Source: Bacteroidales bacterium
GTDB lineage: Bacteria; Bacteroidota; Bacteroidia; Bacteroidales; DTU049
Length of the DNA: 64,000 nt
Assembly: GCA_012520175.1 (NCBI GenBank)
Contig: JAAYOU010000065.1
Location: 7,895 to 71,894 of the forward strand
Direction of reading: 5' to 3'
The first letter of the stretch is position 1, and each line of letters begins with the position of its first letter. A model generated the notes under the pieces. It made no database searches. It was given only the letters and a program-made list of their open reading frames with translations, and was not told where the DNA came from. This document shows positions 1 to 64,000 of this stretch, piece after piece. The position numbers and the translations under genes were made by a program.

Positions 1-687
1 CATTAGAATGCTTAATAGTGCAAAAGGTAGGCTCTGACGAAAAATAACAATGTTTAGTTTTTTATTCCACTTTATGTTTTTTATTTTAGTTTTTCGTAAA
101 ACAATGGCGAGGGCAACTAAAAATGTTATAAAATAAGACAGTGTTTGAAATGCTGCAAAATAGAAAATATTAATTTGAATTTTAAATAAATTTCCCCAAA
201 GCAAAATGGAAAAGAATATTATCATTAGCAATCTGTCTAATACGGATAAGATGCTATCTGTTTTGAACAGCTGCATTCCAGATACATTCGAGCGAAGAAA
301 TAAAATAAAAGACGATAATATTTGGTTTATGCCGAGCCAGATTAATAAGTGAAAATGGACTTTGCTATATCCAATAATTAAAGCAGCAATAAAAGAAACA
401 GCAGCATAGATTAAAGCAAGAAAAGCTTTCATGCTTAAAATGCTTCCTGTATATTTTGAGGCTAAATGTTCGTGTCGGGCTACATTTCTGTTGTTGAAGT
501 TTGTAAAGCCAAAGTCAAGCATGAAGCCAAACAAAAAAGAAAAATTCAGCACTGCAAAGTATAGTCCATATTCGCCAGCACCAACAATATTTTGAACAGT
601 CCGGTCTATGCCAAAAATCCAAAATGGTTTTACTAATAGATTAATACCTATTAGAAATGCAAGATTGACTATAAATTTTTTTTGCAT
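1..687 (-). CDS. MOP/Wzx-type polysaccharide flippase-like membrane protein, N-terminal part (3' end beyond window start)
   Basis: Absent from the ORF track because it runs off the window. Manual minus-strand translation from ATG at 687-685 gives MQKKFIVNLAFLIGINLLVKPFWIFGIDRTVQNIVGAGEYGLYFAVLNFSFLFGFMLDFGFTNFNNRNVARHEHL..., with no stop down to position 1 (229 codons). The profile is multi-pass hydrophobic and the N-terminus is Wzx-like. Confidence 0.55.
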   Translation of the reverse strand, partial: MQKKFIVNLAFLIGINLLVKPFWIFGIDRTVQNIVGAGEYGLYFAVLNFSFLFGFMLDFGFTNFNNRNVARHEHLASKYTGSILSMKAFLALIYAAVSFIAALIIGYSKVHFHLLIWLGINQILSSFILFLRSNVSGMQLFKTDSILSVLDRLLMIIFFSILLWGNLFKIQINIFYFAAFQTLSYFITFLVALAIVLRKTKIKNIKWNKKLNIVIFRQSLPFALLSILM

Positions 688-729
688 GTGCAAAGATATA
701 GAATGCAAATATCTGCAAAAAATAAATAG

Positions 730-1377
730 TTATGAAAGTTTTATCAATTCTTTTACTAATTTAAAGGCACCTTCATATACTTCGCTAATACTTTTACCAA
801 GCATATAGCAAGGTGTGCTTATAAGTTTGTTTTTCTCATCAACAACAATTCCTGTTGCATTGCAGTCGGTATGTTTTGCTCCCATTTCTTTTATGAGACT
901 TGCTGTAGCAGCGTCGTTGCCGATAGTTATATTGCTGTCGCTGAAAATTTTTGCAAATAAAACAGGAGCAATACACAAAGCTCCAATTGGTTTGTTTTCT
1001 GAATGCATAGATTTTATTGCGTTTTCGACCTCTTTATTTACGGTCATATTTGCTCCGTCAAAAGCGTAGCTACTTAAGTTTTTTGCAGCGCCGAAACCGC
1101 CGGGAATTAGCAATGCGTCGAAATATTTAGAATTAAAATCTTTTAGGTCAGAAATATTTCCTCTTGCAATACGTGCTGATTCCACAAGTACATTTCTTGT
1201 TTCGTTCAAAACATTTCCGTTAATATGGTTTATTACATGGTGTTGATTAATGTTTGGTGCAAAAATTTCATATTTTGCTCCTAGTTGGTCTATTGCCAAC
1301 ATGCTTAGAGTTGCTTCGTGTATTTCAGTTCCATCATAAACACCACAGCCGGAAATAATAATAGCTATTTTTTTCAT
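730..1377 (-). CDS. elbB: DJ-1/PfpI-fold isoprenoid biosynthesis protein ElbB (glyoxalase-like)
   Basis: 215-aa ORF. MKKIAIIISGCGVYDGTEIHE N-terminus, PGGFGAAKNL and GALCIAP nucleophile-elbow region are typical of ElbB. Confidence 0.8.
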   Translation of the reverse strand: MKKIAIIISGCGVYDGTEIHEATLSMLAIDQLGAKYEIFAPNINQHHVINHINGNVLNETRNVLVESARIARGNISDLKDFNSKYFDALLIPGGFGAAKNLSSYAFDGANMTVNKEVENAIKSMHSENKPIGALCIAPVLFAKIFSDSNITIGNDAATASLIKEMGAKHTDCNATGIVVDEKNKLISTPCYMLGKSISEVYEGAFKLVKELIKLS

Positions 1378-1400
1378 ATTTTTGTTGATATATAGGTATA

Positions 1401-1432
1401 AAAAAACCTACCCAAAAGGATAGGTTTTTTTT
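1401..1432 (-). terminator. Rho-independent terminator downstream of lipoprotein gene 1447..1869
   Basis: aaaaaaacctacccaaaaggataggtttttttt: an imperfect GC-containing hairpin flanked by an A-run and a T-run. On the minus strand the stem is followed by a U-tract. Confidence 0.55.
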
Positions 1433-1446
1433 ATGTTTAAAAACAA

Positions 1447-1869
1447 TTATTTTTTTGATTCATATTTTGTAACTGTTTTGATATTACCATCTACACCTTC
1501 TAACCACATTTCATTAGATTTTAATCTTAAGATTTTTGAAGAAGTTGTAGAAGAAACGCCACCAATAGTTGCTTTGGTGATAATGCTTTCTTTATCATCA
1601 GAAAGTTCCCATTCTGCAGTAAAAGAAACGCCTCCAAAAGAAGTAACAACAGTGTTGTCTTTTTTAAATTCCGTAGTAATTTTTTTCTCTTCTTCTGTCA
1701 ATTTTTGGGCAACATTATCTACTAAGACTTCATTAATAACCCAAGTGTTAACAATACGAGCTTTTTTTGAAGCTAAACTGAATTTTGGACCTTCTTCATA
1801 TTTACCACAAGCTGTTGCGAAAAAAGCAACCATGAGTAAAAGAGCTGAAAATTTTGCGAATGATTTCAT
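1447..1869 (-). CDS. Small lipoprotein of unknown function (tandem paralog 1)
   Basis: 140 aa. Signal peptide plus lipobox-like FFATAC|GKYEEGPKFSL. Clearly paralogous along its full length to the next ORF. Confidence 0.7.
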   Translation of the reverse strand: MKSFAKFSALLLMVAFFATACGKYEEGPKFSLASKKARIVNTWVINEVLVDNVAQKLTEEEKKITTEFKKDNTVVTSFGGVSFTAEWELSDDKESIITKATIGGVSSTTSSKILRLKSNEMWLEGVDGNIKTVTKYESKK

Positions 1870-1957
1870 ATTTTTTTGTTTTTTTAAATTTATGTTGCAA
1901 AGATATAAAAATTATTTCTATTGGTTAAAAGTTAACAATTAATTAATAAAAACATAA

Positions 1958-2377
1958 TTATTTTGACTTACATTTTCTGATTATTCTAGAACTTCCATCT
2001 ATTTCTTCTGTCCAAAGTTCATTAGATTTTAATCTTAGGATTTTTAAAGCATGTATATCGGTGTTACCTAATTGAGTAAATCTAATAATAATGTATTCTT
2101 TGTCATGAGAAAGCTCCCACTCTCCAGTAGTAGATTTGTTTTCTATAGAATAAATAATTTTATTGTTTCTTTTAAATTCTATAGTGGTTACTATGTCTTC
2201 AATATCTAAGGGTTGAAAAACATTATCTACTGTTATTTCATCATATACCCAAGTATTAATAATGCGAGCTTTTTTTGTAGCTAAGCTAAATTTTGGACCA
2301 TCTTCGTATTTGCCACAAGCTGAAGAAAAAAATGCAACTATTATTAAAAGTGCTGAAAATTTTGCGAATGATTTCAT
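1958..2377 (-). CDS. Small lipoprotein of unknown function (tandem paralog 2)
   Basis: 139 aa. MKSFAKFSALLIIVAFFSSACGKYEDGPKFSL. Shares its N-terminus and the LKILRLKSNE(L/M)W block with ORF 1447..1869. Confidence 0.7.
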   Translation of the reverse strand: MKSFAKFSALLIIVAFFSSACGKYEDGPKFSLATKKARIINTWVYDEITVDNVFQPLDIEDIVTTIEFKRNNKIIYSIENKSTTGEWELSHDKEYIIIRFTQLGNTDIHALKILRLKSNELWTEEIDGSSRIIRKCKSK

Positions 2378-2449
2378 ATTTTTTGTTTTTTAAATTTATG
2401 CTGTAAAAATAGAAAAAATTACTTAAATATGTTAGGTGAAAAAAGTAAA

Positions 2450-3496
2450 TTAGAGTTTTTTAGCTAATGTAAAGGAAAATGTTGTTCCTACATCTATTTT
2501 AGATCGCACGTTTATGGTTTGTTTATGTGCTTCGATAATGTGTTTTACTATTGCTAATCCCAATCCTGTGCCACCGAGTTTTCTGCTTCTGCTTTTTTCG
2601 CTTCGATAGAACCGTTCAAAGATTCTAGGCAAGTCGCTCTGATCCATTCCTATTCCATCGTCTGAAACTTCTATTAAAAAACATTCGTCCATGTCAAAGA
2701 CTTTAATGGTTGTGGAGCCCTTGCGTTTTCCGTATTTCAAAGAATTATCTATAAGATTTATGAGTACTTGTCTTATTCTGTCGGGGTCTGCTTTAACAAT
2801 AACTTTGTTTTGCGATTCGTTTTTATAGTCGAGCACAATTTCTTTTTTCTCTGCTTTAATTTCCATAAATTCAAAAACATCTTTTACAAGAGCTGAAAAA
2901 TTAAAAGAAGAAAAATTCATAGTCATAATACCGCTTTCGAGTTTTGAAATTTCGTCAAGGTCGTTAACAATTGCAATCAATCGTTCAATGTTTTTTGCAG
3001 CTCTTTGCAGGTATTTTTTATTTATTTCATTGTCGTCAAGACCGCCGTCTAGCAATGTTAAAACGTATCCCTGAATGGTTGTTATAGGAGTTTTTAGCTC
3101 ATGAGACACGTTGCTAAGAAATTCGCGGCGGAATTCCTCGTTTTTTTTCAGCATTTCAATTTCATTTGCTTTGTCGCGAGTCCATTCTTCTACGTCTTTA
3201 CTCACGTTTTCTAAAACATTGCCTTTCTTAACAGCCTTTTTTTTGCCGTTATTTCCAAGTTTTGTGCTGCGAATAGATTTGTAAATCAGCCTAATTTTGC
3301 TATAAATAAAATTATTTAATGTAAGTAATAATAAAAAAAAGACGCTAAAGAAGGAGATAAAAGAAATAATTATAGCTAAAAGCCATGGTTGAATACAAGG
3401 GTTATATAAAATAAAAACTGATAAAAATATAACAATAGCCACTATTAAGGCTAGTATAAAAGATAAAAAGCGAGGGTTTCCAAGTGATAGTTTCAT
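2450..3496 (-). CDS. Two-component sensor histidine kinase (HisKA + HATPase_c)
   Basis: Two N-terminal TM segments. H-box SHELKTPIT. N and G boxes (IDNSLKYG, DDGIGM, GGTGLGLAIVK). Confidence 0.85.
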   Translation of the reverse strand: MKLSLGNPRFLSFILALIVAIVIFLSVFILYNPCIQPWLLAIIISFISFFSVFFLLLLTLNNFIYSKIRLIYKSIRSTKLGNNGKKKAVKKGNVLENVSKDVEEWTRDKANEIEMLKKNEEFRREFLSNVSHELKTPITTIQGYVLTLLDGGLDDNEINKKYLQRAAKNIERLIAIVNDLDEISKLESGIMTMNFSSFNFSALVKDVFEFMEIKAEKKEIVLDYKNESQNKVIVKADPDRIRQVLINLIDNSLKYGKRKGSTTIKVFDMDECFLIEVSDDGIGMDQSDLPRIFERFYRSEKSRSRKLGGTGLGLAIVKHIIEAHKQTINVRSKIDVGTTFSFTLAKKL

Positions 3497-4191
3497 TTTT
3501 TTACTTCAAAAGTATAGCCAACACCTTTTACTGTACGGATTAGGTTTAGACCAATTTTTTCTCGAATTTTTCTAATATGAACATCAATGGTTCTGTCACC
3601 AACAACTATATCACTACCCCAAATTTTTGTAAAAATTTCTTCTCTCGTAAATACTTTTCCGGGTTTGCCTGCAAGTAGAGCAAGTAGTTCGAATTCTTTT
3701 CTTGGGAGTATAATTTCTTGTCCTTCGCGGATAACAATATATCTTTCAAAATTAATTGTTAAGCCTTCAAACTCTAATTCTTTCTCGTTTTCCTCATTAG
3801 AATCTGATGAAAATCGTCTTAGGTATGATTTTATTTTTGTTAGAAAAACTTTTGGGGTAATTGGCTTGCTTATAAAGTCATCTCCGCCCGATTCTAATGC
3901 TGCGATTTGAGCGAAATCTTCATTTCTAGCTGTTAAGAAAATAATGACAGTTTTTTTTAATGAATCGTGCTTACGCATTTCTTGGCAAGATGTAATGCCA
4001 TCCATGCCGGGCATCATAATGTCAAGCACAATTAGCTGTGGTTCTATTTCTAAAGCTTTTGTAATTGCAGATTGTCCATCTCGGCAGGTGTAAACATCAT
4101 ACCCTTCCTTTTTTAGATTGTAGCTCATGATTTCAAGAATATCTTTTTCATCATCAACTAACAAAATTTTTATTTTTTCATTAAAATCCAT
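3493..4191 (-). CDS. OmpR/PhoB-family response regulator
   Basis: Receiver domain (LLVDDE..., DIMMPGMDG, SKP) plus a winged-helix output domain (RTVKGVGY). Its stop overlaps the kinase start by 4 bp, which suggests an operon. Confidence 0.9.
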   Translation of the reverse strand: MDFNEKIKILLVDDEKDILEIMSYNLKKEGYDVYTCRDGQSAITKALEIEPQLIVLDIMMPGMDGITSCQEMRKHDSLKKTVIIFLTARNEDFAQIAALESGGDDFISKPITPKVFLTKIKSYLRRFSSDSNEENEKELEFEGLTINFERYIVIREGQEIILPRKEFELLALLAGKPGKVFTREEIFTKIWGSDIVVGDRTIDVHIRKIREKIGLNLIRTVKGVGYTFEVKK

Positions 4192-4373
4192 ATTTCTAAT
4201 ATGTTTTATGCAAATTTATTAAAAATATGTTAAAATATTTTCTAAGTAACAATTGTTTAATATTTTAATAACAATGGCTAAACAAATTAGTATAAAATGC
4301 TTTAACCTAATTTCATTTGTAAAAGGAGTTAGCACATTTTTTTGCTGGTGTGCTTATTAATGAAGTAAATTTT

Positions 4374-7154
4374 TTAATGCGCTTCAAGCCAATTTTGTCC
4401 TTCATTAACTTCAACTTCTACTGGAACATTCAGTGGTAGTGCTGTTTTCATGAGGCGTTCTATTTCTGGTTTCACTATTTCAATTTCATTATTTGGAACT
4501 TCGAAAACTAGCTCATCGTGAACTTGCAAAATCATTTTTGTTTTTAGATTTTTTTCTTTCAGCCAATTATGAATATTAATCATTGCAATTTTAATCATGT
4601 CGGCAGATGAACCTTGAATAGGAGCGTTTATTGCATTTCGTTCGGCGAAGCCTCTTACAAAGCTGTTTGAAGAATTTATGTCTTTCAAATATCTTCTTCT
4701 TTTTTTAATTGTTTCTACATAACCGTTATTTCTTGCAAATTCAATAATTTCGTCCATGTATTTTTTTATTCCGGGGAACTGATTAAAATAATTATCAATA
4801 ATTTCGCTTGCTTCTTTTCTACTTATTCCAAGTCGCTCAGAGAGACCAAAAGGAGAAATTCCGTAAATAATTCCAAAATTAACAGTTTTTGCATTTCGTC
4901 TTTGCTCTGAATTTACTTTATCAAGCGCTACGTCATATACTCGAGATGCTGTTGCTGAGTGTATGTCGTATCCTTTTTTAAAAGCATCGGTCATGTTTTC
5001 ATCGTTTGATAAAGATGCTATAACTCTAAGCTCAATTTGGCTGTAGTCTGCGGAAATTAATGTGTGATTGCTGTCGCATGGAACGAATGCCTTTCTTATT
5101 TCCTGACCTAACTCTGTGCGTATTGGTATGTTTTGCAAATTTGGATTTGTGGAGCTAAGTCTGCCGGTTGCAGTTACAGCTTGGTTGTAGCTTGTGTGGA
5201 TTCTGCCTGTTTGTTGGTTTATTAGCTCTGGCAAAGTTTTTATGTAAGTGTTTTGTAATTTGCTCAGCTTGCGGAATTTTAATATTTCCGGAACAATTTC
5301 GTGTCGAGATATATATTTTTGCAAAACCGCTTCAGATGTAGAAAATTGTTTTGTTTGAGTTTTCTTTGGCTTTTCTTCAATTTTTAATTTATTAAACAAT
5401 ATTTCTCCAAGTTGTTTTGGGCTGGCAATGTTGAATGTTTCTCCAGCTAATTTATGTATATTCGCTTCAAGAGAGGCAATTTCAGCTTCTATTGTTTTTG
5501 AAAAATCGTTTAAAGCACTAGTATTAATTGAAACGCCGTTTCGTTCCATGGTTTCAAGAACTTCAATGAGCGGCATTTCGATGTTGTAGAACAAATCAAC
5601 CATTTCGTTAGCGTGTAACTCAGGCTCAAGAATATTCCATAATTTTAAAGTTATATCAGCATCTTCACACGCATATTCGCAGAACTTTTCAGATGGAATA
5701 TCGTTTATTTTTACTTTATTGTTATTTGTTAATTCTTCAAATGTAATGGTTTTATAATCCAAATATGTTTCGCTAAGGAAATCGAGATTGTGCTTTGTTT
5801 CTGGCTGCAATAAATAATGGGCAATCATTGTGTCAGCATAAGGTTTTTTTATTTCAACGCCTGCTGTGCGTAAAACAGCCATGTCGAATTTAAGATTTTG
5901 TGCTATTTTTTTAATGTTTTCGTTTTCAAAAACCACTTTTAATTTTTCTATTGCATAGTTATAAAAGTCTTCATCTTTTAAATAAACAAAATAAGCTTTT
6001 TGTGGATTTATAGAAAACGAAATGCCAATAATTTTTGCTGAAAGAGTGTCTAATCCTGAGGTTTCAGTGTCGAAGCAAAAAACTTTTGAGTTATTTAATT
6101 CAATAATAAGTTTTTCAAGTTCTTCAGGTTTTGTAATTAATTTATAATCGTGTTCAATGGTATTTATATTGCTCAAAATTGAAGACAGGCTGATTTTATC
6201 GCTCACAAAATCTTGCTCAAATAGAGTTGCTTGCCCGTTTATAGCCGGTGTTTTTTCTGATAATGCTTCCATGGCATCCCACCAGCGTTTGGAGAAGGTC
6301 TTAAATTCTATTTCTTCGAAAAACTTTTGCAGAGGTGCATAAGCAGGGACTTTCCATTCAAATTGCGAAGGCATAAAAGCAATAGGAACATCTGTAATGA
6401 TTGTGGTAAGCTGTTTTGAAATTAAGGCAGATTCTTTTCCTGCGATTACCTTCTTTTTCATGCTAGCATTTTTAATGTGTTCAGCTTGCTCTATCATATT
6501 TTCAACGGAACCAAACTCTGAAATAAGTTTTTTTGCACCCACTTCGCCAATTCCAAAAATTCCAGGAATATTATCTGATGCGTCTCCCATAATTGCTAAA
6601 ATATCAATTAGCTGTTCAGGTTTTTTAATTCCATAGCGACTGCAAACTTCTTCTACGCCCCATATTTCGGCAGCAGCGCCGAATTTTGCAGGTTTATACA
6701 TAAAAATATTTTCGCTTACAAGTTGCCCAAAATCTTTGTCGGGTGTCATCATGTAAACTTGATAACCTCTAGCTTCTGCTTCCTTAGATAATGTGCCGAT
6801 AATATCGTCAGCTTCATAGCCGTCTTTTTCCAAAATAGGTATTCCCATTAGTGTCAGCATTTCTTTTATATATGGTAATGCTATTGATAAATCATCGGGC
6901 ATAGGTTCACGATTTGCTTTGTAAAACGCAAATTCGTCGTGTCTTGCGGTTGGAGCAATTGTGTCAAATGCGACTCCTAATAAATTTGGCTTTTCTTTTT
7001 TTATTAAATCTAAAACAGTGTTTGCAAAACCCAAAATAGCACTAGTGTTTAAGCCTTTTGAATTTATGGTTGGATTTTTTATTAAGGCAAAATACGCTCT
7101 GTATGCCAATGCCATAGCATCTAATAGAAATAAAACCGGTTTTTTCTCACTCAT
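4374..7154 (-). CDS. polA: DNA polymerase I
   Basis: 926 aa. 5'-nuclease N-terminus, 3'-5' exonuclease motif FDTETSGLD, and polymerase motifs DYSQIELRV and QVHDELVFE. Confidence 0.95.
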   Translation of the reverse strand: MSEKKPVLFLLDAMALAYRAYFALIKNPTINSKGLNTSAILGFANTVLDLIKKEKPNLLGVAFDTIAPTARHDEFAFYKANREPMPDDLSIALPYIKEMLTLMGIPILEKDGYEADDIIGTLSKEAEARGYQVYMMTPDKDFGQLVSENIFMYKPAKFGAAAEIWGVEEVCSRYGIKKPEQLIDILAIMGDASDNIPGIFGIGEVGAKKLISEFGSVENMIEQAEHIKNASMKKKVIAGKESALISKQLTTIITDVPIAFMPSQFEWKVPAYAPLQKFFEEIEFKTFSKRWWDAMEALSEKTPAINGQATLFEQDFVSDKISLSSILSNINTIEHDYKLITKPEELEKLIIELNNSKVFCFDTETSGLDTLSAKIIGISFSINPQKAYFVYLKDEDFYNYAIEKLKVVFENENIKKIAQNLKFDMAVLRTAGVEIKKPYADTMIAHYLLQPETKHNLDFLSETYLDYKTITFEELTNNNKVKINDIPSEKFCEYACEDADITLKLWNILEPELHANEMVDLFYNIEMPLIEVLETMERNGVSINTSALNDFSKTIEAEIASLEANIHKLAGETFNIASPKQLGEILFNKLKIEEKPKKTQTKQFSTSEAVLQKYISRHEIVPEILKFRKLSKLQNTYIKTLPELINQQTGRIHTSYNQAVTATGRLSSTNPNLQNIPIRTELGQEIRKAFVPCDSNHTLISADYSQIELRVIASLSNDENMTDAFKKGYDIHSATASRVYDVALDKVNSEQRRNAKTVNFGIIYGISPFGLSERLGISRKEASEIIDNYFNQFPGIKKYMDEIIEFARNNGYVETIKKRRRYLKDINSSNSFVRGFAERNAINAPIQGSSADMIKIAMINIHNWLKEKNLKTKMILQVHDELVFEVPNNEIEIVKPEIERLMKTALPLNVPVEVEVNEGQNWLEAH

Positions 7155-7539
7155 TATACCTTATATTTATGTTTAATAATATTCAAAGTTTAAAATTAAT
7201 ATTTTTCAGTTAAACAATATACGCAAATATTATTTCAAAAAAACTCAATTTTTATTAAAAATCTGATGTAATAACGTTTTGTGGAAATAGTGATTATTCT
7301 AGAAAAGCTTTAGGATAAAAAATTTTCCTAACGATTAACTTTTATTTAATGTTATTAACATAAAATTATTATTGTTTGTAAGAGGCTTCAAAACTAGCTT
7401 TGGAAAAGTTGGTGTTTTTATATAAGAAATTTTTATTTACAATTTTTTAATAAAAACTTACTTCAAACTTATTTTTAAAATAAAATACGGCTAACATTGA
7501 CATTGTTCCTTTGTGTCGAAAACAAAAAAATAAAAAATT

Positions 7540-9126
7540 ATGAAAAAACTTTTAGCATTAATATTAGCTTTATTTGTAATTGAAGCTATTTATGGACAAC
7601 ATGGGATTGACAATCCTTTTTTTGAAAAAGTAAGCTACATTGGAGCTTTTGATGAAACCAATGATTGGACAGCAAATTGGACAACATGGGATGCTGAAAA
7701 CACAAACTATCCTGCAACAACAGTTACAAAAAGTGGCGAAATTGCTGCAAATGAAACATGGACAGCATCAAATGTTTATAAATTAGAAGGTTTTGTATAT
7801 GTTTTGGATGGCGTAACATTAACAATTGAGCCCGGAACAATTATTCGTGGAGATAAAGGTTCTAAAGGCACATTAATAATTGAACGCGGAGCTAAATTAA
7901 TTGCAGAAGGAACAGCAGAAAAACCTATTATTTTTACCTCAAATGAAGCTGCTGGAAACAGAGAATACGGAGATTGGGGTGGAGTTATTTTATGCGGAAA
8001 AGCTCCAATAAATGTTCCTGGTGGTGAAGCTCAAATTGAAGGCGGACCAAGATCTAAATATGGTGGAAGTGATGTTGCAGACAATAGTGGTAGTCTAAAA
8101 TATATTCGTATAGAATTTCCAGGAATTCCTTTTGTTCCAGATAAAGAAATTAACGGAATAACCTTTGGTGGTGTTGGTAATGCAACAGTTGTTGATTATA
8201 TACAAGTTTATCGTTCAGGAGATGATGCTTTTGAATGGTTTGGTGGCACTGTTAATGCAAAACATCTTGTAGCATCTTTCACATGGGACGATGATTATGA
8301 CACAGACTATGGATATTTAGGAATGGTTCAGTTTGCGGTTGCTTTACGCGACTCAGCTATTGCTGACCCAGGTTCAGGATCAAATGGTTTTGAAAGCGAC
8401 AATGATGGTTCTGGCTCTGGTAATACTCCTATAACAAATCCTATATTTTCAAATGTTTCAATGTTTGGACCAAAAGTATTGCCTTCAACAACTATAAATA
8501 CTAATTACAAAAGAGCTTTACATTTGCGTAGAAACACAAAAATTAATATTTACAACTCTATTTTTGCAGGATTTAAAGATGGACTTTTTGTTGACGGAAG
8601 CGCAGCAAGACAAAATCTTACAAATGATGAATTAAAAATATATAATGTAATATTGGCTGGAAACAGTGGAAAATATTTTGTAGATGATTCTTTAAGTGTA
8701 GTAAGAAACTACTTTTTTGATTCAGCAAGAAATAACGACACTCTTGCATCAAATACAGATTTAAAAATTACAGATCCATTTAATTATTTAAATCCAGATT
8801 TTCGCCCAATGGCTTCTAGCCCAGTTTTAAATAACTCTTCTTTTGTTGGAATTGAAGATTTTTCAAATCAAAACAATGTGTCAAGTTTAAATATTTATCC
8901 AAATCCTGTTTCTGATTTCATAAATATAGAATTCTTTGCACAAAACAACTCATCTGTAACTTTTGAAATCGTTGATATGAGCGGAAAATTAGTTTATCAA
9001 AACATAGAAAATGCAAACCTTGGTGTAAATATCTTCAAATTTGATTTACAAAACTTAAATTCTGGAATATATGCACTACGAATGATTGCAGGAAAAGAAG
9101 TAAATGTTGTGAAATTTATAAAATAA
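7540..9126 (+). CDS. Secreted protein with T9SS C-terminal sorting domain, function unknown
   Basis: 528 aa. Signal peptide. C-terminus LNIYPNPVSDFINIEF...GIYALRMIAGKEVNVVKFIK matches the Por/T9SS CTD pattern. Confidence 0.6.
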   Translation: MKKLLALILALFVIEAIYGQHGIDNPFFEKVSYIGAFDETNDWTANWTTWDAENTNYPATTVTKSGEIAANETWTASNVYKLEGFVYVLDGVTLTIEPGTIIRGDKGSKGTLIIERGAKLIAEGTAEKPIIFTSNEAAGNREYGDWGGVILCGKAPINVPGGEAQIEGGPRSKYGGSDVADNSGSLKYIRIEFPGIPFVPDKEINGITFGGVGNATVVDYIQVYRSGDDAFEWFGGTVNAKHLVASFTWDDDYDTDYGYLGMVQFAVALRDSAIADPGSGSNGFESDNDGSGSGNTPITNPIFSNVSMFGPKVLPSTTINTNYKRALHLRRNTKINIYNSIFAGFKDGLFVDGSAARQNLTNDELKIYNVILAGNSGKYFVDDSLSVVRNYFFDSARNNDTLASNTDLKITDPFNYLNPDFRPMASSPVLNNSSFVGIEDFSNQNNVSSLNIYPNPVSDFINIEFFAQNNSSVTFEIVDMSGKLVYQNIENANLGVNIFKFDLQNLNSGIYALRMIAGKEVNVVKFIK

Positions 9127-9183
9127 TACCTAAAATATTATAAAATAATACCTCCAAATATATAATATCATACAACTTGATTT

Positions 9184-9217
9184 AGAGCGTGTGGTTTAAT
9201 TACTCACGCTCTTTTTC
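9184..9217 (+). terminator. Rho-independent terminator after 7540..9126
   Basis: agagcgtg-tggtttaattact-cacgctct followed by ttttt. The stem is a perfect 8 bp. Confidence 0.6.
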
Positions 9218-9338
9218 TATTAAAAAAGCCAAAGTAAATAACCTTTTCTTAACATAAATTAAAAAGAATGTTAAACAAAAATTCATGTGCTGTTAATATA
9301 AAACATTGATTTTTGTTGCACAAATCAAGTTATATTAT

Positions 9339-12194
9339 ATGAAAAATCTAATTTTCACGTTGGTAATGTTTTTTTTAGTTTGTGGGGTACAGGCACAAAC
9401 AAGCTTTTCTGGCTCTCAAGAGCAAGGATATGGAAAGAAAAATATAAAAGGTCGGGTAATTGATGCAAGAACAAATGAGCCAATTATAGGTGCAAATGTT
9501 GTTGTTAAGGGTACAACAGTTGGCTCTGTATCCGATATTAACGGTGAATTTGAAATTAATGTTGAAAATAAAAAAGATTTAGCTTTATCAGTTTCTTATG
9601 TTTCTTATAAGCCATACGAACAGATAATCACATTTTCAAAAGAAAAAAACATTAATGTAGAAATTAAACTAGAAGAAAACGTTGAACAAATTGAAGCTGT
9701 TACAGTAGTTGGAAACAAAGTTACAAATTCTGAAGTATCAATGATGCAAACTATCCGCAGTAACAATCTAGTTGTAAATGGTGTTGCAGCTCAATTGATT
9801 AAAAAAACGCAAGATAAAGATGCGGGCGAAGTGGTTAAACGTATTCCTGGTATAACAATTCAAGGAGATCGTTTTGTAATTATTCGTGGATTAAACGAAA
9901 GATACAATAGTGTTTGGCTTAATAATTTACCAGCTCCTAGTGCTGAAGCTGATGTGAAAGCTTTTTCTTTCGATTTTATTCCAGCTTCGATGATAGATAA
10001 TATTTTGGTGTATAAAACTTTTTCTCCTGAATTACCAGGCGATTTTGCAGGCGGTCTTGTTAGAATATTCACAAATAGCAATGTTGAGAAAAATTTCTTA
10101 CAAATTTCATACTCAAACGGTTTTGCAGAAGGATCTTCTTTTAAAGAACATAAATTATATGATGTTGGCGGGAAAGGTTTTTACAATGGAATGTCTGATT
10201 TAAAGCTTACAAGCGACTTTCCTGAAAATATTGCTAAAATACCAAACACAACGGAAGGAAAAATTGAAAAAACCAAATGGGGACAAAGCCTTAATAAACT
10301 TTGGACTCCTACTTCTGTAAACGCTCCCACAAATCAACAAATATCAATTTCTGGAGCATGGAAAAAAGATTTAAAGAAAGTAATTTTATCAAATTATTCT
10401 CAATTTAACTATGGTGCTTCATTTTTACGACACGATATATTTAGAGCTGCTTATAACGCATATGACGAAATTGGGCAGGTTTTGGACACAAACTATGCTT
10501 TTAATGATGTTCAATATAACAACTCAAATAAGCTTGGAGCAATGATGAATTGGGGAATAAATTTTAAGAAAAATAAAATTGAATTTAGAAATGTTTTTAA
10601 CCATCAAGCTAGTAACAAAGTTGTGGAAAGAGAAGGTAAAGATTTTTATGGTGGGCTAACTTTGAAAGGGCTTGAAATGGCTGTTAAAACACGAAATTTA
10701 TATTCAGGCCAAATAAGTGGAAATCATGTTTTTGGAGAGAAAAAATCAACATTAAATTGGTTTTTGGGCTATTCAGCGTCATCTCAGCAAATGCCTGATA
10801 ATAAGCGACTTACATGGGTAAAAAACGAACAAGAAGAGAGTCAATATTATAATAAATACGGACTTAATTTTTCGTTTACAGCAAATGCAGACTTATCAGG
10901 ACGAATTTTCCATAGTTTATCTGAAAATCAAATTAATGCAGGCACCGACTATTCTTCATACATAAAAATAAATGATTATAAGATAAATTACAGTGTAGGA
11001 ATATTCCATGAAAATAAAGAACGTACTTTTAGTGCAAGAAATCTTGGATATAAAATAGCAAGGACATCTTTGTTTAATTATAATCTTCCATATTATCCGA
11101 TAGACTCAGTTTTCAGTGATGAAAATATAAATTATACAAACGGAATAATGCTTGATGAGCAAACTTCTCCTTCTGATACATACACCTCTTTTTCAAAACT
11201 TTATGCTGGTTTTTTCACATTAACATTACCTGTTGGTGCTAGAATAAAAATACATACGGGATTACGTGCGGAAAACAATTATGTAGAACTTAATTCATAT
11301 AAAATAGATGCTTCTTTCCCAGCAGAAGACAAGGATAAAATAAAATATATTAATGATACCACATTGCTTCTTCCTGCAATAAACATTACATATTCGCTCA
11401 CAGAAACTTCGCTGTTGCGTTTTGCTTATGGAAAAACGGTTAATCGTCCAGAATATAGAGAAATTGCTCCTATGGCGTTTTACGACTATGAAATGAAAGC
11501 TGTTGTTTCAGGAAATGACAAATTAACTTTCGCAACTATAAATAACTTTGATTTAAGATATGAACTTTATCCAAATATTTTTAGCATGTTCAGCGTTGGA
11601 GCTTTCTATAAACAATTTTATAATCCAATAGAATATTGCATAATCCCGACTGGTAGCGGACTTCAATATTCTTATCAAAATACTCCAAAAGCAACAGTAG
11701 GCGGACTTGAAGTAGAAACGAGATTGGCTCTTGGTTCAGAAGAAAAAAATCCAATGTTGAAAAACTTTACATTGTTCCTAAATGCAGCTTTGATGAAAAG
11801 CATTATAGATTTTGAAGGCAACAGTCTTGAGGAAAATCGCCCATTGCAAGGACAATCACCTTATATTATTAATGCTTCACTTTTTTATAAAAATGATAAA
11901 TATGATTTGAATATGGGCGTGATGTATAATGTGTTTGGCAAGCGTATTAACTTTGTTGGTGACCCATACACAGGAAATCCTCATATATTTGAAATGCCAG
12001 CTAATAATTTAGATTTTAGCGTTACAAAAGGATTTGGCAAAAACTTTGAAATTAAAGGGCAAGTGAAAAATATTTTAGATAACAGCCTTGTTTTTCAGCA
12101 AGAATTACAAACAAATAATGGAAAAGTTTTCCAAACAAATCTAAAATACAAACAAGGAAGATATTATTCTATTGGTCTAGTTTGGAAAATATAA
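9339..12194 (+). CDS. TonB-dependent outer-membrane receptor with N-terminal carboxypeptidase-regulatory-like domain
   Basis: Track ORF starts at TTG 9306. I prefer ATG 9339 (MKNLIFTLVMFFLVCGVQAQ signal peptide). The CarboxypepD_reg-like segment is GRVIDARTNEPIIGANVVVKGTTVGSVSDINGEFEI. A plug-like region and a long beta-barrel-type C-terminus follow. Confidence 0.75.
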   Translation: MKNLIFTLVMFFLVCGVQAQTSFSGSQEQGYGKKNIKGRVIDARTNEPIIGANVVVKGTTVGSVSDINGEFEINVENKKDLALSVSYVSYKPYEQIITFSKEKNINVEIKLEENVEQIEAVTVVGNKVTNSEVSMMQTIRSNNLVVNGVAAQLIKKTQDKDAGEVVKRIPGITIQGDRFVIIRGLNERYNSVWLNNLPAPSAEADVKAFSFDFIPASMIDNILVYKTFSPELPGDFAGGLVRIFTNSNVEKNFLQISYSNGFAEGSSFKEHKLYDVGGKGFYNGMSDLKLTSDFPENIAKIPNTTEGKIEKTKWGQSLNKLWTPTSVNAPTNQQISISGAWKKDLKKVILSNYSQFNYGASFLRHDIFRAAYNAYDEIGQVLDTNYAFNDVQYNNSNKLGAMMNWGINFKKNKIEFRNVFNHQASNKVVEREGKDFYGGLTLKGLEMAVKTRNLYSGQISGNHVFGEKKSTLNWFLGYSASSQQMPDNKRLTWVKNEQEESQYYNKYGLNFSFTANADLSGRIFHSLSENQINAGTDYSSYIKINDYKINYSVGIFHENKERTFSARNLGYKIARTSLFNYNLPYYPIDSVFSDENINYTNGIMLDEQTSPSDTYTSFSKLYAGFFTLTLPVGARIKIHTGLRAENNYVELNSYKIDASFPAEDKDKIKYINDTTLLLPAINITYSLTETSLLRFAYGKTVNRPEYREIAPMAFYDYEMKAVVSGNDKLTFATINNFDLRYELYPNIFSMFSVGAFYKQFYNPIEYCIIPTGSGLQYSYQNTPKATVGGLEVETRLALGSEEKNPMLKNFTLFLNAALMKSIIDFEGNSLEENRPLQGQSPYIINASLFYKNDKYDLNMGVMYNVFGKRINFVGDPYTGNPHIFEMPANNLDFSVTKGFGKNFEIKGQVKNILDNSLVFQQELQTNNGKVFQTNLKYKQGRYYSIGLVWKI

Positions 12195-12396
12195 TTATTA
12201 AAAAAACTTAAAAACTTACACCAATTAATAAATTTTTTAGACGAATGTGTTTTTTTAACAATTAAAAAAACATGCTTTTATTGTTGTGCTTTTGATTTTA
12301 TAAAAATAGCATAAAAACCAAAAAATAATTTTTTTTAGACGAAAGTAATTTTTTAACAATTAAAAAAATATACTTATATTGTTGTAATTTTGGAAC

Positions 12397-13938
12397 ATGG
12401 AAGAAAATAGAACAAAAAAACGTCTAAATAAAGCTATTCCTGCAAAGTTATCAGGTTTAGAGCATGGAAGAATTCCTCCGCAAGCGATAGATTTGGAAGA
12501 GGTTGTTTTAGGAGCTTTGATGCTTGAGCAAAACGCATTAAATGCAGTAATTGATATTTTGCAGCCCGACACATTCTATAAAGAAGAACATCGTTATATT
12601 TTCGAGGCTATACAATCGCTTTTTGCAAAAAGTTCGGCAATAGACATGCTAACTGTTATTGAAGAATTAAAAAAACAAGGCAAACTCGAAATTGTAGGCG
12701 GTGCGTATTATATTACGTATCTTACAAACCGCGTTGTATCTAGTGCAAACATAGAATATCATGCACGTATTATTGCTCAAAAATATATTCAACGTAGATT
12801 AATAGAAATTTCAACAGAAATTATTAATGATGCTTTTGAAGAAAGTACTGATGTTTTCGATTTATTAGATAGTGCTGAAGATAAATTATTTAGAATTAAT
12901 GAAGAAAACTTAAGGCGTAAAAGTGTAGGAATGGCTAATTTGCTACGAGAAGCAAGAGAAATGGTAGAAAATGCATCAAAAAATGAAAATTCATTTTCTG
13001 GAGTTCCTAGCGGCTTTAAGTCTCTTGATGCTGTTACAGCGGGTTGGCAGCCGTCTGATTTGATTATTATTGCTGCTCGTCCTGGGATGGGAAAAACCGC
13101 TTTCGTGCTTTCTATGGCTAGAAATATGTCTTTAATACAGGATGTTCCTGTTGCAGTTTTCTCTCTTGAGATGAGTGCTGTGCAGCTTGTTATGAGACTT
13201 ATAGCATCGGAAGCGAAAATTAGAAGTGAAAATTTAAGAACTGGTAACCTTTCTTCGCAAGATTGGAAAAGCCTTAGCGATAATATTGACAATCTTTCAA
13301 AAGCAAAACTTTTTATTGACGACACTCCCGCCTTGTCTATATTTGAATTAAGAGCAAAGGCAAGAAGGTTAAAACAGCAGCATAATATTCAATGCCTAAT
13401 TATAGACTATTTGCAGCTAATGACTTCAAAAGTTGAAAAAAATGCAAATAGAGAAGTTGAAATTGCCACTATTTCTCGCTCTCTAAAAGCTTTGGCAAAA
13501 GAATTAAATATTCCAATTATTTGCTTGTCGCAATTAAGTAGGGAAGTTGAAAAACGTCCGGGAGAAAAGCGTCCGCAATTATCTGACCTTCGCGAGTCTG
13601 GCGCAATTGAGCAAGATGCTGATATTGTTATGTTTATTTATAGAAAAGAATATTATTTCAAAGAAGACCCATCGCAAGATTCTGAAGATTTCAAGTATAA
13701 AGCCGAATTAATTATTGATAAACATCGTAATGGACCTCTAACTACAATAAATTTAAAATTCCTTGGAGCTTTTGCAAGATTTTATGAAGAAGACGATCCC
13801 GATTTTAATATGGCATTACAATTGCTTAGAGATTCTTATTATGGTGGTTCCAATGGCTATAGAGCTGTAACACTTCCATCTAAAATGAATGATGATGCAA
13901 GTGATAATTTGAGTATTAGACCAGAAGAAGGTTTCTAA
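12397..13938 (+). CDS. dnaB: Replicative DNA helicase DnaB
   Basis: 513 aa. N-terminal PPQAIDLEEVVLGALML. Walker A ARPGMGKTAF. LSQLSREVEKR and RESGAIEQDAD motifs. Confidence 0.95.
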   Translation: MEENRTKKRLNKAIPAKLSGLEHGRIPPQAIDLEEVVLGALMLEQNALNAVIDILQPDTFYKEEHRYIFEAIQSLFAKSSAIDMLTVIEELKKQGKLEIVGGAYYITYLTNRVVSSANIEYHARIIAQKYIQRRLIEISTEIINDAFEESTDVFDLLDSAEDKLFRINEENLRRKSVGMANLLREAREMVENASKNENSFSGVPSGFKSLDAVTAGWQPSDLIIIAARPGMGKTAFVLSMARNMSLIQDVPVAVFSLEMSAVQLVMRLIASEAKIRSENLRTGNLSSQDWKSLSDNIDNLSKAKLFIDDTPALSIFELRAKARRLKQQHNIQCLIIDYLQLMTSKVEKNANREVEIATISRSLKALAKELNIPIICLSQLSREVEKRPGEKRPQLSDLRESGAIEQDADIVMFIYRKEYYFKEDPSQDSEDFKYKAELIIDKHRNGPLTTINLKFLGAFARFYEEDDPDFNMALQLLRDSYYGGSNGYRAVTLPSKMNDDASDNLSIRPEEGF

Positions 13939-13950
13939 AAATTGATTTGA

Positions 13951-15213
13951 ATGAAAAAAATTTCTTTCTTTTTAGTGTTTTTTTGTGGATTAGTTTTGAC
14001 GCTAAATGCTTCTAATATTATGATTCCAATGGATAATTCGCAAAAAAATCATTTAAAAGCTTACGGTATTTCCTATTGGATTTTGCAAAACAATCAAGAA
14101 GTAGAGTGGTTGCTTAATTATCGAGGAGGGAGTTTTGCTTGTGGGTTTTCTCAAACAGTTATAAATGAATGCAATATTCGCGGAGTTTCTTATGAAATTA
14201 TTTCTGATGCTCAGATGGCTTCGATTAGAAGTCAAATTGCAGAGCCTTCGGCGAACATGGATATAATAAAGTTAACAAAAGCCCCTAAAATTGCTGTATA
14301 TGCCCCAAAAACTAATCTTCCTTGGGATGATGCTGTTACTCTTGTGCTTACTTATGCCGAAATTCCTTACGACCAAATATATGATGAAGAAGTTTTGTCA
14401 GGAGTTTTGCCAAAATATGACTGGCTGCATTTGCACCATGAAGATTTTACAGGTCAATATGGAAAGTTTTGGGCGCACTATAGAAATGCAGAATGGTATA
14501 AAAACGACGTGGCTGAATCAGAAAAATCTGCAAGAGCTTTAGGTTTTAGCAAAGTTTCTCAAATGAAATTGGCTGTGGCTAAAAAAATTAGAGATTTTGT
14601 GGCGGGAGGAGGCTATTTATTTGCTATGTGTAGTGCTCCAGACAGCTTCGATGTTGCTTTAGCTGCAGAAGGAGTAGATATTTGTGCAGAACCATTTGAT
14701 GGAGACCCGATGGACCCAATGGCTCAAAAAAAGTTGGATTTTTCTAAAACCTTTGCTTTCGAAAATTTTACAATTAGCACAAATCCTTATGAATATGAAA
14801 TTTCAGATATTGATGTATCTCTTAAAAGACCACCCTTAAGACCCACAGATGATTATTTTGTTTTATTTGAATTTTCCGCAAAATGGGATCCTGTGCCAAC
14901 TATGCTTTGCCAAAACCATGAACGCATAATTAAAGGATTTATGGGTCAAACAACAGCTTTTAACTCTAAAACATTAAAATCTTCTACTTTGGTTTTAGGT
15001 GAGTTTAAATCTTTAGGCGAGGCTAGATATATTCATGGAGAATATGCAAAAGGAACTTGGACTTTTTTAGGAGGGCATGACCCCGAAGACTATCAACATT
15101 TTGTTTATGACCCGCCGACCGAGTTGGATCTTTTTAAAAACTCGCCCGGATATAGACTTATTTTAAATAATGTGCTTTTTCCTGCAGCTAAAAAGAAAAA
15201 GCAAAAAACATAG
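13951..15213 (+). CDS. Conserved secreted hypothetical protein, possibly class I glutamine-amidotransferase-like fold
   Basis: 420 aa with signal peptide. GGGYLFAMCSAPDSF resembles a nucleophile-elbow Cys. Function not established from sequence alone. Confidence 0.4.
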   Translation: MKKISFFLVFFCGLVLTLNASNIMIPMDNSQKNHLKAYGISYWILQNNQEVEWLLNYRGGSFACGFSQTVINECNIRGVSYEIISDAQMASIRSQIAEPSANMDIIKLTKAPKIAVYAPKTNLPWDDAVTLVLTYAEIPYDQIYDEEVLSGVLPKYDWLHLHHEDFTGQYGKFWAHYRNAEWYKNDVAESEKSARALGFSKVSQMKLAVAKKIRDFVAGGGYLFAMCSAPDSFDVALAAEGVDICAEPFDGDPMDPMAQKKLDFSKTFAFENFTISTNPYEYEISDIDVSLKRPPLRPTDDYFVLFEFSAKWDPVPTMLCQNHERIIKGFMGQTTAFNSKTLKSSTLVLGEFKSLGEARYIHGEYAKGTWTFLGGHDPEDYQHFVYDPPTELDLFKNSPGYRLILNNVLFPAAKKKKQKT

Positions 15214-15304
15214 TAAAAATCTAAATTTTCTTAATCTTGTTTAATCCTAAACATCAGCCTTTTTAGTTTAAGAAAATTTTATAACTTTGAAAAAAATATA
15301 GAAA

Positions 15305-16930
15305 ATGAAAAAAACAGTATTTACCCTTTTTGTATGTTTAATGTTTATTAATGCTTATACACAACTAAGTATTAATGGAACTCCTAAAAGTTTTTCTTAT
15401 AAAACTCATTCAGTTGTACCAACTGTTTATTTAACAAAGCCAGATATGAGCAAAGTTGAAGCCGAAGACGCAAAAGCTGATGCTATGGGCAGAGCTTATC
15501 GTACAGGCATTTTGCTAAACACAAATATTAATCCGCAAAATAGTGGCGTTTGGGATTTTTTACCAGACGGTTCTGCAATATGGAGAGTGTCTGTTAAATC
15601 TGATGGAGCTAAAGCAATTGGACTGTATTTCTCAGATTGGTTTATGACACCAGGAGTTGAAGTTTATGCATATTCTCCAGACAAAAAATATGTTATAGGT
15701 GCTTTTACAGAGTTGAATAATATTGATTTTCGCACTATGGCAATGGATAAAATTCCAGGAGAAGAAGCTGTTTTGGAAGTTTTTGTGCCAGATAGAAATC
15801 AAAATTTTGACCTTGAATTAAATCAAATCTCTTATTTTTATAGAGGAGTTGACATGGAAAACAAAGCCAAAGTTGGTGCTTGCCAAGTAAATGTGGCTTG
15901 TAGCGAGGGTGACGATTGGAGAGATCAAATTAGAAGTGTTGCTAAAATAAATATGGTGTTAAGTACTGGAACATATATGTGTTCAGGAGCCTTAGTGAAT
16001 AATATAAAAGAAGACTGCACTCCATATTTTTTAACAGCAGATCACTGCTCTGTTGGTGATGACTTAGTTCCTGTTACTCCAGCACAACTATCACAATGGA
16101 TATTTACTTTTAAATATCAATCTAATGGCTGTAGTGGAACATATAGCACTTCTCATAAATCTTATACTGGTGCAACATATAAGGCTTCAGACTCTTATGG
16201 AGAGAATAAAACAGGATCAGATTTTTTTCTTTGTGTCTTAAATAATAATCCAGAACATGTAAATGCGTATTATGCAGGTTGGTCTTATTTAACAACCCCC
16301 TCTGCAAGTGGTGTATCTGTTCACCATCCAGATGGAGCAATAAAGAAAATCAGTACTTACGCAAGTGTTTTATTGAATTGCGGAACTCACTGGTGTGTTT
16401 CTTGGGCTCCAACAGCTAATGGGCATGGAGTAACAGAAGGTGGTTCTTCTGGTTCGCCGCTTTTTGATAAAGACAAGAGAATTGTTGGAACATTAACAGG
16501 TGGCTCTTCTACATGTGCAGAACCAACTAAAGTGGATATTTATGGAAAAATGTCAACACACTGGGCTAGTGCAGGAAGTGCTTCCGATAAACAATTAAAA
16601 TATTGGCTTGACCCTACAGGAGCTTCTAGTGGCAAATTAGATGGTAGGAATTGCTTTGTTGGATTGAATGATGTTGATTATGTAAGAGCAAATATTCAAA
16701 TATTCCCAAATCCTGCTAGCGAAGTACTAAACATTGATTTTTCCAATTATAATATAGAAAAAGGAGTTTTATCTATTTCAAATCTATTAGGAAAAACAGT
16801 TATTGAATCAGATATGGGAAATTATACCGATGTTGTAAAAATAAATATAAATGATTTAGCACCGGGAATGTATTTCGTGAAAATTAAATCGAACACGGAA
16901 AATGTTTCCATACCTTTTATAGTTCAATAA
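15305..16930 (+). CDS. Secreted S1-family (lysyl-endopeptidase-like) serine protease with T9SS C-terminal domain
   Basis: Catalytic His context LTADHC. Catalytic Ser context EGGSSGSPLF. C-terminal IQIFPNPASEVLNIDF...GMYFVKIKS CTD. Confidence 0.7.
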   Translation: MKKTVFTLFVCLMFINAYTQLSINGTPKSFSYKTHSVVPTVYLTKPDMSKVEAEDAKADAMGRAYRTGILLNTNINPQNSGVWDFLPDGSAIWRVSVKSDGAKAIGLYFSDWFMTPGVEVYAYSPDKKYVIGAFTELNNIDFRTMAMDKIPGEEAVLEVFVPDRNQNFDLELNQISYFYRGVDMENKAKVGACQVNVACSEGDDWRDQIRSVAKINMVLSTGTYMCSGALVNNIKEDCTPYFLTADHCSVGDDLVPVTPAQLSQWIFTFKYQSNGCSGTYSTSHKSYTGATYKASDSYGENKTGSDFFLCVLNNNPEHVNAYYAGWSYLTTPSASGVSVHHPDGAIKKISTYASVLLNCGTHWCVSWAPTANGHGVTEGGSSGSPLFDKDKRIVGTLTGGSSTCAEPTKVDIYGKMSTHWASAGSASDKQLKYWLDPTGASSGKLDGRNCFVGLNDVDYVRANIQIFPNPASEVLNIDFSNYNIEKGVLSISNLLGKTVIESDMGNYTDVVKININDLAPGMYFVKIKSNTENVSIPFIVQ

Positions 16931-16946
16931 ATATAAAGTTTTTCGC

Positions 16947-18770
16947 ATGGCTTTTTACTCGTTGGCTAAATGGGTGAGTTTATTGAGAGAAAAAGGAGAA
17001 GTATGCGAAATAAATGAATATGTAAGCCCAGAGCTAGAAATATCAGAATTTGCAGACAGAATTACAAATTCTAATAATAGTAAACCTTTGTTATTTAAAA
17101 ATAATGGCACTGATTTTCCAGTATTAGTTAATCTTTTTGCAAATTCTGACTTAACAAATCGCTTTCTTAATCTTGAAAATGAAAAAGGAGCAATAAATAG
17201 AATTGAAAAAATTCTGTCATTGCTTAAATCTAAACCTAGATTTTCTATAGATTTCTTTTCTTCTCTTTGGGAAATGAGAAATTTGAGTCCTAAAAAATTA
17301 AGAAAATCAGGGACTTGTATGGAAAACGAAATGGATTTTCCTGATATAAGCAAATTTCCTGTCATTAAGAGCTGGCCCTTTGATGGCGGGAGGTTTTTAA
17401 CGCTGCCTCTTGTGCATACAATTGACCCTGAAACAGGAATTCAAAATATGGGAATGTATAGAATGCAGGTTTTTGATGGCAAATCAACGGGAATGCACTG
17501 GCATAAGCATAAAGGCGGAGCAGCACATTTTGAAAAATGGAAAAAATTGGGCAAGCAAATGCCTGTTACAGTAACACTTGGGGGAGACCCAACATTTATT
17601 TATGCTGCTACAGCCCCAGTGCCAGACGGCTTTTCAGAATACATGCTTGCAGGGTTTCTTAAAAACGAAAAAGTAAAATTGGTAAAAAGCAAAACCAATG
17701 ATATTTGGATTCCTGAATGCTCAGACTTTGTAATAGAAGGTTATATCGACACTTCAGAGCCTTTTAGAACAGAAGGTCCTTTTGGCGACCACACAGGATT
17801 TTACTCTATTCCTGATGAATATCCAGTTTTTCATATCACAAAAATATCTTTTCGCAAAAATGCTGTTTATCCTGCAACAGTTGTTGGAGTACCAAAAAAA
17901 GAAGATAGGTTTTTTGGAATGGCAACAACGAAAATATTTTTACCATTAATAAAAAACATTTTAATTCCGGAAATTACAGATATGTTTTTGCCCGAGGAAG
18001 GCGGTTTCCATAATTTAGCTTTAGTTAAAACTCAAAAAAAATATAGAGGGCAAGCAGAAAAGATTTTTCATGCTATGTGGGGAGCAGGGCAGATGATGTT
18101 TATGAAAAATATTTTTGTTTTTGATGAAAATGTAGATTTAAGAAACCTTGCTTCAGTTTTAAGTGCGATAGATAATAATTTTGATCCATCGTCAGGATTG
18201 ATTTTTTCCAAAGGTCCATCAGATGTGCTTGACCATGCTGCTAAAGAATTTTCTTTTGGAGGAAAAGCTGGTTTTGATTGCACAGCAAAAGAAAAAACAT
18301 TAAAAGAAAATAATATTTCTTCGTTTTTTAAAGGGTGTGAAAATATTAAAAAAATAAGTAACTCAATTTTTGTATTGTTTACAAACTCTCCTGTCGAAGA
18401 CTCGAATTCTATAATTCAAGGTTTTAAAAACGAAAAAAGCATTAATAATAGAGGAATTTTAATAATTACCGATTTGAATACGCAAGGTTTTTCAAACAGT
18501 AAAATCTTATGGTATATTCTTGCAAACATTGACCCAAACAGAGATTATTCAATAATTTGCAATGGACAATCAAACAGTCTTTTATTAATTAACGCTAGCG
18601 TAAAAGATAAAAAAGCTGTTCCACATGGAAATTGGCCCGCCATTACAATTATGAGTGATGAAATAATCAAAAAAGTTGATTTAATGTGGAACCGATGTGA
18701 TACTGGAGAGTTTGTTGAAAGTCCATCAAAAGAATTTTCAATGTTTAAAAGCAATTCGCACTATATGTAG
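16947..18770 (+). CDS. UbiD-family decarboxylase (menaquinone-biosynthesis decarboxylase type)
   Basis: 607 aa. UbiD-like core (GMYRMQVFDGKSTGMHWHKHKGGA, GPFGDHTGFYS). Confidence 0.75.
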   Translation: MAFYSLAKWVSLLREKGEVCEINEYVSPELEISEFADRITNSNNSKPLLFKNNGTDFPVLVNLFANSDLTNRFLNLENEKGAINRIEKILSLLKSKPRFSIDFFSSLWEMRNLSPKKLRKSGTCMENEMDFPDISKFPVIKSWPFDGGRFLTLPLVHTIDPETGIQNMGMYRMQVFDGKSTGMHWHKHKGGAAHFEKWKKLGKQMPVTVTLGGDPTFIYAATAPVPDGFSEYMLAGFLKNEKVKLVKSKTNDIWIPECSDFVIEGYIDTSEPFRTEGPFGDHTGFYSIPDEYPVFHITKISFRKNAVYPATVVGVPKKEDRFFGMATTKIFLPLIKNILIPEITDMFLPEEGGFHNLALVKTQKKYRGQAEKIFHAMWGAGQMMFMKNIFVFDENVDLRNLASVLSAIDNNFDPSSGLIFSKGPSDVLDHAAKEFSFGGKAGFDCTAKEKTLKENNISSFFKGCENIKKISNSIFVLFTNSPVEDSNSIIQGFKNEKSINNRGILIITDLNTQGFSNSKILWYILANIDPNRDYSIICNGQSNSLLLINASVKDKKAVPHGNWPAITIMSDEIIKKVDLMWNRCDTGEFVESPSKEFSMFKSNSHYM

Positions 18771-18788
18771 TTTTACAATTCGGGCTAT

Positions 18789-19433
18789 TTAAGTTTTTTT
18801 TGCAAATGAAATGAAAATATTTTGAAAGCGGCGCAATTGTAGGGTGTATTTTAAAGTTAGATTTCTCTTTATAATGTTTCCTTCAAAAATAGTATCGTCA
18901 AAACTAAAAGGGTTTATATGAATATTTCCTTTTAGTGTGATGGTTTTTTTTCCAAAAGCTTTAAAAACAGCTTCTTTAAAAGTCCAATATGCAATAGCTT
19001 TTTCAAGATTTTTAGTTTTTTCCCATTCGCTCAACTCTTCTTTGTTCATGAATTTTTCTACAACTTTTAATATTTTTGAATTTACAGGCTCTATATCAAT
19101 ACCATATTTTGAATGTATATCTTCGGATATAAGCACTGCCGCATAGTCAGAACAATGCGAAATGCTAATAGCTCGTTGTGGGTTTACAAGATATGGCTTA
19201 TTGTTTTTATCATAATAAATTCTATATATGTAATCAGCTTTTACAAGATTTCTTATTAAAGCTCTGTAACTTAGCCACTGTTTTCGCCTAGCATCGTTGC
19301 CGAAGGATTCCAAAGTGTCGAATTCTTCTTTATTAAGAAAAAGCATAGAAATAAGTTCTTCAATGCTTTCAGTTATTTTCCACAGTCCAATCTGCAAGTC
19401 TTGTTGAATCCATTCGTGATAAACTAATGGCAT
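18789..19433 (-). CDS. 4'-phosphopantetheinyl transferase (Sfp-type)
   Basis: 214 aa. GIDIEP and WTFKEAVFKAFG motifs are characteristic of the PPTase superfamily. Confidence 0.7.
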   Translation of the reverse strand: MPLVYHEWIQQDLQIGLWKITESIEELISMLFLNKEEFDTLESFGNDARRKQWLSYRALIRNLVKADYIYRIYYDKNNKPYLVNPQRAISISHCSDYAAVLISEDIHSKYGIDIEPVNSKILKVVEKFMNKEELSEWEKTKNLEKAIAYWTFKEAVFKAFGKKTITLKGNIHINPFSFDDTIFEGNIIKRNLTLKYTLQLRRFQNIFISFAKKT

Positions 19434-19439
19434 GTTTTT

Positions 19440-20453
19440 CTATTTTGAAATGATAATTTGCTTAACAACAAAGCTATCTTGAAAATTAATACGCATAAAA
19501 TAGAATCCGTCAGCAATATTTTGAATATCTATTTCATCAGCATTTTCCGTAGCTAAAACAACGCGACCATTTATATCTAAAATTTCAATATTTTTCAAAA
19601 CAAGTTCGTTTGGATAGTTTACAGAAACATTGTTTGAAGCAGGAACTGGAAATACAGTTATATTTTTATAGAAAAAATCAACAGTGTTGTAAGTTGGATC
19701 CCAAATAGCATAAGCCCATTCTGGATTATCTACAAAAGGATTGCGATTATGTTGATAGTCTTTGTATATAACATTATTTCTATCTATTTCTTTTTGGCTA
19801 ACAGGGTCATTTTCATGCCATTTTAAAAGTAATTTTCTTGTCCAGTCAGAAAAGTTGTTTCCACTAAGAGCTGGACTGCTCCATGATGAGATTTTGTCCA
19901 TATACCTAGTTAGCATATAAAAATATATTCTAGCAAAGTCACCTTTATATTCATTCGCAGGCTCGAAAACGATGCTTGAATATCCAGGGAAAGTGCAGGT
20001 TCCTAATTTGCCAGTTCCATATGTTGTGCCCGATGCACATTCTCCATAGGGATAGTTAGATCTGTATCCATTTACTTTTCCGTCGGTAGGAACTAAATGA
20101 AATAAATCTGATTTCATTGGTGGAGCATTGTTAAACCAGCTTTTTGGAAAACTGTGCTCGCGATTATAGCAGTCACAAATATTTTTATATTCTCCACATT
20201 GGTCTGTTCCAAAAGTAAAATTACAATTAGAGTACATGTCCCAAACTTTGTTGTTGCCTAAATTATCAGTATGTTTAAATGCTGTCCATAAACCATCATA
20301 TGATACTACAGAGTGTCCATCAATAATATCATGTAATGCAGAACGCAAATTTTCGCCTGTTAAACCTTGAGCACTATCATAGTAGCCATCAGGTATTTGA
20401 GCATTGACGGCTAGTGATGAAAAGATAACTAATAATAAAAATATCTTTTTCAT
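19440..20453 (-). CDS. Extracellular endonuclease I family nuclease with T9SS C-terminal domain
   Basis: Signal peptide. NREHSFPKSWF and DLFHLVPTDGKVNGYRSNYPYGE motifs of the Endonuclease_1 family. C-terminal ITVFPVPASNNVSVNY...GFYFMRINF CTD. Confidence 0.75.
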   Translation of the reverse strand: MKKIFLLLVIFSSLAVNAQIPDGYYDSAQGLTGENLRSALHDIIDGHSVVSYDGLWTAFKHTDNLGNNKVWDMYSNCNFTFGTDQCGEYKNICDCYNREHSFPKSWFNNAPPMKSDLFHLVPTDGKVNGYRSNYPYGECASGTTYGTGKLGTCTFPGYSSIVFEPANEYKGDFARIYFYMLTRYMDKISSWSSPALSGNNFSDWTRKLLLKWHENDPVSQKEIDRNNVIYKDYQHNRNPFVDNPEWAYAIWDPTYNTVDFFYKNITVFPVPASNNVSVNYPNELVLKNIEILDINGRVVLATENADEIDIQNIADGFYFMRINFQDSFVVKQIIISK

Positions 20454-20492
20454 ATTTAAAAAATTTAGTAAAGATAATAGTTTTTTTAAAAT

Positions 20493-20530
20493 AAAAAAGT
20501 TGAAGGAAATTTACCTCCCTCAACTTTTTT
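20493..20530 (-). terminator. Hairpin terminator downstream of 20564..21796
   Basis: aaaaaagttgaaggaaatttacctccctcaactttttt: an imperfect inverted repeat flanked by an A-run and a T-run. Confidence 0.45.
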
Positions 20531-20563
20531 ATAACTGCCATGAATAAAAATGAATAAAAGTTC

Positions 20564-21796
20564 TTATTGAATAATTAATTTAGATATGGGTTTGTTGTTT
20601 ACTAATACAATATATACGCCTTTTCTAAGGTTATCTTTCTCGTATTTACGACCGCTTAAATCGTAAATTTCAACTTTATCATTTTCAACAATACCAGATA
20701 TTTTCCAATTTTCGCCTTTATTTACTGGATTTGGATAAATATTGAACACTCTATTATCTTCTCCACACGAGGAAGCAATCATATCAGAATAAGCAAAATT
20801 TCCGTCAAAGTCAACTTGTTTTAATTTATAAAAAACATTGCCTTTGCTTTCTTCTATATAAGAGGTTTTATAGCTTTTATAAGTATTTGCATTTCTTCTT
20901 CCTTTAATGGTGTCAACGGGACCAAAGGCAATTCCATTATAAGATTTTAAAACAACAAAATAATCATTATTACTTTCAGAAGCAACTTCCCATGATAAAT
21001 CTACAAAACCATCGTTGCATTGTGCTTCAAAAGACATTAGTTCTATGGGAAGTACATCGCAATCCATTGCTCCGCCTTCAGAAAAATTCCATATTAAGTC
21101 AAAACCGTGTGCCCCTGGAGACCAATTGTTTACCATTAGGTAATATCTTTCTCCTGGGTTTACACTAATCCACTTTACCCAACTGTCTCCAAAAACATCT
21201 TCGCTAGCATCTGTAGCAGTGCCATTCATACCTGTATTTGTGGGCCAATTAGCTGCGCTGCAATCTATGCATGGACCTCCGCAATCTACGCCTTCTTCAT
21301 TTTCATCTTTAACTTTATTGCTGCATTGAGTGCCATCTCTTATAAATAGTGCATATGTTTCTGCTTCTCCAGTAGCAGCAGGGTTACAAGGATTAGTTTG
21401 ATAACTTCCTAGGTTTGAAAAAACTCTAAAACCAGTGCCTCCAAGACGAGCTGTTGAAGGTATGGTTATGTTTCCAGTTACTGTGCCATTTTTAGCATTC
21501 GTAGATCCTATTTCATAATATTCTCCAGCATCGAATTGAAGATTTTTATTCCAATCAAACCAAGCTGATACACGAGTATTGCCAAAAAGAGTATTTCTAA
21601 AAACACTTACAGTAAGAGTATATGTACTGCTTTTGTTTACATCTGTGGATAAACTAGTATAATTTACATAGTGTCCAGCAGAACCTTGATTGTTTTCATT
21701 GTCAATGGTGCCAAATTGAACACGAGTAACACATGATGTGTAGTTTGTTGCCGTAGAATTTGGTATGCATATGTTGGAGCCATTGCATAAGAGCAT
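20564..21796 (-). CDS. C-terminal portion of a large T9SS cargo surface protein (GEVED-like domain plus CTD); probably one gene with 21664..23346
   Basis: 410 aa. VTRVQFGTIDNENNQGSAGHYVNYTS...SAWFDWNKNLQFDAGEYY is GEVED-like. C-terminus FNIYPNPVNKGENWKI...GVYIVLVNNKPISKLIIQ is a T9SS CTD. There is no signal peptide of its own. Confidence 0.6.
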   Translation of the reverse strand: MLLCNGSNICIPNSTATNYTSCVTRVQFGTIDNENNQGSAGHYVNYTSLSTDVNKSSTYTLTVSVFRNTLFGNTRVSAWFDWNKNLQFDAGEYYEIGSTNAKNGTVTGNITIPSTARLGGTGFRVFSNLGSYQTNPCNPAATGEAETYALFIRDGTQCSNKVKDENEEGVDCGGPCIDCSAANWPTNTGMNGTATDASEDVFGDSWVKWISVNPGERYYLMVNNWSPGAHGFDLIWNFSEGGAMDCDVLPIELMSFEAQCNDGFVDLSWEVASESNNDYFVVLKSYNGIAFGPVDTIKGRRNANTYKSYKTSYIEESKGNVFYKLKQVDFDGNFAYSDMIASSCGEDNRVFNIYPNPVNKGENWKISGIVENDKVEIYDLSGRKYEKDNLRKGVYIVLVNNKPISKLIIQ

Positions 21797-23346
21797 CTAA
21801 CGGGGTCTCCTAATGCGTTACAATTGTCGCTTTTGTATAGAGCAAAATCATAGTCTTCAAAAAACTTTTGAGGTTTTATATCTAAAGCCATTTTTCCGCT
21901 TTCTGTAATTTCAAAAAGATACCAATTTGAAAAATTTTCAGACAAGTTGCAACCACCGCAAGTAGAAGTTAGCCCTGGTCCTGGACTTGCTGCACTTAGA
22001 TTTGTTGCTCCACAAATTGCTGTTGCTGATGTACAATCGTTGGTTGTTTGTGCAATAGTTGTGTCATAAGTGCTTAATGTAATATTCCAGCCTTCAGTAA
22101 CAACAGAAGCATTAGACCAAAATGTAAAAGTAAGACATCCGCTACTATTTGTTGCTTTAAATGTCATAGGACAATCAGTATTCCAATTTCCGCAGCCTCC
22201 CCATAGCATAGGGCTACCTTGTGTAGGTCCGTCTCTTATTATAAGAGCATCGTTTTCGCAACCTGTGCTAAGTTCTATATTTAAACTATGTATTGTGGCT
22301 TGGAGAGCTTTTCCGGGTTGGTCTGGACAAAATGTTCTATAAATACTATTTATATTATTAGAATATGGGTTTGATAGTCCTCCATCATCGGTATATGTTC
22401 CGGATGAAGTATTTACCATGCATGCCCCATTGAATGTCCCTTGTATTCCTTGTGTAGGGTGTTTATATGTTCCCCCAGATTCAAGGCAACTTATATAAAA
22501 TTGTATTTCTCGGGTTGCTGTACCAATGCCTTCAAGGTCAATAATAAAATAATATGTTATGCCAGCTTCTAAATTAAAAGGTCCATAGGTTCCAGTTGCA
22601 TTCGTTCGGGCAATACATGTCCAACCTGTTGTTCCACAATTAGTGTTATATGCAATATTAGCATTTGTACTAGCAGTAATAGATGTTACAGTTAAAGTCG
22701 TTGCTCCTGTTTCAGTTGGAGTATATGCAAATATTTTTTCTTTACCAGTAGCTGCTGTGCCACAATACGGGGTATTCCATTCGCCAAGTCCTGTTGTTAT
22801 AGTTGCCGTTTGTATTGCGCCGCAGTTCATAGCTGTTACGTTTGAACAAGGTCCAGTGCCAGAAGGTTCAAAAATACAGATTTCAAAACTTCCAAAATCG
22901 TTGTTTCCATATTCCCAAACGCGAATATAAACAGTGCTGCCTGGGGTTAATCCAGACCTGTCAATTTTTGGCATATAAGTTCCATTGTCGCTGTCGTCAT
23001 CATCGCATTCTATTAGAGTTAAGCTGCTGCAAGTTCCTGAGTATATTGCCATTGCCAAATCTTGTACTCCTCCAGATGGAGTTCTTGTGTCTATAATAAC
23101 ATGCCCGCTAGCAGGAACAGTAAATTTAAACCAAACATCACCACCTAAATAATTACCACAGCCAGGAGCAGGAGGAACAGGAGTTGAAGCTGTTGCTCCA
23201 ACATTTGTATAAGTTGAAAAATTACAAACATTATTTCCAACATTAAGAGTTATTGCATTAACGCAATTATCGTTTGCTGGTTGAGAATATCCACTTATGC
23301 AAAATGCAACTATAAAAACTATTGTAATTAGTAAATATTTTTTCAT
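21664..23346 (-). CDS. N-terminal portion of a large T9SS cargo surface protein (signal peptide, Cys-rich ANDNC-type and CUB-like modules)
   Basis: 560 aa. Signal peptide MKKYLLITIVFIVAFCISGYSQ, then PANDNCVNAITL. The last ~40 residues look like out-of-frame nonsense and overlap the next ORF by 133 nt. Confidence 0.6.
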   Translation of the reverse strand: MKKYLLITIVFIVAFCISGYSQPANDNCVNAITLNVGNNVCNFSTYTNVGATASTPVPPAPGCGNYLGGDVWFKFTVPASGHVIIDTRTPSGGVQDLAMAIYSGTCSSLTLIECDDDDSDNGTYMPKIDRSGLTPGSTVYIRVWEYGNNDFGSFEICIFEPSGTGPCSNVTAMNCGAIQTATITTGLGEWNTPYCGTAATGKEKIFAYTPTETGATTLTVTSITASTNANIAYNTNCGTTGWTCIARTNATGTYGPFNLEAGITYYFIIDLEGIGTATREIQFYISCLESGGTYKHPTQGIQGTFNGACMVNTSSGTYTDDGGLSNPYSNNINSIYRTFCPDQPGKALQATIHSLNIELSTGCENDALIIRDGPTQGSPMLWGGCGNWNTDCPMTFKATNSSGCLTFTFWSNASVVTEGWNITLSTYDTTIAQTTNDCTSATAICGATNLSAASPGPGLTSTCGGCNLSENFSNWYLFEITESGKMALDIKPQKFFEDYDFALYKSDNCNALGDPVRCSYAMAPTYAYQILRQQTTHHVLLVFNLAPLTMKTIKVLLDTM

Positions 23347-23372
23347 GCTATTCTCCTCTTTTTTTACTTTTT

Positions 23373-23720
23373 TTATTTTAATTCTACCTTAGCAGGTATA
23401 ATTTCAATTTTATGCCTTGATTCAATTGTTTTCAATTCATTTTGCAATGATTGAATTTCTTCATTCAGTATGGCTTTTAAAGATTGATCAGATGTGTTTT
23501 CAAGCAATTCTTTTTTTGCTTTTATACTAATGTTAATTTCCTCAACATTAATTTCATTGTCTAATTGTTGTTTTTCTACAAAAGGCTCATTTTTTATATA
23601 AACAGCTTGTTTTTCTGTGGGTGTTCTATCTGTTTTTTCATTTATTTGAATTTGCGAAAACACTTTGTTAGACCAAGAAAACAGCATAAAAAATGCTAGA
23701 ATAAAATAAAAGTTTTTCAT
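23373..23720 (-). CDS. Small secreted coiled-coil protein, unknown function
   Basis: 115 aa. Signal peptide followed by a Glu/Lys/Gln-rich helical sequence. Sits directly upstream of, and on the same strand as, the large surface protein gene. Confidence 0.45.
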   Translation of the reverse strand: MKNFYFILAFFMLFSWSNKVFSQIQINEKTDRTPTEKQAVYIKNEPFVEKQQLDNEINVEEINISIKAKKELLENTSDQSLKAILNEEIQSLQNELKTIESRHKIEIIPAKVELK

Positions 23721-23835
23721 AAAAAAATTTTTTTTTGACAGTTATTGCTTATATTAGACGTATAAACTTTAAAAAAGTTTATTTTTGTAAAAAACTAATA
23801 CTCAAAGATTTACAAATATATTAAATTTTTTTAAT

Positions 23836-23873
23836 AAAAAAACACTTCAAATAAAATTTTTTACTTGAAGTGT
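23836..23873 (-). terminator. Rho-independent terminator downstream of the M23 peptidase gene
   Basis: acacttcaa...ttgaagtgt is a perfect 9-bp stem. On the minus strand it is followed by a U-run. Confidence 0.6.
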
Positions 23874-23910
23874 TGCAACTTATTGATAATCAACAACATA
23901 CAGTGGCAAC

Positions 23911-25566
23911 TCAAAACAAAAAAGTTTTTTCTGTTTTATTACCAACTATGTCAGTAAAAGTAACGTGTAATTTTTCAATTTTTTGATTTTTCTTTAAAGG
24001 AATAGTAAATTGATCATATTTAAAATCATAAATCATTAATTGCCAAACACCGTCAACATAAGCATTATAGCTTTTAATTACTCCAGAATTATCGGAAACA
24101 TAAAAAATAATATCGTTAGTTGGTGCTGTATTTAAAGAACTGATGTTGTTTTTATAAATTTTTGGAGGAACAGTGTCTTCAAAAAGTTTAAAGTCTCCTG
24201 TATTATTCATCTTTACAAACCAATTTCCTTTTGAATCTTTTGTTGGTTTATAGGATTTTATAATTTTATTAGAATTATCTGTTTGGATAAAAAGAGTTTT
24301 GTTGCTAATAAAATTATTTTTATTGAATATAACTTTAAAAGATTTTAATATTGGAAGTTCCTTGCTGCCAATAGTCCAAACAAGCTCATTATCTATCTTT
24401 TTTTCAATTAAAAATGGTTGTTCTAAAGCCATGTCGCCATAAAAAGAGTTTATATTGAGTTCTATTGAAATGTTTTCGGTGTTAAAAGTGTTAAATTGGT
24501 GATTGAAAATTTTATATTTATTGTTGCTATGTGGGCTGCTTTTCTTGTTTTTAATGATTGTTGTATTCAATGTTGAGCTGTTAGATTCAGCATCAGTTGC
24601 TATTATTGTTAGTTTATGCGGAAGACTGTCTTTTAAAGTAAAAAGTCCTTTTTTTGAAATTTTTTTATAAAAAAGAGTGTTTGGAACATTGCCGGAATAA
24701 GTAAGAACAATTTGTTTCTTTTTGTTTAAGCCTAAATTATGGTCAAAAATTCCTTTGCAATTACTGTCTAAATAAAATGAATAGCGATCAAAATCTGCTT
24801 TCCAAACTAATATGTCATCAATAAGTACTTCTATTATTCTAGGAAGAAGACGATAGGATAATGATTGAAAGTCTTGCACGTCTATTCCTATAAAAAATGT
24901 ATCTGGCACATAAATTTCTTTTAGAGTGGTGTATGTTTCGCCGTGCAAGATTGTTTTATATAAATCTACATTTGCTGGAAGAAATCCTCCTGATTGCAAA
25001 CTGTAAATACCAATTTGATTGAAGATGGGCTTTCTTTTGTCATTAGTTTGGAAAAACATTAAAGGATTAAGAGGGTCGCTTGTTTTTGTGTCTCTAATTT
25101 CAAAATGCAGATGCTCGCCAAAGGAATATCCGCTGTTTCCTGCAATACCAATAGGCTGACCTTTTTTTATTTTTATTGTATTTTGTGACAAATAAATATC
25201 TGTTTCAAAAGTTTTGTTTTTGTATTGATAATTGGTTACTAAAGAGTCTATTTCTGGAGAAAATGAAGACAAATGCCCATAAACGGAGGTGTATCCGTTT
25301 GGATGTGAGATATAAACAGCTCTTCCGTATGATGCGGAATTAAATCTAACGCGAGAAACATAGCCGTCCCAAACAGAAAAAATTCTTCTGTCGTTTTTGT
25401 CGTATGTTCTAAAATCCAAGCCTATATGAAATCGTCCGCTTCTGTATTCCGCGAAATTACTTGTTAATTGTAATGGCGGCTGTAGCGGAAGGGCTATTGT
25501 TTGTGTGGTTTGAGAAAATGAGATGTTGAAAAACAACAAAAAAATAAGAAATAATGATATACGCAT
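23911..25566 (-). CDS. M23-family metallopeptidase (large, secreted)
   Basis: 551 aa. Signal peptide. HIGLDF, YGHLSSF and GEHLHFEIRD motifs of peptidase M23. Confidence 0.8.
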   Translation of the reverse strand: MRISLFLIFLLFFNISFSQTTQTIALPLQPPLQLTSNFAEYRSGRFHIGLDFRTYDKNDRRIFSVWDGYVSRVRFNSASYGRAVYISHPNGYTSVYGHLSSFSPEIDSLVTNYQYKNKTFETDIYLSQNTIKIKKGQPIGIAGNSGYSFGEHLHFEIRDTKTSDPLNPLMFFQTNDKRKPIFNQIGIYSLQSGGFLPANVDLYKTILHGETYTTLKEIYVPDTFFIGIDVQDFQSLSYRLLPRIIEVLIDDILVWKADFDRYSFYLDSNCKGIFDHNLGLNKKKQIVLTYSGNVPNTLFYKKISKKGLFTLKDSLPHKLTIIATDAESNSSTLNTTIIKNKKSSPHSNNKYKIFNHQFNTFNTENISIELNINSFYGDMALEQPFLIEKKIDNELVWTIGSKELPILKSFKVIFNKNNFISNKTLFIQTDNSNKIIKSYKPTKDSKGNWFVKMNNTGDFKLFEDTVPPKIYKNNISSLNTAPTNDIIFYVSDNSGVIKSYNAYVDGVWQLMIYDFKYDQFTIPLKKNQKIEKLHVTFTDIVGNKTEKTFLF

Positions 25567-25689
25567 AACAAAAATTTTTCTGCGAATAAAGATATAAAAA
25601 TTTTTTTAAAACTAATATCTGTACTTAAATGCAGATAATAGAAAATAATTTTTAATTTTACACGTTGTTTAGTTATTAATAAGAAATTT

Positions 25690-26718
25690 GTGAGAATATT
25701 TTTTGCAATATGTTTTTTTGTAAATATTTTTTTGCTATCGGCACAAAATGGCAAAAACAAAGTTTTTTCATTCTTGGAAATGCCAAATAGTTCCCGTTTG
25801 ACAGCTCTGGGCGGAAACATGGCAAGTATAAATGATGGAGATATTAGCTTGGTTCTTACAAATCCGTCATTAATAAACGATTCTGTAGATAAAGGTATAG
25901 CAATAAATTATACAAATTATTTTTCTGATATTAACTATGGTTTTTTAACATATTCTCACACTTTTGAGAAAGTGGGCAGCTTTGCTGGTAGTCTTCAGTA
26001 TTTGAATTATGGAAATTTTACGCAAACAGATTATTATGGTAATGTGTTGGGAGAATTTAACTCCTACGATATGGCTGTTACAATAGGCTGGGGGCGTGTT
26101 TTGCATCCCGGATTTTCTATTGGAGCAAATGTAAAATTTATTTATTCAGATTTAAACGATGTTTCTGCTTCAGGAATAGGCGTTGATGTTGCAGGCACAT
26201 ATTTTAATGATGAAAATTTTTTTAGCACAACATTAGCAATTCGAAATGCAGGGCGACAGATAAAAACATATAACGGCATTTCTGAGCCATTTCCATTTGA
26301 TATGCAACTTGCTTTTTCTAAGCGTTTTGAGCATGTACCTTTGCGCTTTTCAGCTTTAATACATCATTTGCATAAGTGGGACATTTGCTATTTCAATCCA
26401 GAAGACATTCAATACGACCCAATTTCAGGATTGCCAATTGAGGAAAGAAAAATAAGTGTTTTTGGAGACAAACTTATGAGGCATATTATTTTTGGTGCTG
26501 AATTTGCTCCTTCAAGGAGTTTGTCTTTTAGGATAGGATACAATTATCAAAGACGTAAAGAGCTGACAGTGGCTTCAAGATTATCAACGGTTGGTCTTAG
26601 TTGGGGCTTTGGTTTTCGCATAAAATATTTTTATTTGAGTTATGCTCGAAGTGCTTATCATTTAGCAGGTTCGCCAAATGTTATAACAATAACAACGAAT
26701 ATTAACGATTTTTTGTAA
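25690..26718 (+). CDS. porQ: Type IX secretion system outer-membrane protein PorQ-like
   Basis: 342 aa, GTG start. The N-terminal FSFLEMPNSSRLTALGGNMAS matches my recollection of the PorQ family signature. The rest has beta-barrel-like alternating composition. Confidence 0.6.
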   Translation: MRIFFAICFFVNIFLLSAQNGKNKVFSFLEMPNSSRLTALGGNMASINDGDISLVLTNPSLINDSVDKGIAINYTNYFSDINYGFLTYSHTFEKVGSFAGSLQYLNYGNFTQTDYYGNVLGEFNSYDMAVTIGWGRVLHPGFSIGANVKFIYSDLNDVSASGIGVDVAGTYFNDENFFSTTLAIRNAGRQIKTYNGISEPFPFDMQLAFSKRFEHVPLRFSALIHHLHKWDICYFNPEDIQYDPISGLPIEERKISVFGDKLMRHIIFGAEFAPSRSLSFRIGYNYQRRKELTVASRLSTVGLSWGFGFRIKYFYLSYARSAYHLAGSPNVITITTNINDFL

Positions 26719-26737
26719 AAAACATTGTAAATTTTGA

Positions 26738-27658
26738 ATGGAAAATAAAAAAGTATCGTTAAAAAAATTCATTTGGCTATCAATTTTTGCGGCTGTAATA
26801 ACGATTTTGCTAAAATTTTACGCTTGGTATTTAACAGGTTCTGCAGGACTTATGTCCGATGCGGTTGAGTCGTTGGTTAATTTAGTGGCGGCAATTATGG
26901 CTTTGAAACTTTTGTCTATTGCGATGAAGCCGGCAGATGAAAAGCATTTGTTCGGACATAGCAAGGCGGAATATTTTAGCAGCGCAATAGAAGGAGTAAT
27001 GATTATATTGGCTGCGGGGAGCATTATTTGGGCATCAATACCTAGATTTATAAATCCTGTTGAAATTGAAAATACCGGCATTGGATTGGTTTTTTCTGCA
27101 ATTGCTTCTGCTGTAAATCTTGTGGTAGCACTGATTTTGATTCGCAATGGGAAAAAGCATAAATCTATTTTATTAGAAGCTGACGGAAAACATTTAATGA
27201 CAGACGTTTGGACTTCTTTGGGTGTGATTTTAGCCGTTATTGTTGTTGAGTTTACAGGTTGGTTGATTTTAGACCCAATTATAGCTGTGTTGGTGGCAAT
27301 AAACATTATTGTTTCCGGTGTTGTTTTGATAAAAAGGTCTGCAAACGGCTTATTAGATGCGGCAATTGATTCGGAAGGTTTGAAAAAAATCGAAAATCTT
27401 TTGGATTCTTATAAAAAGGATAAAAAAATAATTTTTCATTCTTTACTTACAAGGCAGGCAGGGCAACGGATATTTATTTCGATGCATATTTTGGTGCCGG
27501 GAGAATGGACTGTAAAGCAAGGGCATGATGTTTCTGAACAAATTGAAAAGGATTTATTTGACTTGTTTGATCAGCCGATAAATGTTATCACGCATATAGA
27601 GCCGATTGAAGACCCAAAATCTTTTAACGATATTGATTTGGATAGAAAATTCGATTAA
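26738..27658 (+). CDS. Cation diffusion facilitator (CDF) family metal efflux transporter
   Basis: 306 aa. Six TM segments, SDAVESLVN and HLMTDVW motifs, and a C-terminal cytoplasmic domain. Confidence 0.8.
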   Translation: MENKKVSLKKFIWLSIFAAVITILLKFYAWYLTGSAGLMSDAVESLVNLVAAIMALKLLSIAMKPADEKHLFGHSKAEYFSSAIEGVMIILAAGSIIWASIPRFINPVEIENTGIGLVFSAIASAVNLVVALILIRNGKKHKSILLEADGKHLMTDVWTSLGVILAVIVVEFTGWLILDPIIAVLVAINIIVSGVVLIKRSANGLLDAAIDSEGLKKIENLLDSYKKDKKIIFHSLLTRQAGQRIFISMHILVPGEWTVKQGHDVSEQIEKDLFDLFDQPINVITHIEPIEDPKSFNDIDLDRKFD

Positions 27659-27790
27659 AAAACATTTCTTCGTCTTTTTTGTCTGTTGATTTTATGACGA
27701 ATGTTATAGGGCATTTCTGTATTTTATCTATGTCTAAAAAACTGGCTCGATTTTTGCATGTTTTTATTATTATTAGATAAAATATTTTTT

Positions 27791-27850
27791 GCATATTTCT
27801 CGTATATTTCTCGTATATTTCTCATATATTTTTTGTATATTTTTCGTATA
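27791..27850. repeat. About 5.5 copies of an 11-bp tandem repeat (G/A)TATATTTCTC in the intergenic region upstream of 27864..28295
   Basis: Read directly: gcatatttctc gtatatttctc gtatatttctc atatatttttt gtatatttttc gtataaag. Confidence 0.85.
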
Positions 27851-27863
27851 AAGATTAACTGTT

Positions 27864-28295
27864 ATGAAGAAAATTAGTTTTATTTTAGTTTTACTATTTG
27901 GTTTTGGGCTAATGGCTTATTCTCAAAGCATTACTTTTAATATTATTGGAATAAAAAAACCCATCGGAAATATACAATTGGGTTTTTTTACAAATGAAAA
28001 AGATTATAAAATAGAGAAGCCTACAATAAGTAAATACATATCAAAAAAAGGCTTAAAAAATGGCAAAATTACCGTAAAGTTTGATGATATTCCTGCAGGA
28101 ACTTATGGAGTTTGTTTATTAGACGATGAAAACAGTAATGGAAAAATGGATTACTTATTTTTTATTCCTCAAGAGGGATTTGGATTCTCTAATTATTATC
28201 ACAAAGGAATGTCTAAACCCAAATTTGATAGCTTTAAATTTGACTTAAATAGAGGTGCGCATAAAGTAGTGGAAATTAAAATTAGATACATGTGA
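27864..28295 (+). CDS. DUF2141-like secreted protein
   Basis: 143 aa. Signal peptide. GTYGVCLLDDENSNGKMDYLFFIPQEGFGFSN resembles the DUF2141 family core. Confidence 0.5.
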   Translation: MKKISFILVLLFGFGLMAYSQSITFNIIGIKKPIGNIQLGFFTNEKDYKIEKPTISKYISKKGLKNGKITVKFDDIPAGTYGVCLLDDENSNGKMDYLFFIPQEGFGFSNYYHKGMSKPKFDSFKFDLNRGAHKVVEIKIRYM

Positions 28296-28450
28296 ATCTG
28301 CTAAAAGTTGGAAAGTGGTGTCATGTTCTAAAATAGGTTCGCACCTTACAATTTTTACTAACCTTCAATTATTTTTTCTCGAAAGTACGTATTTCCTTTT
28401 AAATATTTGTCTGTTTTTTTGAGCCAAAACGAGGTTTTCTAAAAAAACAT

Positions 28451-28681
28451 TTATTCGCTTTTCTCTTCGTTTCCGCTGATTTCACGCAAGCTAGAAAGTT
28501 CTGCATTTATCTCGTTTTCAGCGTTTAAAATTTGCTTTTTGCAAAAATATATAAGCTCCGTTGCTCTTTTTACTTTTACTATCAATTCGTCTAAATCTAT
28601 CAAATCATCATCAATTAATTTGATAATTTCTTCTATTTCTGCAATAGCTTCTGAATATTTTAAATCTTCTTGTTTTTTCAT
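28451..28681 (-). CDS. xseB: Exodeoxyribonuclease VII small subunit
   Basis: 76 aa helical protein. 4-bp overlap with the upstream xseA. YSEAIAEIEEII N-terminus is typical of XseB. Confidence 0.8.
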   Translation of the reverse strand: MKKQEDLKYSEAIAEIEEIIKLIDDDLIDLDELIVKVKRATELIYFCKKQILNAENEINAELSSLREISGNEEKSE

Positions 28682-30066
28682 TTTTTTTGTTTTTGAATAA
28701 CAGATTTTACATTGCCATCATTAAAAATTGTTTCAATAACATCGCCGTCTTTTAGTTTTTTTGAATTTCGAATAATTTTCGAGTCAAGCAATGTTATTGA
28801 ATAGCCTTTTTTCAATAAATTACTTGGATTTGACATGGCAATATTATTTTCAAAAATTTTAAGATTTGAATTATTTTTTTGGAAAAAGTGTTTTAAATTT
28901 TGAGTTAAATCCTTTTGCTGTAAGTTTAGATTATAATTTTTATTTGCCAAAAAAGTTGTAGATCTCAAGTTTATATCAGCGACATAGCTATGAAGTTTGG
29001 CAGAAAGGTCTGAAGTTGTAAAAATAGATTTTTTTAATAAAAACAAAAGTCTGCTTTGTAAATATTCTTTTTGAAATTGAAATTTAACCTTTGTTTTTTC
29101 GTAAATAGAAGCTGCAATGTCTTCTAAAAGTTGCTCGTGGTTTGCTAAGGACATTAAAAACAGCGCACTTATTTGCGAGGCTTTATCTTGCAATTTTAAT
29201 AGCTGAGTTGAAAACATTTTTACAATAAAATAGCCGACATCGGTAGGTGTGATTTTATTTGCAAAAGCAACAAGCTCTGTAACAGTTTCGTTTGTAGAAT
29301 GCCCGATGCCTGTGATTACTGGAAGAGGACACTCGCAGACAGCTTTCGCCAAATTATAATCGTCGTAACAGTCTAGTCCGGTTTCGTCTCCGCCACCTCT
29401 TAAAATCAAAACAGCATCGAATTTATCTTTCATTTTGCTAATTTGCGAAATGCGCATAGAAATGGTTTCAACACATTTAGAGCCTTGTAGTACTGCGGGA
29501 AACAAAGTTGTTTCAATTTTAAAAATTGCGCCTTCGGAATTGATTATATTTTCAAAATCCTTTAATCCTCTACTTGTTGAAACGCTAATTACTGCTAATT
29601 TGCTGGGAATTTCGCTCAAAAAAGTATTTTTATTTAAGTAAAAAAGTCCTTCGTTTTGCAGCCTTAATATTGTTTTTTTCCTTTCAAGTGCAATTTTTCC
29701 TAATGTATATTGAGCATCAACATCTATTATTCTGAGCCTCAATCCATACAATTCATGGAAACGTAATTCAGCATAAAATAAAATCTCTATTCCGTCTTCA
29801 AAGTTTTTTCCGGTAATGTCTTTAAAATTTGCAGAAATTCTTCGCAAGTCGTCAGCCCAAATTACAGATTGGCATTTTGCAATAATTTTATTGTTTATTT
29901 TTTCAACTAATTCCGGGAAAGCGTGTCCAGAAGCCGTATAGCGATTTAGTTTCAGCATTTCAGCTTTTATCCACAGCGGAGCAGCGAAATCGCGGGCAAC
30001 AACATTTCTAAGCTTAATCAAAACTTGATTTAATGTGAAAATATTGCTATTGCTTGAAGTTGACAT
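28678..30066 (-). CDS. xseA: Exodeoxyribonuclease VII large subunit
   Basis: Track ORF begins at TTG 30087. I prefer ATG 30066 (MSTSSNSNIFTLNQ...), which removes the overlap with the upstream gene. OB-fold N-terminus plus catalytic core (RGGGDETGL). Confidence 0.85.
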   Translation of the reverse strand: MSTSSNSNIFTLNQVLIKLRNVVARDFAAPLWIKAEMLKLNRYTASGHAFPELVEKINNKIIAKCQSVIWADDLRRISANFKDITGKNFEDGIEILFYAELRFHELYGLRLRIIDVDAQYTLGKIALERKKTILRLQNEGLFYLNKNTFLSEIPSKLAVISVSTSRGLKDFENIINSEGAIFKIETTLFPAVLQGSKCVETISMRISQISKMKDKFDAVLILRGGGDETGLDCYDDYNLAKAVCECPLPVITGIGHSTNETVTELVAFANKITPTDVGYFIVKMFSTQLLKLQDKASQISALFLMSLANHEQLLEDIAASIYEKTKVKFQFQKEYLQSRLLFLLKKSIFTTSDLSAKLHSYVADINLRSTTFLANKNYNLNLQQKDLTQNLKHFFQKNNSNLKIFENNIAMSNPSNLLKKGYSITLLDSKIIRNSKKLKDGDVIETIFNDGNVKSVIQKQKK

Positions 30067-30067
30067 T

Positions 30068-31180
30068 TTATATAGAAATATTGTCAAAATTAGTAAAATC
30101 TTGATTTCTTTGGCGAGGATTAAATCCAGAGTTAATAATAAGTTCTTTTATTTCTTCGCTTCCCATTTTATATGCTGCGCCAGCAGAAGAAACAACATTT
30201 TCTTCAATCATAATGCTACCAAGGTCGTTTGCTCCAGAATGCAGACAAACAGCCGCAGTTTGTTTTCCAACCGTCAACCAAGAAGCTTGTATATTTGGAA
30301 TATTGTTTAAAACTAGTCTAGAAATGGCAATTAGCCTAATATATTCAACAGGTGTAGGAAAAAACGTTCCGTCATTTTTTAATTCTTTTGAAAGCAAAGA
30401 AATATTTCCATAAAAGGGCCACGGAATAAACGACAAAAAGCCCGGAGCGTTTTCTGGCTTTATTTTTTGCAAATCTCTAATTTTAAACAGGTGTTCTATT
30501 CTTTCTTCCATTGTTTCGACATGCCCAAACATCATTGTAGCAGATGTAACCATTCCTAATTTATGAGCTTCGTGCATTACATCTAGCCACTGTTGAGATT
30601 TTATTTTTGCAGGAGAAATAATTTTCCGCACTCTATCGCTAAGAATTTCTGCACCAGCACCCGGCAAGCTGTCAAGACCAGAATCAATAAGCGTTTTCAA
30701 CACAGAAGAGACTGATAAATTTTCTTTTTTTGCAATGAAATCAATTTCTGCTGGACTTAGAGCATGCAATTTTATAGATGGAAATTCTGATTTAAGCCAA
30801 GAAAATAAATCGCAATAATATTTTAAGTTGAAATTATTATTTATTCCACCTTGCAGAAGCAATTGGTTTCCGCCAAGAGCAAAAAGTTCTTCTATTTTTT
30901 TTCTGTATTCATCTTTTGATGTAACAAAAGCATTTGGACTTCCTTTTGAGCAGCTAAACATACAAAACTTGCATCTAGAAACACAAATGTTTGTAATATT
31001 TACATTTCTATCAATAATCCACGAAACGTCATTGTTTTTATGAGTTTTCATTCTAAGAGCATGAGCAGCACTCATTATCAATTCAGTTGAAACATTTTTG
31101 TAAACAAATAACGCTTCTTCAAAAGTTATTTCTTGGTCAAATAGAGGTTTTGCTAAGATAGAATAAATATCAAAATTCAT
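30068..31180 (-). CDS. Radical SAM enzyme of the MqnC/MqnE (CofH-like) family, futalosine-route menaquinone biosynthesis
   Basis: CxxxCxxC cluster CVSRCKFC. Core GGNQLLLQGG, SLPGAGAEIL, MMFGHVE. Start moved to ATG 31180 (MNFDIYSIL...), just after the upstream gene's stop. I cannot distinguish MqnC from MqnE by eye. Confidence 0.7.
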   Translation of the reverse strand: MNFDIYSILAKPLFDQEITFEEALFVYKNVSTELIMSAAHALRMKTHKNNDVSWIIDRNVNITNICVSRCKFCMFSCSKGSPNAFVTSKDEYRKKIEELFALGGNQLLLQGGINNNFNLKYYCDLFSWLKSEFPSIKLHALSPAEIDFIAKKENLSVSSVLKTLIDSGLDSLPGAGAEILSDRVRKIISPAKIKSQQWLDVMHEAHKLGMVTSATMMFGHVETMEERIEHLFKIRDLQKIKPENAPGFLSFIPWPFYGNISLLSKELKNDGTFFPTPVEYIRLIAISRLVLNNIPNIQASWLTVGKQTAAVCLHSGANDLGSIMIEENVVSSAGAAYKMGSEEIKELIINSGFNPRQRNQDFTNFDNISI

Positions 31181-31181
31181 T

Positions 31182-31916
31182 TTAAAACCATTTCTCTGTA
31201 TTAAAAGAATAACTTGCAGAAAACTCTGCAAATGTGTTGTGTAGTTTATAGTCTATTTTTGAGTAATTATCTACAAAAACAGATTTTAACCCATAAGTTA
31301 TTCTTAAATTTACAGAGATTTTCTTGCTTACTTTATATGAAGTTCCCATAAGAAGTCCATAATCGTATGTTCTTGTATTTTCAGCAAAGTCTAAAACTTC
31401 TTTCATTATTTTTGGGTCATATCCGGCTCTGCCTATTGCTATAGCGTGAGTTTCTGTGTTGGAAAGCCATCCATAATACGCACCACCCATTACAGACCAT
31501 TTTGATTGCCCAATTTTATAAACTAAAATAGCAGGGATTTCCAAATAATAATTGTCAAACGCTCCTTCTGCAAAACCGTTGAAAAATGTTTCAATATCTA
31601 ACCAAACATCTGGTAATAATGGATGTTGCATATGATCAGTATATGGCATACTGTCAATTGGAGTAGAAAACTTAGCGCCCTTTCTTGAAAAAACCACTTC
31701 TGTTTGAAAGCTAAAATCTTCGTTGAATTTATAATTAAAGAAAACTCCCAGATTGTGGCATAGTAGCGGCGATCCTTTAGCACCCTTTGGGATTTCCCCA
31801 CCAATTGGTAATGGTGACCCAACATTAAGACCAATTTTTGGACCTAATGTTAAATTTTGCGAACTTAAATTGCAAAAAAGAAAAAATAAAAAAGAAATAA
31901 ATATTATTTTTTTCAT
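31182..31916 (-). CDS. Outer-membrane beta-barrel protein (PorT/OmpA-beta-barrel-like)
   Basis: 244 aa. Signal peptide. Alternating aromatic/hydrophobic beta-strand pattern. C-terminal aromatic residue. Confidence 0.45.
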   Translation of the reverse strand: MKKIIFISFLFFLFCNLSSQNLTLGPKIGLNVGSPLPIGGEIPKGAKGSPLLCHNLGVFFNYKFNEDFSFQTEVVFSRKGAKFSTPIDSMPYTDHMQHPLLPDVWLDIETFFNGFAEGAFDNYYLEIPAILVYKIGQSKWSVMGGAYYGWLSNTETHAIAIGRAGYDPKIMKEVLDFAENTRTYDYGLLMGTSYKVSKKISVNLRITYGLKSVFVDNYSKIDYKLHNTFAEFSASYSFNTEKWF

Positions 31917-32824
31917 TTAAAAATTTTTCCGCTATAAGATTTATTATTTTCAACAATTTGATAAAAATAAAGACCTGAGCTTAAATTGTTATTTGACAAA
32001 TGTTCAGTAGTGTTTTGTAAAGATTTGCTTAAAACTAATTTACCGGAAATGTCATAAATATAGATATTTCTTTTAGCTTCGTTGCTAAAGTTAAATATCC
32101 AAAAATTATCAGTGGTCATAGTTTCGCACGTGTTGCTTTCGTCATTAACTCCTGATAAAAGAATTAGCTCAACATCGTCAATTATCAATGTGCTTCCAAT
32201 GCCGCCTTTATAGAATTCTCCATTTTTACTTGATGCAAACACAACAGCTATTGTATCTGGAGTTGCATCTGAAAAATATTGAAAGTCAAGGCTGAATTGC
32301 TTGTAAGTTGTAACGTTTTCAGAAGAATACATTTCTGCACGAGCAATTTCAACACGTTTTGTTCCGTCCCAATACGAAAGAATAGCATATATAGCGCAGG
32401 AATCTGGAGTGCCGCTATATGCAACAGATGTGTATTTATAATAGCCTTGCATTGTTTTTAATTTTTCAGTAAAAGGCACACCTCTTAATGCTTTTGAGTT
32501 GAAACCATCAGCAACAAATTTTCCTGTAAACAAATTGCCAGCAGCAGGCATTCCCATTATGCTTTTGGTTTCTAGTTTTGCAGCATAATTCCCGCTATGG
32601 CTATCTGTTGTGCGTTCGCAACAAAATTTATTTACAATAGTGGTTGCAGCATTCGAGTTTGCCCAAATATTTGTAGGCATATTTTCCCAATAAAAATTTG
32701 ATGGGTAAGAAGGATTATAAAAATTTTGATACCAGTTCTCAAAATCTAAACCTTCAATTTGGCTAATTTGTGATGAAGCATTAAGAGCTACAAAAAAGAA
32801 CATTATAAAAACTACCTTTTTCAT
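31913..32824 (-). CDS. Secreted protein with PCMD-like (putative carbohydrate metabolism) domain and T9SS-type C-terminus
   Basis: 303 aa. Signal peptide. GNLFTGKFVADGF...MQGYYKYTS resembles the PCMD domain. C-terminal IYIYDISGKLVL...GLYFYQIVENNKSYSGKIFK is CTD-like. Confidence 0.4.
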   Translation of the reverse strand: MKKVVFIMFFFVALNASSQISQIEGLDFENWYQNFYNPSYPSNFYWENMPTNIWANSNAATTIVNKFCCERTTDSHSGNYAAKLETKSIMGMPAAGNLFTGKFVADGFNSKALRGVPFTEKLKTMQGYYKYTSVAYSGTPDSCAIYAILSYWDGTKRVEIARAEMYSSENVTTYKQFSLDFQYFSDATPDTIAVVFASSKNGEFYKGGIGSTLIIDDVELILLSGVNDESNTCETMTTDNFWIFNFSNEAKRNIYIYDISGKLVLSKSLQNTTEHLSNNNLSSGLYFYQIVENNKSYSGKIFK

Positions 32825-32954
32825 AAAAAAAATTTTGTAAAATTAATCATTTATTTGCAAATATTAGCATTTTTGTCTTTTTATTTTTTAAGAACGTCAA
32901 TAAAAGCTATTATTATAGTCATATTTAGTACTTTTGTAAAATTTTAAATTCGTT

Positions 32955-35345
32955 TTGAAACATATTGTTTATATAGAAAATATTCTTGGTTTTGCAGAAA
33001 TAAGGAAACAACTTTCTGCAAATTGCCATACTCCTGTGGGATTAGAGCTTTCAAAAAACAACTTTTTTTCAACTGAAATTGAAGAATTAGAAGAAGCCTT
33101 ATCCTTTACAAAAGAGATGAAATATATAAACGAATATGCTGGAGGATTGCCTGCCATTGGCTTTGAAGACTTTAGAGTAAAATTAGAACAAATAAAAACG
33201 CCTGGTTCTTTTGCGGAAATAACGACATTGCAAACAATTTCTTTTATAATTGAAAAGCTTCTTGATTTACAAAAAATATTTGAAGGACAAAAAGAACACG
33301 CGCCATTGCTAAACAAAAAAACTCATTCTGTTGAAATCAATGAGAAGATTTTTATTCGAATTAATGAAATTATTGATGAAAAAGGTGAAATAAAAAGCAA
33401 TGCATCAGAAAATCTTGCATCAATAAGAAAAGAAATAGAAAAGCAAAGAAGCAAAGTTGAAAAAACAATATTTCATATTTTAAAAAACCTAAAAGAAAAA
33501 GGAATTGTTGAAGAAGATGTTAATTTAAGCATCCGCAACGGGAAGCTTGTTATTCCAATAGCTTCGTCGAAAAAAAGAGCAATAAAAGGCGTTTTTATTG
33601 ATGAATCAGCCACAGGACAAACTTCTTTTATTGAGCCAATAGAGGTTTTTGAGTTAAACAACGATATTCAAAATTTAGAATTTGAAGAAAGGCGAGAAAT
33701 AATCCGCATCTTAATTGACCTTACGGATTTTATCAGACCAAATATTAATGAAATCAAATCTTATATCACCTTTTTAGGAGAAATAGACCTTATAAATTCA
33801 AAATCGAAATTAGCAATATCGCAAAATGCTATAATGCCCACTATTTCTAGCGATTATACGATGATTATACGTCAAGGACGGCATCCAATACTAGAAGAAT
33901 CATTGAAAAAACAAGGAAAAAAGATAGTTCCTTTGGATATAGAAATGCTCCCAAATCAGCGTGTAGTGCTAATCAGCGGACCAAATGCTGGAGGCAAATC
34001 AGTTGCTATGAAAACAGTGGGATTGCTGCAATATATGTTCCAATGCGGATTTTTAGTTCCTGTTGCTGAAGGTTCTCAGTTTTTTCCTTTTGAAAAAATC
34101 CTAGCAGATATAGGCGACCAGCAATCCATAGAAAATGATTTAAGCACATACTCTTCCCATTTGATTAATATGAAATATTTTATTGATAATTGTAATAAAA
34201 ACACATTGATTTTAATTGATGAAATGGGGAGCGGGACAGAGCCAGAAAGCGGAGGAGCAATAGCAGAAGCCGTTTTGGAAGCATTATACAACACAGGAAC
34301 TTATGGAATAATTACAACTCACTATTTTAATTTAAAAACATTTGCATCAAAACATAGCGAAGCAATAAATGCCGCAATGCTTTTTGACAACAATCTTTTA
34401 AAACCGCTATACATCTTAAAAATAGGAAAACCCGGAAGTTCTTTTGCAATAGAAATAGCAACAAATATTGGATTGCCAAAATTCATTATTGAAAAAGCCT
34501 CAAAAAACATAGGAAAAAAGAAGATTGAAATCGAAAAAATGATTCAAGATCTTGAAAATGAAAAACTAAATCTTGACAATCGAAAGCGACAACTTGAAGT
34601 TGCTGAGAATTTTGTGAGCGAACTCGTTGAAAAATACAATACTTTAAATAAAAACATTATTGAAAAAAGAGATTTTATTCTTTTAAAAGCAAAAAATGAA
34701 GCTAAAAATATTTTATCTGAGGCAAATTCCTTGATAGAAAAAACAATTAGAGACATAAAAAATGCAAACGCTGAAAAAGAAAGCGTGAAAAAAATTAGAA
34801 AAGATTTAGAAGAAAAAATATCAAATCTTGATGTTGATAAAAACAAAAACTTTGAGCTGCATCCGCTGAAAAAGCAAAGTCCAGAGCCTAAAAAGATAAA
34901 ACAAACTATTGTTGTCGGAGATAAAGTGAAATTAGATAATAGTCCTCAAATAGGGACAGTTGTTTCTATTAAAAATGATAAAGCAAAAGTGCAATTTGAT
35001 TTGATGACCATTGATGTAAGCAAAGATAGGCTAACAGCTGTAGATGGGGATAAAGTTGGAAAAAGCAAAACAAAAATCAATTTGAATATAGAAAAAAGGG
35101 AAGTTACGCATCTCTTGGATTTTCGCGGAAAAACCACTGAAGAAGCTATTGCGGAGCTTGAAAAATTTTTAGACAACGCTTTGTTATCAGGAATAAAGCA
35201 GTTTTCTATTTTGCATGGAAAAGGCTATGGAATATTAAGGCAAAACATACGAAAACATTTGGCTCAATACAAAGACATTTTAACATTTGGCGATGCAATG
35301 TTAGAACTTGGTGGAGAGGGCGTTACTGAAGTGAAATTTTTATAA
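32955..35345 (+). CDS. mutS2: Endonuclease MutS2 (MutS domain V ATPase plus C-terminal Smr)
   Basis: 796 aa. Walker A GPNAGGKS, DEMGSGTEP, long coiled coil, Smr domain (LDFRGKTTEEA...ILHGKGYGILR). TTG start in the track. Confidence 0.9.
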   Translation: MKHIVYIENILGFAEIRKQLSANCHTPVGLELSKNNFFSTEIEELEEALSFTKEMKYINEYAGGLPAIGFEDFRVKLEQIKTPGSFAEITTLQTISFIIEKLLDLQKIFEGQKEHAPLLNKKTHSVEINEKIFIRINEIIDEKGEIKSNASENLASIRKEIEKQRSKVEKTIFHILKNLKEKGIVEEDVNLSIRNGKLVIPIASSKKRAIKGVFIDESATGQTSFIEPIEVFELNNDIQNLEFEERREIIRILIDLTDFIRPNINEIKSYITFLGEIDLINSKSKLAISQNAIMPTISSDYTMIIRQGRHPILEESLKKQGKKIVPLDIEMLPNQRVVLISGPNAGGKSVAMKTVGLLQYMFQCGFLVPVAEGSQFFPFEKILADIGDQQSIENDLSTYSSHLINMKYFIDNCNKNTLILIDEMGSGTEPESGGAIAEAVLEALYNTGTYGIITTHYFNLKTFASKHSEAINAAMLFDNNLLKPLYILKIGKPGSSFAIEIATNIGLPKFIIEKASKNIGKKKIEIEKMIQDLENEKLNLDNRKRQLEVAENFVSELVEKYNTLNKNIIEKRDFILLKAKNEAKNILSEANSLIEKTIRDIKNANAEKESVKKIRKDLEEKISNLDVDKNKNFELHPLKKQSPEPKKIKQTIVVGDKVKLDNSPQIGTVVSIKNDKAKVQFDLMTIDVSKDRLTAVDGDKVGKSKTKINLNIEKREVTHLLDFRGKTTEEAIAELEKFLDNALLSGIKQFSILHGKGYGILRQNIRKHLAQYKDILTFGDAMLELGGEGVTEVKFL

Positions 35346-35582
35346 TTATTTATTCTTCGCTAATTATTTGTCTATTTGACTGTTTTTTTATAAATTTTGT
35401 TAATTTCTGTGTGTGGCGCGTGCTCTGCTTTTAATGCGGTCATTGCCGACAACAAATAATTACAAACGTTTATAATTAATTATATCCGTTTATAAACGAA
35501 AGTAAATGCTTAAAAACCGAATAAGCTGCAATTCTTGCCGTTACTTTGCCGAAACAATTTTTCAAACTTAAAACTAATTACA

Positions 35583-35993
35583 ATGAAAACAAAATCAGAA
35601 GAAACGGCAAATGAAGCTAGCAAAATGTTGATTTTAACAGGCGAAAAAGAACAAGCAAAAAACAATTTTGAAAAAAACACAGTAACCATTGAGGGGATAG
35701 TTGCTTCAACCCCATATAAAAAACAATTTGACAACGGAAATAAAATGGTATTATTTACGCTTTCGCATTATAATGATTTTCGTACAAAAGCTGGCGAACA
35801 AGTGCGGGTAACGGAATGGTTTCAAGTAATTTCTTGGAATAGAATTGCGGAAAAAATAATTAACAACACATGCAAAGGCTCAAGAATTAAATTAAGAGGA
35901 CATTTGCGTAGTTCTTTTTGGAAAGATCAAACAGGAGCCTCACATAGAAGTGTGCAAATTGTTGCAACTGAGTTTTTACCACAAGCTGCGTAA
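35583..35993 (+). CDS. Atypical single-stranded DNA-binding (OB-fold SSB-like) protein without acidic C-terminal tail
   Basis: Core NTVTIEGIVASTP...VTEWFQVISWNRIAEKI...GSRIKLRGHLRSSFWKDQTG...VQIVATEF aligns by eye with the canonical SSB pattern (TEWH.V..FG..AE; G..V.V.GRL..R.W.D). Start moved to ATG 35583 (MKTKSEE...). Confidence 0.65.
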   Translation: MKTKSEETANEASKMLILTGEKEQAKNNFEKNTVTIEGIVASTPYKKQFDNGNKMVLFTLSHYNDFRTKAGEQVRVTEWFQVISWNRIAEKIINNTCKGSRIKLRGHLRSSFWKDQTGASHRSVQIVATEFLPQAA

Positions 35994-36103
35994 AAAATAA
36001 TATTAGCAGGTTATTATTATAGAAAACTTGTAGATATTGCTGGAAAACATGTTAAATATTTTTTCATATTTAAAATATTTATATCTTAGCAAAAACATTT
36101 TTT

Positions 36104-36721
36104 ATGCTTGTTATTGGTATTGCCGGCGGTAGCGGTTCTGGAAAAACAACCGTTGTAAAAGCCATAATGAAAGATTTTACTAATGGAGAAGTTGCAGTTT
36201 TGTCGCAAGATTCTTATTATAAAGATAATGGTGGATTGAGTCAAGAAGAGCGTGCTAAATTAAATTTTGACCACCCTTCTTCTATTGAGTTTTCGCTGCT
36301 TTGTAAGCATTTAGATATGCTTAAAAAAGGCGAAGACATTGCTATGCCCATATATTCATATATAACATGTGCAAGAGCAAAAGAAACCATTACTGTAAAA
36401 CCTGCAAAAGTGTTAATTGTTGAGGGTATTTTAGTACTTGTAAATCCGCAACTAAGAGAGCGGCTAGATATTAAAGTTTTTGTAGATGCTGATGCCGATG
36501 ATAGATTAATTCGTAATATACGTAGAGATATTGCAGAGCGCGGAAGGTCTTTTAATCAAGTTTTAGAGCATTATGAAAATTTTGTAAAACCCATGCACGA
36601 AACCTTTATAGAGCCTTCTAAGCGATATGCAGATATAATTGTTCCACAAGGTGGTGCTAACAAAATAGCTATAGATATTATAACTTCAAAAATAAAATCT
36701 AAACTTAACGAGAAAAAATGA
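36104..36721 (+). CDS. udk: Uridine kinase
   Basis: 205 aa. P-loop IGIAGGSGSGKTT, FDHPSS, and VFVDADADDRLIRNIRRD. Confidence 0.9.
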   Translation: MLVIGIAGGSGSGKTTVVKAIMKDFTNGEVAVLSQDSYYKDNGGLSQEERAKLNFDHPSSIEFSLLCKHLDMLKKGEDIAMPIYSYITCARAKETITVKPAKVLIVEGILVLVNPQLRERLDIKVFVDADADDRLIRNIRRDIAERGRSFNQVLEHYENFVKPMHETFIEPSKRYADIIVPQGGANKIAIDIITSKIKSKLNEKK

Positions 36722-37356
36722 CAGTCTATAAACTGTCTGAAGATATTTGTTTTCCGCATCCAACGTTGGCTGACGAAGACGGACTCCTTGCAATAGGTGG
36801 CGACTATTCTATTGAACGAATGTTGCTTGCTTATAACCACGGCATTTTTCCTTGGTATAAACACAATGGCTTAATATATTGGTATGCAACAAATCCAAGA
36901 ATGGTGATTTTTCCTGAAAAATTCAAGCCAAATCATGGACTGAAAAGAGTTCTTAATAAGAATATATTTAAAACAACAGTAAACAAAGACTTTGAAAGTG
37001 TTATTAATTTTTGCTCGAAAATAAAAAGAAAAGAAAAAGGCTCTTGGATTAATGACAGCTATAAAAATGCTTTTAAGGAATTGTATGAAAAGGGATATGC
37101 TGTTTCAATAGAAGTTTGGTATGAAAATGAACTTGTCGGTGGATTATATGGAATAATTGTTAGAAACGGTTTTTGCGGAGAAAGCATGTTTTCTGCTATG
37201 CCTAATGCATCAAAAGTTGCTTTCTGTTGCTTAATAGATATTGCAAAAAAGTTAAACTGGAAATTCATTGATGCCCAGCAAGACACAGCCCACATGAGAA
37301 CATTGTGCGGAGAATTAATTTCTTTTGAAGAATTTTATTCTATGTTAACAACTTAA
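36718..37356 (+). CDS. aat: Leucyl/phenylalanyl-tRNA--protein transferase
   Basis: 212 aa. GLLAIGGDYSIERMLLAYNHGIFPWY and GGLYGI...FCGESMFS are typical of Aat. 4-bp overlap with udk. Confidence 0.85.
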   Translation: MTVYKLSEDICFPHPTLADEDGLLAIGGDYSIERMLLAYNHGIFPWYKHNGLIYWYATNPRMVIFPEKFKPNHGLKRVLNKNIFKTTVNKDFESVINFCSKIKRKEKGSWINDSYKNAFKELYEKGYAVSIEVWYENELVGGLYGIIVRNGFCGESMFSAMPNASKVAFCCLIDIAKKLNWKFIDAQQDTAHMRTLCGELISFEEFYSMLTT

Positions 37357-37438
37357 AAATCCACAAACAACTTATTTTTTTAACAAATTCTTATAAATTC
37401 TTATTTTTTACGATATTTGCAACTTCTTACTTACAAAA

Positions 37439-38224
37439 ATGGCAGAAAAAAATTTTTTTAAACGATTAATTAAAAAACTACGAGTTCGGTTTAGGCTTGT
37501 AATAATGAATGATAGCACTTTTGAAGAGAAATTTTCATTGAGGCTATCTCGTTTAAATGTTTTTGTTGTTTCTGCATTAATTTCCATTTTTTTAATTACT
37601 CTTACCGTTTTTTTAATTGCTTTTACATCTTTGCGAGAATATATTCCCGGCTATGGTAGCGAAAAAGAACGAGAAATTGTTTATGACTTGTTGTTAAAAT
37701 CTGATAGCATAGAATCTGACTTGAATGCAATAGATGTTTATTTTAAAAACTTCTTTACAACAATTGCTGATGATGATTCTAGCTTGTTGGTTTCAAATTA
37801 CCTTGCTTTTTCAGGAAATAAATCCACTGAAATTAGCGAAAACAAAAATGCTGCTGGATTATATTTTTTAAAACCAATAAATGGAAATATATTAAATCCG
37901 TTTAACCTTAACAGTAAACATTTTGGCATTGATATAATTGCAGAAAAGGGGAGTGTTGTTAATAGTATTGCTGACGGCATTGTGTTGTTTTCAGACTGGA
38001 CTTTATCCGGCGGAAATACATTGATAATATTGCATCCGGGTAAAGTTATTTCGGTGTATATGCACAATTTTTCAGTTTTTGTAAAACAAGGAGAATCTGT
38101 TAAAACTGGTGACCCTATTGCAATTATAGGCAATTCTGGAGAAAATTCTAGCGGGACTCATTTGCATTTTGAACTTTGGATAAATTCATTGCCTGTTAAC
38201 CCTGAAAATTATATTTCATTTTGA
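37439..38224 (+). CDS. Membrane-anchored M23-family peptidase
   Basis: 261 aa. One TM segment. HFGIDI and GTHLHFELW motifs. Confidence 0.8.
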   Translation: MAEKNFFKRLIKKLRVRFRLVIMNDSTFEEKFSLRLSRLNVFVVSALISIFLITLTVFLIAFTSLREYIPGYGSEKEREIVYDLLLKSDSIESDLNAIDVYFKNFFTTIADDDSSLLVSNYLAFSGNKSTEISENKNAAGLYFLKPINGNILNPFNLNSKHFGIDIIAEKGSVVNSIADGIVLFSDWTLSGGNTLIILHPGKVISVYMHNFSVFVKQGESVKTGDPIAIIGNSGENSSGTHLHFELWINSLPVNPENYISF

Positions 38225-39378
38225 AAAAACAACGGCTTGCTATATTAGGTTCTACAGGTTCTATCGGAGTTCAAACGCTTGACGTGTGCAGAAATTTTCC
38301 CGATAAATTTACTGTGGAGGCTCTTACAGCAGGTTCTAATGCTGATTTGCTGATAAAACAAGCTGTTGAGTTTAATCCAAATGTTGTTGTTATCGGAGAC
38401 GAAAGCAAATATGAGGTTGTTTCCAAAGCTTTGGAGAAAACTGACATTAAAGTATTCTGTGGCTATAATTCTATCATAAGTATTGCAGAAAGCAGCGAAG
38501 TTGACACTGTTGTTTTGTCATTAGTGGGAATTGCAGGGCTAAAGCCAGCTTATGCAGCTCTAAAAGCTGGAAAAAAACTGTCTATTGCGAATAAGGAGGT
38601 TTTAGTTGTTGCTGGCGAGCTAATTACAAAAACAGCAATTGAAAATAATAGCATATTAATTCCAATAGACAGCGAGCACTCTGCGATAATGCAATGTATA
38701 AGCGGTGAATCATTGTCCAGTGTAAAAAAAATTCTCCTTACTGCTTCTGGAGGACCTTTTAGAGGATATACTCTTCAGCAGCTAAAAGATGTAACAGTAA
38801 AGCAAGCTTTGGCTCACCCTGTATGGAGCATGGGAAGTAAAATATCCATAGATTCTTCAACCATGATGAATAAAGGTTTTGAAGTTATTGAAGCAAAATG
38901 GCTTTTTAATATTCCCGTAGAAAACATTGACGTTGTAATTCACCCGCAATCAATTATTCATTCCATGGTTCAATTTCAAGACGGCTCTATTAAAGCTCAG
39001 CTGAGTAAGCCCGATATGAGATTACCTATTTTATATTCTCTAACTTATCCAGATAGATTGCCAGCTGCTTTTCAAACTGAAGGAATTGAAAACATTCATC
39101 AGCTAACATTTGAAAAGCCTGATTTGGAAACCTTTAAGCATCTTTCATTAGCTTATGAAGCAATGAAAATGGGAGGAGGAGCTCCTTGTGTTTTAAACGC
39201 ATCAAACGAAGTAGCTGTTGATTTATTCTTAAATGGTAAAATCTCATTTACTCAAATGCAAAAAATTTCTGAAACAGCGTTGTGTAAAATAAAAATAACA
39301 AAGCCTGTTTCCATAGACGAATATTTAATGCTTGATAAGGAAACAAAATCTTTTTGTAAAACTCTAAAAACAAATTAA
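38221..39378 (+). CDS. dxr: 1-deoxy-D-xylulose-5-phosphate reductoisomerase
   Basis: 385 aa. LAILGSTGSIGVQTLDV NADPH site, PIDSEHSA, MNKGFEVIEA. Confidence 0.95.
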   Translation: MKKQRLAILGSTGSIGVQTLDVCRNFPDKFTVEALTAGSNADLLIKQAVEFNPNVVVIGDESKYEVVSKALEKTDIKVFCGYNSIISIAESSEVDTVVLSLVGIAGLKPAYAALKAGKKLSIANKEVLVVAGELITKTAIENNSILIPIDSEHSAIMQCISGESLSSVKKILLTASGGPFRGYTLQQLKDVTVKQALAHPVWSMGSKISIDSSTMMNKGFEVIEAKWLFNIPVENIDVVIHPQSIIHSMVQFQDGSIKAQLSKPDMRLPILYSLTYPDRLPAAFQTEGIENIHQLTFEKPDLETFKHLSLAYEAMKMGGGAPCVLNASNEVAVDLFLNGKISFTQMQKISETALCKIKITKPVSIDEYLMLDKETKSFCKTLKTN

Positions 39379-39380
39379 AA

Positions 39381-40703
39381 ATGGAAGTTCTTATTAAAAT
39401 TGCTCAACTTCTTTTAAGCCTTTCTATTCTTGTTATAGTACACGAATTTGGTCATTACATTACTGCTAGAATGTTTAAAACAAGAGTAGAAAAGTTTTAT
39501 CTTTTTTTCGATCCTTGGTTTTCTTTATTCAAATTTAAAAAAGGTGATACTGAATATGGAATTGGCTGGCTTCCTTTGGGCGGATATGTAAAAATAGCTG
39601 GCATGATTGACGAGTCTATGGACAAAGAGCAGATGAAACAACCTCCTCAACCATGGGAATTCAGAAGCAAAAAAGCATGGCAAAGATTTATTATCATGGT
39701 TGCTGGGGTAGTTATGAATGTTATTTTAGCAATGGTTATTTACATTGCAATGTTGGCAGCTTGGGGCGAAAGATATTTGCCAAATAGCGAAGTAAAAGAT
39801 GGTATTGCAGTTGATTCCCTCGCTATGGAGGCAGGATTAAGATCTGGAGACAAGGTTTTAAAAGTGGATGATATTGTAATTGAAGATTTTTTCGATATTC
39901 TTCCAAATCTTTTGCTTGAAAATGCAAAAACAATGACTGTTTTAAGAAACGACACGATTAAAAATCTTGATATTCCTAGCGATTTTGTTAAAAAACTAAT
40001 TAATTCCGAACGGGCTAATGTTATTATGCCGCGTATTCCTATGATTATTGACAGCATTCTTCCAAATTCATTAAATGCTGCATCAGAATTAAGAAAAGGA
40101 GATGAAGTCATAGAAATTAACGATAAACCCATCAAGTTTAACGATGAGTTTAAATCTGAAGCCTCAAATTATAAAGGACAAGAAGTCCCTATTAAAGTTA
40201 TTAGGCAAGGTGATACTCTTTCTTTTCCAGTAAAAATTAATCAAAATGGACTCCTTGAAACTTATATATTAGCCGATTTAAGTCGCTTTTTTAATATTGC
40301 AACAAAAAATTATTCGTTTTGGGAAGCAATTCCTGCAGGAATAAACAAGGCAGGCACAAAAATATCCGAATATTGGAAGCAACTTAAGCTAATGTTTAAT
40401 AAAGATGTTAGAGCTTATGAAAATGTTGGAGGTTTTATTACAATGGGAAAAATATTCCCTGGCGTTTGGGATTGGCAGTCTTTCTGGAACCTAACGGCAT
40501 TTCTGTCGCTTATGTTGGCGGTGTTAAACATATTGCCAATTCCAGCTCTTGATGGAGGACATGTTCTTTTCCTTTTAATTGAAATGATAACCGGTAGAAA
40601 AGTTTCACAAAAAGTGCTGGAAATAGCACAATATATTGGTTTGCTAATTTTATTTATAATATTAATTTGGGCAAATTTGAATGATGTTATAAAATTGTTT
40701 TAA
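39381..40703 (+). CDS. rseP: RIP (site-2) zinc metalloprotease RseP
   Basis: 440 aa. HEFGHY zinc motif, PDZ region, and C-terminal LNILPIPALDGGH motif. Confidence 0.9.
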   Translation: MEVLIKIAQLLLSLSILVIVHEFGHYITARMFKTRVEKFYLFFDPWFSLFKFKKGDTEYGIGWLPLGGYVKIAGMIDESMDKEQMKQPPQPWEFRSKKAWQRFIIMVAGVVMNVILAMVIYIAMLAAWGERYLPNSEVKDGIAVDSLAMEAGLRSGDKVLKVDDIVIEDFFDILPNLLLENAKTMTVLRNDTIKNLDIPSDFVKKLINSERANVIMPRIPMIIDSILPNSLNAASELRKGDEVIEINDKPIKFNDEFKSEASNYKGQEVPIKVIRQGDTLSFPVKINQNGLLETYILADLSRFFNIATKNYSFWEAIPAGINKAGTKISEYWKQLKLMFNKDVRAYENVGGFITMGKIFPGVWDWQSFWNLTAFLSLMLAVLNILPIPALDGGHVLFLLIEMITGRKVSQKVLEIAQYIGLLILFIILIWANLNDVIKLF

Positions 40704-40735
40704 AAGCAAGCTGTATAAATAACATTTAAAAATTT

Positions 40736-40775
40736 TAGAGGAAGTTAGGGGAAATTAGAGGAAAACTTCCCCTAA
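40736..40775 (+). repeat. Left copy of a 40-bp direct repeat flanking the fic gene; contains a 9-bp-stem hairpin
   Basis: tagaggaagTTAGGGGAAattagaggaaaacTTCCCCTAA. The last 31 nt are identical to 42120-42150. Confidence 0.9.
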
Positions 40776-40819
40776 TTGAAAAATTATATTATCTTTGTTT
40801 CCTTTAAGAGCTAAAATAT

Positions 40820-42133
40820 ATGATTGAAAAACCGCCTATTTTAGATAAAAATAAGATTGATGAAGTTTGGCAAATAATAAGCAATTCCAGCTTAGATAAG
40901 GTTTTCAAAAAAATCAATAATGAATATCTTTACTGGGACAAAGTAAAGTATTTAATTCCCTTAGGCGTAAACCCATCTGCATTTTGGCATGCGATTAAAA
41001 TACAGCGAAATTTAACTGCAAAAACGTTTTATTTTGGGTCAACTAAGTTTAAATTTTCGCTAACAGACCGAATGCACGAGCTTTTACATACATTAGATCT
41101 TAATCTTGGAGGGAGTTTAGGAACACAGGGAATTATTCCAGAAAAAGACAAGAATTTTTATTTGATAAACTCCATAATGGAAGAAGCAATTGCCTCAAGC
41201 CAAATGGAGGGAGCTTCCACTACACGCAAAGTTGCAAAAGACATGTTGCGTAAGCAACTTAAGCCTAAAAATAAAGGGCAGCAAATGATTTCAAATAACT
41301 ATAACACAATACGATATTTAGTTGAAAATCAATCAGAAACATTTTCGATAGAAAAATTAAAAGAAATACAACGCCTTATTACACGGAATACACTTTCTAA
41401 CAAAGAATATGAGGGCAAATTCCGCACAACCGATGATGTTTTTGTAATGAATGGAGTAACGGGAGAAGTAGCATATACTCCGCCGCCAAGTAAAGATATA
41501 GAGCAGTGGTTGAGCAAACTTTGCGACTTTGCAAATAATGATAATAAAGATAACTTTATACATCCTATAATTAAAGGCATAATTATTCATTTTATGCTTG
41601 CTTATATACATCCTTTTGTTGATGGAAATGGTAGAACTGCGCGTTCTTTAGTATATTGGTACTTATTAAAAAAAGGATACTGGCTTACTGAGTATTTATC
41701 TATTTCTAGAATTATTTATCGCAGTAAAAAGAAATATGAATTAGCTTTTCTTTATACCGAAAACGATGAAAACGACTTGTCGTATTTTATTCAATACAAT
41801 TTGGAAACGCTGAACAAATCTTTTGAAGAATTAAAAATTTATTTACAGCAAAAAATAAGCGAACAAAACGATTTGATTTTATTTAAAGAAATACCAGAAA
41901 TAAACGAACGTCAAGCTCAAATATTAAAAATTCTCATTGAAAAACCTAAAACTATTTTTACGGCAAAAGAATTAACAATAAGGTTTAATGTGTCAATAAA
42001 AACAACTCGCAAAGACTTGCAACAGCTTGTTTCAATGGGACTTATGGAGGAATTTAATATTAATAAAAGACAATTAGGCTATATAAAAGTTAATGATTTT
42101 GATAAAAAACTAGAGGAGCTTAGGGGAAATTAG
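40820..42133 (+). CDS. fic: Fic-family protein (AMPylase-type Fic domain with N-terminal inhibitory-helix motif and C-terminal wHTH-like region)
   Basis: 437 aa. Canonical Fic motif HPFVDGNGRTAR. SSQMEG fits the (S/T)xxxE(G/N) auto-inhibition motif upstream of the core. Confidence 0.85.
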   Translation: MIEKPPILDKNKIDEVWQIISNSSLDKVFKKINNEYLYWDKVKYLIPLGVNPSAFWHAIKIQRNLTAKTFYFGSTKFKFSLTDRMHELLHTLDLNLGGSLGTQGIIPEKDKNFYLINSIMEEAIASSQMEGASTTRKVAKDMLRKQLKPKNKGQQMISNNYNTIRYLVENQSETFSIEKLKEIQRLITRNTLSNKEYEGKFRTTDDVFVMNGVTGEVAYTPPPSKDIEQWLSKLCDFANNDNKDNFIHPIIKGIIIHFMLAYIHPFVDGNGRTARSLVYWYLLKKGYWLTEYLSISRIIYRSKKKYELAFLYTENDENDLSYFIQYNLETLNKSFEELKIYLQQKISEQNDLILFKEIPEINERQAQILKILIEKPKTIFTAKELTIRFNVSIKTTRKDLQQLVSMGLMEEFNINKRQLGYIKVNDFDKKLEELRGN

Positions 42134-42150
42134 AGGAAAACTTCCCCTAA
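42111..42150 (+). repeat. Right copy of the 40-bp direct repeat; overlaps the last codons and stop of fic
   Basis: tagaggagcTTAGGGGAAattagaggaaaacTTCCCCTAA. 38 of 40 nt match 40736-40775. Confidence 0.9.
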
Positions 42151-42397
42151 ATTTGCAAATTCCCAAAATAAAATTTCTTAAATACATGTTTTTCCAAAAC
42201 ATAATTTTAAGAAGAAGTTGCTGTTTAAACACAAAAAAATTAGGTTTTGCTTTAATTTTTAGTGGAAAATTAAAATAAAGTTAAAAAATTTTAAAAAAAA
42301 TGTAGGAATTATTATTTTTATTACTATATTTGCATTATGTTTTTTAGTTTCATGTGTAATGTGTTCTTTAAAATTTTAACAATTAAAACAATTAAAA

Positions 42398-44947
42398 ATG
42401 AAAAAAAGAAATATTTTTAAGCAATTAGCAGTTGTAGTATTAACCTTGGTATTAACAGGTTTTGCTAATAATTCTTTTGCACAGTTTCCGTTAAGATTCG
42501 ATAATGTTAATACAGGCCCAACATCTAAAACAATATGTCAAGGGTTTTCTGCTGGGACTCTTTGTTTTAACAAAGGATCTGGTACATACTATATAGAATA
42601 TAGTTTGAATAATGGTGCAACATGGAATACTGGAAGACAAACTTGGTCTGGCACAAATAATATTACTGGAGATATTCCAACATGGAATCCTTCTTATGTA
42701 ACAATGCTTTTTAGAATTAAACATAATAATACTTCTACTTATTCAACTACTGTAACTTTATATTTTCAAGTGCCAGCATCAATTACTGCCCAACCAAACT
42801 CTACATCTGTAGTTGAGGGAGGCAACACCAGTTTTTCTGTTTCTGCAACAAATGCCACATCGTATCAATGGCAGGTTTCTACAAATGGTGGATCTTCATA
42901 TACAAATATTACATCAGCAGGCTCAAATCCAACGTATTCTGGCTGGACAACACCAACATTAAGCTTAACTGGAGTTGCTGCAAGTAACAATAACTACAAA
43001 TACCAGTGTATAGTAAATGGCTGTAACACTGTAACTAGTAATCCAGCAACATTAACTGTAACATTAAGCTGTATTGCTCCTATAACACAAGCAAGCAATA
43101 TTTCTTTTTCTACAATTAACACTACTTCTGGAACATTGCAATGGAATAATGGTAGTGGAACTGGTAGAGTAGTTTATATAAATACAACAAATTCTTTTAC
43201 TGCTCCAGCAAACGGAACTACTCCTACTGCAAATACAACATATAGCGGCAGTAATCAGCAATGCGTTTATATTGGAACTGGAAATTCTGTAACTGTAACA
43301 GGTTTAACTGAGGGAACAATCTACTATGCAAGAGTATATGAATATGATTGCACAGGAAAATTGTATAACACTAGTATAGCAACTTCGAATCCTATTTCTT
43401 TTTCAATTTTTGTTTGTGAATATCCTACCGCTCAGGCAACATCTTTTACATCAACGCCTTATGCAAATGGAGCTATTATAAATTGGGTTAGAGGGAACGG
43501 AGACAAAAGGCTTGTTTTTGTAAATACAACGAACTCTTTTACAATGCCTTCAGACGGAGTTAATTATACTGCAAATTCTACTTATAGTGGCAGCGGTCAG
43601 CAATGTGTTTATAATGGAGTTGGAAATTCTGTAGATGTAAAAGGATTAAATCCAAGTACAACTTATTACTTTGCAGTTTATGAATTTACTGCTGCTGGAT
43701 TTTGCTATTTAGCTAATCCTTTAACAGGAAGTGCAACAACTAAAGCTTCAGGTAGTAATCCAAGATTTATAATCACAAATATAGGTGGAGCATCATATTC
43801 TGGCGCATTTAATGGAAATGTTAATTCTACAATATATTTGTGTAACAATGCAGGCGTTCAGCTTTATACCAATCTTACTGATACAGTAATTGGTGGTGTT
43901 AATTATCCTGTAAGATGGCAAACTTCTCCTGATGGTGTTTCTAATTGGTTTACATGGGCTTCTCAACCTTTAACAAATACGGATAGATATATAAGAGCTT
44001 GTCGAAGTAGATTAGGATCTCATAGCACAGATATATATAATCCAACACCATGGTTACATATAGTGCATTCTCCTCATGCTACAATAGAAGCACCTACAAA
44101 CTGTACTTATACTTATAAAGATGGTGATACATATTTTACTGTTTCATGGACACCAAGTACTACAGTGGATAATACTGGTGGCGGATTAACAATAAAACAC
44201 TTTATATGCTATGCAACACAACCTGACTATTCTGACGCTATTTGGATTGATGTTACAGGGCTTACAACATACACAGTTACAGGTATTACACCTGGAGTTA
44301 CTTACTACTGGAAATTATATGCCCAAACATATAACGTAGGTACAAATAATGGTGGTGATTGGTTTTGTGGAGCTCAACCATATACCACTTGCAGCCTTGC
44401 ATCAACTTTACCTATAGATCTTATTTCTTTAAATGCACATTTTGATGGTAATAAAGTTATTGTTTCTTGGACATCTGCTACTGAAATGAATAATATGAAC
44501 TTTGTTGTTGAAAGAAGTATAAATACAGTAGATTGGCAAGCTATAGGTTCTGTTAATGGCTTTGGAAATTCTAATAATCTAATAGAATATTCTTTTGAAG
44601 ATAATAACCCAATAAATGGCATTTCGTATTACAGATTAAAACAAGTAGATTTTAATGGGGAATATACATATTATGGACCTGTTTTTGTTACTTGTTACAA
44701 TATTGAATCTGACGGATTAAGTGTTTATCCAAATCCAGCTTCTGAAAGTGTTTTTGTTTCAGGAGTTTCAAATTCTAAAGCAGAAATAGTTTTATACAAT
44801 GTTTATGGAAATGTTATGGCAACTTATGCTTCAAATGATGTTTCTGTTCCAACAGCTATCTCTTTAGCAGAATTTGAAAGAGGTGTTTACTTTGTTGCAG
44901 TGAAAATAAATGAAAAATCTAAATTTTTCAAAATAGTACGCAACTAA
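42398..44947 (+). CDS. Large T9SS cargo surface protein with Ig-like and duplicated Fn3-like modules
   Basis: 849 aa. Signal peptide. Ig-like segment ITAQPNSTSVVEGGNTSFSVSATNATSYQWQVSTNGGSSY. Two paralogous modules (...TNSFTAPANGT...YSGSNQQCVY... and ...TNSFTMPSDGV...YSGSGQQCVY...). C-terminal LSVYPNPASESVFVSG...GVYFVAVKINEKSKFFKIV CTD. Confidence 0.75.
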   Translation: MKKRNIFKQLAVVVLTLVLTGFANNSFAQFPLRFDNVNTGPTSKTICQGFSAGTLCFNKGSGTYYIEYSLNNGATWNTGRQTWSGTNNITGDIPTWNPSYVTMLFRIKHNNTSTYSTTVTLYFQVPASITAQPNSTSVVEGGNTSFSVSATNATSYQWQVSTNGGSSYTNITSAGSNPTYSGWTTPTLSLTGVAASNNNYKYQCIVNGCNTVTSNPATLTVTLSCIAPITQASNISFSTINTTSGTLQWNNGSGTGRVVYINTTNSFTAPANGTTPTANTTYSGSNQQCVYIGTGNSVTVTGLTEGTIYYARVYEYDCTGKLYNTSIATSNPISFSIFVCEYPTAQATSFTSTPYANGAIINWVRGNGDKRLVFVNTTNSFTMPSDGVNYTANSTYSGSGQQCVYNGVGNSVDVKGLNPSTTYYFAVYEFTAAGFCYLANPLTGSATTKASGSNPRFIITNIGGASYSGAFNGNVNSTIYLCNNAGVQLYTNLTDTVIGGVNYPVRWQTSPDGVSNWFTWASQPLTNTDRYIRACRSRLGSHSTDIYNPTPWLHIVHSPHATIEAPTNCTYTYKDGDTYFTVSWTPSTTVDNTGGGLTIKHFICYATQPDYSDAIWIDVTGLTTYTVTGITPGVTYYWKLYAQTYNVGTNNGGDWFCGAQPYTTCSLASTLPIDLISLNAHFDGNKVIVSWTSATEMNNMNFVVERSINTVDWQAIGSVNGFGNSNNLIEYSFEDNNPINGISYYRLKQVDFNGEYTYYGPVFVTCYNIESDGLSVYPNPASESVFVSGVSNSKAEIVLYNVYGNVMATYASNDVSVPTAISLAEFERGVYFVAVKINEKSKFFKIVRN

Positions 44948-45000
44948 TAATATTTTAGAAGTAAGGAAATAAGAACTTTTTAAGTTGTTCTTATTTTCAT

Positions 45001-45030
45001 AAAAAAACAGGTTGAAAACCTGTTTTTTTT
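45001..45030. terminator. Bidirectional hairpin terminator between the T9SS cargo gene (+) and tRNA-Leu (-)
   Basis: aaaaaaACAGGTTgaaAACCTGTtttttttt: a perfect 7-bp stem with an A-run on one side and a T-run on the other. Confidence 0.7.
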
Positions 45031-45031
45031 G

Positions 45032-45115
45032 TACCCGAGGCCGGGATCGAACCGGCACAAGTGTTACCTCATCGGTTTTTGAGACCGACGCGTCTACCAA
45101 TTCCGCCACTCGGGC
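45032..45115 (-). tRNA. tRNA-Leu (anticodon CAA), type II with long variable arm
   Basis: Minus-strand read GCCCGAG-TG-GCGGAATTGGTAGACGC-G-TCGGT-CTCAAAA-ACCGA-TGAGGTAACACTTGT-GCCGG-TTCGATC-CCGGC-CTCGGGT-A. The cloverleaf was folded by hand. The anticodon loop CTCAAAA gives CAA. Confidence 0.9.
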
Positions 45116-45170
45116 ATTTTTCGTCGGAGAAGCAAAAGTACAAAAAAAATATTTATCTTTGGTTATTATT

Positions 45171-45974
45171 ATGAAATTTTTAATAATTATATTATTTCTT
45201 TTTCAATTACCCGTTTTGGCACAGAACATTACGCTTGTAAATGAATTTGAATTACCCACAAATCCTGTAGCAATTTCTGTAGATCCTTTTGGCTCTGTTT
45301 ATACAGTATTTATAAATGGCAATATAATAAAAACAGATACATCAGGAAAGCAGTTGGCAACCCACATACGAAAAACTAATAGTAGTGATTGGCAGATAGA
45401 CGCTTCTAATCCATATAAAATAATTATCTTCAATCGCGACCTGCAAATTGTAGATATTTACAATTCCGACTTTGGAAAAATAAACACAATAGATTTGTCA
45501 TTGCTGGATATTGGCGATGTAGCCTTATGCTGCATTTCTTATAATAATTCTTTTTGGATATTGAGCTCATCAAATAATGAACTATATCATTTTTCAGAAA
45601 ATTTGGAAATAATTTCGAAAACAAATCTAAACTTAACAAATGTTGAAATTGATAATTACAGCAATTGCATTTTAAAAGAATCTGGTTCTAAATTATTGCT
45701 TGCAGAAGCTAAAAAGCAAGCTTATATTTTTGATATTTATGGAAATTTTTCTAATAAATTCAGTAAAAATTCAGATATTTGGGAGATAGACAAAGATATT
45801 GTTTATTATATTCAAAACGACACACTACAAGCCTATCACATGCGTTTGCACGAAGAAATTGTTTTGCCCGTTAATACAAGCAACATAAATAAATTTATAA
45901 TTAACGGAAATTGGATTTCGATTTTATCCAAAAATAAAATATCTTTGTTTAGAAAAAATAATATTAAAAAATAA
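45171..45974 (+). CDS. Secreted hypothetical protein
   Basis: The track ORF begins at 45012, inside the tRNA. I prefer ATG 45171 (MKFLIIILFLFQLPVLAQ signal peptide). 267 aa, beta-rich, no recognisable motif. Confidence 0.5.
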   Translation: MKFLIIILFLFQLPVLAQNITLVNEFELPTNPVAISVDPFGSVYTVFINGNIIKTDTSGKQLATHIRKTNSSDWQIDASNPYKIIIFNRDLQIVDIYNSDFGKINTIDLSLLDIGDVALCCISYNNSFWILSSSNNELYHFSENLEIISKTNLNLTNVEIDNYSNCILKESGSKLLLAEAKKQAYIFDIYGNFSNKFSKNSDIWEIDKDIVYYIQNDTLQAYHMRLHEEIVLPVNTSNINKFIINGNWISILSKNKISLFRKNNIKK

Positions 45975-45979
45975 ATAAT

Positions 45980-46594
45980 ATGCATATAGCTATTGCTGGA
46001 AATATAGGAAGTGGAAAAACCACATTAACAGAGCTTCTTGCTAAACATTTTAAATATTCACCAAAATACGAAGATGTTGACTCAAATCCGTATTTAGCTA
46101 GTTTTTATGAAGACATGAAGCGCTGGTCGTTTAATTTACAAATTTATTTTTTAAACAGTCGTTTTCGTCAACTTGTTGAAATACACAAGAAGTCAGAAAA
46201 TGTAATTCAAGACCGCACAATTTATGAAGATGCATGCATATTTGCTCCAAATCTACATAACATGGGCTTAATGTCTTCAAGAGACTTTGCAACATATAAA
46301 TCTATTTTTGAGCTCATGATTTCGTTTATAAAAGCACCAGATTTGTTAATTTATTTGCGTGCAGACGTGCCTACGCTTGTTAGCCAAATTCAAAAAAGAG
46401 GTCGAGATTACGAAGCCTCTATTAGACTTGATTATTTAAAAAGTTTGAATGACAGATACGAAGAGTGGATAAGCAATTATACAGATGGCAAGCTACTTAT
46501 AATTGACGTTGAAAAAGTAAAATTTCACGAAAACAAAGCTGATTTAGGCATTGTTATTGATAAGATTAACGCAGAGCTTTACGGACTTTTTTAA
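45980..46594 (+). CDS. Deoxynucleoside kinase family protein
   Basis: 204 aa. P-loop IAGNIGSGKTT. Family blocks DRTIYED and QIQKRGRDYE. Confidence 0.8.
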   Translation: MHIAIAGNIGSGKTTLTELLAKHFKYSPKYEDVDSNPYLASFYEDMKRWSFNLQIYFLNSRFRQLVEIHKKSENVIQDRTIYEDACIFAPNLHNMGLMSSRDFATYKSIFELMISFIKAPDLLIYLRADVPTLVSQIQKRGRDYEASIRLDYLKSLNDRYEEWISNYTDGKLLIIDVEKVKFHENKADLGIVIDKINAELYGLF

Positions 46595-46596
46595 TT

Positions 46597-47376
46597 ATGA
46601 AATTTATTGGAATTATACCTGCTCGTTACGCATCAGTTCGTTTTCCCGGAAAACCATTGGTAATAATTGCAGGAAAACCTATGATTCAATGGGTATATGA
46701 AAATGCTTCAAAAGCAAAATGCCTTTCGGACTTGTATATTGCAACTGACGACACAAGAATTGTTCAACGTTGCTCTATGTTTGGTGCAAAAACAATTTTA
46801 ACTGCACCCACGCATCCAAGCGGAACAGATAGATGCTTTGAAGCTGCCATAAAAGCAGGTGCTTCTGTAGATGACAATGACACTGTTATTATAAATATTC
46901 AAGGTGATGAACCTTTTATTGATGCTTCAATTATAGATCAGCTTGCTTCTGCTTTTACCGATGCAGACGTAAATATAGCAACGCTTGCAAGACCTTTTGA
47001 CTCTGACGAAAGTTTATATTCCGAAAACAGTATAAAAATTGTATTGAATTCTAATAATAATGCTCTTTATTTTAGCCGCTCAATAATTCCATTTATACGG
47101 AATTTGCGTAAAGACAAGTTTTTGTATGAACAATTTCCTTTCAGGCATCATATTGGAGTTTACTCATACCGCATAAAAACATTAGCGGAGCTTGTTCGTT
47201 TGCAGCCATCAAAATTAGAAAAGGCGGAATCTTTAGAGCAATTGCGATGGATAGAAAATGGCTATTCTATAAAAGTTTTGGAAACAAGGTATAAAGGGCA
47301 TTCCATTGATGTTCCTTCGGATATCGACCTTTTAAAAGAATCTTTTCCAGATATTTTCAAGGCTTCATTTTCTTAA
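46597..47376 (+). CDS. kdsB: 3-deoxy-manno-octulosonate cytidylyltransferase (CMP-KDO synthetase)
   Basis: 259 aa. IIPARYASVRFPGKPL, SGTDRC, NIQGDEPFI. Confidence 0.9.
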   Translation: MKFIGIIPARYASVRFPGKPLVIIAGKPMIQWVYENASKAKCLSDLYIATDDTRIVQRCSMFGAKTILTAPTHPSGTDRCFEAAIKAGASVDDNDTVIINIQGDEPFIDASIIDQLASAFTDADVNIATLARPFDSDESLYSENSIKIVLNSNNNALYFSRSIIPFIRNLRKDKFLYEQFPFRHHIGVYSYRIKTLAELVRLQPSKLEKAESLEQLRWIENGYSIKVLETRYKGHSIDVPSDIDLLKESFPDIFKASFS

Positions 47377-47397
47377 AAAGCCTTATCTTTGCAACAT

Positions 47398-47469
47398 GGC
47401 TCCGTAGTTCAATGGATAGAACGGAAGTTTCCTAAACTTTAAATACAGGTTCGATTCCTGTCGGGGCTA
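47398..47469 (+). tRNA. tRNA-Arg (anticodon CCT)
   Basis: GGCTCCG-TA-GTTC-AATGGATA-GAAC-G-GAAGT-TTCCTAA-ACTTT-AAAT-ACAGG-TTCGATT-CCTGT-CGGGGCT-A. Hand-folded cloverleaf with G-U pairs in the acceptor stem. Confidence 0.85.
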
Positions 47470-47532
47470 CTAAAACTGAGGCTGTATCAGGGTTTGTGGC
47501 TGCATGGACACTTTTTTAACAACCCTAAAAAT

Positions 47533-48453
47533 CTAATAATTTCTATCTTCGCTAATGTTATTCAATATTCCAAGATAGTTTTGGTATCTTTCTTCATGAA
47601 TAAGTCCTTTTTCAACGGCATCGCGTATTGCGCATTCAGGCTCATGTTGATGCGTACAATTTGCGTATTTGCAATTTGGAATAAACGGAGCGAACTCCCG
47701 AAACCAATGTCCAAGCTCCCATTGCTCAAAATCAACAACGCCAAATTCTTTTATGCCCGGCGAATCAATGATAAAAGTGTTGTTTTTAATGTTATATAGT
47801 CGAGCAAATGTTGTTGTGTGCATACCTTTAAAATGAACTTTTGAAATGCTTTCTGTTTTAACATTAATATCAGGAGATATTGCCATTAAAATTGCCGATT
47901 TCCCAACTCCACTATGTCCCGACAGTAATATGGTTTTTCCAGCAATTTCCTTTTTTAATTTATCAATATTTTCGCCTGTAATAGCAGAAACCTCAATAGT
48001 TGGATATTTTGCACTCTTGTATATTTCTTTGTAATAATCAACAATTTCTCTGTTGTTTTCAAATAAATCTTTTTTATTAAACACTATCAAAGTTGGAATG
48101 TGATACGACTCCGCTGTGATAAGAAATCTGTCAATAAATCCGGTAGATGTTCGTGGCAATATAGGTGTTACAATCAGCAATGCCAAATCTATATTTGCAG
48201 CTAAAATATGTGTTTGCTTTGATAAGTTTGTTGAGCGCCTTATAATAACATTTTTTCGTTCTTTTATTTTTGAGATTTGACCAATTAATTCATTTTCTGC
48301 AGGAATAAACTCAACAATGTCGCCAACAGCAACAGGATTTGTGGTTTTAATTCCACGCAAACGCAAATTGCCTTTAACAGTGCATCTGTAAATTTTATTG
48401 TTTGAAAAAACTTCGCACCAGCGACCAGTAGAGCAAATTACAATTCCTTCCAT
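47533..48453 (-). CDS. rsgA: Ribosome small-subunit-dependent GTPase A
   Basis: 306 aa. OB N-terminus, circularly permuted GTPase (NKKDL, GHSGVGKSA), zinc knuckle CKYANCTHQHEPEC. Confidence 0.9.
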   Translation of the reverse strand: MEGIVICSTGRWCEVFSNNKIYRCTVKGNLRLRGIKTTNPVAVGDIVEFIPAENELIGQISKIKERKNVIIRRSTNLSKQTHILAANIDLALLIVTPILPRTSTGFIDRFLITAESYHIPTLIVFNKKDLFENNREIVDYYKEIYKSAKYPTIEVSAITGENIDKLKKEIAGKTILLSGHSGVGKSAILMAISPDINVKTESISKVHFKGMHTTTFARLYNIKNNTFIIDSPGIKEFGVVDFEQWELGHWFREFAPFIPNCKYANCTHQHEPECAIRDAVEKGLIHEERYQNYLGILNNISEDRNY

Positions 48454-48493
48454 TTCTTAATATTGCTTAAACAAACATATTGCAAAAATATAA

Positions 48494-48820
48494 CTATTTT
48501 AGTTTTGGATTATTATTGTGCCTTGAATGGTCTCTTTTGGCTTTAAATGCCAGATTTTCAACTAACACTTTTTCTAAATTTACGCCACATTGATTAGCCA
48601 AACATGTTAAAACAAAAAGCACATCGCCGATTTCTTTGGATAAACCAGAGTCGTTTTCGCCTTCCTTATACGATTGCTCGCCATATTTACGAGCCATGTG
48701 TCTTGCTAATTCGCCAACTTCCTCCATTAGCAGAGCAGTATTAGTTAATTCATTAAAATATCTAACACCGTGCTCTTTTATCCACTCATCAACTTTTAGT
48801 TGCATTTCATCTATAGTCAT
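48494..48820 (-). CDS. MazG-like nucleotide pyrophosphohydrolase domain protein
   Basis: 108 aa. EEVGELARHMARKYGE and EIGDVLFVLTCLAN, an EExxE-type helix pair. Confidence 0.7.
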   Translation of the reverse strand: MTIDEMQLKVDEWIKEHGVRYFNELTNTALLMEEVGELARHMARKYGEQSYKEGENDSGLSKEIGDVLFVLTCLANQCGVNLEKVLVENLAFKAKRDHSRHNNNPKLK

Positions 48821-49272
48821 ACTTCTTTATTTTTCGAGTCAATAATTATAGTTACGGGTCCGTCGTTAACAAGGCTTATTTCCATGTGCTCACCAAAAGC
48901 GCCTTTTGCGATTTTTTTGTCAAATAATTCTTCGATTTTATCAGCAACTTTATTAACCATTATATTTGCCATTTGTGGCTCCATTGCAAAAACATAAGAA
49001 GGTCTGTTTCCTTTTTTAGTATAAGCAAGCAATGTGAATTGGCTAACAAGCATTATTTCGCCGCTAATTTGCGAAACGTTTAAATTCATCACTCCATTTT
49101 CATCATCAAAAATGCGAAGCTGCAAAAGTTTTTTTACGATGTAATCCATATCTTCATCGGTGTCGCTTTCATGAACGCCCAAAAGCACAAGCATTCCATA
49201 ATTAATGGACGACAGCAACTTATTATTCACAAAAACCTCTGCTTTTTTTACACGCTGAATAACGACTTTCAT
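48817..49272 (-). CDS. dtd: D-aminoacyl-tRNA deacylase
   Basis: 151 aa. MKVVIQRVKKA, VSQFTL and NDGPVTI motifs. 4-bp overlaps on both sides. Confidence 0.9.
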   Translation of the reverse strand: MKVVIQRVKKAEVFVNNKLLSSINYGMLVLLGVHESDTDEDMDYIVKKLLQLRIFDDENGVMNLNVSQISGEIMLVSQFTLLAYTKKGNRPSYVFAMEPQMANIMVNKVADKIEELFDKKIAKGAFGEHMEISLVNDGPVTIIIDSKNKEV

Positions 49273-50435
49273 CTTTTTTTCTTGCCTTTTTCTTTTGATT
49301 TAATTTCCTTTACTTTTTCATATATTTTTAGAGAATCGCAGAAAGCGGTATCTGGTTGTAATGAAAAATTTAAGTAAACAGGATTGTGGTCTGAATTTTC
49401 AAAATGCTTATTAATTGTTCTTACCTCATTAACAGTGATATTTGGCGAACACAAGAAATAATCAAGCACTGTTGTTGTGGTAACTCCTTTTTCATATTTT
49501 GTGTTCACATCTCTGTTTGTTGGAGTTTTTGGGTCGTAATACCATTTCCAGCCCTTTGGTAAGTAATCATTTTCAATTGCTGGCTCTATTTCTCTAACAT
49601 AATCTCCTGTGTTTATTTTTGTTTTGTCAAAGCCGAGGGGATTTTGGTTCCAGTCGCCGCCAACAACAACATAGTCGCCATTTTCGTAGAAATTAAGCAA
49701 ATAACTTCTTAAAAAAATCATTTCTGCAATTCTAATATCGCCAGCATCGTCAAATGCTGAGTTATGTGTGTTTATGATGTATAGCGACTTGTGATTATCT
49801 AAATTAAATTTTTCAATGATAAAGCATCTGTCAAGAAAAAATACTTTCATGGGCCAAGCGTAGCCAAATGGGAACGAAATTCTTTTTGCGTATTCGGGAA
49901 TATATCTAGAAAAAGACATCATTCCAGAATGTACTTTCGCCGTAGGATTAAATAATGGGAATGGCACAAAAGGCACATTATAGTTAATTGCTGTTACATG
50001 GCTAAATGTAGGCAAAGCTCCAGCAAGGCTACTGTCTTGCCTTGTATAAAACGACCTTTTTGAATTTATATCAACTTCTTGGAGCAAAACAAAGTCCACA
50101 GTATCCATTTTGCCTAATTCATTAAAAATAGATTTTAAATATTCCTTGTATTGTTCCTTATCTGGACGCATTTTTTTCCCGCCTTCATAAAAGAAATCTT
50201 CGTGTTTGCCAAGAGCTGAGTAGCCAATGTTCCATGAAATTATAGAAATGCTTTTATCACTAAAAAACCATGCATTACGTCCTTTTTTTATCTCCAAATC
50301 TTCGCTAATTGCTGGGTTATAATCTTTTTTGCTGTTTATTGCAATTATAACAATAAAATACAGCAATATCATTGACACAATAATAATTAAAATCTTAAAA
50401 AATATTTTTAAAAATCTAAATTTTCTTTTGCTCAT
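49269..50435 (-). CDS. Membrane-anchored endonuclease/exonuclease/phosphatase (EEP) family protein
   Basis: 388 aa. N-terminal TM segment. SWNIGY, LLQEVD, GDWN and SDHNPV blocks of the EEP fold. Confidence 0.7.
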   Translation of the reverse strand: MSKRKFRFLKIFFKILIIIVSMILLYFIVIIAINSKKDYNPAISEDLEIKKGRNAWFFSDKSISIISWNIGYSALGKHEDFFYEGGKKMRPDKEQYKEYLKSIFNELGKMDTVDFVLLQEVDINSKRSFYTRQDSSLAGALPTFSHVTAINYNVPFVPFPLFNPTAKVHSGMMSFSRYIPEYAKRISFPFGYAWPMKVFFLDRCFIIEKFNLDNHKSLYIINTHNSAFDDAGDIRIAEMIFLRSYLLNFYENGDYVVVGGDWNQNPLGFDKTKINTGDYVREIEPAIENDYLPKGWKWYYDPKTPTNRDVNTKYEKGVTTTTVLDYFLCSPNITVNEVRTINKHFENSDHNPVYLNFSLQPDTAFCDSLKIYEKVKEIKSKEKGKKKR

Positions 50436-50559
50436 AATTCTGAAGTGATAATTTTTGTAAATATACGTTTTTTCTAAAATTTATGAATAAAAAATGTACT
50501 TTTCTTTTTCATTGCAAAAAAAAAGTACCAAAAGAAAAGCTATTCGCGGGAGAATTTAC

Positions 50560-51025
50560 CTGCGAAACAGCAAGGCATGGCTGGCGAAGTTTTGCTACTA
50601 CTTGTTGTGTGCTTGTGTGTGGCGGCGACTATTTCGCTTGGGCGCAGCGACGTAAAACCCTGATAATCAGACAGTTATAAATTGCCGCCGCTTTGCCTGT
50701 CTCGGCTGCTTGCTTTGCTTGCCTGTGTCTACGTAAGTCGCTGATACTCAGACAGTTACTGGTGGTGGGTTTGCGTGGGTGCGGTCGCTTTTTTGGCTGT
50801 GGCGGCGCAACTCGTTGATAATCAGCGGGTTGCGAGCCGTCGACCCCGCCTTTATAAAACATTGATAATCAAATGGCTGTGCGAATGCAGTAGTGTACAA
50901 ACCTGACAGGTTTCTAAAACCTGTTAGGTTTAAAGTAGTCTGATAATCATGCAGTTGTAATAATATGGTCGCGCCGCCGTAAAGTATTGATAAGCAATAG
51001 GTTACAGGTGGCAAACAGGTTTTTT
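50560..51025 (+). repeat. G+C-rich non-coding island with six copies of a ~26-nt motif (core TGATAATCA); candidate structured ncRNA or protein-binding array of unknown type
   Basis: Motif copies at 50651-50676, 50732-50757, 50806-50831, 50853-50878, 50930-50956 and 50978-51003, all in the same orientation. Flanking GC stems are present. A T6 run lies at 51020-51025. See findings. Confidence 0.6.
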
Positions 51026-51107
51026 GCTGAAAAACTTTCCTTTTAATAATTTTTTTAAATCAACAATGTTTAAAAATATCTGTAAATTTGTAGGTTAAAA
51101 AGCTTTT

Positions 51108-51194
51108 GGAGAGATGCCAGAGTGGTTGAATGGGGCGGTCTCGAAAACCGTTGACCTCTTACGGGGTCCCAGGGTTCGAATCCCTGTCTCTCCG
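51108..51194 (+). tRNA. tRNA-Ser (anticodon CGA), type II
   Basis: GGAGAGA-TG-CCA...TGG-...GCGGT-CTCGAAA-ACCGT-long variable arm-CAGGG-TTCGAAT-CCCTG-TCTCTCC-G. Hand-folded. Confidence 0.9.
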
Positions 51195-51228
51195 CAAAAA
51201 AGATAGCTTAGATTAGAATATAAATTTT

Positions 51229-52146
51229 ATGAGCAAATTCAATTTTTTAAAAGAATATTTTAATCTTTCAAAAACTGAAAAAGCAGGATTATGGCTTTTG
51301 TTGGTGATTTTAGTTGTGATAATTATTTTTTCAAAATTATCTTTTTATTATAAGTCTGATATAAAAAAGACAGATTTTTCTGAATATGAAAAGCAAATTT
51401 CTGAATGGCGGTCAAGCATAAGCCAAGATGATTCGTATTTAAAACGCACCTATACAGACCTTGATGCTCCGCAGTTTTCAGCCACAAAATCAAAATTAAC
51501 GCCCTTTCCTTTTGACCCTAACAATATTGACGCAGCAGGCTTAAAATCTTTAGGATTAGCCGACCGTCAAATAAAATCAATTTTAAATTACAGGCAAAAA
51601 GGCGGGGTTTTTTACATAAAAAGCGATTTTGCAAAAATTTATACAATTAGTAGAGATGAATACAATGTGCTAGAACCATATATATCTTTGCCGATTAGCA
51701 GAGAAACTCGCAAAAGTTTTGAAAATAAAAAATTTGAGAAAAAAGAAGTTGCAAAAGTTGAATTAAATTCTGCTGATACTGCGGCGTTGAGAAAAATAAG
51801 AGGAATAGGTCCAGCGTTTTCAATGCGAATTGTGAAATACAGGAATTTGCTTGGCGGTTTTGTCAATATAAATCAATTGAAAGAGGTGAAAGGAATAGAC
51901 TCCTTAAAATATGCAGAAATATCTCCATACATGTTTGTAAATCCGTATATAATAAGGAAAATAAATATAAATACGGTTACATTTGAAGAGTTAAAAAAGC
52001 ACCCTTATTTTGGCTACAACATTTCTCTTTCAATAATTAATTACCGAAAACAGCACGGAGACTACACTTCAATAACGGATTTGAAGAAGCTCGCTCTTAT
52101 TACAGATGAGGTTTATAATAGAATAGCTCCGTATTTAACCATATAA
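51229..52146 (+). CDS. comEA: ComEA-like helix-hairpin-helix DNA-binding membrane protein
   Basis: 305 aa. N-terminal TM segment. Several HhH units (LKSLGLADRQIKSIL, LRKIRGIGPAFSMRIVKYR, ELKKHPYFGYNISLSIINYR). Confidence 0.7.
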   Translation: MSKFNFLKEYFNLSKTEKAGLWLLLVILVVIIIFSKLSFYYKSDIKKTDFSEYEKQISEWRSSISQDDSYLKRTYTDLDAPQFSATKSKLTPFPFDPNNIDAAGLKSLGLADRQIKSILNYRQKGGVFYIKSDFAKIYTISRDEYNVLEPYISLPISRETRKSFENKKFEKKEVAKVELNSADTAALRKIRGIGPAFSMRIVKYRNLLGGFVNINQLKEVKGIDSLKYAEISPYMFVNPYIIRKININTVTFEELKKHPYFGYNISLSIINYRKQHGDYTSITDLKKLALITDEVYNRIAPYLTI

Positions 52147-52150
52147 AAAA

Positions 52151-52765
52151 TCAGAAAAAATTTACTAATGGGAAAAGAAATAGCCCATATAAATGAAATC
52201 TTGGAATTCTAAATAGATTCCACAAAAGCATTTGCTTTTTAGGATAGTTGAGCATCCCGACCACAACCATAATTATACTATAAGGAAGAGGAGTAAGTGC
52301 TGCTGCTGCAATTAGCCATCCGCCCCATTTTCTTGAGTTTCTTATGTGTTTTTCAAATCTAAGAGTAAAATAGTCATTTACTCGTTTGTTTTTTCTAATA
52401 AGAAAGCCAATGCTGTAAGAGATTGTTCCTGCAATATAAGATAATACTGCTAAAATACTTAAATATAGCCAAGGGTGAGACAATCCTCCGCACCAAATTA
52501 TAAATAAATCTGATGGAATTGGGCTGAGCAAACTTTCCGAGCATAAAAAAATTAGTAAAACAACCCAAATTTTTACATTTTCAACGATATAATTAAAAAT
52601 TCCTTCAATGTCAAGAAATGTTTTTTCGGCAATTATTAATAGGATAATTATAACAGTTAAAATTAGCAAAAAATTTAAGAGACCTTTTCCAACTTCTTGA
52701 TAAAAACCAGTTCTTTTAAAATATAAAAATCGTAGTCGCCAGCGTTTAAAAAAATTTTTCTTCAT
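52151..52765 (-). CDS. VTT-domain (DedA/YqaA-like) membrane protein
   Basis: 204 aa polytopic protein. SESLLSPIPSDLF fits the E-x-x-x-x-P-x-P-x-D/E VTT motif. Confidence 0.5.
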   Translation of the reverse strand: MKKNFFKRWRLRFLYFKRTGFYQEVGKGLLNFLLILTVIIILLIIAEKTFLDIEGIFNYIVENVKIWVVLLIFLCSESLLSPIPSDLFIIWCGGLSHPWLYLSILAVLSYIAGTISYSIGFLIRKNKRVNDYFTLRFEKHIRNSRKWGGWLIAAAALTPLPYSIIMVVVGMLNYPKKQMLLWNLFRIPRFHLYGLFLFPLVNFF

Positions 52766-52800
52766 AAAATAAATTCACATGCAAATATATAAATTGCAAT

Positions 52801-53589
52801 TTATTTATTCAGCAAAAAAGAAATAAAATTTTTTACATTAATTAAATTTGTTAAGTCGGCGATTAGGAAAAGAAATACAAAAATCATAACAATTCTGATG
52901 ATTTTGTTTCCATTTTTAATAGCTAGGCGGGAGGCTATAAAAGCTCCGATAACATTTCCGATAGCGTGAATTAGTCCATATTTCCAAACTACTTGGTCGT
53001 TGGCTATAAAAACAATTAAAGAAAAAGGAATATACAGCAACACAAGTAAGTTTTTCATTGCATTTGCGTGCAAAAGGTCGTGTCCAAGCCCTAAAACAAT
53101 AACTGCAAGCAAATAATATCCAAGCCCAACATGAATAAATCCGCCGTAAATTCCAATTAAAAAAAACAACAAATAATACCATTTTTTTATGGGTTTTTTT
53201 AGCAGTTCAGCATTTTCTTTAAGCCATAAAGATGGTTTTATAAACATAAAAATGACCATGGAAGCCATAATTACAATAAAGCAATATCTAAAAATTTCTT
53301 CATTAATTTTAATTACGATAAAAGAGCCAACAATAGAGCCGATAACGAGAGGAATAGCAATTTTTATACTTTTTTTCCAATCAATAAGTTTGTTATTTTG
53401 GAAAGAGGAAACAGATGTTAAGGTTTGAAATAACACAGCGACACGATTTGTCCCATTTGCTACAGAAAGTGGCAGCCCAAGCCAAGATAAAACAGATAAG
53501 GAAATAATTGTTGCTCCGCCGGACAAAGTGTTTATAAATCCGACGAAAAGACCAGAACATATTAGAGCAATAACAACATGTATTTCCAT
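52801..53589 (-). CDS. TauE/SafE-family anion (sulfite-type) exporter
   Basis: 262 aa, about 8 TM segments. Internal duplication with GGATIISLSVL / GGFIHVGLGY-type segments. Confidence 0.65.
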   Translation of the reverse strand: MEIHVVIALICSGLFVGFINTLSGGATIISLSVLSWLGLPLSVANGTNRVAVLFQTLTSVSSFQNNKLIDWKKSIKIAIPLVIGSIVGSFIVIKINEEIFRYCFIVIMASMVIFMFIKPSLWLKENAELLKKPIKKWYYLLFFLIGIYGGFIHVGLGYYLLAVIVLGLGHDLLHANAMKNLLVLLYIPFSLIVFIANDQVVWKYGLIHAIGNVIGAFIASRLAIKNGNKIIRIVMIFVFLFLIADLTNLINVKNFISFLLNK

Positions 53590-53677
53590 GGTTTATATTT
53601 ATCGTATTTCTAAAGCTATATTTCTGTTAAAATGTTTCGGACAAATTTGCAAAAATAGCTTTTTGAATGTTGTTTTT

Positions 53678-55123
53678 TTAAGAATTGCGGTTATATTCGT
53701 TTTTTATAAAGTTATATAAAAGTCTTACGCCTACTCCTGTGCTGCCTTTGGGCCAATAATTCCATGTTTTTTCAAGAAACGCAGGACCTGCAATATCAAG
53801 GTGTATATATGGATAATCTGTGAATTTTTCTAGAAATTTACCAGCGGTTATTGCTCCAGCGTATCTGCCACCAGAGTTTGAAAAGTCGGCAATGTCGGAA
53901 CTCATGTCGTCAAAATATTCGTCCCAAAAAGGAAATTCAACAACGCGCTCAAACACTTTGTCTGCTGAGTTTTGCAATCTTTCAAAATAGCCGGAAGCTC
54001 CTGATTCCATGCCTACGATGGCATAATGTCCAATTGCTACATGTGCAGCACCTGTAAGGGTTGCTATATCAATTACAACAGATGGATTGTATTTCTGTGC
54101 AAAAGCTAGTGCGTCAGCAAGAATTAATCTGCCCTCTGCATCTGTATTTGTTATTTCTACTGTTTTTCCATTCATCATTGTAAGCACATCTCCCGGAGCA
54201 TAGGCGTTTTCTCCCGGTCTGTTGTCAGTTGCAGGAATTAGCGCTATCACATGAGCAGGAATTTGCATTTCTGCAATAAGGTGAATAGCTCCAGCCACGG
54301 CAGCTCCGCCAGCCATGTCGCTTTTCATGTCCGACATATAATTTCCGGGCTTAAGGTTTAGTCCGCCAGTATCGTACATTACTCCTTTACCTACAAAAAC
54401 ATAAGGTTTTTTGTTAAAATGCTTTTCGGGTTTGTATTCCAAAATTGTAAATGTTGGCTCGTCAATGCTACCGCGATTCACACCTAGCAAACCGCCCATT
54501 TTTAAAGATTTAATTTTTTGCTTTGTTAAAACTTCAACTTTTACATCGGTGTCCTTAAAAAAATCCTTTATGTAATTAGGAAATGTTAAAGATGTGAGCT
54601 CTGAAGGAATTTCATTTACCATGTTTCTTACAAAGTTTACAGCTTTTTGAGTACGCATTAGCTCAAAAACATGTATGTTTTCAACTAAACTTTGCCTTAT
54701 AAGTATAGATTTTAAGTGCTTTTTAGGCTCGTTGGCTGTTTTATATTTTGTAAACTCGTAGTTCCCAAGCAAAATGCCTTCAATAAAATATTTTGAAAGC
54801 GATTTTTCTTCAATATAAACATCTAAGGAAATTTCTTCAATTTTTTCTTTATTAATAAATTTCAAAACGTTATTGCCTGTTCGTCTTATCTTTTCAATGT
54901 CGTTTTCGTTTTTTATTTTTTCTGAAACAAAAGCAACAATGTCAAATTTTGATAATCTATTGAAGAAAACAAAATCTTGTTTTTCTTTGCGTAAGCTGTT
55001 TTTTATGTAAGAAATTTCTTCTTTTGAAAAAGCTCCAGAAGGCAGATTGTCAACGGTATTAATTAGATATATTGTTGTTCCCGTTGTATATTTTCGCTTG
55101 TATAATCCTATTTTTATATCCAT
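53678..55123 (-). CDS. pepA: Leucyl aminopeptidase (M17 family)
   Basis: 481 aa. VGKGVMYDTGG, MKSDMAGGAAV and NTDAEGRLILAD signatures. Confidence 0.9.
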   Translation of the reverse strand: MDIKIGLYKRKYTTGTTIYLINTVDNLPSGAFSKEEISYIKNSLRKEKQDFVFFNRLSKFDIVAFVSEKIKNENDIEKIRRTGNNVLKFINKEKIEEISLDVYIEEKSLSKYFIEGILLGNYEFTKYKTANEPKKHLKSILIRQSLVENIHVFELMRTQKAVNFVRNMVNEIPSELTSLTFPNYIKDFFKDTDVKVEVLTKQKIKSLKMGGLLGVNRGSIDEPTFTILEYKPEKHFNKKPYVFVGKGVMYDTGGLNLKPGNYMSDMKSDMAGGAAVAGAIHLIAEMQIPAHVIALIPATDNRPGENAYAPGDVLTMMNGKTVEITNTDAEGRLILADALAFAQKYNPSVVIDIATLTGAAHVAIGHYAIVGMESGASGYFERLQNSADKVFERVVEFPFWDEYFDDMSSDIADFSNSGGRYAGAITAGKFLEKFTDYPYIHLDIAGPAFLEKTWNYWPKGSTGVGVRLLYNFIKNEYNRNS

Positions 55124-55163
55124 AAAAGTTTTTTTGCAAAATTATAAAACAAAAAGCTCTTTT

Positions 55164-55898
55164 TCAAAAATGTCGTGTAAAAAAAACAAAGAGGTAAATG
55201 AAAAGAAGCATAGCTGAAAAAGCTTTTACTAGCAGTTTGTTTTCTAATTTTTTTGTTTTGTTAATTAAAATAAAAATGGTTAGAACTGTAATTATAATCA
55301 CAATTATCCACAGTTCTTTCACTCTGTCTTCAGATTTAAAAAATTCTCCATCAAGAGTATAGCCATTTACAAGATTTAGCAGGGGAGTGATATTCAGCGT
55401 TATTTCTTTTCCGTCGAGGCTTATGTTTTCAAAACCTTTGGCAGCGTTAAATTTTAGATTATTAACGGAGTATGAGCCGTTCGGGTTTATGTGAGCTATG
55501 CCGGGCAAGTTTTCCTTAGGTAAAAAATTATCAGTAAGGATAAAAAAGCAAAAAGCAAGTATGACAAAATTAAACCATTTGGGCCACAAAATGCTGTGCA
55601 TGGGCATATTAAAGGCGTCATTTTTTTGCTTAAATTCGTTGTAACGCATTTGGGCATATTGTTTTGCCCTGTTTCTAGCTTCGTCTTCCCATGCTTTTTG
55701 GGAGTTGTTGATATTTACTTTTTTGTATTTTGAGGTTAATACTTCATAAGCCTCTGTAACTTTAATAAAATTTTCAGCTGCATTTTCCTCTTGACTTACA
55801 TCAGGGTGGTATTTGCGAGCCAATTCTTTATAGCGCCGCTTTATTTCTGTTGTAGAAGCATTTTCGGGAACGCCAAGAATTTCGTGATATATTGACAA
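55164..55898 (-). CDS. J-domain (DnaJ-like) membrane protein
   Basis: 244 aa. YHEILGVPENASTTEIKRRYKELARKYHPD J-domain followed by TM segments. Confidence 0.75.
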   Translation of the reverse strand: MSIYHEILGVPENASTTEIKRRYKELARKYHPDVSQEENAAENFIKVTEAYEVLTSKYKKVNINNSQKAWEDEARNRAKQYAQMRYNEFKQKNDAFNMPMHSILWPKWFNFVILAFCFFILTDNFLPKENLPGIAHINPNGSYSVNNLKFNAAKGFENISLDGKEITLNITPLLNLVNGYTLDGEFFKSEDRVKELWIIVIIITVLTIFILINKTKKLENKLLVKAFSAMLLFIYLFVFFTRHF

Positions 55899-55912
55899 AT
55901 TATATTATTTTT

Positions 55913-57007
55913 TTAAGTAAACTGTTCTCCTTTTTCAATTAAAACATCGTTTACATATTGGCGAATGTTTTGCTCGTCATCTTTTCGAACCACCATTAAA
56001 ATATTGTCAGATTCTACAACAATATAATCTTCTAAACCTTGAAGCAGAACCATTTTTTCCAAAGGCATGTGAATTAAGCAATTTTTAGAATCATACAGCA
56101 TCACATTTTTTCCAATAATTGCATTGCCATTATTGTCTCTTTTTCGATTTTCGTATAGCGAGCCCCATGTGCCAAGGTCGCTCCAACCGAAGTCGGAAAT
56201 AATAACGAAAACATTTTTTGCTTTTTCCATAACAGCATAGTCTATTGAAATGTTTTTGCAGAGCATGTAAGTGTTATAGATAAAATCTTCTTCATTGATG
56301 GTTCCGTAAATATTTTTACCTTTTTCGAAAAGATCATTTATTTCAGGAGCATATTTTGCAAGAGCATTTATTATTGCTTTTGCTGTCCAAATAAAAATGC
56401 CGCTATTCCATAAAAAATCGCCACTTTTAATAAATTCATTAGCAATTTCAAGCTGCGGCTTTTCAGTAAAAGTTTTTACTTTTCTAATTCGGGCATCTTT
56501 TTCTGGTTTTTCTTTGTCAAAATATTGAATATATCCATATCCAGTATCCGGTCTTGTAGGAGTAATGCCTAATGTAATAAGGCGATTATCTTTAGATGCA
56601 GCATCGAGTGCAGTTTTTAAATGCTCCGAAAAAGATTTTTCATCAAAAATAATATGATCAGAAGGGCATACAACCATAGAAGCATCTGGATCTGCGGAAT
56701 ATATTCTGTGGGCTGCATATGCAATGCAAGGAGCTGTGTTTTTACGAGAGGGTTCTGAAAGAATATTTTCTTCTTTTATTTCAGGAAGTTGTTGTTTTAC
56801 AAGTTCAACGTAGTTTTTATTTGTAACCACTAATATATTTTCTGCGGGGCAAATGTCTAGCAATCTATCAAAAGTTAGCTGTATAAGCGTTTTACCCATG
56901 CCTAAAACGTCTATAAATTGTTTTGGTTTTAAATTTCTACTCATGGGCCAAAAGCGAGTGCCTAGCCCTCCTGCCATTATTACACAATATGTTTTTCCAG
57001 TTGTCAT
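55913..57007 (-). CDS. manC: Mannose-1-phosphate guanylyltransferase
   Basis: Track ORF starts at TTG 57034. I prefer ATG 57007 (MTTGKTYCVIMAGGLGTRFWPMSR nucleotidyltransferase motif). No C-terminal cupin or isomerase domain. Confidence 0.8.
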   Translation of the reverse strand: MTTGKTYCVIMAGGLGTRFWPMSRNLKPKQFIDVLGMGKTLIQLTFDRLLDICPAENILVVTNKNYVELVKQQLPEIKEENILSEPSRKNTAPCIAYAAHRIYSADPDASMVVCPSDHIIFDEKSFSEHLKTALDAASKDNRLITLGITPTRPDTGYGYIQYFDKEKPEKDARIRKVKTFTEKPQLEIANEFIKSGDFLWNSGIFIWTAKAIINALAKYAPEINDLFEKGKNIYGTINEEDFIYNTYMLCKNISIDYAVMEKAKNVFVIISDFGWSDLGTWGSLYENRKRDNNGNAIIGKNVMLYDSKNCLIHMPLEKMVLLQGLEDYIVVESDNILMVVRKDDEQNIRQYVNDVLIEKGEQFT

Positions 57008-57222
57008 TAATACATCATTTTTGCAAAAGTACAATAATTATTTTGTTGTTAGCAATTAATATTTTTTTGTACAAAGCCAAATATTAACTGTTTTTGTATA
57101 AGGCATTTAATTAGGTGGTAAAATCAAAATTAATTTTTATTTGAATATACGGTTTTAATCTCTAGAAAAATGTGTATCTTTACTGCACTTTAAAATGCGT
57201 TATTAAAAAATATAAAAATATT

Positions 57223-58953
57223 ATGAAAGAGATAAAAATAAGAGATTTGACACTTCGTGATGGACAGCAATCTTTGTTTGCAACGCGAATGAATCAGGCG
57301 CAAGTTGACTTGGTTTTGCCTTTGTTTAAAGAAGCAAAGTTTTATGCAATGGAAGTTTGGGGCGGAGCAGTGCCAGATAGTGTGATGAGATACTTAAAGG
57401 AAGACCCATGGGAAAGGCTTGCTAAGGTTAAAGAAGGAATAGGAGATGCATCTAAACTCACAGCACTTTCTCGCGGAAGAAATCTTTTTGGCTACAATCC
57501 TTATCCAGAAGATGTAATAGAAGGATTTATTAAGCATACAATTGGTACAGGAATAGATATTTTGCGTATTTTCGACGCTCTCAATGATATGAACAATATT
57601 AAAAGTTCAATTGGGTATGTGCAAAAATATGGAGGAATTGCTGATGGTACAATAAGTTATACTATTGATCCTAAATTAGAAAGAAAAAAGAAGTTTTTCG
57701 GATTAATAAAAGAGAAAGAACAGCCTCCGTTTTTTACTGTTGAATATTTTGTTGGCAAAGCAAAGGAAATTGAGGCTATGGGTGCGGATATGATTACCCT
57801 TAAAGACATGGCTGGATTGGTTGATCACGAAAGTTCTGCAAAAATAATTCGTGCATTGAAAAACAATGTGAAAATTCCTGTTGATTTCCATACTCACTCA
57901 ACTCCGGGATATGGCTTAGCATCAGTACTTACAGCTATTATGAACGGTGCGGATATTGTAGATACCAATATGATGCCGTTTGCTGGCGGTAGTGCGGCTC
58001 CTGCTTATGAACTAATTCATCTGTTTTGTCAAAAATTAGGAATAGAAACAAATGTAAATATTGATGTTCTAAAAAAATTAAGCGACAAGCTAGTGGAAAT
58101 ACGCAAGGATATGTCAAACCATGATAGTTACAAGATTTTCCCTAGAATGTTTGACTTGAAAAATGACAAATTGCCTAAAGATATTGAGTTAATCTTTGAT
58201 AAAGCTATTGAATCTGTGGAAAAAGAAAAATACGAAGATGTGCTGAAATATTGTAATGAAATAGAAGCGTATTTTAATTTCCCTGCTGCAAATGAGATGG
58301 TGAAAAATGCTCAAATTCCGGGTGGAATGTACACAAATATGTTGGCACAGCTAAAAGCTGCAAATTTTGAAAAATTATTGCCACGAGTTTTGCAAGCAGT
58401 ACCACAAGTTAGAGTTAATGCTGGTTCTATTCCGCTTGTAACGCCAACAAGTCAAATTGTGGGGGTGCAGGCTGTAAATTGCATTTTAGACGAAAATAAA
58501 GGATTGCCTTGGTTTTCAAATGTAAATACACAATATATAAACTTGGTAAAAGGAATGTATGGAAAAACTCCAATTCCGATAGATCCTGAATTTAGAGAAA
58601 AAATTACAGGTTCACGCGAAGAAGTACCATATAATTCAGATTCTTATAAACCTCAGGAAAATAAAGTTTTAGAACAGTTTGGAAACAGAAATTTGATTAA
58701 TTCAGAAAAAGACCAACTTTTAATGGAGCTTTTCCCTGCTGTTGCTGAAACATTTTTGACAGAACGAGCTCAAAACGAATGGAATGCGGAGCAGGCTGCT
58801 ATCAAAGCTGAGCAAGATAGAATTGAAGCTGAAAAACAAGCTGCAATACAAGCTGAAAAGGCTGCATACAATGCTCTTAGCAAAGCCGAAAAAGAACAAC
58901 GTCTCCATGATGGGCTTTACAACTATCCATGGACTTCAAAAATGGAAAAATAG
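57223..58953 (+). CDS. Carboxyltransferase subunit of the oxaloacetate decarboxylase alpha / pyruvate carboxylase B / transcarboxylase 5S type, lacking a biotinyl domain
   Basis: Start moved to ATG 57223 (MKEIKIRDLTLRDGQQS). HMGL-like TIM barrel (DFHTHSTPG) and PYC_OADA-like conserved region. The C-terminus is an Ala/Glu/Lys/Gln-rich helix with no EAMKM-type biotinylation motif. Confidence 0.7.
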   Translation: MKEIKIRDLTLRDGQQSLFATRMNQAQVDLVLPLFKEAKFYAMEVWGGAVPDSVMRYLKEDPWERLAKVKEGIGDASKLTALSRGRNLFGYNPYPEDVIEGFIKHTIGTGIDILRIFDALNDMNNIKSSIGYVQKYGGIADGTISYTIDPKLERKKKFFGLIKEKEQPPFFTVEYFVGKAKEIEAMGADMITLKDMAGLVDHESSAKIIRALKNNVKIPVDFHTHSTPGYGLASVLTAIMNGADIVDTNMMPFAGGSAAPAYELIHLFCQKLGIETNVNIDVLKKLSDKLVEIRKDMSNHDSYKIFPRMFDLKNDKLPKDIELIFDKAIESVEKEKYEDVLKYCNEIEAYFNFPAANEMVKNAQIPGGMYTNMLAQLKAANFEKLLPRVLQAVPQVRVNAGSIPLVTPTSQIVGVQAVNCILDENKGLPWFSNVNTQYINLVKGMYGKTPIPIDPEFREKITGSREEVPYNSDSYKPQENKVLEQFGNRNLINSEKDQLLMELFPAVAETFLTERAQNEWNAEQAAIKAEQDRIEAEKQAAIQAEKAAYNALSKAEKEQRLHDGLYNYPWTSKMEK

Positions 58954-58967
58954 GGAATACCTATTTG

Positions 58968-60449
58968 CTAAAATTGAAAATAAATAAAAGGTTGTACGGA
59001 TTCGCTTTTTAGTTGTAAACAAAGCTGTATCAGTAAAACAAACGCTATTGCTTTAACAAGAAATGGAACTTTTTTAATGTAAAATTGTTCCATTTTTGGA
59101 TATATATAGTCTGGAATTGCGTGGATAGCAAAGCCAACTAGCAATAAGATTACAAATAAGTAGCGAATATTCCAAAATGGTTGCAAATAAGCCCAGTCGA
59201 AGTCTGCAAATATTTGCGAAATCATTGTTGTGGCTGTTGAAAAGTCATTTGCACGGAAAAATATCCATAAAACGGCTACAAAATGGAATGTGATAAACCA
59301 TGAGAAGAAATTGTAAACTGCATTGCCAGTTCTTGATTTGAAATCCTCTTTAACAACGTATTTTTTCCATGCTTTGTGAATAACTAATCCAACGCCATGC
59401 ATTCCTCCCCAAAAAACAAATTTCCACGAAGCTCCGTGCCAAAGTCCGCCTAAAAGCATGGTTATGAATAAGTTTATATATTGTCTTAGCTTTCCTTTTC
59501 TGTTTCCACCAAGCGAAATGTATAAATAATCTCGTAGCCACGATGAAAGACTAATATGCCAACGCCGCCAAAATTCAGTAACAGATAGAGATTGATAAGG
59601 TTTGTTAAAGTTTATTCCTAAGTTAAAGCCTAACAAAAGCCCAATACCTATTGCCATATCGCTGTATCCGCTAAAATCGCAATAAATTTGCAATGTGTAG
59701 CCATAAGCAGCCATGAGATTTTCAAATCCGCTGTATGTGCTAGGAGCTGCAAAAACTAAGTCGTTGTATTGTGAAATAAAATCTGCTAACACAGCTTTTT
59801 TAAACAATCCTTGCATTATGAGGAAAAAGCCACGATGAATTTCCTCAGGTTTTAAAATTATATTGTTTTTTAATTGTGGAAGGAAGAATTTTGCACGCAC
59901 AATAGGTCCAGCAACTAAATGAGGGAAAAAGCTCATGTAAAAAGCGTAGTCAAGAAAGTTGTTTGTTGGCTCTAACTCTCTTCTGTAGATGTCAATAATA
60001 TAACTTAATGTCTGGAAAGTGTAAAAAGAAATTCCTATTGGAAGAAAAATATCAAGCGGCTCAAATGGCTCTCCTCGTAGGAATGCGATGTTTTCTAAGA
60101 GGAAATTTGTGTATTTGAAGTAAGCTAGTAATCCAAGGCTTGTGCACAACGATATGACTAGCCAAAATGTTCTGAACTTTTGTTTTTTAGCCTTAAAAAT
60201 AGCCCAAGCAAGACCATAATCGGCTGCTAATGTGAAAAGTAAAATAAACAGATACCAGCCACTAGATTTGTAGTAAAAGAAAAAAGAAAATCCTAAAACA
60301 TATAGTGTGCGCGAAAGTTTGTTGTTATACAAAAAAGCATAACCTATTAAAAACAGAGTAAAGAAAAATAAAAATTGCCCACTATTAAACAGCATTGGAC
60401 TTGCTGAATCGTAGGAAAACAAATCATGTATTACATTACTCCATCTCAT
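58968..60449 (-). CDS. MBOAT-family membrane O-acyltransferase (AlgI/DltB-like)
   Basis: 493 aa polytopic protein. FWRRWHISLSSWLRDYLYI and the conserved His region GLWHGASW. Confidence 0.85.
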   Translation of the reverse strand: MRWSNVIHDLFSYDSASPMLFNSGQFLFFFTLFLIGYAFLYNNKLSRTLYVLGFSFFFYYKSSGWYLFILLFTLAADYGLAWAIFKAKKQKFRTFWLVISLCTSLGLLAYFKYTNFLLENIAFLRGEPFEPLDIFLPIGISFYTFQTLSYIIDIYRRELEPTNNFLDYAFYMSFFPHLVAGPIVRAKFFLPQLKNNIILKPEEIHRGFFLIMQGLFKKAVLADFISQYNDLVFAAPSTYSGFENLMAAYGYTLQIYCDFSGYSDMAIGIGLLLGFNLGINFNKPYQSLSVTEFWRRWHISLSSWLRDYLYISLGGNRKGKLRQYINLFITMLLGGLWHGASWKFVFWGGMHGVGLVIHKAWKKYVVKEDFKSRTGNAVYNFFSWFITFHFVAVLWIFFRANDFSTATTMISQIFADFDWAYLQPFWNIRYLFVILLLVGFAIHAIPDYIYPKMEQFYIKKVPFLVKAIAFVLLIQLCLQLKSESVQPFIYFQF

Positions 60450-61255
60450 TAAAAAGGCGCATTTGGTTGTAAAATTTCTGTTGGAGGAATTTTATTAAAA
60501 AATGTGTCTGGAGGGCTCATTAAAATTTTCTTTTCTGCTTTGTTCTGTAAGAATACCGCAATGGAATCCATCCATTTAAATGCAGAAGCTTTCTTAGGAT
60601 GTGCACCATCTTTTGTTCGTTCATAGCTTAAATCTTTAGATGGAAAATATCTTTTACTACCTGTATAGTGCAGAATTAAATCATTTATTCCTGTGTCGTC
60701 TTTCCAATTAGGTGGTCCAATCCATAAAAAAGGTAGGGTGTCCATTTGAGCTATAATGTGCCTCACATATTCTGCTCGTTCAGTTTTTATATCTCTTATA
60801 AAAAGCTCATTTGCTCCTAAAACTAGCAAAACGTAAGAAGGATTATGCTTTTTTATAAAATGTTTTAACGTGTCGCACTGTCCATACCACAGAGTTGATG
60901 AGCTATACCAAATAACAGTGTTCATGGAATGCCCATTTTTTCTGCAATAATCGTTAAGTCTTATTCTTAAAAACTCCAACATTGAATCGCCAATGAGTAA
61001 AAATCTTTGAGAAGAAGAATCTACTTTATCATCTGTTTTTTCTTTGCTAGAGACATAAGCCATGAGACCAACGGGTAATTCTTCGGGATAGAAAAACTTT
61101 TTTATACCTATGTCTTTAAACTTGTGAGGTCCAATTTTAAAATCAATGTTTGCAAAAGACAGTAATCCAAATAAAACCAAAGCTCCAGCAAGTAATGCTA
61201 CATACTGGAAGAAAGCTTTCGGTGGCGGATTTTTTCCAAAAAAGTTTAATTTCAT
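60449..61255 (-). CDS. SGNH/GDSL-fold protein, probable periplasmic partner of the MBOAT acyltransferase
   Basis: Start moved to ATG 61255 (MKLNFFGK...). One TM segment. SGNH blocks LLIGDSM, GANE and DGAHP. Its stop overlaps the MBOAT start by 1 nt. Confidence 0.65.
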   Translation of the reverse strand: MKLNFFGKNPPPKAFFQYVALLAGALVLFGLLSFANIDFKIGPHKFKDIGIKKFFYPEELPVGLMAYVSSKEKTDDKVDSSSQRFLLIGDSMLEFLRIRLNDYCRKNGHSMNTVIWYSSSTLWYGQCDTLKHFIKKHNPSYVLLVLGANELFIRDIKTERAEYVRHIIAQMDTLPFLWIGPPNWKDDTGINDLILHYTGSKRYFPSKDLSYERTKDGAHPKKASAFKWMDSIAVFLQNKAEKKILMSPPDTFFNKIPPTEILQPNAPF

Positions 61256-61268
61256 TGTGCAAAAATAA

Positions 61269-62039
61269 TTATTTCTGCTTTTTTTGAGTAAATAACCAAC
61301 GAATGTTTTCAACATTTGAATAAACATTGTCCCAGCAGAAGTGCCCAAGGTCAGTAAAAATGAGCGATTTAGCGTTGCCGTTGCATTTTTTTATTGCATT
61401 AACCATATTTGTTGTTCTTGCTGGAACCACAAGTTTGTCTAGCTTTCCATGAAAAGCCTTTATTGGAATATTTTTTAATAAACAAGCTGTATTTTCGTCT
61501 CCGCCGCCACAAATTGGCATTGCAGCTGCAAAAAAATCAGGTCGCCTCACCATTGCGTCCCAAGTGCCGAAGCCGCCCATAGATATTCCCGTTATGTAAA
61601 TTCTGTTTGTATCTATCGGATATTCTTTTATTAAGGAATCAAGCATTAAGAATGTTAGATTTAGCGGCGTAGAAATGTTTTCAGGGATTGTATGTTTTTG
61701 CAATTTCCAGTCAACTTCTACCCAGCGCTTGTTTTCTGGACATTGAGGAGCAACAATTATACATTTGTATTGCTCTTTAGTGCTATCAAGCATGAAATAT
61801 TTTACACCATGAAGTAATTGCTTTTCATTGTCTGTGCCTCGCTCTCCAGCACCATGTAAAAAAACTAACAATGGTAAATTTTCATTTATTGAATCAGGCA
61901 CATACAGGCGGAAAGGCAGTTCTCCACTAGCAGAAGAAAAAGTTTTTTTTGCAAACAACGCCTCCCAAGCAGTCTGCGACCTGAGCGTGCAAAAATGAAT
62001 AAATAAAAAACACAAAGCAAGTCTTAAAAAAACCCTCAT
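61269..62039 (-). CDS. Secreted alpha/beta-hydrolase (carboxylesterase/dienelactone-hydrolase-like)
   Basis: 256 aa. Signal peptide. HGAGERG, nucleophile elbow GISMGGFG, and a C-terminal His region DLGHF. Confidence 0.65.
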   Translation of the reverse strand: MRVFLRLALCFLFIHFCTLRSQTAWEALFAKKTFSSASGELPFRLYVPDSINENLPLLVFLHGAGERGTDNEKQLLHGVKYFMLDSTKEQYKCIIVAPQCPENKRWVEVDWKLQKHTIPENISTPLNLTFLMLDSLIKEYPIDTNRIYITGISMGGFGTWDAMVRRPDFFAAAMPICGGGDENTACLLKNIPIKAFHGKLDKLVVPARTTNMVNAIKKCNGNAKSLIFTDLGHFCWDNVYSNVENIRWLFTQKKQK

Positions 62040-62104
62040 AAAAACTCTTTAAAAAATCTACCCCAAAGATACATTTATTATGCCATAAATAATTAGGATT
62101 TTCT

Positions 62105-62209
62105 AAAAAAAAGCGTATAAACGAAAACGAGGCGAGTTACCCCGCCCCATCTTAAATGTTTTCACAACGGAATAATCCTTATTGTGAATTGCTTCAAAAT
62201 TTGTACAAC
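62105..62209 (-). ncRNA. Candidate tracrRNA, divergent from cas9 (5' end uncertain by ~10 nt)
   Basis: Minus-strand RNA GUUGUACAAAUUUUGAAGCAAUUCACAAUAAGGAUUAUUCCGUUGUGAAAACAUUUAAGAUGGGGCGGGGUAACUCGCCUCGUUUUCGUUUAUACGCUUUUUUUU. The AAUAAGG...UCCGUU nexus-like element resembles the S. pyogenes tracrRNA AAUAAGGCUAGUCCGUU. There is a GC hairpin GGGGCG/CGCCUC and a terminal U8. Confidence 0.6.
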
Positions 62210-62241
62210 AAAAATAATATTTTTTTTAAAAGTAAACAAAA
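62209..62241 (-). promoter_or_regulatory. Bacteroidota-type promoter (TTTG-N21-TATTTTTG) for the tracrRNA candidate
   Basis: On the minus strand, TTTG (plus coordinates 62238-62241) and TAnnTTTG match TATTTTTG (62209-62216) lie immediately 5' of the anti-repeat-like sequence. Confidence 0.4.
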
Positions 62242-62283
62242 AAATTTATAAATTCACCAAATAATTTTAATTTGATAGATATT

Positions 62284-64000
62284 ATGAAAAGAATTTTAGG
62301 GCTAGACTTAGGTACAAATAGCATTGGTTGGGCTTTGGTGGAAATTGACCATGAAAAAAGAGTTGTAAAAATAATTGGACTAGGTTCACGTATTTTACCA
62401 ATGGATGCAGGAGAAATTGGAGACTTTGAACGCGGTGGAAAAATAAAAAGCTCTGCGGCACAGCGGACGGAAAAAAGAGGAGCTAGGCGATTAAATGAAA
62501 GATATTTGCTGCGACGAGATAGATTGCACTTAGTTCTTGACTTACTTGATGCTTTGCCAACTCATTACAAACTTGAAATTGATTTCACAAATTCAAAAGG
62601 TGAAAAATGTGGTCAATTTAAAACAAATAAAGAACCTAAGTTAGCGTACTTACCAAAACATAAGAGCGAAAGAGCAAAATTTCTTTTTATGGATTCATAT
62701 GAAGAAATGTTAGATAATATAAATGATGATAACGTTAAAAACATTAAAGGAAAAAGAATTCCTTATGATTGGACATTATATTATTTACGGCAAAAAGCTT
62801 TATCAGAGGAGATAAGCTTAGAAGAATTAGCTTGGGTTTTATTGAGTTATAACCAAAAAAGAGGATATGAAAAAACAGAAGTAGAGGATAAGTCAACAAA
62901 AGATACAGAATTTGTTGAAGAATTAGATTTGCGTGTTTTAGATGTGTTTGAAAAGGAAAAAGATGGAAAAAAATATTTTGAAATACATTTAGATGGGAAT
63001 GATAAGTTTATATATAATGAATATTCTGATATTCAAATGACATTTAAAGGTGATTTAAAAGAAGTTGTAAAAATATCAAAAGTTGATGATGAGGGTAATA
63101 CAGATGAACAAAAGACAGAGTATAAAATCATTGATATTTATTCTTTAGAAATTCAAAAGTTTGATTACGAGAAAATAGATGCAAAACACAAATATATTTT
63201 GACATATAAAAATGGATGGATTGAAACAAAATTAACGGCAAACTATTATAGCTTTAAATATAAAAATGCTCTCAATAAACCTTACGATTATATTGTAGAA
63301 ACTGTTTATGATAATCACGGAAATATTAAAACTCAGCAAGGCAAAGAAAGAAAACTTAGAGAGCCTGATTTTGGAGATAATTCATCTGATTGGACATTAT
63401 TAAAAAAGAAAACCGAAAAAGAAGCATTGGCTTTTAACTCTGAAAACGGCTTTCTTCATGACAATGGAGATGTAAAAAAGTACATTTCACCAAAAATTTA
63501 TAGCGTACTTAAAAACGATGCTAAAAAAGGGACTCAAACTAAAATAATTGGAGGAATATTCCAAGTTGTGGATAGAGAATTTTATCGTGAAGAGTTGAAT
63601 CAAATTATTTCTACACAAAAACAATTTCATAATAGCTTGAAAGATAGAAAAATATTTGAACAATGTGTAAAAACACTATATCCAAAGAATGAAAGTCATC
63701 AAAAGTCTCTATTAGAAAATAAAGATGCAATACAGAATTTATTAGTAGAAGACATTCTTTTGTATCAAAGACCACTCAAGAGTAAAAAGTCAGAAATCGC
63801 TGATTGTAAATATGAAATACGATATTGGAAAGATGTTGTTGACAAAGAAACCGGTGAGATAAAAACAAAGCAACAACCTGTTTTTATTAAAGTTGTTTCC
63901 AAGTCACATCCATATTTTCAGGAATTTAGAATTTGGGATAAAATACATAACTTAAAATTAATTCAATTAGAGAAAGAAGTTAATGGTCATAAACAGACTA
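62284..64000 (+). CDS. cas9: Cas9 (type II CRISPR endonuclease), N-terminal ~572 codons; continues beyond window end
   Basis: Not in the track because the ORF is open-ended. My translation from ATG 62284: MKRILGLDLGTNSIGWALVEIDHEKR... (RuvC-I with catalytic Asp), Arg-rich bridge helix AAQRTEKRGARRLNERYLLRRDRL, later ILLYQRPLKSKKSEIADCKYE. I saw no stop codon through 64000. Confidence 0.9.
   Translation, partial: MKRILGLDLGTNSIGWALVEIDHEKRVVKIIGLGSRILPMDAGEIGDFERGGKIKSSAAQRTEKRGARRLNERYLLRRDRLHLVLDLLDALPTHYKLEIDFTNSKGEKCGQFKTNKEPKLAYLPKHKSERAKFLFMDSYEEMLDNINDDNVKNIKGKRIPYDWTLYYLRQKALSEEISLEELAWVLLSYNQKRGYEKTEVEDKSTKDTEFVEELDLRVLDVFEKEKDGKKYFEIHLDGNDKFIYNEYSDIQMTFKGDLKEVVKISKVDDEGNTDEQKTEYKIIDIYSLEIQKFDYEKIDAKHKYILTYKNGWIETKLTANYYSFKYKNALNKPYDYIVETVYDNHGNIKTQQGKERKLREPDFGDNSSDWTLLKKKTEKEALAFNSENGFLHDNGDVKKYISPKIYSVLKNDAKKGTQTKIIGGIFQVVDREFYREELNQIISTQKQFHNSLKDRKIFEQCVKTLYPKNESHQKSLLENKDAIQNLLVEDILLYQRPLKSKKSEIADCKYEIRYWKDVVDKETGEIKTKQQPVFIKVVSKSHPYFQEFRIWDKIHNLKLIQLEKEVNGHKQT

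Follow-up and report, generated by a model that had tools for sequence, protein, structure and literature searches.

In an uncultured Bacteroidales bacterium, a G+C-rich, non-coding island lies upstream of a tRNA-Ser gene. Our analysis indicates that this island, a strain-variable cluster of six copies of a 27-bp palindrome, is most likely an array of DNA sites to which a protein binds rather than a new RNA, because the palindrome mirrors the binding consensus of the DNA-bending protein IHF. The analysis is centred on a 64-kb stretch of DNA (hereafter the window), and all coordinates are positions within it. As to the nature of the island as a whole, we lean towards a DNA-level mosaic of short palindromic repeats that resembles a BIME and consists of sites for an architectural protein, rather than an RNA gene. 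An initial annotation had proposed three readings, namely a structured non-coding RNA, an iteron-like array bound by a dimeric protein and decayed foreign DNA next to a tRNA gene. Among these, sites for a dimeric DNA-binding protein are now favoured, while their classification as iterons is abandoned, the sites being mirror-symmetric, of the IHF type and present in hundreds of viral contigs.

The island is set apart by its composition. In 100-nt windows, its G+C content reaches 0.48-0.61 across positions 50550-50900, as opposed to 0.16-0.24 in the flanks, and the GC-richest 200-nt windows in all 64 kb are those at 50541-50721 (0.51-0.55; mean of the entire window 0.324, standard deviation 0.053). 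The compositional jump described in the initial annotation is thus real, with 0.55 against a mean of 0.32 in the windowed GC check. The open reading frames in this region are short and mutually overlapping, as had been recognized before, and none of the five has a Pfam match, which argues against a degraded gene. The genes on either side are housekeeping genes, and blastn detected no second copy of the island elsewhere in the window. A 28-nt inverted repeat that brackets the island was judged to be a product of chance, because it is made of A/T runs and missing from the other haplotype. The positions of all relevant features are given in Table 1.

Table 1. Features of the island, its surroundings and the solitary site (window coordinates).
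Feature	Position	Strand	Basis or remark
G+C-rich non-coding island, mosaic of palindromic sites and GC-rich spacers	50546..51025	.	GC content, no Pfam match, no Rfam match
Haplotype-specific left segment	50493..50585	.	alignment, upstream ends of L085, L002 and L003
Site c1, GTAAAACCCTGATAATCAGACAGTTAT	50652..50678	.	both halves exact WATCARnnnnTTR
Site c2, GTAAGTCGCTGATACTCAGACAGTTAC	50733..50759	.	left half exact IHF consensus, right half with 1 mismatch
Site c3, GCAACTCGTTGATAATCAGCGGGTTGC	50807..50833	.	both halves exact
Spacer of the c3-c4 pair, 70% GC	50834..50853	.	centres 47 bp apart; layout as in phage pairs
Site c4, ATAAAACATTGATAATCAAATGGCTGT	50854..50880	.	left half exact, right half CTG for TTR
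Tandem 15-bp palindromes, AAACCTGACAGGTTT and AAACCTGTTAGGTTT	50899..50931	.	repeat analysis (D5, I6)
Site c5	50931..50958 (core 50941-50949)	.	left arm displaced by a base insertion
Spacer of the c5-c6 pair, ending in GGTCGCGCCGCC	50959..50978	.	centres 47 bp apart
Site c6, GTAAAGTATTGATAAGCAATAGGTTAC	50979..51005	.	left half exact, core with one substitution
T6 and subsequent A/T tracts, located between site c6 and the tRNA promoter	51020..51082	+	sequence
Predicted Bacteroidetes-type -7 promoter box of tRNA-Ser, TAAATTTG (TAnnTTTG)	51083..51090	+	
tRNA-Ser(CGA), gene downstream of the array	51108..51195	+	tRNA prediction, Rfam
Solitary 27-bp site, GCAACTTATTGATAATCAACAACATAC	23875..23901	.	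3 mismatches, chance expectation 0.00

All six copies of the palindromic core that had been reported for the island were recovered, with starts at 50661, 50742, 50816, 50863, 50941 and 50988 and spacings of 81, 74, 47, 78 and 47 nt. Four have the exact sequence TGATAATCA and two a single substitution, in agreement with the earlier description, and four of the six exact cores in the whole window fall inside 300 nt of the island. The motif originally delineated proved to be one instance of a site family with the 27-bp palindromic consensus GTAACTnnYTGATWATCARnnAGTTAC. At three or fewer mismatches, this extended consensus has four matches in the 64-kb window, with 0.00 expected. A census of the window yielded one cluster, one clear solitary site (at 23875), which is intergenic and adjoins a terminator-like hairpin, and two weak ones. 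The concern raised in the initial annotation that the motif might be a common repeat element is therefore justified in part, as the sites are common in phage contigs and, in the window, occur once more outside the island, at 23875-23901.

Each half of the 27-mer fits the E. coli IHF consensus WATCARnnnnTTR (bioRxiv 10.1101/382655) at all nine specified positions, with the two halves mirrored about the central W, so that the site can be written as YAA-nnnn-YTGATWATCAR-nnnn-TTR, its halves sharing the W. Exact matches to WATCARnnnnTTR accumulate in the island, with 7 of the 22 in the window located between 50653 and 50992 (340 bp), compared with an expectation of about 0.08 from the background rate. 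We compiled a half-site profile from 417 sites that were chosen by their left half only, with the right half scored thereafter. The right half (n = 417) then displays W in 89%, A in 66%, T in 84%, C in 81%, A in 92% and R in 94% of the sites, followed, after four positions of low information, by T in 88%, T in 89% and R in 90%. Information content amounts to 0.23-0.56 bits at positions d6-d9, compared with 0.69-1.33 bits at d2-d5 and 0.79-1.05 bits at d10-d12, which places the trough exactly on the four n positions of the consensus. Within this four-bp gap, a preference of the form nnAG is left over, and the four positions lean towards CTCG/CGAG, which is not something that IHF would need. Free variation of the central 3-5 bp weakens the WAT part of the consensus in phage contigs that are richer in GC. 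Among the island sites, the right half of c4 reads CTG in the strain analysed here and TTG in strain L084, and that of c5 has a T where R is expected and a G in strain L084.

In the complex of IHF with the H' site, the DNA is kinked at two points 9 bp apart, with WATCAR lying between the kinks and TTR in the flank (bioRxiv 10.1101/382655). Placing the mirror axis of the 27-mer on W defines a 9-bp core, TGATWATCA, flanked by a Y-to-T and an A-to-R step; its length corresponds to the distance between two IHF-type kinks, an agreement that concerns consistency with the published geometry only. Thus, the half-site match, the information trough and the length of the inter-kink core are shared with E. 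coli IHF sites such as phage lambda H', and so is the placement of sites at origins, beside iterons and ahead of promoters. However, E. coli IHF is a heterodimer whose sites carry the consensus on one half and often an A-tract on the other, whereas the sites described here are palindromic and carry it on both halves. Moreover, the consensus was defined in E. coli, while the Bacteroidales protein would be an HU/IHF-like homologue, and none of 5,426 E. coli genomes contains the 27-bp palindrome. IHF/HU-type proteins outside the proteobacteria are usually regarded as non-specific; Bacteroides possesses a site-specific member of the IHF/HU (DNABII) family, BHFa. A search for an HU/IHF gene was negative in the 64-kb window, a small sample that says little, and in about 1 Mb of viral loci. 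Likenesses to the familiar Fur-box, FNR-box, dif, Ter and attC motifs were also considered and dropped, because spacing or outer positions do not fit.

The initial annotation had placed the cores in loops of 17-19 nt closed by compensating flanks, and it had envisaged an RNA that acts as a sponge or through kissing loops. Neither idea is supported by closer analysis, although the strand asymmetry of the fold z-scores lends some residual backing to an RNA. The GTAA...TTAC flanks represent the outer arms of the 27-bp palindrome, and the local stems proposed at the time are not used by the minimum-free-energy (MFE) fold of the whole region. Several features could nevertheless suggest a structured plus-strand RNA whose repeat hairpins bind or titrate a protein, perhaps in a manner similar to E. 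coli REP325/naRNA4 with HU: a GC-rich island in a genome with 32% GC is typical of structured RNA genes, the plus strand has an MFE of -181 kcal/mol (z = -4.85 relative to shuffled sequences; minus strand, z = -2.13), its fold keeps pairing at 14 of 20 strain substitutions (minus strand, 5 of 13), a T6 run does indeed lie near the 3' end at 51020-51025, as had been stated, and hairpins with CTTCGG loops occur among the phage spacers. REP325, a transcribed cluster of six repeats that has been linked to HU, provides a precedent (PMC4550694). We still consider such an RNA quite improbable. The value of 14 out of 20 is barely above the 50% expected for transitions, compensatory double changes are missing, and the T6 run is separated by 10 nt from the last stem; neither a terminator nor a convincing promoter was found in the island. 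As in the initial annotation, which had failed to match the region to an RNA family, Rfam returned only tRNAs at gathering score; for the island itself, there was nothing of note up to E = 10 (best hit ALIL, with 20.1 bits against a gathering score of 50), and no family was matched in eight related loci. In addition, the central W can be A or T on either strand in phage contigs, and the sites also occur as half-sites as well as beside iterons and DnaA boxes.

The variation within the site family bears directly on this issue. Across 313-322 family members, mirror covariation is absent at d9 and d13 (p = 0.063 and 0.81, respectively) and mirror association is weak at d6 and d7 (p = 3e-7 and 1e-3), a feature that IHF would likewise not require. 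At d9, G·G and C·C together account for 28% of the sites, and gene-oriented sites include 185 G·T versus 223 A·C combinations, revealing no excess of sense-strand G·U pairs. Since more than 300 sites from viral contigs show largely independent variation of one half relative to the other, and a sense-strand G·U excess is lacking, the sequence data point to a duplex site for a dimeric protein and not to a selected hairpin. The island does share with the sponge RNAs CsrB/RsmZ and CrcZ, and with REP325/naRNA4, the presence of many motif copies within a few hundred nucleotides. Unlike in these systems, however, the motif is a self-complementary duplex site rather than one displayed in a loop, with no Rfam match, covariation or strand bias.

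The 27-mer family is found in at least 120 viral loci. We detected 247 sites at four or fewer and 353 at six or fewer mismatches in 0.99 Mb of viral loci, as opposed to 0 and 4 in 0.33 Mb of shuffled control sequence, and the unfixed positions of the family are strongly non-random. In many phage contigs, the sites are arranged in pairs 41-58 bp apart, with peaks at 41-42, 45, 48, 50-51 and 58 bp. The spacers of these pairs have a G+C content of 70-100% (mean GC 0.67 versus a locus mean of 0.41), even in phage contigs with only 37-38% GC, and some of them form the CTTCGG-looped hairpins mentioned above. The GC-rich composition of the island is a trait of the DNA module here and not automatically a sign of structured RNA. 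In viral contigs, a short conserved module recurs in almost every intergenic region beside a promoter, with the order terminator, pair, A-tracts, -35/-10 and ORF in contigs L100, L199, L190, L148, L179 and L110; the T6 and A/T tracts that follow the last site of the island have a position similar to that of the A-tracts between the paired sites and the promoters in these phages. In settings typical of architectural proteins, the 27-mer also adjoins DnaA boxes in three loci (L237, L141 and L089) and lies beside iterons in the Hymenobacter plasmid pHsw3; at the origins of pHsw3 and L174, it accompanies other iterons and does not replace them. An association with tRNA genes was not apparent in viral loci, in which none of the 19 tRNAs has a site within 300 nt.

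Among cultured phages and plasmids, we found no match to the phage cassette, and the 27-mer itself gave only partial matches, in Azobacteroides phage ProJPt-Bp1, pHsw3, a Pseudoalteromonas plasmid and two Brevundimonas phages. Literature searches with the core and arm sequences returned only primers and unrelated matches. Repeated cassettes are known from phages, including the promoter-stem-loop cassettes of the T4 type and the stoperators of cluster A mycobacteriophages. Like these, the module described here is repeated at promoters in viral contigs, but it differs in sequence, consists of a paired palindrome with a GC-rich spacer, and has no match in sequence or literature searches. It is tempting to speculate, at the price of a scenario that we regard as unlikely, that paired mirror-symmetric IHF-type sites with a GC-rich spacer may constitute a previously undescribed regulatory module, located upstream of nearly every early promoter in many uncultured phages, probably with Bacteroidota-related hosts, and at plasmid and phage origins. 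This module would be read by a homodimeric, sequence-specific DNABII protein, and the chromosomal array of 6-8 sites may serve as a high-capacity sink or decoy that tunes the free pool of this protein or competes with incoming phages.

The island varies considerably between strains. An alignment with a sister strain revealed eight copies in place of six, an indel comprising a 66-nt unit and a replaced left end. Strains L084 and L085 have unrelated sequence in place of 50493..50585, with an extra site whose core is TGATAATTA, and contigs from other assemblies break in the area of this left segment, at about 50551 and 50649. Site c3 arose by recombination between 3a and 3b, which exist as two distinct sites in strain L084. 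The left two-thirds of the island are about 7% diverged between strains, whereas the neighbouring genes are 99.2% identical, and a comparison of two strains gave 12 substitutions in 162 nt of sites and 13 in 283 nt of spacers, indicating that the sites are not better conserved than the spacers. The island also contains the repeat families D1-D3, of which the 45-nt family D1 looks tandemly duplicated. Beyond the closest strains, an initial genome scan that used EEP peptides as queries identified no relative, and a profile scan yielded 80 related loci with protein identities of at most 62%, none of which has a cluster of cores or a tRNA-Ser gene upstream. Since neither the array nor the adjacent tRNA gene occurs in these relatives, any role of the array at the promoter must be dispensable.

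The two tandem palindromes of the AACCTG type that had been noticed in the initial annotation are present, at 50899-50913 and 50917-50931. They belong to a separate, widespread repeat family that is unrelated to the 27-mer and occurs in at least 120 metagenome loci; co-occurrence of the 15-bp palindrome with the 27-mer was not found elsewhere. Neither Rfam nor the literature searched contains the AAACCTGWCAGGTTT repeat, and a literature search by sequence gave only primers and unrelated matches.

A REP unit is an imperfect, GC-rich palindrome, 20-40 nt long, whose 5' end bears a conserved GTAG (or CGTC) tag, and in the BIME-1/RIP (RIB) elements of enterobacteria, REP palindromes flank an IHF site (PMC3333891). 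The island is comparable to BIME-1/RIP elements in that it forms an extragenic mosaic in which GC-rich segments alternate with an AT-rich IHF-type site, lies between transcription units and differs in copy number by locus and strain, as seen from its six versus eight units, the 66-nt indel and the replaced end. However, it contains no GTAG-tagged REP unit and no other repeated GC-rich or tagged palindrome family, there is only one cluster in 64 kb, and the conserved repeated unit is the IHF-type site, while the GC-rich parts are variable. This comparison raises the possibility that the island is a selfish or neutral pile-up of mobile palindromic modules, similar to BIME/REP elements or MITEs, which are useless to the host and bind protein only incidentally. 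Such an origin would account for the variable copy number, the exchange of the left approximately 100 nt for unrelated sequence, the divergence of the left two-thirds next to nearly identical genes, the tandem appearance of the 45-nt units, the absence of the array from the 80 related genomes, the lack of preferential conservation of the sites and the presence of a second, unrelated widespread repeat in the same spot. We regard it as conceivable, if on the unlikely side, given that most half-sites retain the key positions of the consensus and that the pair spacing and the position relative to the promoter repeat the systematic layout seen in phage contigs. Elements of the BIME/REP kind are characterized by more than 100 genomic copies and an associated gene for RAYT, a Y1 transposase; the ORF listing beside the island, moreover, shows no transposase or RAYT gene, and both the single cluster with few solitary copies in 64 kb and the lack of a GTAG-tagged GC palindrome family argue in the same direction.

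A different kind of foreign origin, related to the decayed foreign DNA of the initial annotation, would be a remnant of the control region (origin, packaging site or operator) of a phage, plasmid or integrative element that was left beside the tRNA gene. Viral contigs do carry the same sites and paired modules in abundance and have them at origin-like regions, the composition of the island is foreign to the host, and tRNA genes are common integration points. The island, however, is located 5' of the tRNA gene and not at its 3' end, its surroundings contain housekeeping genes and no integrase, rep gene, att duplication, DnaA box or iteron, and two exact-pattern scans of viral contigs yielded no match to its GC-rich spacers. 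Furthermore, GC-rich spacers characterize the module even in phage contigs with 37-38% GC, so the composition need not mean import, and we consider a remnant of this kind very unlikely. A function as a replication origin with iterons was rejected as well. Iterons are regular direct repeats of 17-22 bp that are accompanied by an AT-rich unwinding element, DnaA boxes and a rep gene, whereas the island has an irregular spacing of 47-81 bp, no DnaA box in the region 50300-51200 and no rep-like ORF.

Returning to an array of architectural-protein sites, its position relative to the tRNA-Ser gene deserves attention. A TAnnTTTG box, which we take to be a marker of Bacteroidetes promoters, lies 13-17 nt before the mature 5' end in all three tRNA genes of the window. 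The predicted tRNA-Ser box TAAATTTG is preceded by the centres of c6 and c5 at distances of 95 and 142 nt, respectively, which fall within the range of about 60-150 bp considered for architectural-protein sites upstream of a stable-RNA promoter, and the array as a whole spans approximately 100-430 bp upstream of this predicted promoter and lies at least about 230 bp upstream of the divergent EEP gene. In E. coli, rrn and tRNA promoters have upstream activating regions with Fis and IHF sites. The arrangement found here is similar in that an array of sites is followed by A/T tracts, with the proximal sites at about -104 and -151, but it differs in comprising 6-8 sites that extend out to about -430 and in that, of the three tRNA genes in the window, only tRNA-Ser is preceded by an array of this kind.

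The match to the consensus, the distribution of the family, the paired arrangement and the differences between strains are observed, while the nature of the protein and a possible influence on transcription are inferred. In the mechanism that we propose, a dimeric IHF/HU (DNABII) protein would bind to each of the sites and bend the DNA sharply, with the GC-rich spacers confining its binding to the sites. The array would then act as an upstream architectural element or insulator for the tRNA-Ser promoter or the divergent EEP gene. Recombination among its own repeats may have made the array grow and shrink, and a tandem pair of an unrelated palindrome has also become lodged in it.

Collectively, these findings carry a caution for genome scans, since an intergenic island that is rich in GC and folds well need not be a structured RNA, even where the genome is AT-rich, and they bring to light, with the AAACCTGWCAGGTTT repeat, a second uncatalogued and widespread repeat. 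They also point to a conserved module located upstream of promoters in a large set of uncultured phages. If the proposed reading is true, the 27-mer would represent a sharply defined sequence recognized by a protein of the IHF/HU type in bacteria other than proteobacteria.

Windowed GC profiles (100 nt and 200 nt) bear out the abrupt compositional change between the EEP-family gene and tRNA-Ser described in the initial annotation. In 100-nt windows, the GC content rises from 0.16-0.24 to 0.48-0.61 across this interval, and the 200-nt windows at 50541-50721 (0.51-0.55) form the maximum of the whole 64 kb (mean 0.324, sd 0.053), in an uncultured Bacteroidales genome whose GC content over the window is 32%. 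ENA and Logan assemblies also contain the locus, a biogas fermenter being the source of one assembly, and the named relatives of the proteins flanking the G+C-rich island (50546-51025) are annotated as Bacteroidales. The six motif copies, with their cores and core spacings of 81, 74, 47, 78 and 47 nt, the T6 run and the two AACCTG palindromes were all recovered as described, and exact TGATAATCA occurs six times in the window, with four of these occurrences falling in a single 300-nt stretch. The ORFs of the island are indeed short and overlapping, and none has a Pfam match. Rfam at the gathering score reports only three tRNAs in the window, a search of the island up to E = 10 returned no credible match, and no terminator-like site was called within it.

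Coordinates of the features in and around the island
Feature	Position	Strand	Remark
EEP-family gene	49269-50435	minus	
27-bp sites, copies 1-6	50652, 50733, 50807, 50854, 50931, 50979		start positions
AAACCTGWCAGGTTT	50899-50931		two copies 3-4 nt apart
TAnnTTTG box	51083-51090		TAAATTTG
tRNA-Ser(CGA)	51108-51195		
TAnnTTTG box	47378-47385		
TAnnTTTG box	45132-45139	minus	
Solitary 27-bp site	23875-23901		intergenic
Terminator-like hairpin	23842-23874		
Weaker copy of the 27-bp site	23787-23813		

A search of IMG/VR with a degenerate form of the originally reported motif identified at least 120 loci, in which the positions left free in the search pattern are far from random. The family consensus is a 27-bp palindrome, GTAACTnnYTGATWATCARnnAGTTAC. 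With up to four and up to six mismatches, 247 and 353 sites, respectively, are found in 0.99 Mb of viral loci, compared with 0 and 4 in a shuffled control of 0.33 Mb. Within the window, the consensus with ≤3 mismatches retrieves copies 1-3 of the island and one solitary site (chance expectation 0.00), evidence that this genome uses the site outside the island as well. The solitary site has two minus-strand genes on either side and, together with a weaker copy, flanks a terminator-like hairpin. The palindrome is absent from 5,426 E. coli genomes. Among cultured records, good partial matches are limited to a Crassvirales phage of a Bacteroidales symbiont and the Hymenobacter plasmid pHsw3, shorter ones being found in one Pseudoalteromonas plasmid and two Brevundimonas phages, and a protein of one module-rich contig shows distant similarity to Salinibacter phage proteins. 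The host range of the module seems to lean towards Bacteroidota-related lineages.

When 417 sites were chosen on their left half alone, leaving the right half unconstrained, the latter read, from the centre outwards, W (89%), A (66%), T (84%), C (81%), A (92%) and R (94%), followed by four low-information positions and then T (88%), T (89%) and R (90%). At the sequence level, this profile is the IHF consensus, WATCARnnnnTTR (bioRxiv 10.1101/382655), mirrored about the W. IHF introduces two kinks into DNA, separated by 9 bp; WATCAR occupies the interval between them, one of the kinks falls within the consensus, and TTR is part of the flank (bioRxiv 10.1101/382655). Since the palindrome is centred on the W, its 9-bp core TGATWATCA would correspond to the inter-kink segment, a fit of geometry rather than of structure. 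WATCARnnnnTTR is matched exactly 22 times in the window; seven of these matches fall within 50653-50992, where the background rate predicts ~0.08. A site-specific host factor of the IHF/HU family, BHFa, is known in Bacteroides (PMC6606824).

The initial annotation had proposed that the core is displayed in a hairpin loop. Selected base pairing should cause mirrored positions to covary, but they mostly do not, and this model is not supported. At position d9, counted from the centre of the palindrome, a right-hand G follows a left-hand C in 61% and a left-hand G in 59% of sites (p = 0.063), and d13 shows no mirror association (p = 0.81); the weak associations at d6 (p = 3e-7) and d7 (p = 1e-3) could be a product of relatedness among copies. 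Orienting 236 sites by the direction of the local genes also revealed no excess of G·T over A·C (185 vs 223). At the centre of the palindrome, W can be A or T on either strand, half-sites are found in arrays (contig L226), and the site centre is free to vary in contigs of higher GC. We conclude, on sequence grounds, that the 27-bp unit is a putative duplex site for a dimeric protein. A structured RNA encoded on the plus strand, possibly partnered by an HU-like protein in the manner proposed for REP325/naRNA4 (PMC4550694), would be an improbable alternative. The plus strand folds better than dinucleotide shuffles (z = -4.85), and more so than the minus strand (z = -2.13). In the comparison with the sister strain L084, 14 of 20 paired-position substitutions in the plus-strand MFE fold keep the pair via G-U (minus strand, 5 of 13); this signal is weak, since most of the changes are transitions, half of which would keep pairs by chance. 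None of these 20 substitutions is compensatory.

In viral contigs, paired sites (L100, L105, L110, L148, L179, L186, L190, L199, L205 and others) have a spacing that is constant per contig (41-42, 45, 48, 50-51 or 58 bp) and spacers of 70-100% GC (mean 0.67 vs 0.41 for the loci). Here, a stop codon is followed by an intrinsic terminator, the pair, A-tracts, a -35/-10 promoter and a small ORF, and this terminator-pair-promoter cassette precedes almost every transcription unit. Cassettes are seen in L199 (1-2984), L100 (1-3126), L179, L110, L148, L186, L190 and L205, with spacers of 14-31 nt, some of them CTTCGG-looped hairpins, and a TTGaca-N17-TAtaaT-like promoter. In AT-rich contigs (L237, L141, L089, L174), clusters of sites lie in long non-coding regions beside DnaA boxes or other iterons, and those linked to DnaA boxes in viral contigs look like phage origin regions. 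Tandem DnaA boxes (TTATCCACA) adjoin the clusters in L237 (8986-9143), L141 (5514-5710) and L089 (5671-5720). On pHsw3 (L386, Hymenobacter swuensis, NZ_CP007146.1; 6050-6190), GTAACTCGTTGATTTTCAACG abuts four 19-bp iterons, CTGTGGAAGGTTATCCCGG, inside a 2.5-kb stretch without annotated genes that is probably the plasmid replication origin. In L224 (6100-6340), L232 and L265, several repeats have a GC hairpin inserted between the site halves (CGTAAGTGTCTGATAAT...GACCCGTAAAAACGACGGGGTG...CCTGATAATCAAGTAGTTAC).

In the island, copies 3 and 4 form a pair of the phage type, as do copies 5 and 6, each pair having a spacing of 47 bp and a GC-rich spacer. Beyond copy 6 come T/A tracts and then TAAATTTG, located 95 nt downstream from the centre of that copy. 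It is an instance of the TAnnTTTG box, which each of the three tRNA genes in the window has 13-17 nt ahead of its mature 5' end, as expected of Bacteroidetes-type promoters, and which we take to be the Bacteroidetes -7 promoter element. The layout of pair, A/T tracts, promoter and gene thus recurs at tRNA-Ser, and four further sites extend upstream of this pair to ~-430. High spacer GC is seen even in phage contigs of 37-38% GC; the GC richness of the island is likewise a trait of the module spacers and need not signify structured RNA or imported DNA. It is very improbable that the island is what remains of a control region from a phage or plasmid; no exact match to its spacers was found in viral contigs.

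Over 3.9 kb of neighbouring genes, the sister strain L084, a biogas fermenter contig, shares 99.2% identity with the window. Its left ~100 nt of the island (window 50493-50585) are swapped for unrelated sequence carrying one additional site copy (core TGATAATTA), and a 66-nt indel corresponds to another repeat unit, so that L084 has eight copies. In the window, copy 3 is a recombinant form of the two L084 copies 3a and 3b, and divergence is ~7% in 50586-50891 and ~1% in 50892-51030. The sites are no less substituted than the spacers, with 12 changes in 162 nt for the former and 13 in 283 nt for the latter. The left end exists in two haplotypes (window 50493-50585 vs L084/L085), and contigs from other samples (ends of L002, L003 and L085) stop at or inside the island (~50551, ~50649), which fits a coexistence of both haplotypes in those samples. 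A 28-nt inverted repeat on either side of the island (50518-50545/51029-51056; 79% complementary) probably arose by chance rather than representing mobile-element ends, given its A/T runs and the lack of the left arm in the other haplotype. Neither the core cluster nor tRNA-Ser was found upstream of the EEP homologue in 80 genomes (EEP identity ≤62%), and a protein database search gave no match between 99% and 63% identity, so that tracing by synteny stops at the species. Three related Bacteroidales genomes have in common AAAAYRCCCTGAWTATCAAAWATATAC upstream of the EEP gene (L051 112, L054 606, L021 653), which is core-like, lacks the outer arms and lies at differing offsets.

The AACCTG-type repeat, AAACCTGWCAGGTTT, recurs at ≥120 loci in metagenome contigs (L266-L385, e.g. 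L274, L315, L289). Among the matches listed, 11 kb can contain as many as five copies, and tandem arrays are also seen; the repeat is often nested in a MITE-like unit of ~110 nt that is bounded by inverted repeats. It has no match in Rfam or the literature searched and, among the matches listed, accompanies the 27-mer only in the window. With both elements present, the island combines two or more independent repeat families in one mosaic. It may conceivably be an accretion of mobile repeats without function, a rather unlikely reading for which the copy-number variation between strains speaks and against which the recurrent promoter layout speaks.

The best-supported interpretation is that the island represents a BIME-like extragenic mosaic built chiefly of mirror-symmetric IHF-type sites. 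Its nearest known analogue is enterobacterial BIME-1/RIP, in which GC-rich units likewise accompany an IHF site and copy number is variable (PMC3333891). However, the GTAG-tagged REP unit that defines BIME-1/RIP is missing, so that the island is not a member of this family. We infer that, most likely, a DNABII protein would bind the sites and bend them sharply, and that the array, in any effect it may have on transcription, would most likely serve the tRNA-Ser and/or EEP promoter as an architectural element or insulator located upstream.

Follow-up and report, generated by a model that had tools for sequence, protein, structure and literature searches.

The best solved-structure match to the Cas9 described here is CbCas9 of a Chryseobacterium type II-C system (PDB 8IYQ/8WR4; HMMER E=7e-206, Foldseek E=4e-21), which shares phylum and subtype with it; the alignment takes in the RuvC, bridge-helix, REC and HNH regions as well as the C-terminal one. 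However, CbCas9 consists of 1,442 aa against 1,790 aa here, and the identity is about 31%. As described (Zhang et al. 2024 Nature, cited in PMC13153721 and PMC11871365), CbCas9 works with an accessory PIN-domain protein, PcrIIC1, whereas the present locus has no gene between cas9 and cas1, whose reading frames share 4 nt. The II-C systems of Flavobacterium columnare and F. psychrophilum (PMC8092290, PMC10309648) are likewise Bacteroidota loci with the order cas9-cas1-cas2-array, and they also resemble the present locus in their repeat-encoded promoters directed towards the variable end (inferred), the TTG/TAnnTTTG logic of these promoters, and the presence of a 3' PAM as well as of a predicted tracrRNA. 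However, the F. columnare repeat has 36 nt instead of the 47 nt found here, the PAM of these systems is NNNNNTAAA whereas NRATAR directly follows the protospacer here, and, unlike in the Flavobacterium systems, the present Cas9 belongs to a clade of about 1.8 kaa. The II-C systems of Neisseria meningitidis and Campylobacter jejuni (Zhang 2013 and Dugar 2013, cited in PMC3737331 and PMC12080349) share with this locus the minimal cas9-cas1-cas2 operon; their array is transcribed opposite to the cas operon with one promoter per repeat, and new spacers enter at the repeat that is transcribed last, as is probable here too. Their Cas9s are proteobacterial or campylobacterotal proteins of about 1,000-1,080 aa, their repeats have 36 nt, and their -10 boxes are of the sigma-70 type; in contrast, the promoter boxes that are probably used here are of the Bacteroidota type.

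In the present study, we analysed a 64,000-nt stretch of DNA (the window), which ends inside a cas9 gene. Very probably, an intact type II-C CRISPR-Cas system that is active at present has its upstream edge here; its host would be a Bacteroidota (probably Bacteroidales) bacterium from anaerobic digesters, a taxon deduced only from relatives and the promoter type. The features in the window are as follows.

62284 to 64000, plus strand: 5' part of cas9, encoding aa 1-572 of 1,790.
62105 to 62206, minus strand: predicted tracrRNA gene, with the 5' end predicted at about 62206 (+/-3) and the 3' end at about 62120 (UUUU) or 62105 (U8).
62181 to 62206, minus strand: anti-repeat GUACAAAUUUUGAAGCAAUUCACAAU, pairing with repeat positions 1-27.
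62158 to 62186, minus strand: core CACAAUAAGGAUUAUUCCGUUGUGAAAAC of 29 nt, including the nexus-like hairpin GGAUUAUUCC.
62180 down to 62163, minus strand: nexus-like AAGGAUUAUUCCGUUGUG.
62124 to 62153, minus strand: GC-rich terminal hairpin of 13 bp.
62105 to 62112, minus strand: U8 tract, candidate final terminator tail.
62209 to 62240, minus strand: Bacteroidota-type promoter boxes TTTG-N20-TATTTTTG, a motif match.

The original prediction was that an uninterrupted frame runs from the ATG at 62284 to the end of the window and encodes the N-terminus of Cas9. In fact, the frame comprises 572 codons and is free of stops up to base 64000. The RuvC-I segment ILGLDLGTNSIGWAL occupies aa 4-18 and includes D8, the bridge helix occupies aa 61-95 (Pfam Cas9-BH, E=6.8e-9), REC helices also fall within the part encoded in the window, and YQRPLKSKKSEIADC, whose CbCas9 counterpart in the alignment is YQRPLRSQKSSVSNC, is found at aa 494-508. 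The remainder of Cas9, as well as all locus content past base 64000, was read from a public contig (L001/L019) whose sequence agrees with the final 12.7 kb of the window (51269-64000) at 100% identity, and on this contig cas9 ends at the position equivalent to 67656 of the window. An early stop without HNH and RuvC-III would have indicated a decayed gene; instead, the frame reaches 1,790 aa with HNH_4 (Pfam, E=6.7e-15) and RuvC_III (Pfam, E=7.7e-35), and the protein scores 287 bits against NCBIfam TIGR01865 (cutoff 100, E=3.8e-85). All of the catalytic motifs are intact (D8, IHVEVGRE, E899, DH at 1036-1037, and HHALD at 1230-1234 with H1231 and D1234). Thus, by domain searches and motifs, the protein has the split RuvC (motifs I-III) with an inserted HNH that characterizes a type II effector.

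On the identical contig, the order of the locus is the divergent tracrRNA, cas9, cas1, cas2, a leader of about 108 nt, and an array of 20 repeats of 47 nt. The rest of the system had been expected past base 64000, and the two adaptation genes and the array are indeed there. Cas1 matches TIGR03639 (cas1_NMENI, E=1e-94) and Cas2 matches TIGR01573. Beyond the array, the gene calls are a RhuM-family gene and then housekeeping genes. As was also anticipated, neither cas1, cas2 nor an array was found upstream in the window: no array occurs elsewhere in the 64 kb, and tblastn with the Cas1 and Cas2 of this locus as the sole queries, which divergent cas1 or cas2 genes would escape, gave no match elsewhere. 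Neither csn2 nor cas4 is present among the gene calls of the L019 locus; the adaptation module consists of cas1 and cas2 alone, as in II-C, without the csn2 of II-A or the cas4 of II-B and II-D. Against the II-D model NF049971, Cas9 scores 55 bits, far under the cutoff of 375. The nearest solved relative is the II-C protein CbCas9 and the named Cas9 relatives are from Bacteroidota; by similarity, this Cas9 may group with those of II-C. Repeats in Bacteroidetes Cas9 loci reach 48 nt (Chylinski 2013, PMC3737331), and the 47-nt repeat, together with the Bacteroidota origin of all named relatives and of five of five genome loci, places this Cas9 in the long-repeat subcluster of Bacteroidota. The early guess of a Bacteroidota II-C system with long GTTGTG-type repeats was right. 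Similar loci are common and already annotated, and this one, though real, is an ordinary locus of bacterial immunity.

The 20 repeats (GTTGTGAATTGCTTTCAAAATTTTGTATCTTTGTGATTATAAACAAC) are identical except for one A/G position, which differs in repeats 4-8, and they are separated by 19 spacers, which are 29-30 nt long. When JGI metagenome contigs were scanned with the repeat, there was no match. The complement of the anti-repeat had been used to predict the repeat before the array was seen, and the real repeat agrees with that prediction apart from two 1-nt insertions. A genome without any complementary array would have spoken against the RNA candidate; the repeat of the array found here pairs with the anti-repeat through 24 Watson-Crick pairs and 1 G-U pair with two 1-nt bulges (-27.5 kcal/mol), and this predicted duplex of 24-25 bp is the pairing with the CRISPR repeat that is typical of a type II tracrRNA. 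The candidate lies on the strand opposite cas9, 75-180 nt from it, and its four proposed parts (anti-repeat, AAGGAUUAUUCCGUUGUG, GC hairpin, and U8) are located exactly where they had been placed. Two details required correction. Both promoter boxes, TTTG and TATTTTTG, are present, but they are spaced by N20, not N21, the -7 box ending 3 nt ahead of the anti-repeat; and the hairpin and the U8 tail both exist, but it is UUUU that directly follows the hairpin, and U8 comes no sooner than 17 nt later.

Within the window, the RNA is only suggestive, because the promoter motif and the alignment score are in the range of chance. The motif TTTG-N-TAnnTTTG occurs 7 times against 9.25 expected, without enrichment, and when the entire 64 kb was shuffled 60 times, the repeat/anti-repeat alignment score of 20 was also attained in 5 cases. 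Across the full window, neither duplex energy nor the alignment score could decide on the anti-repeat. A second site, 45321-45370, has a comparable duplex energy, but it is a patchwork of loops without the rest of the module. A search of 61000-64000 against Rfam at E<=10 gave two chance snoRNA matches and no tracrRNA family, as expected, since tracrRNAs are not conserved across Cas9 lineages. A scan for sigma-70 promoters and strict terminators found no terminator; it is uninformative here, because the organism has Bacteroidota promoters and the U8 lies 11 nt from the hairpin.

Comparison with relatives is more telling. Eight further Bacteroidota loci (Cyclobacteriaceae, Reichenbachiella, Leeuwenhoekiella, Echinicola, Sinomicrobium, Winogradskyella, and two Bacteroidales MAGs) have the same module upstream of cas9 and on the strand opposite to it, which makes nine loci in all, although the identity of their Cas9s is as low as 33% and at most 81%. 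The 29-nt core is identical in eight of the nine; in L012, one additional U changes the reading to GAAUAAC. In all six loci with a readable array, the anti-repeat matches its cognate repeat, and the two vary jointly between loci (AAUUGC/GCAAUU, AUUGGC/GCCAAU, and AUUAGC/CUAAU). A TAnnTT(T/G)N box stands at an equal relative position upstream of the module in nine of nine loci, and the relatives' repeats keep such a box at positions of about 23-33. Because MAFFT left the variable hairpins structurally unaligned, each was folded singly; the terminal hairpin varies in sequence by locus but is constant in position, and a U-run comes after each. One could suppose that the real tracrRNA is encoded elsewhere and that what lies at 62105-62206 is a degenerate repeat left as an orphan, or else a match by chance. 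The unexceptional alignment score against whole-window shuffles, the lack of an Rfam match, and the presence of degenerate repeat copies elsewhere in this locus would all agree with this. However, the conserved core is not derived from the repeat except for GUUGUGAA; position, strand, -7 box, and downstream hairpin with U-run are constant; and no further site complementary to the repeat was found near the cas genes. Furthermore, the nexus AAGG-N-CCGUU is like that of the Streptococcus pyogenes tracrRNA, the only part in which the two are similar in sequence. The S. pyogenes tracrRNA/sgRNA scaffold presumably has the same module order (anti-repeat, AAUAAGG-loop-CCGUU nexus, terminal hairpin(s), and U-tail), but that system, of type II-A, has csn2 and an array driven from the leader. 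We regard an orphan repeat or chance match as barely credible. The position near cas9 and the comparative evidence make the call solid, and from its sequence we predict that the minus-strand RNA at 62105-62206 is the tracrRNA.

Nine of the 19 spacers (11-19) match IMG/VR phage contigs (L016-L018) in exact-word scans, and all nine match one tailed-phage contig; among the proteins encoded on L017 are terminase, major head, sheath, and tape-measure proteins. Five of the matches are perfect, those of spacers 11, 12, and 14 contain 1-2 mismatches, and spacer 15 matches only if a difference in the number of TTTTTG repeats is allowed. BLAST of the 19 spacers against GenBank phages gave no match. On the 3' side, N-R-A-T-A-R flanks eight of eight distinct protospacers (chance of about 1e-17), and the 5' flanks of the eight show no conservation; the PAM is thus 3' of the protospacer on the non-target strand, as in type II. 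This side of the PAM and the complementarity to the tracrRNA support the orientation of the array. In two near-identical strains, L002 and L003 (99.8-99.9% identity), the cas2-proximal spacer is a different one, and L020 shows spacer loss; the array's variable end is therefore the cas2-proximal one. Complete genes, phage-matching spacers, and the strain-variable cas2-proximal spacer show that the system is intact and adapting.

The original prediction had noted a Lys/Glu-rich REC-type insertion in Cas9. The insertion is real and its composition is biased (K 15%, E 12%, and D 11% at aa ~195-365), but its nature is better defined now: it is conserved in 30 relatives, and AlphaFold2 predicts an all-beta domain at aa ~206-365 with pLDDT of 85-93. 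On this model, the insertion is a folded beta domain and not a linker. In Foldseek searches with the N-terminal model, it gave just weak OB-fold-like matches (E >= 5e-3), and we thus assign it no function. In total, Cas9 has about 350 residues more than CbCas9 in at least 5 insertions, two of which add 86 aa at 243-364 and 85 aa at 1444-1532. Conservation of these extra residues extends over more than 100 protein clusters, and 1,790 aa is a normal size in a large, already-annotated Bacteroidota Cas9 clade of about 1,750-1,970 aa.

The unusual length bears on two other explanations. One is that the locus is decayed or domesticated, with Cas9 present and its immunity function lost. Apart from the extra residues relative to the closest solved relative, we see no positive sign of decay, whereas the complete catalytic motifs, intact cas1 and cas2, the near-uniform repeats, spacers against a co-occurring phage type with a conserved PAM, spacer turnover between nearly identical strains, and the retention of the extra residues throughout the clade all contradict it; we consider decay extremely improbable. 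The other explanation is that the clade of about 1.8 kaa forms a functionally distinct sub-branch, in which the additional conserved domains confer an activity or a partner absent from the characterized II-C Cas9s. The number and spread of the insertions would fit this, as would the confidently predicted and clade-conserved beta domain with its weak OB-fold-like matches. According to a 2025 paper (PMC11871365), the largest experimentally characterized Cas9 is an engineered protein of 1,780 aa, and a literature search for experimental characterization or description of the clade found none, which is not proof of absence. However, the locus is standard in its architecture and tracrRNA as well as in the side of the PAM and the length of its spacers, no accessory gene is present in the locus, and expanded REC-lobe domains are frequent among Cas9s, mostly without new chemistry. 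A distinct sub-branch therefore seems unlikely, though the conserved extra domains might add a function. We thus retain the reading of an intact and active II-C system.

In such a system, the tracrRNA would start about 4 nt past the TAnnTTTG box and end at the hairpin and U-tracts, as the motifs suggest. Repeat-encoded promoters and transcription towards the variable end have been reported for II-C arrays (PMC8092290, PMC10309648, PMC12080349). The repeat of the present array contains the promoter-like motif GTTG-N21-TATCTTTG, and each crRNA may start at this embedded promoter; transcription would use the strand opposite cas9 and proceed to the cas2-proximal end, at which spacers would be added. 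The crRNA, made up of a spacer and the 5' part of the next repeat, would then pair with the tracrRNA and load into Cas9, and the complex would cut both strands of DNA in which a matching protospacer is followed by NRATAR.

Past the array's old end lie two degenerate repeats, each of which retains the TAnnTTTG box and is located 27-36 nt upstream of an ORF in the same orientation; the ORFs encode a 74-aa protein and a candidate defence protein of the RhuM family (PADLOC PDC-S05). In another sample, a phage-like fragment of 481 nt is inserted between two perfect repeats near the leader; its ORF was searched for in viral contigs and not found. It is conceivable, but quite unlikely, that CRISPR repeats in this lineage serve as promoters and as capture sites for gene-sized DNA. 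If so, the array would be partly integron-like, with repeat promoters expressing captured genes.

With these results, a tentative reading of cas9 and tracrRNA from raw sequence is settled as a standard and complete type II-C system. They provide an in-silico parts list (Cas9, tracrRNA, repeat, orientation, and the candidate PAM NRATAR) for a member of a widespread Bacteroidota Cas9 clade. Furthermore, the locus ties a Bacteroidales population of digesters to a specific tailed phage.

From the ATG at 62284, a frame of 572 codons without a stop runs up to the final base of the window; as the original prediction stated, it is absent from the ORF track, and the sole reason is that the frame overruns the window end. 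The parts of this frame and of the divergent candidate tracrRNA (read from the sequence, except for the bridge helix) are as follows.

Cas9 N-terminus, + strand: start MKRILGLDLGTNSIGWAL, RuvC motif I with D8
Cas9 aa 61-95: bridge helix (Pfam model, E=6.8e-9)
Cas9 aa 494-508: block YQRPLKSKKSEIADC
62240->62209, - strand: promoter boxes TTTG-N20-TATTTTTG
62206->62181, - strand: GUACAAAUUUUGAAGCAAUUCACAAU, anti-repeat
62180->62158, - strand: AAGGAUUAUUCCGUUGUGAAAAC
62153->62124, - strand: 13-bp GC-rich hairpin, UUUU directly after
62112->62105, - strand: U8, 11 bases after UUUU

Public contigs were retrieved via the esterase gene adjoining the candidate RNA. One of them, L001 (ENA ERZ773356 NODE_711; L019 is the same contig in cas9 orientation), is 100% identical to window 51269-64000 and extends past the window end (window position = L019 position + 52283). 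The remainder of the system, which had been expected past 64000, was found there. The full cas9 encodes 1,790 aa (window-equivalent 62284-67656), matches HNH_4, RuvC_III and TIGR01865 in domain searches, has all catalytic motifs intact on inspection of the sequence, and is followed by these features.

cas1: 310 aa, 4-nt overlap with cas9, matches type II model TIGR03639
cas2: 101 aa, after cas1, matches TIGR01573
Window-equivalent 68923-69030 (L019 16640-16747): leader, 108 nt between cas2 and array
Window-equivalent 69031-70536: array, 20 repeats, each 47 nt long, with 19 spacers (29-30 nt) between them

Neither csn2 nor cas4 is present among the L019 locus genes, and by gene content the subtype is II-C, a kind that is dominant in Bacteroidota (PMC12669027). 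The array is followed by a RhuM-family gene and a 74-aa ORF, and farther on by genes of methionine and histidine metabolism. Read on the crRNA strand, the leader carries GTTGTGAGG 31 nt beyond the last repeat, which matches the repeat start over 7 nt and lies at spacer distance; it may be a remnant repeat or may be relevant to the formation of extraneous crRNA (PMC12080349).

As predicted, there is no further CRISPR array within the 64-kb window, and tblastn with the locus's own Cas1 and Cas2 found no similar gene there, a search that divergent cas1/cas2 would escape. Upstream of the tracrRNA are an alpha/beta-hydrolase, a 268-299-aa protein without assigned function and an MBOAT acyltransferase, consistent with the proposed acylation cluster, and no mobile-element gene separates them from the CRISPR locus. 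The loci of relatives lie in unrelated neighbourhoods; thus, synteny is not kept across the clade. The nearest Cas9 relative (81% identity) belongs to a Bacteroidales MAG, and the public contigs of the locus come, according to their sample names, from biogas fermenters. Together with the promoter type, these data point to a host among the Bacteroidota, probably the Bacteroidales.

The nearest solved relative of this Cas9, the Chryseobacterium type II-C enzyme CbCas9 (1,442 aa; E=7e-206), is ~350 residues shorter; compared with it, the Cas9 of the window locus has an additional 86 aa at residues 243-364, about 54 aa within 365-744, 33 aa at 745-815, 31 aa at 1282-1337 and 85 aa at 1444-1532. 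The long insertion described from the window as Lys/Glu-rich is charged as stated; besides, it is kept in 30 relatives, and AlphaFold2 predicted aa ~206-365 to be an all-beta domain (pLDDT 85-93). Besides CbCas9, Foldseek returned just weak OB-fold-like matches for the N-terminal model (E at least 5e-3). The size of the protein is not unusual within its clade: 112 of the 120 best-matching protein clusters are 1,700-1,970 aa, from Bacteroidales, Flavobacteriales, Cytophagales and Chitinophagales, and many are already named Cas9 by NCBI. Our literature search for a description of this ~1.8-kaa clade found no paper; an engineered 1,780-aa Cas9 was called the largest experimentally characterised one in 2025 (PMC11871365).

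All parts of the predicted RNA and its promoter were present, and only the promoter spacing had to be corrected, from N21 to N20. The array does hold a repeat complementary to the proposed anti-repeat: on the strand opposite cas9 it reads GTTGTGAATTGCTTTCAAAATTTTGTATCTTTGTGATTATAAACAAC, and its nt 1-27 form 24 Watson-Crick pairs and 1 G-U pair with 62206->62181, leaving two single-base bulges (-27.5 kcal/mol). Taken from the window alone, this pairing is not statistically compelling, as an equal repeat/anti-repeat alignment score was obtained in 5 of 60 shuffles of the AT-rich 64 kb, and one unrelated window site has similar duplex energy, solely via a patchwork of loops. No Rfam family matched the candidate, consistent with the published view that tracrRNAs are not conserved across Cas9 lineages (PMC3737331). 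Comparative evidence, not these window-only statistics, was decisive for the tracrRNA call. We compared nine loci (the window locus, five from genomes and four via Cas9 relatives, minus one fragment), with Cas9 identities to that of the window locus from 33% to 81%. All nine carry the element upstream of cas9 and on the strand opposite to it; the core CACAAUAAGGAUUAUUCCGUUGUGAAAAC is identical in eight, the ninth having one additional base. In the six loci with a readable array, the sequence 5' of the core varies in step with the locus's own repeat (repeat/tracr AAUUGC/GCAAUU, AUUGGC/GCCAAU, AUUAGC/CUAAU). A TAnnTT(T/G)N box is present in 9/9 loci with its end 3 nt ahead of the complementarity start, and every 3' end has a GC-rich hairpin of locus-specific sequence and then a U-run. 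Judged by these sequence features, the candidate element has tracrRNA anatomy. Its AAGG-loop-CCGUU nexus is also reminiscent of the S. pyogenes scaffold.

A second TAnnTTTG box (TATCTTTG) lies in window 62040-62104 (- strand), between U8 and the esterase start at 62039; thus, the esterase gene is probably served by a separate promoter immediately downstream of the tracrRNA terminator, read-through of which would enter the esterase gene. Among the relatives, the Sinomicrobium oceani locus has an extra 240-aa gene between cas9 and cas1 (L014 10414-11136), without a Pfam or PADLOC match, at the position reported for II-C accessory factors; it is possibly an accessory gene, and the window locus has none there. 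The Echinicola soli locus has an IS21-type element (IstA, IstB) between cas2 and the array (L013 11856-14168) and an 83-aa ORF between tracrRNA and cas9.

Since the anti-repeat is on the minus strand, crRNAs should be minus strand too, antisense to cas9. When IMG/VR was scanned for exact words of spacers 16-19, all four matched the same viral contigs (L016, L017 and L018; UViG 3300049640_000304, 3300049638_001087 and 3300049640_001174), and mismatch-tolerant comparison placed nine spacers, 11-19, on them. Genes for terminase, major head, protease, sheath and tape-measure proteins identify L017 as a tailed phage. In the inferred crRNA orientation, the 3' flanks of eight distinct protospacers are CAATAA, GAATAA, GGATAA, TAATAA, GAATAG, TAATAA, TGATAA and GAATAG (consensus NRATAR; chance of pattern ~1e-17), and their 5' flanks have no conservation. 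Cas9 needs a PAM on the 3' side; thus, the crRNA orientation is independently supported. The protospacers of spacers 12 and 14 have single mismatches; the one for spacer 14 lies 4 nt from the PAM and possibly arose by escape mutation. One T-rich phage site is shared by spacers 11 and 15, which overlap there.

Matches to this phage are confined to the cas2-proximal half of the array, the spacer adjoining cas2 differs in strains L002 and L003 (99.8-99.9% identical), and four spacers are lost in L020, a contig from another biogas sample. These differences indicate that spacers are added at the cas2 end and that crRNA transcription runs toward it, which fits the published II-C arrangement, with a promoter within each repeat (PMC8092290, PMC10309648, PMC12080349). 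The repeat holds GTTG-N21-TATCTTTG, a near-consensus Bacteroidota -33/-7 pair, and the TAnnTT(T/G)N box is retained at the same repeat position in relatives; we infer that this putative repeat-embedded promoter is in use.

The most unusual features seen, candidate gene-sized inserts bracketed by repeats, lie outside the window. Beyond the old array end are two degenerate repeat copies (L001 58-104 and 350-396, +; window-equivalent ~71644-71982), each 40/47 identical to the consensus and with three derived substitutions in common; changes are concentrated in the tracrRNA-pairing 5' half, and the TAnnTTTG box is retained as TATATTTG. Each lies 27-36 nt upstream of a co-oriented ORF, one of 74 aa (L001 132-356) and one of the RhuM family (L001 433-1440; Pfam E=8.5e-111; PADLOC candidate defence PDC-S05, E=6e-159), so that repeats bracket two 'spacers' of gene size, 245 and 1,107 nt long. 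In L020 (Cas9 100% identical), a 481-nt insert with one truncated ORF and one 105-aa ORF lies between two perfect repeats (16871-17351), second from the cas2 end, with the same spacer duplicated on both sides. A stretch of 78 nt in it shares 93.6% identity with a promoter and gene start of phage contig L018. The insert may be either phage DNA genuinely captured by the array or a MEGAHIT assembly chimera.

The original prediction was correct, and its interpretation is supported. This is a complete and apparently active type II-C CRISPR-Cas locus. It belongs to an already known kind, and its conceptual novelty is low; its practical interest is modest and lies in a list of candidate parts, PAM included, for a clade of large, uncharacterised Cas9s.
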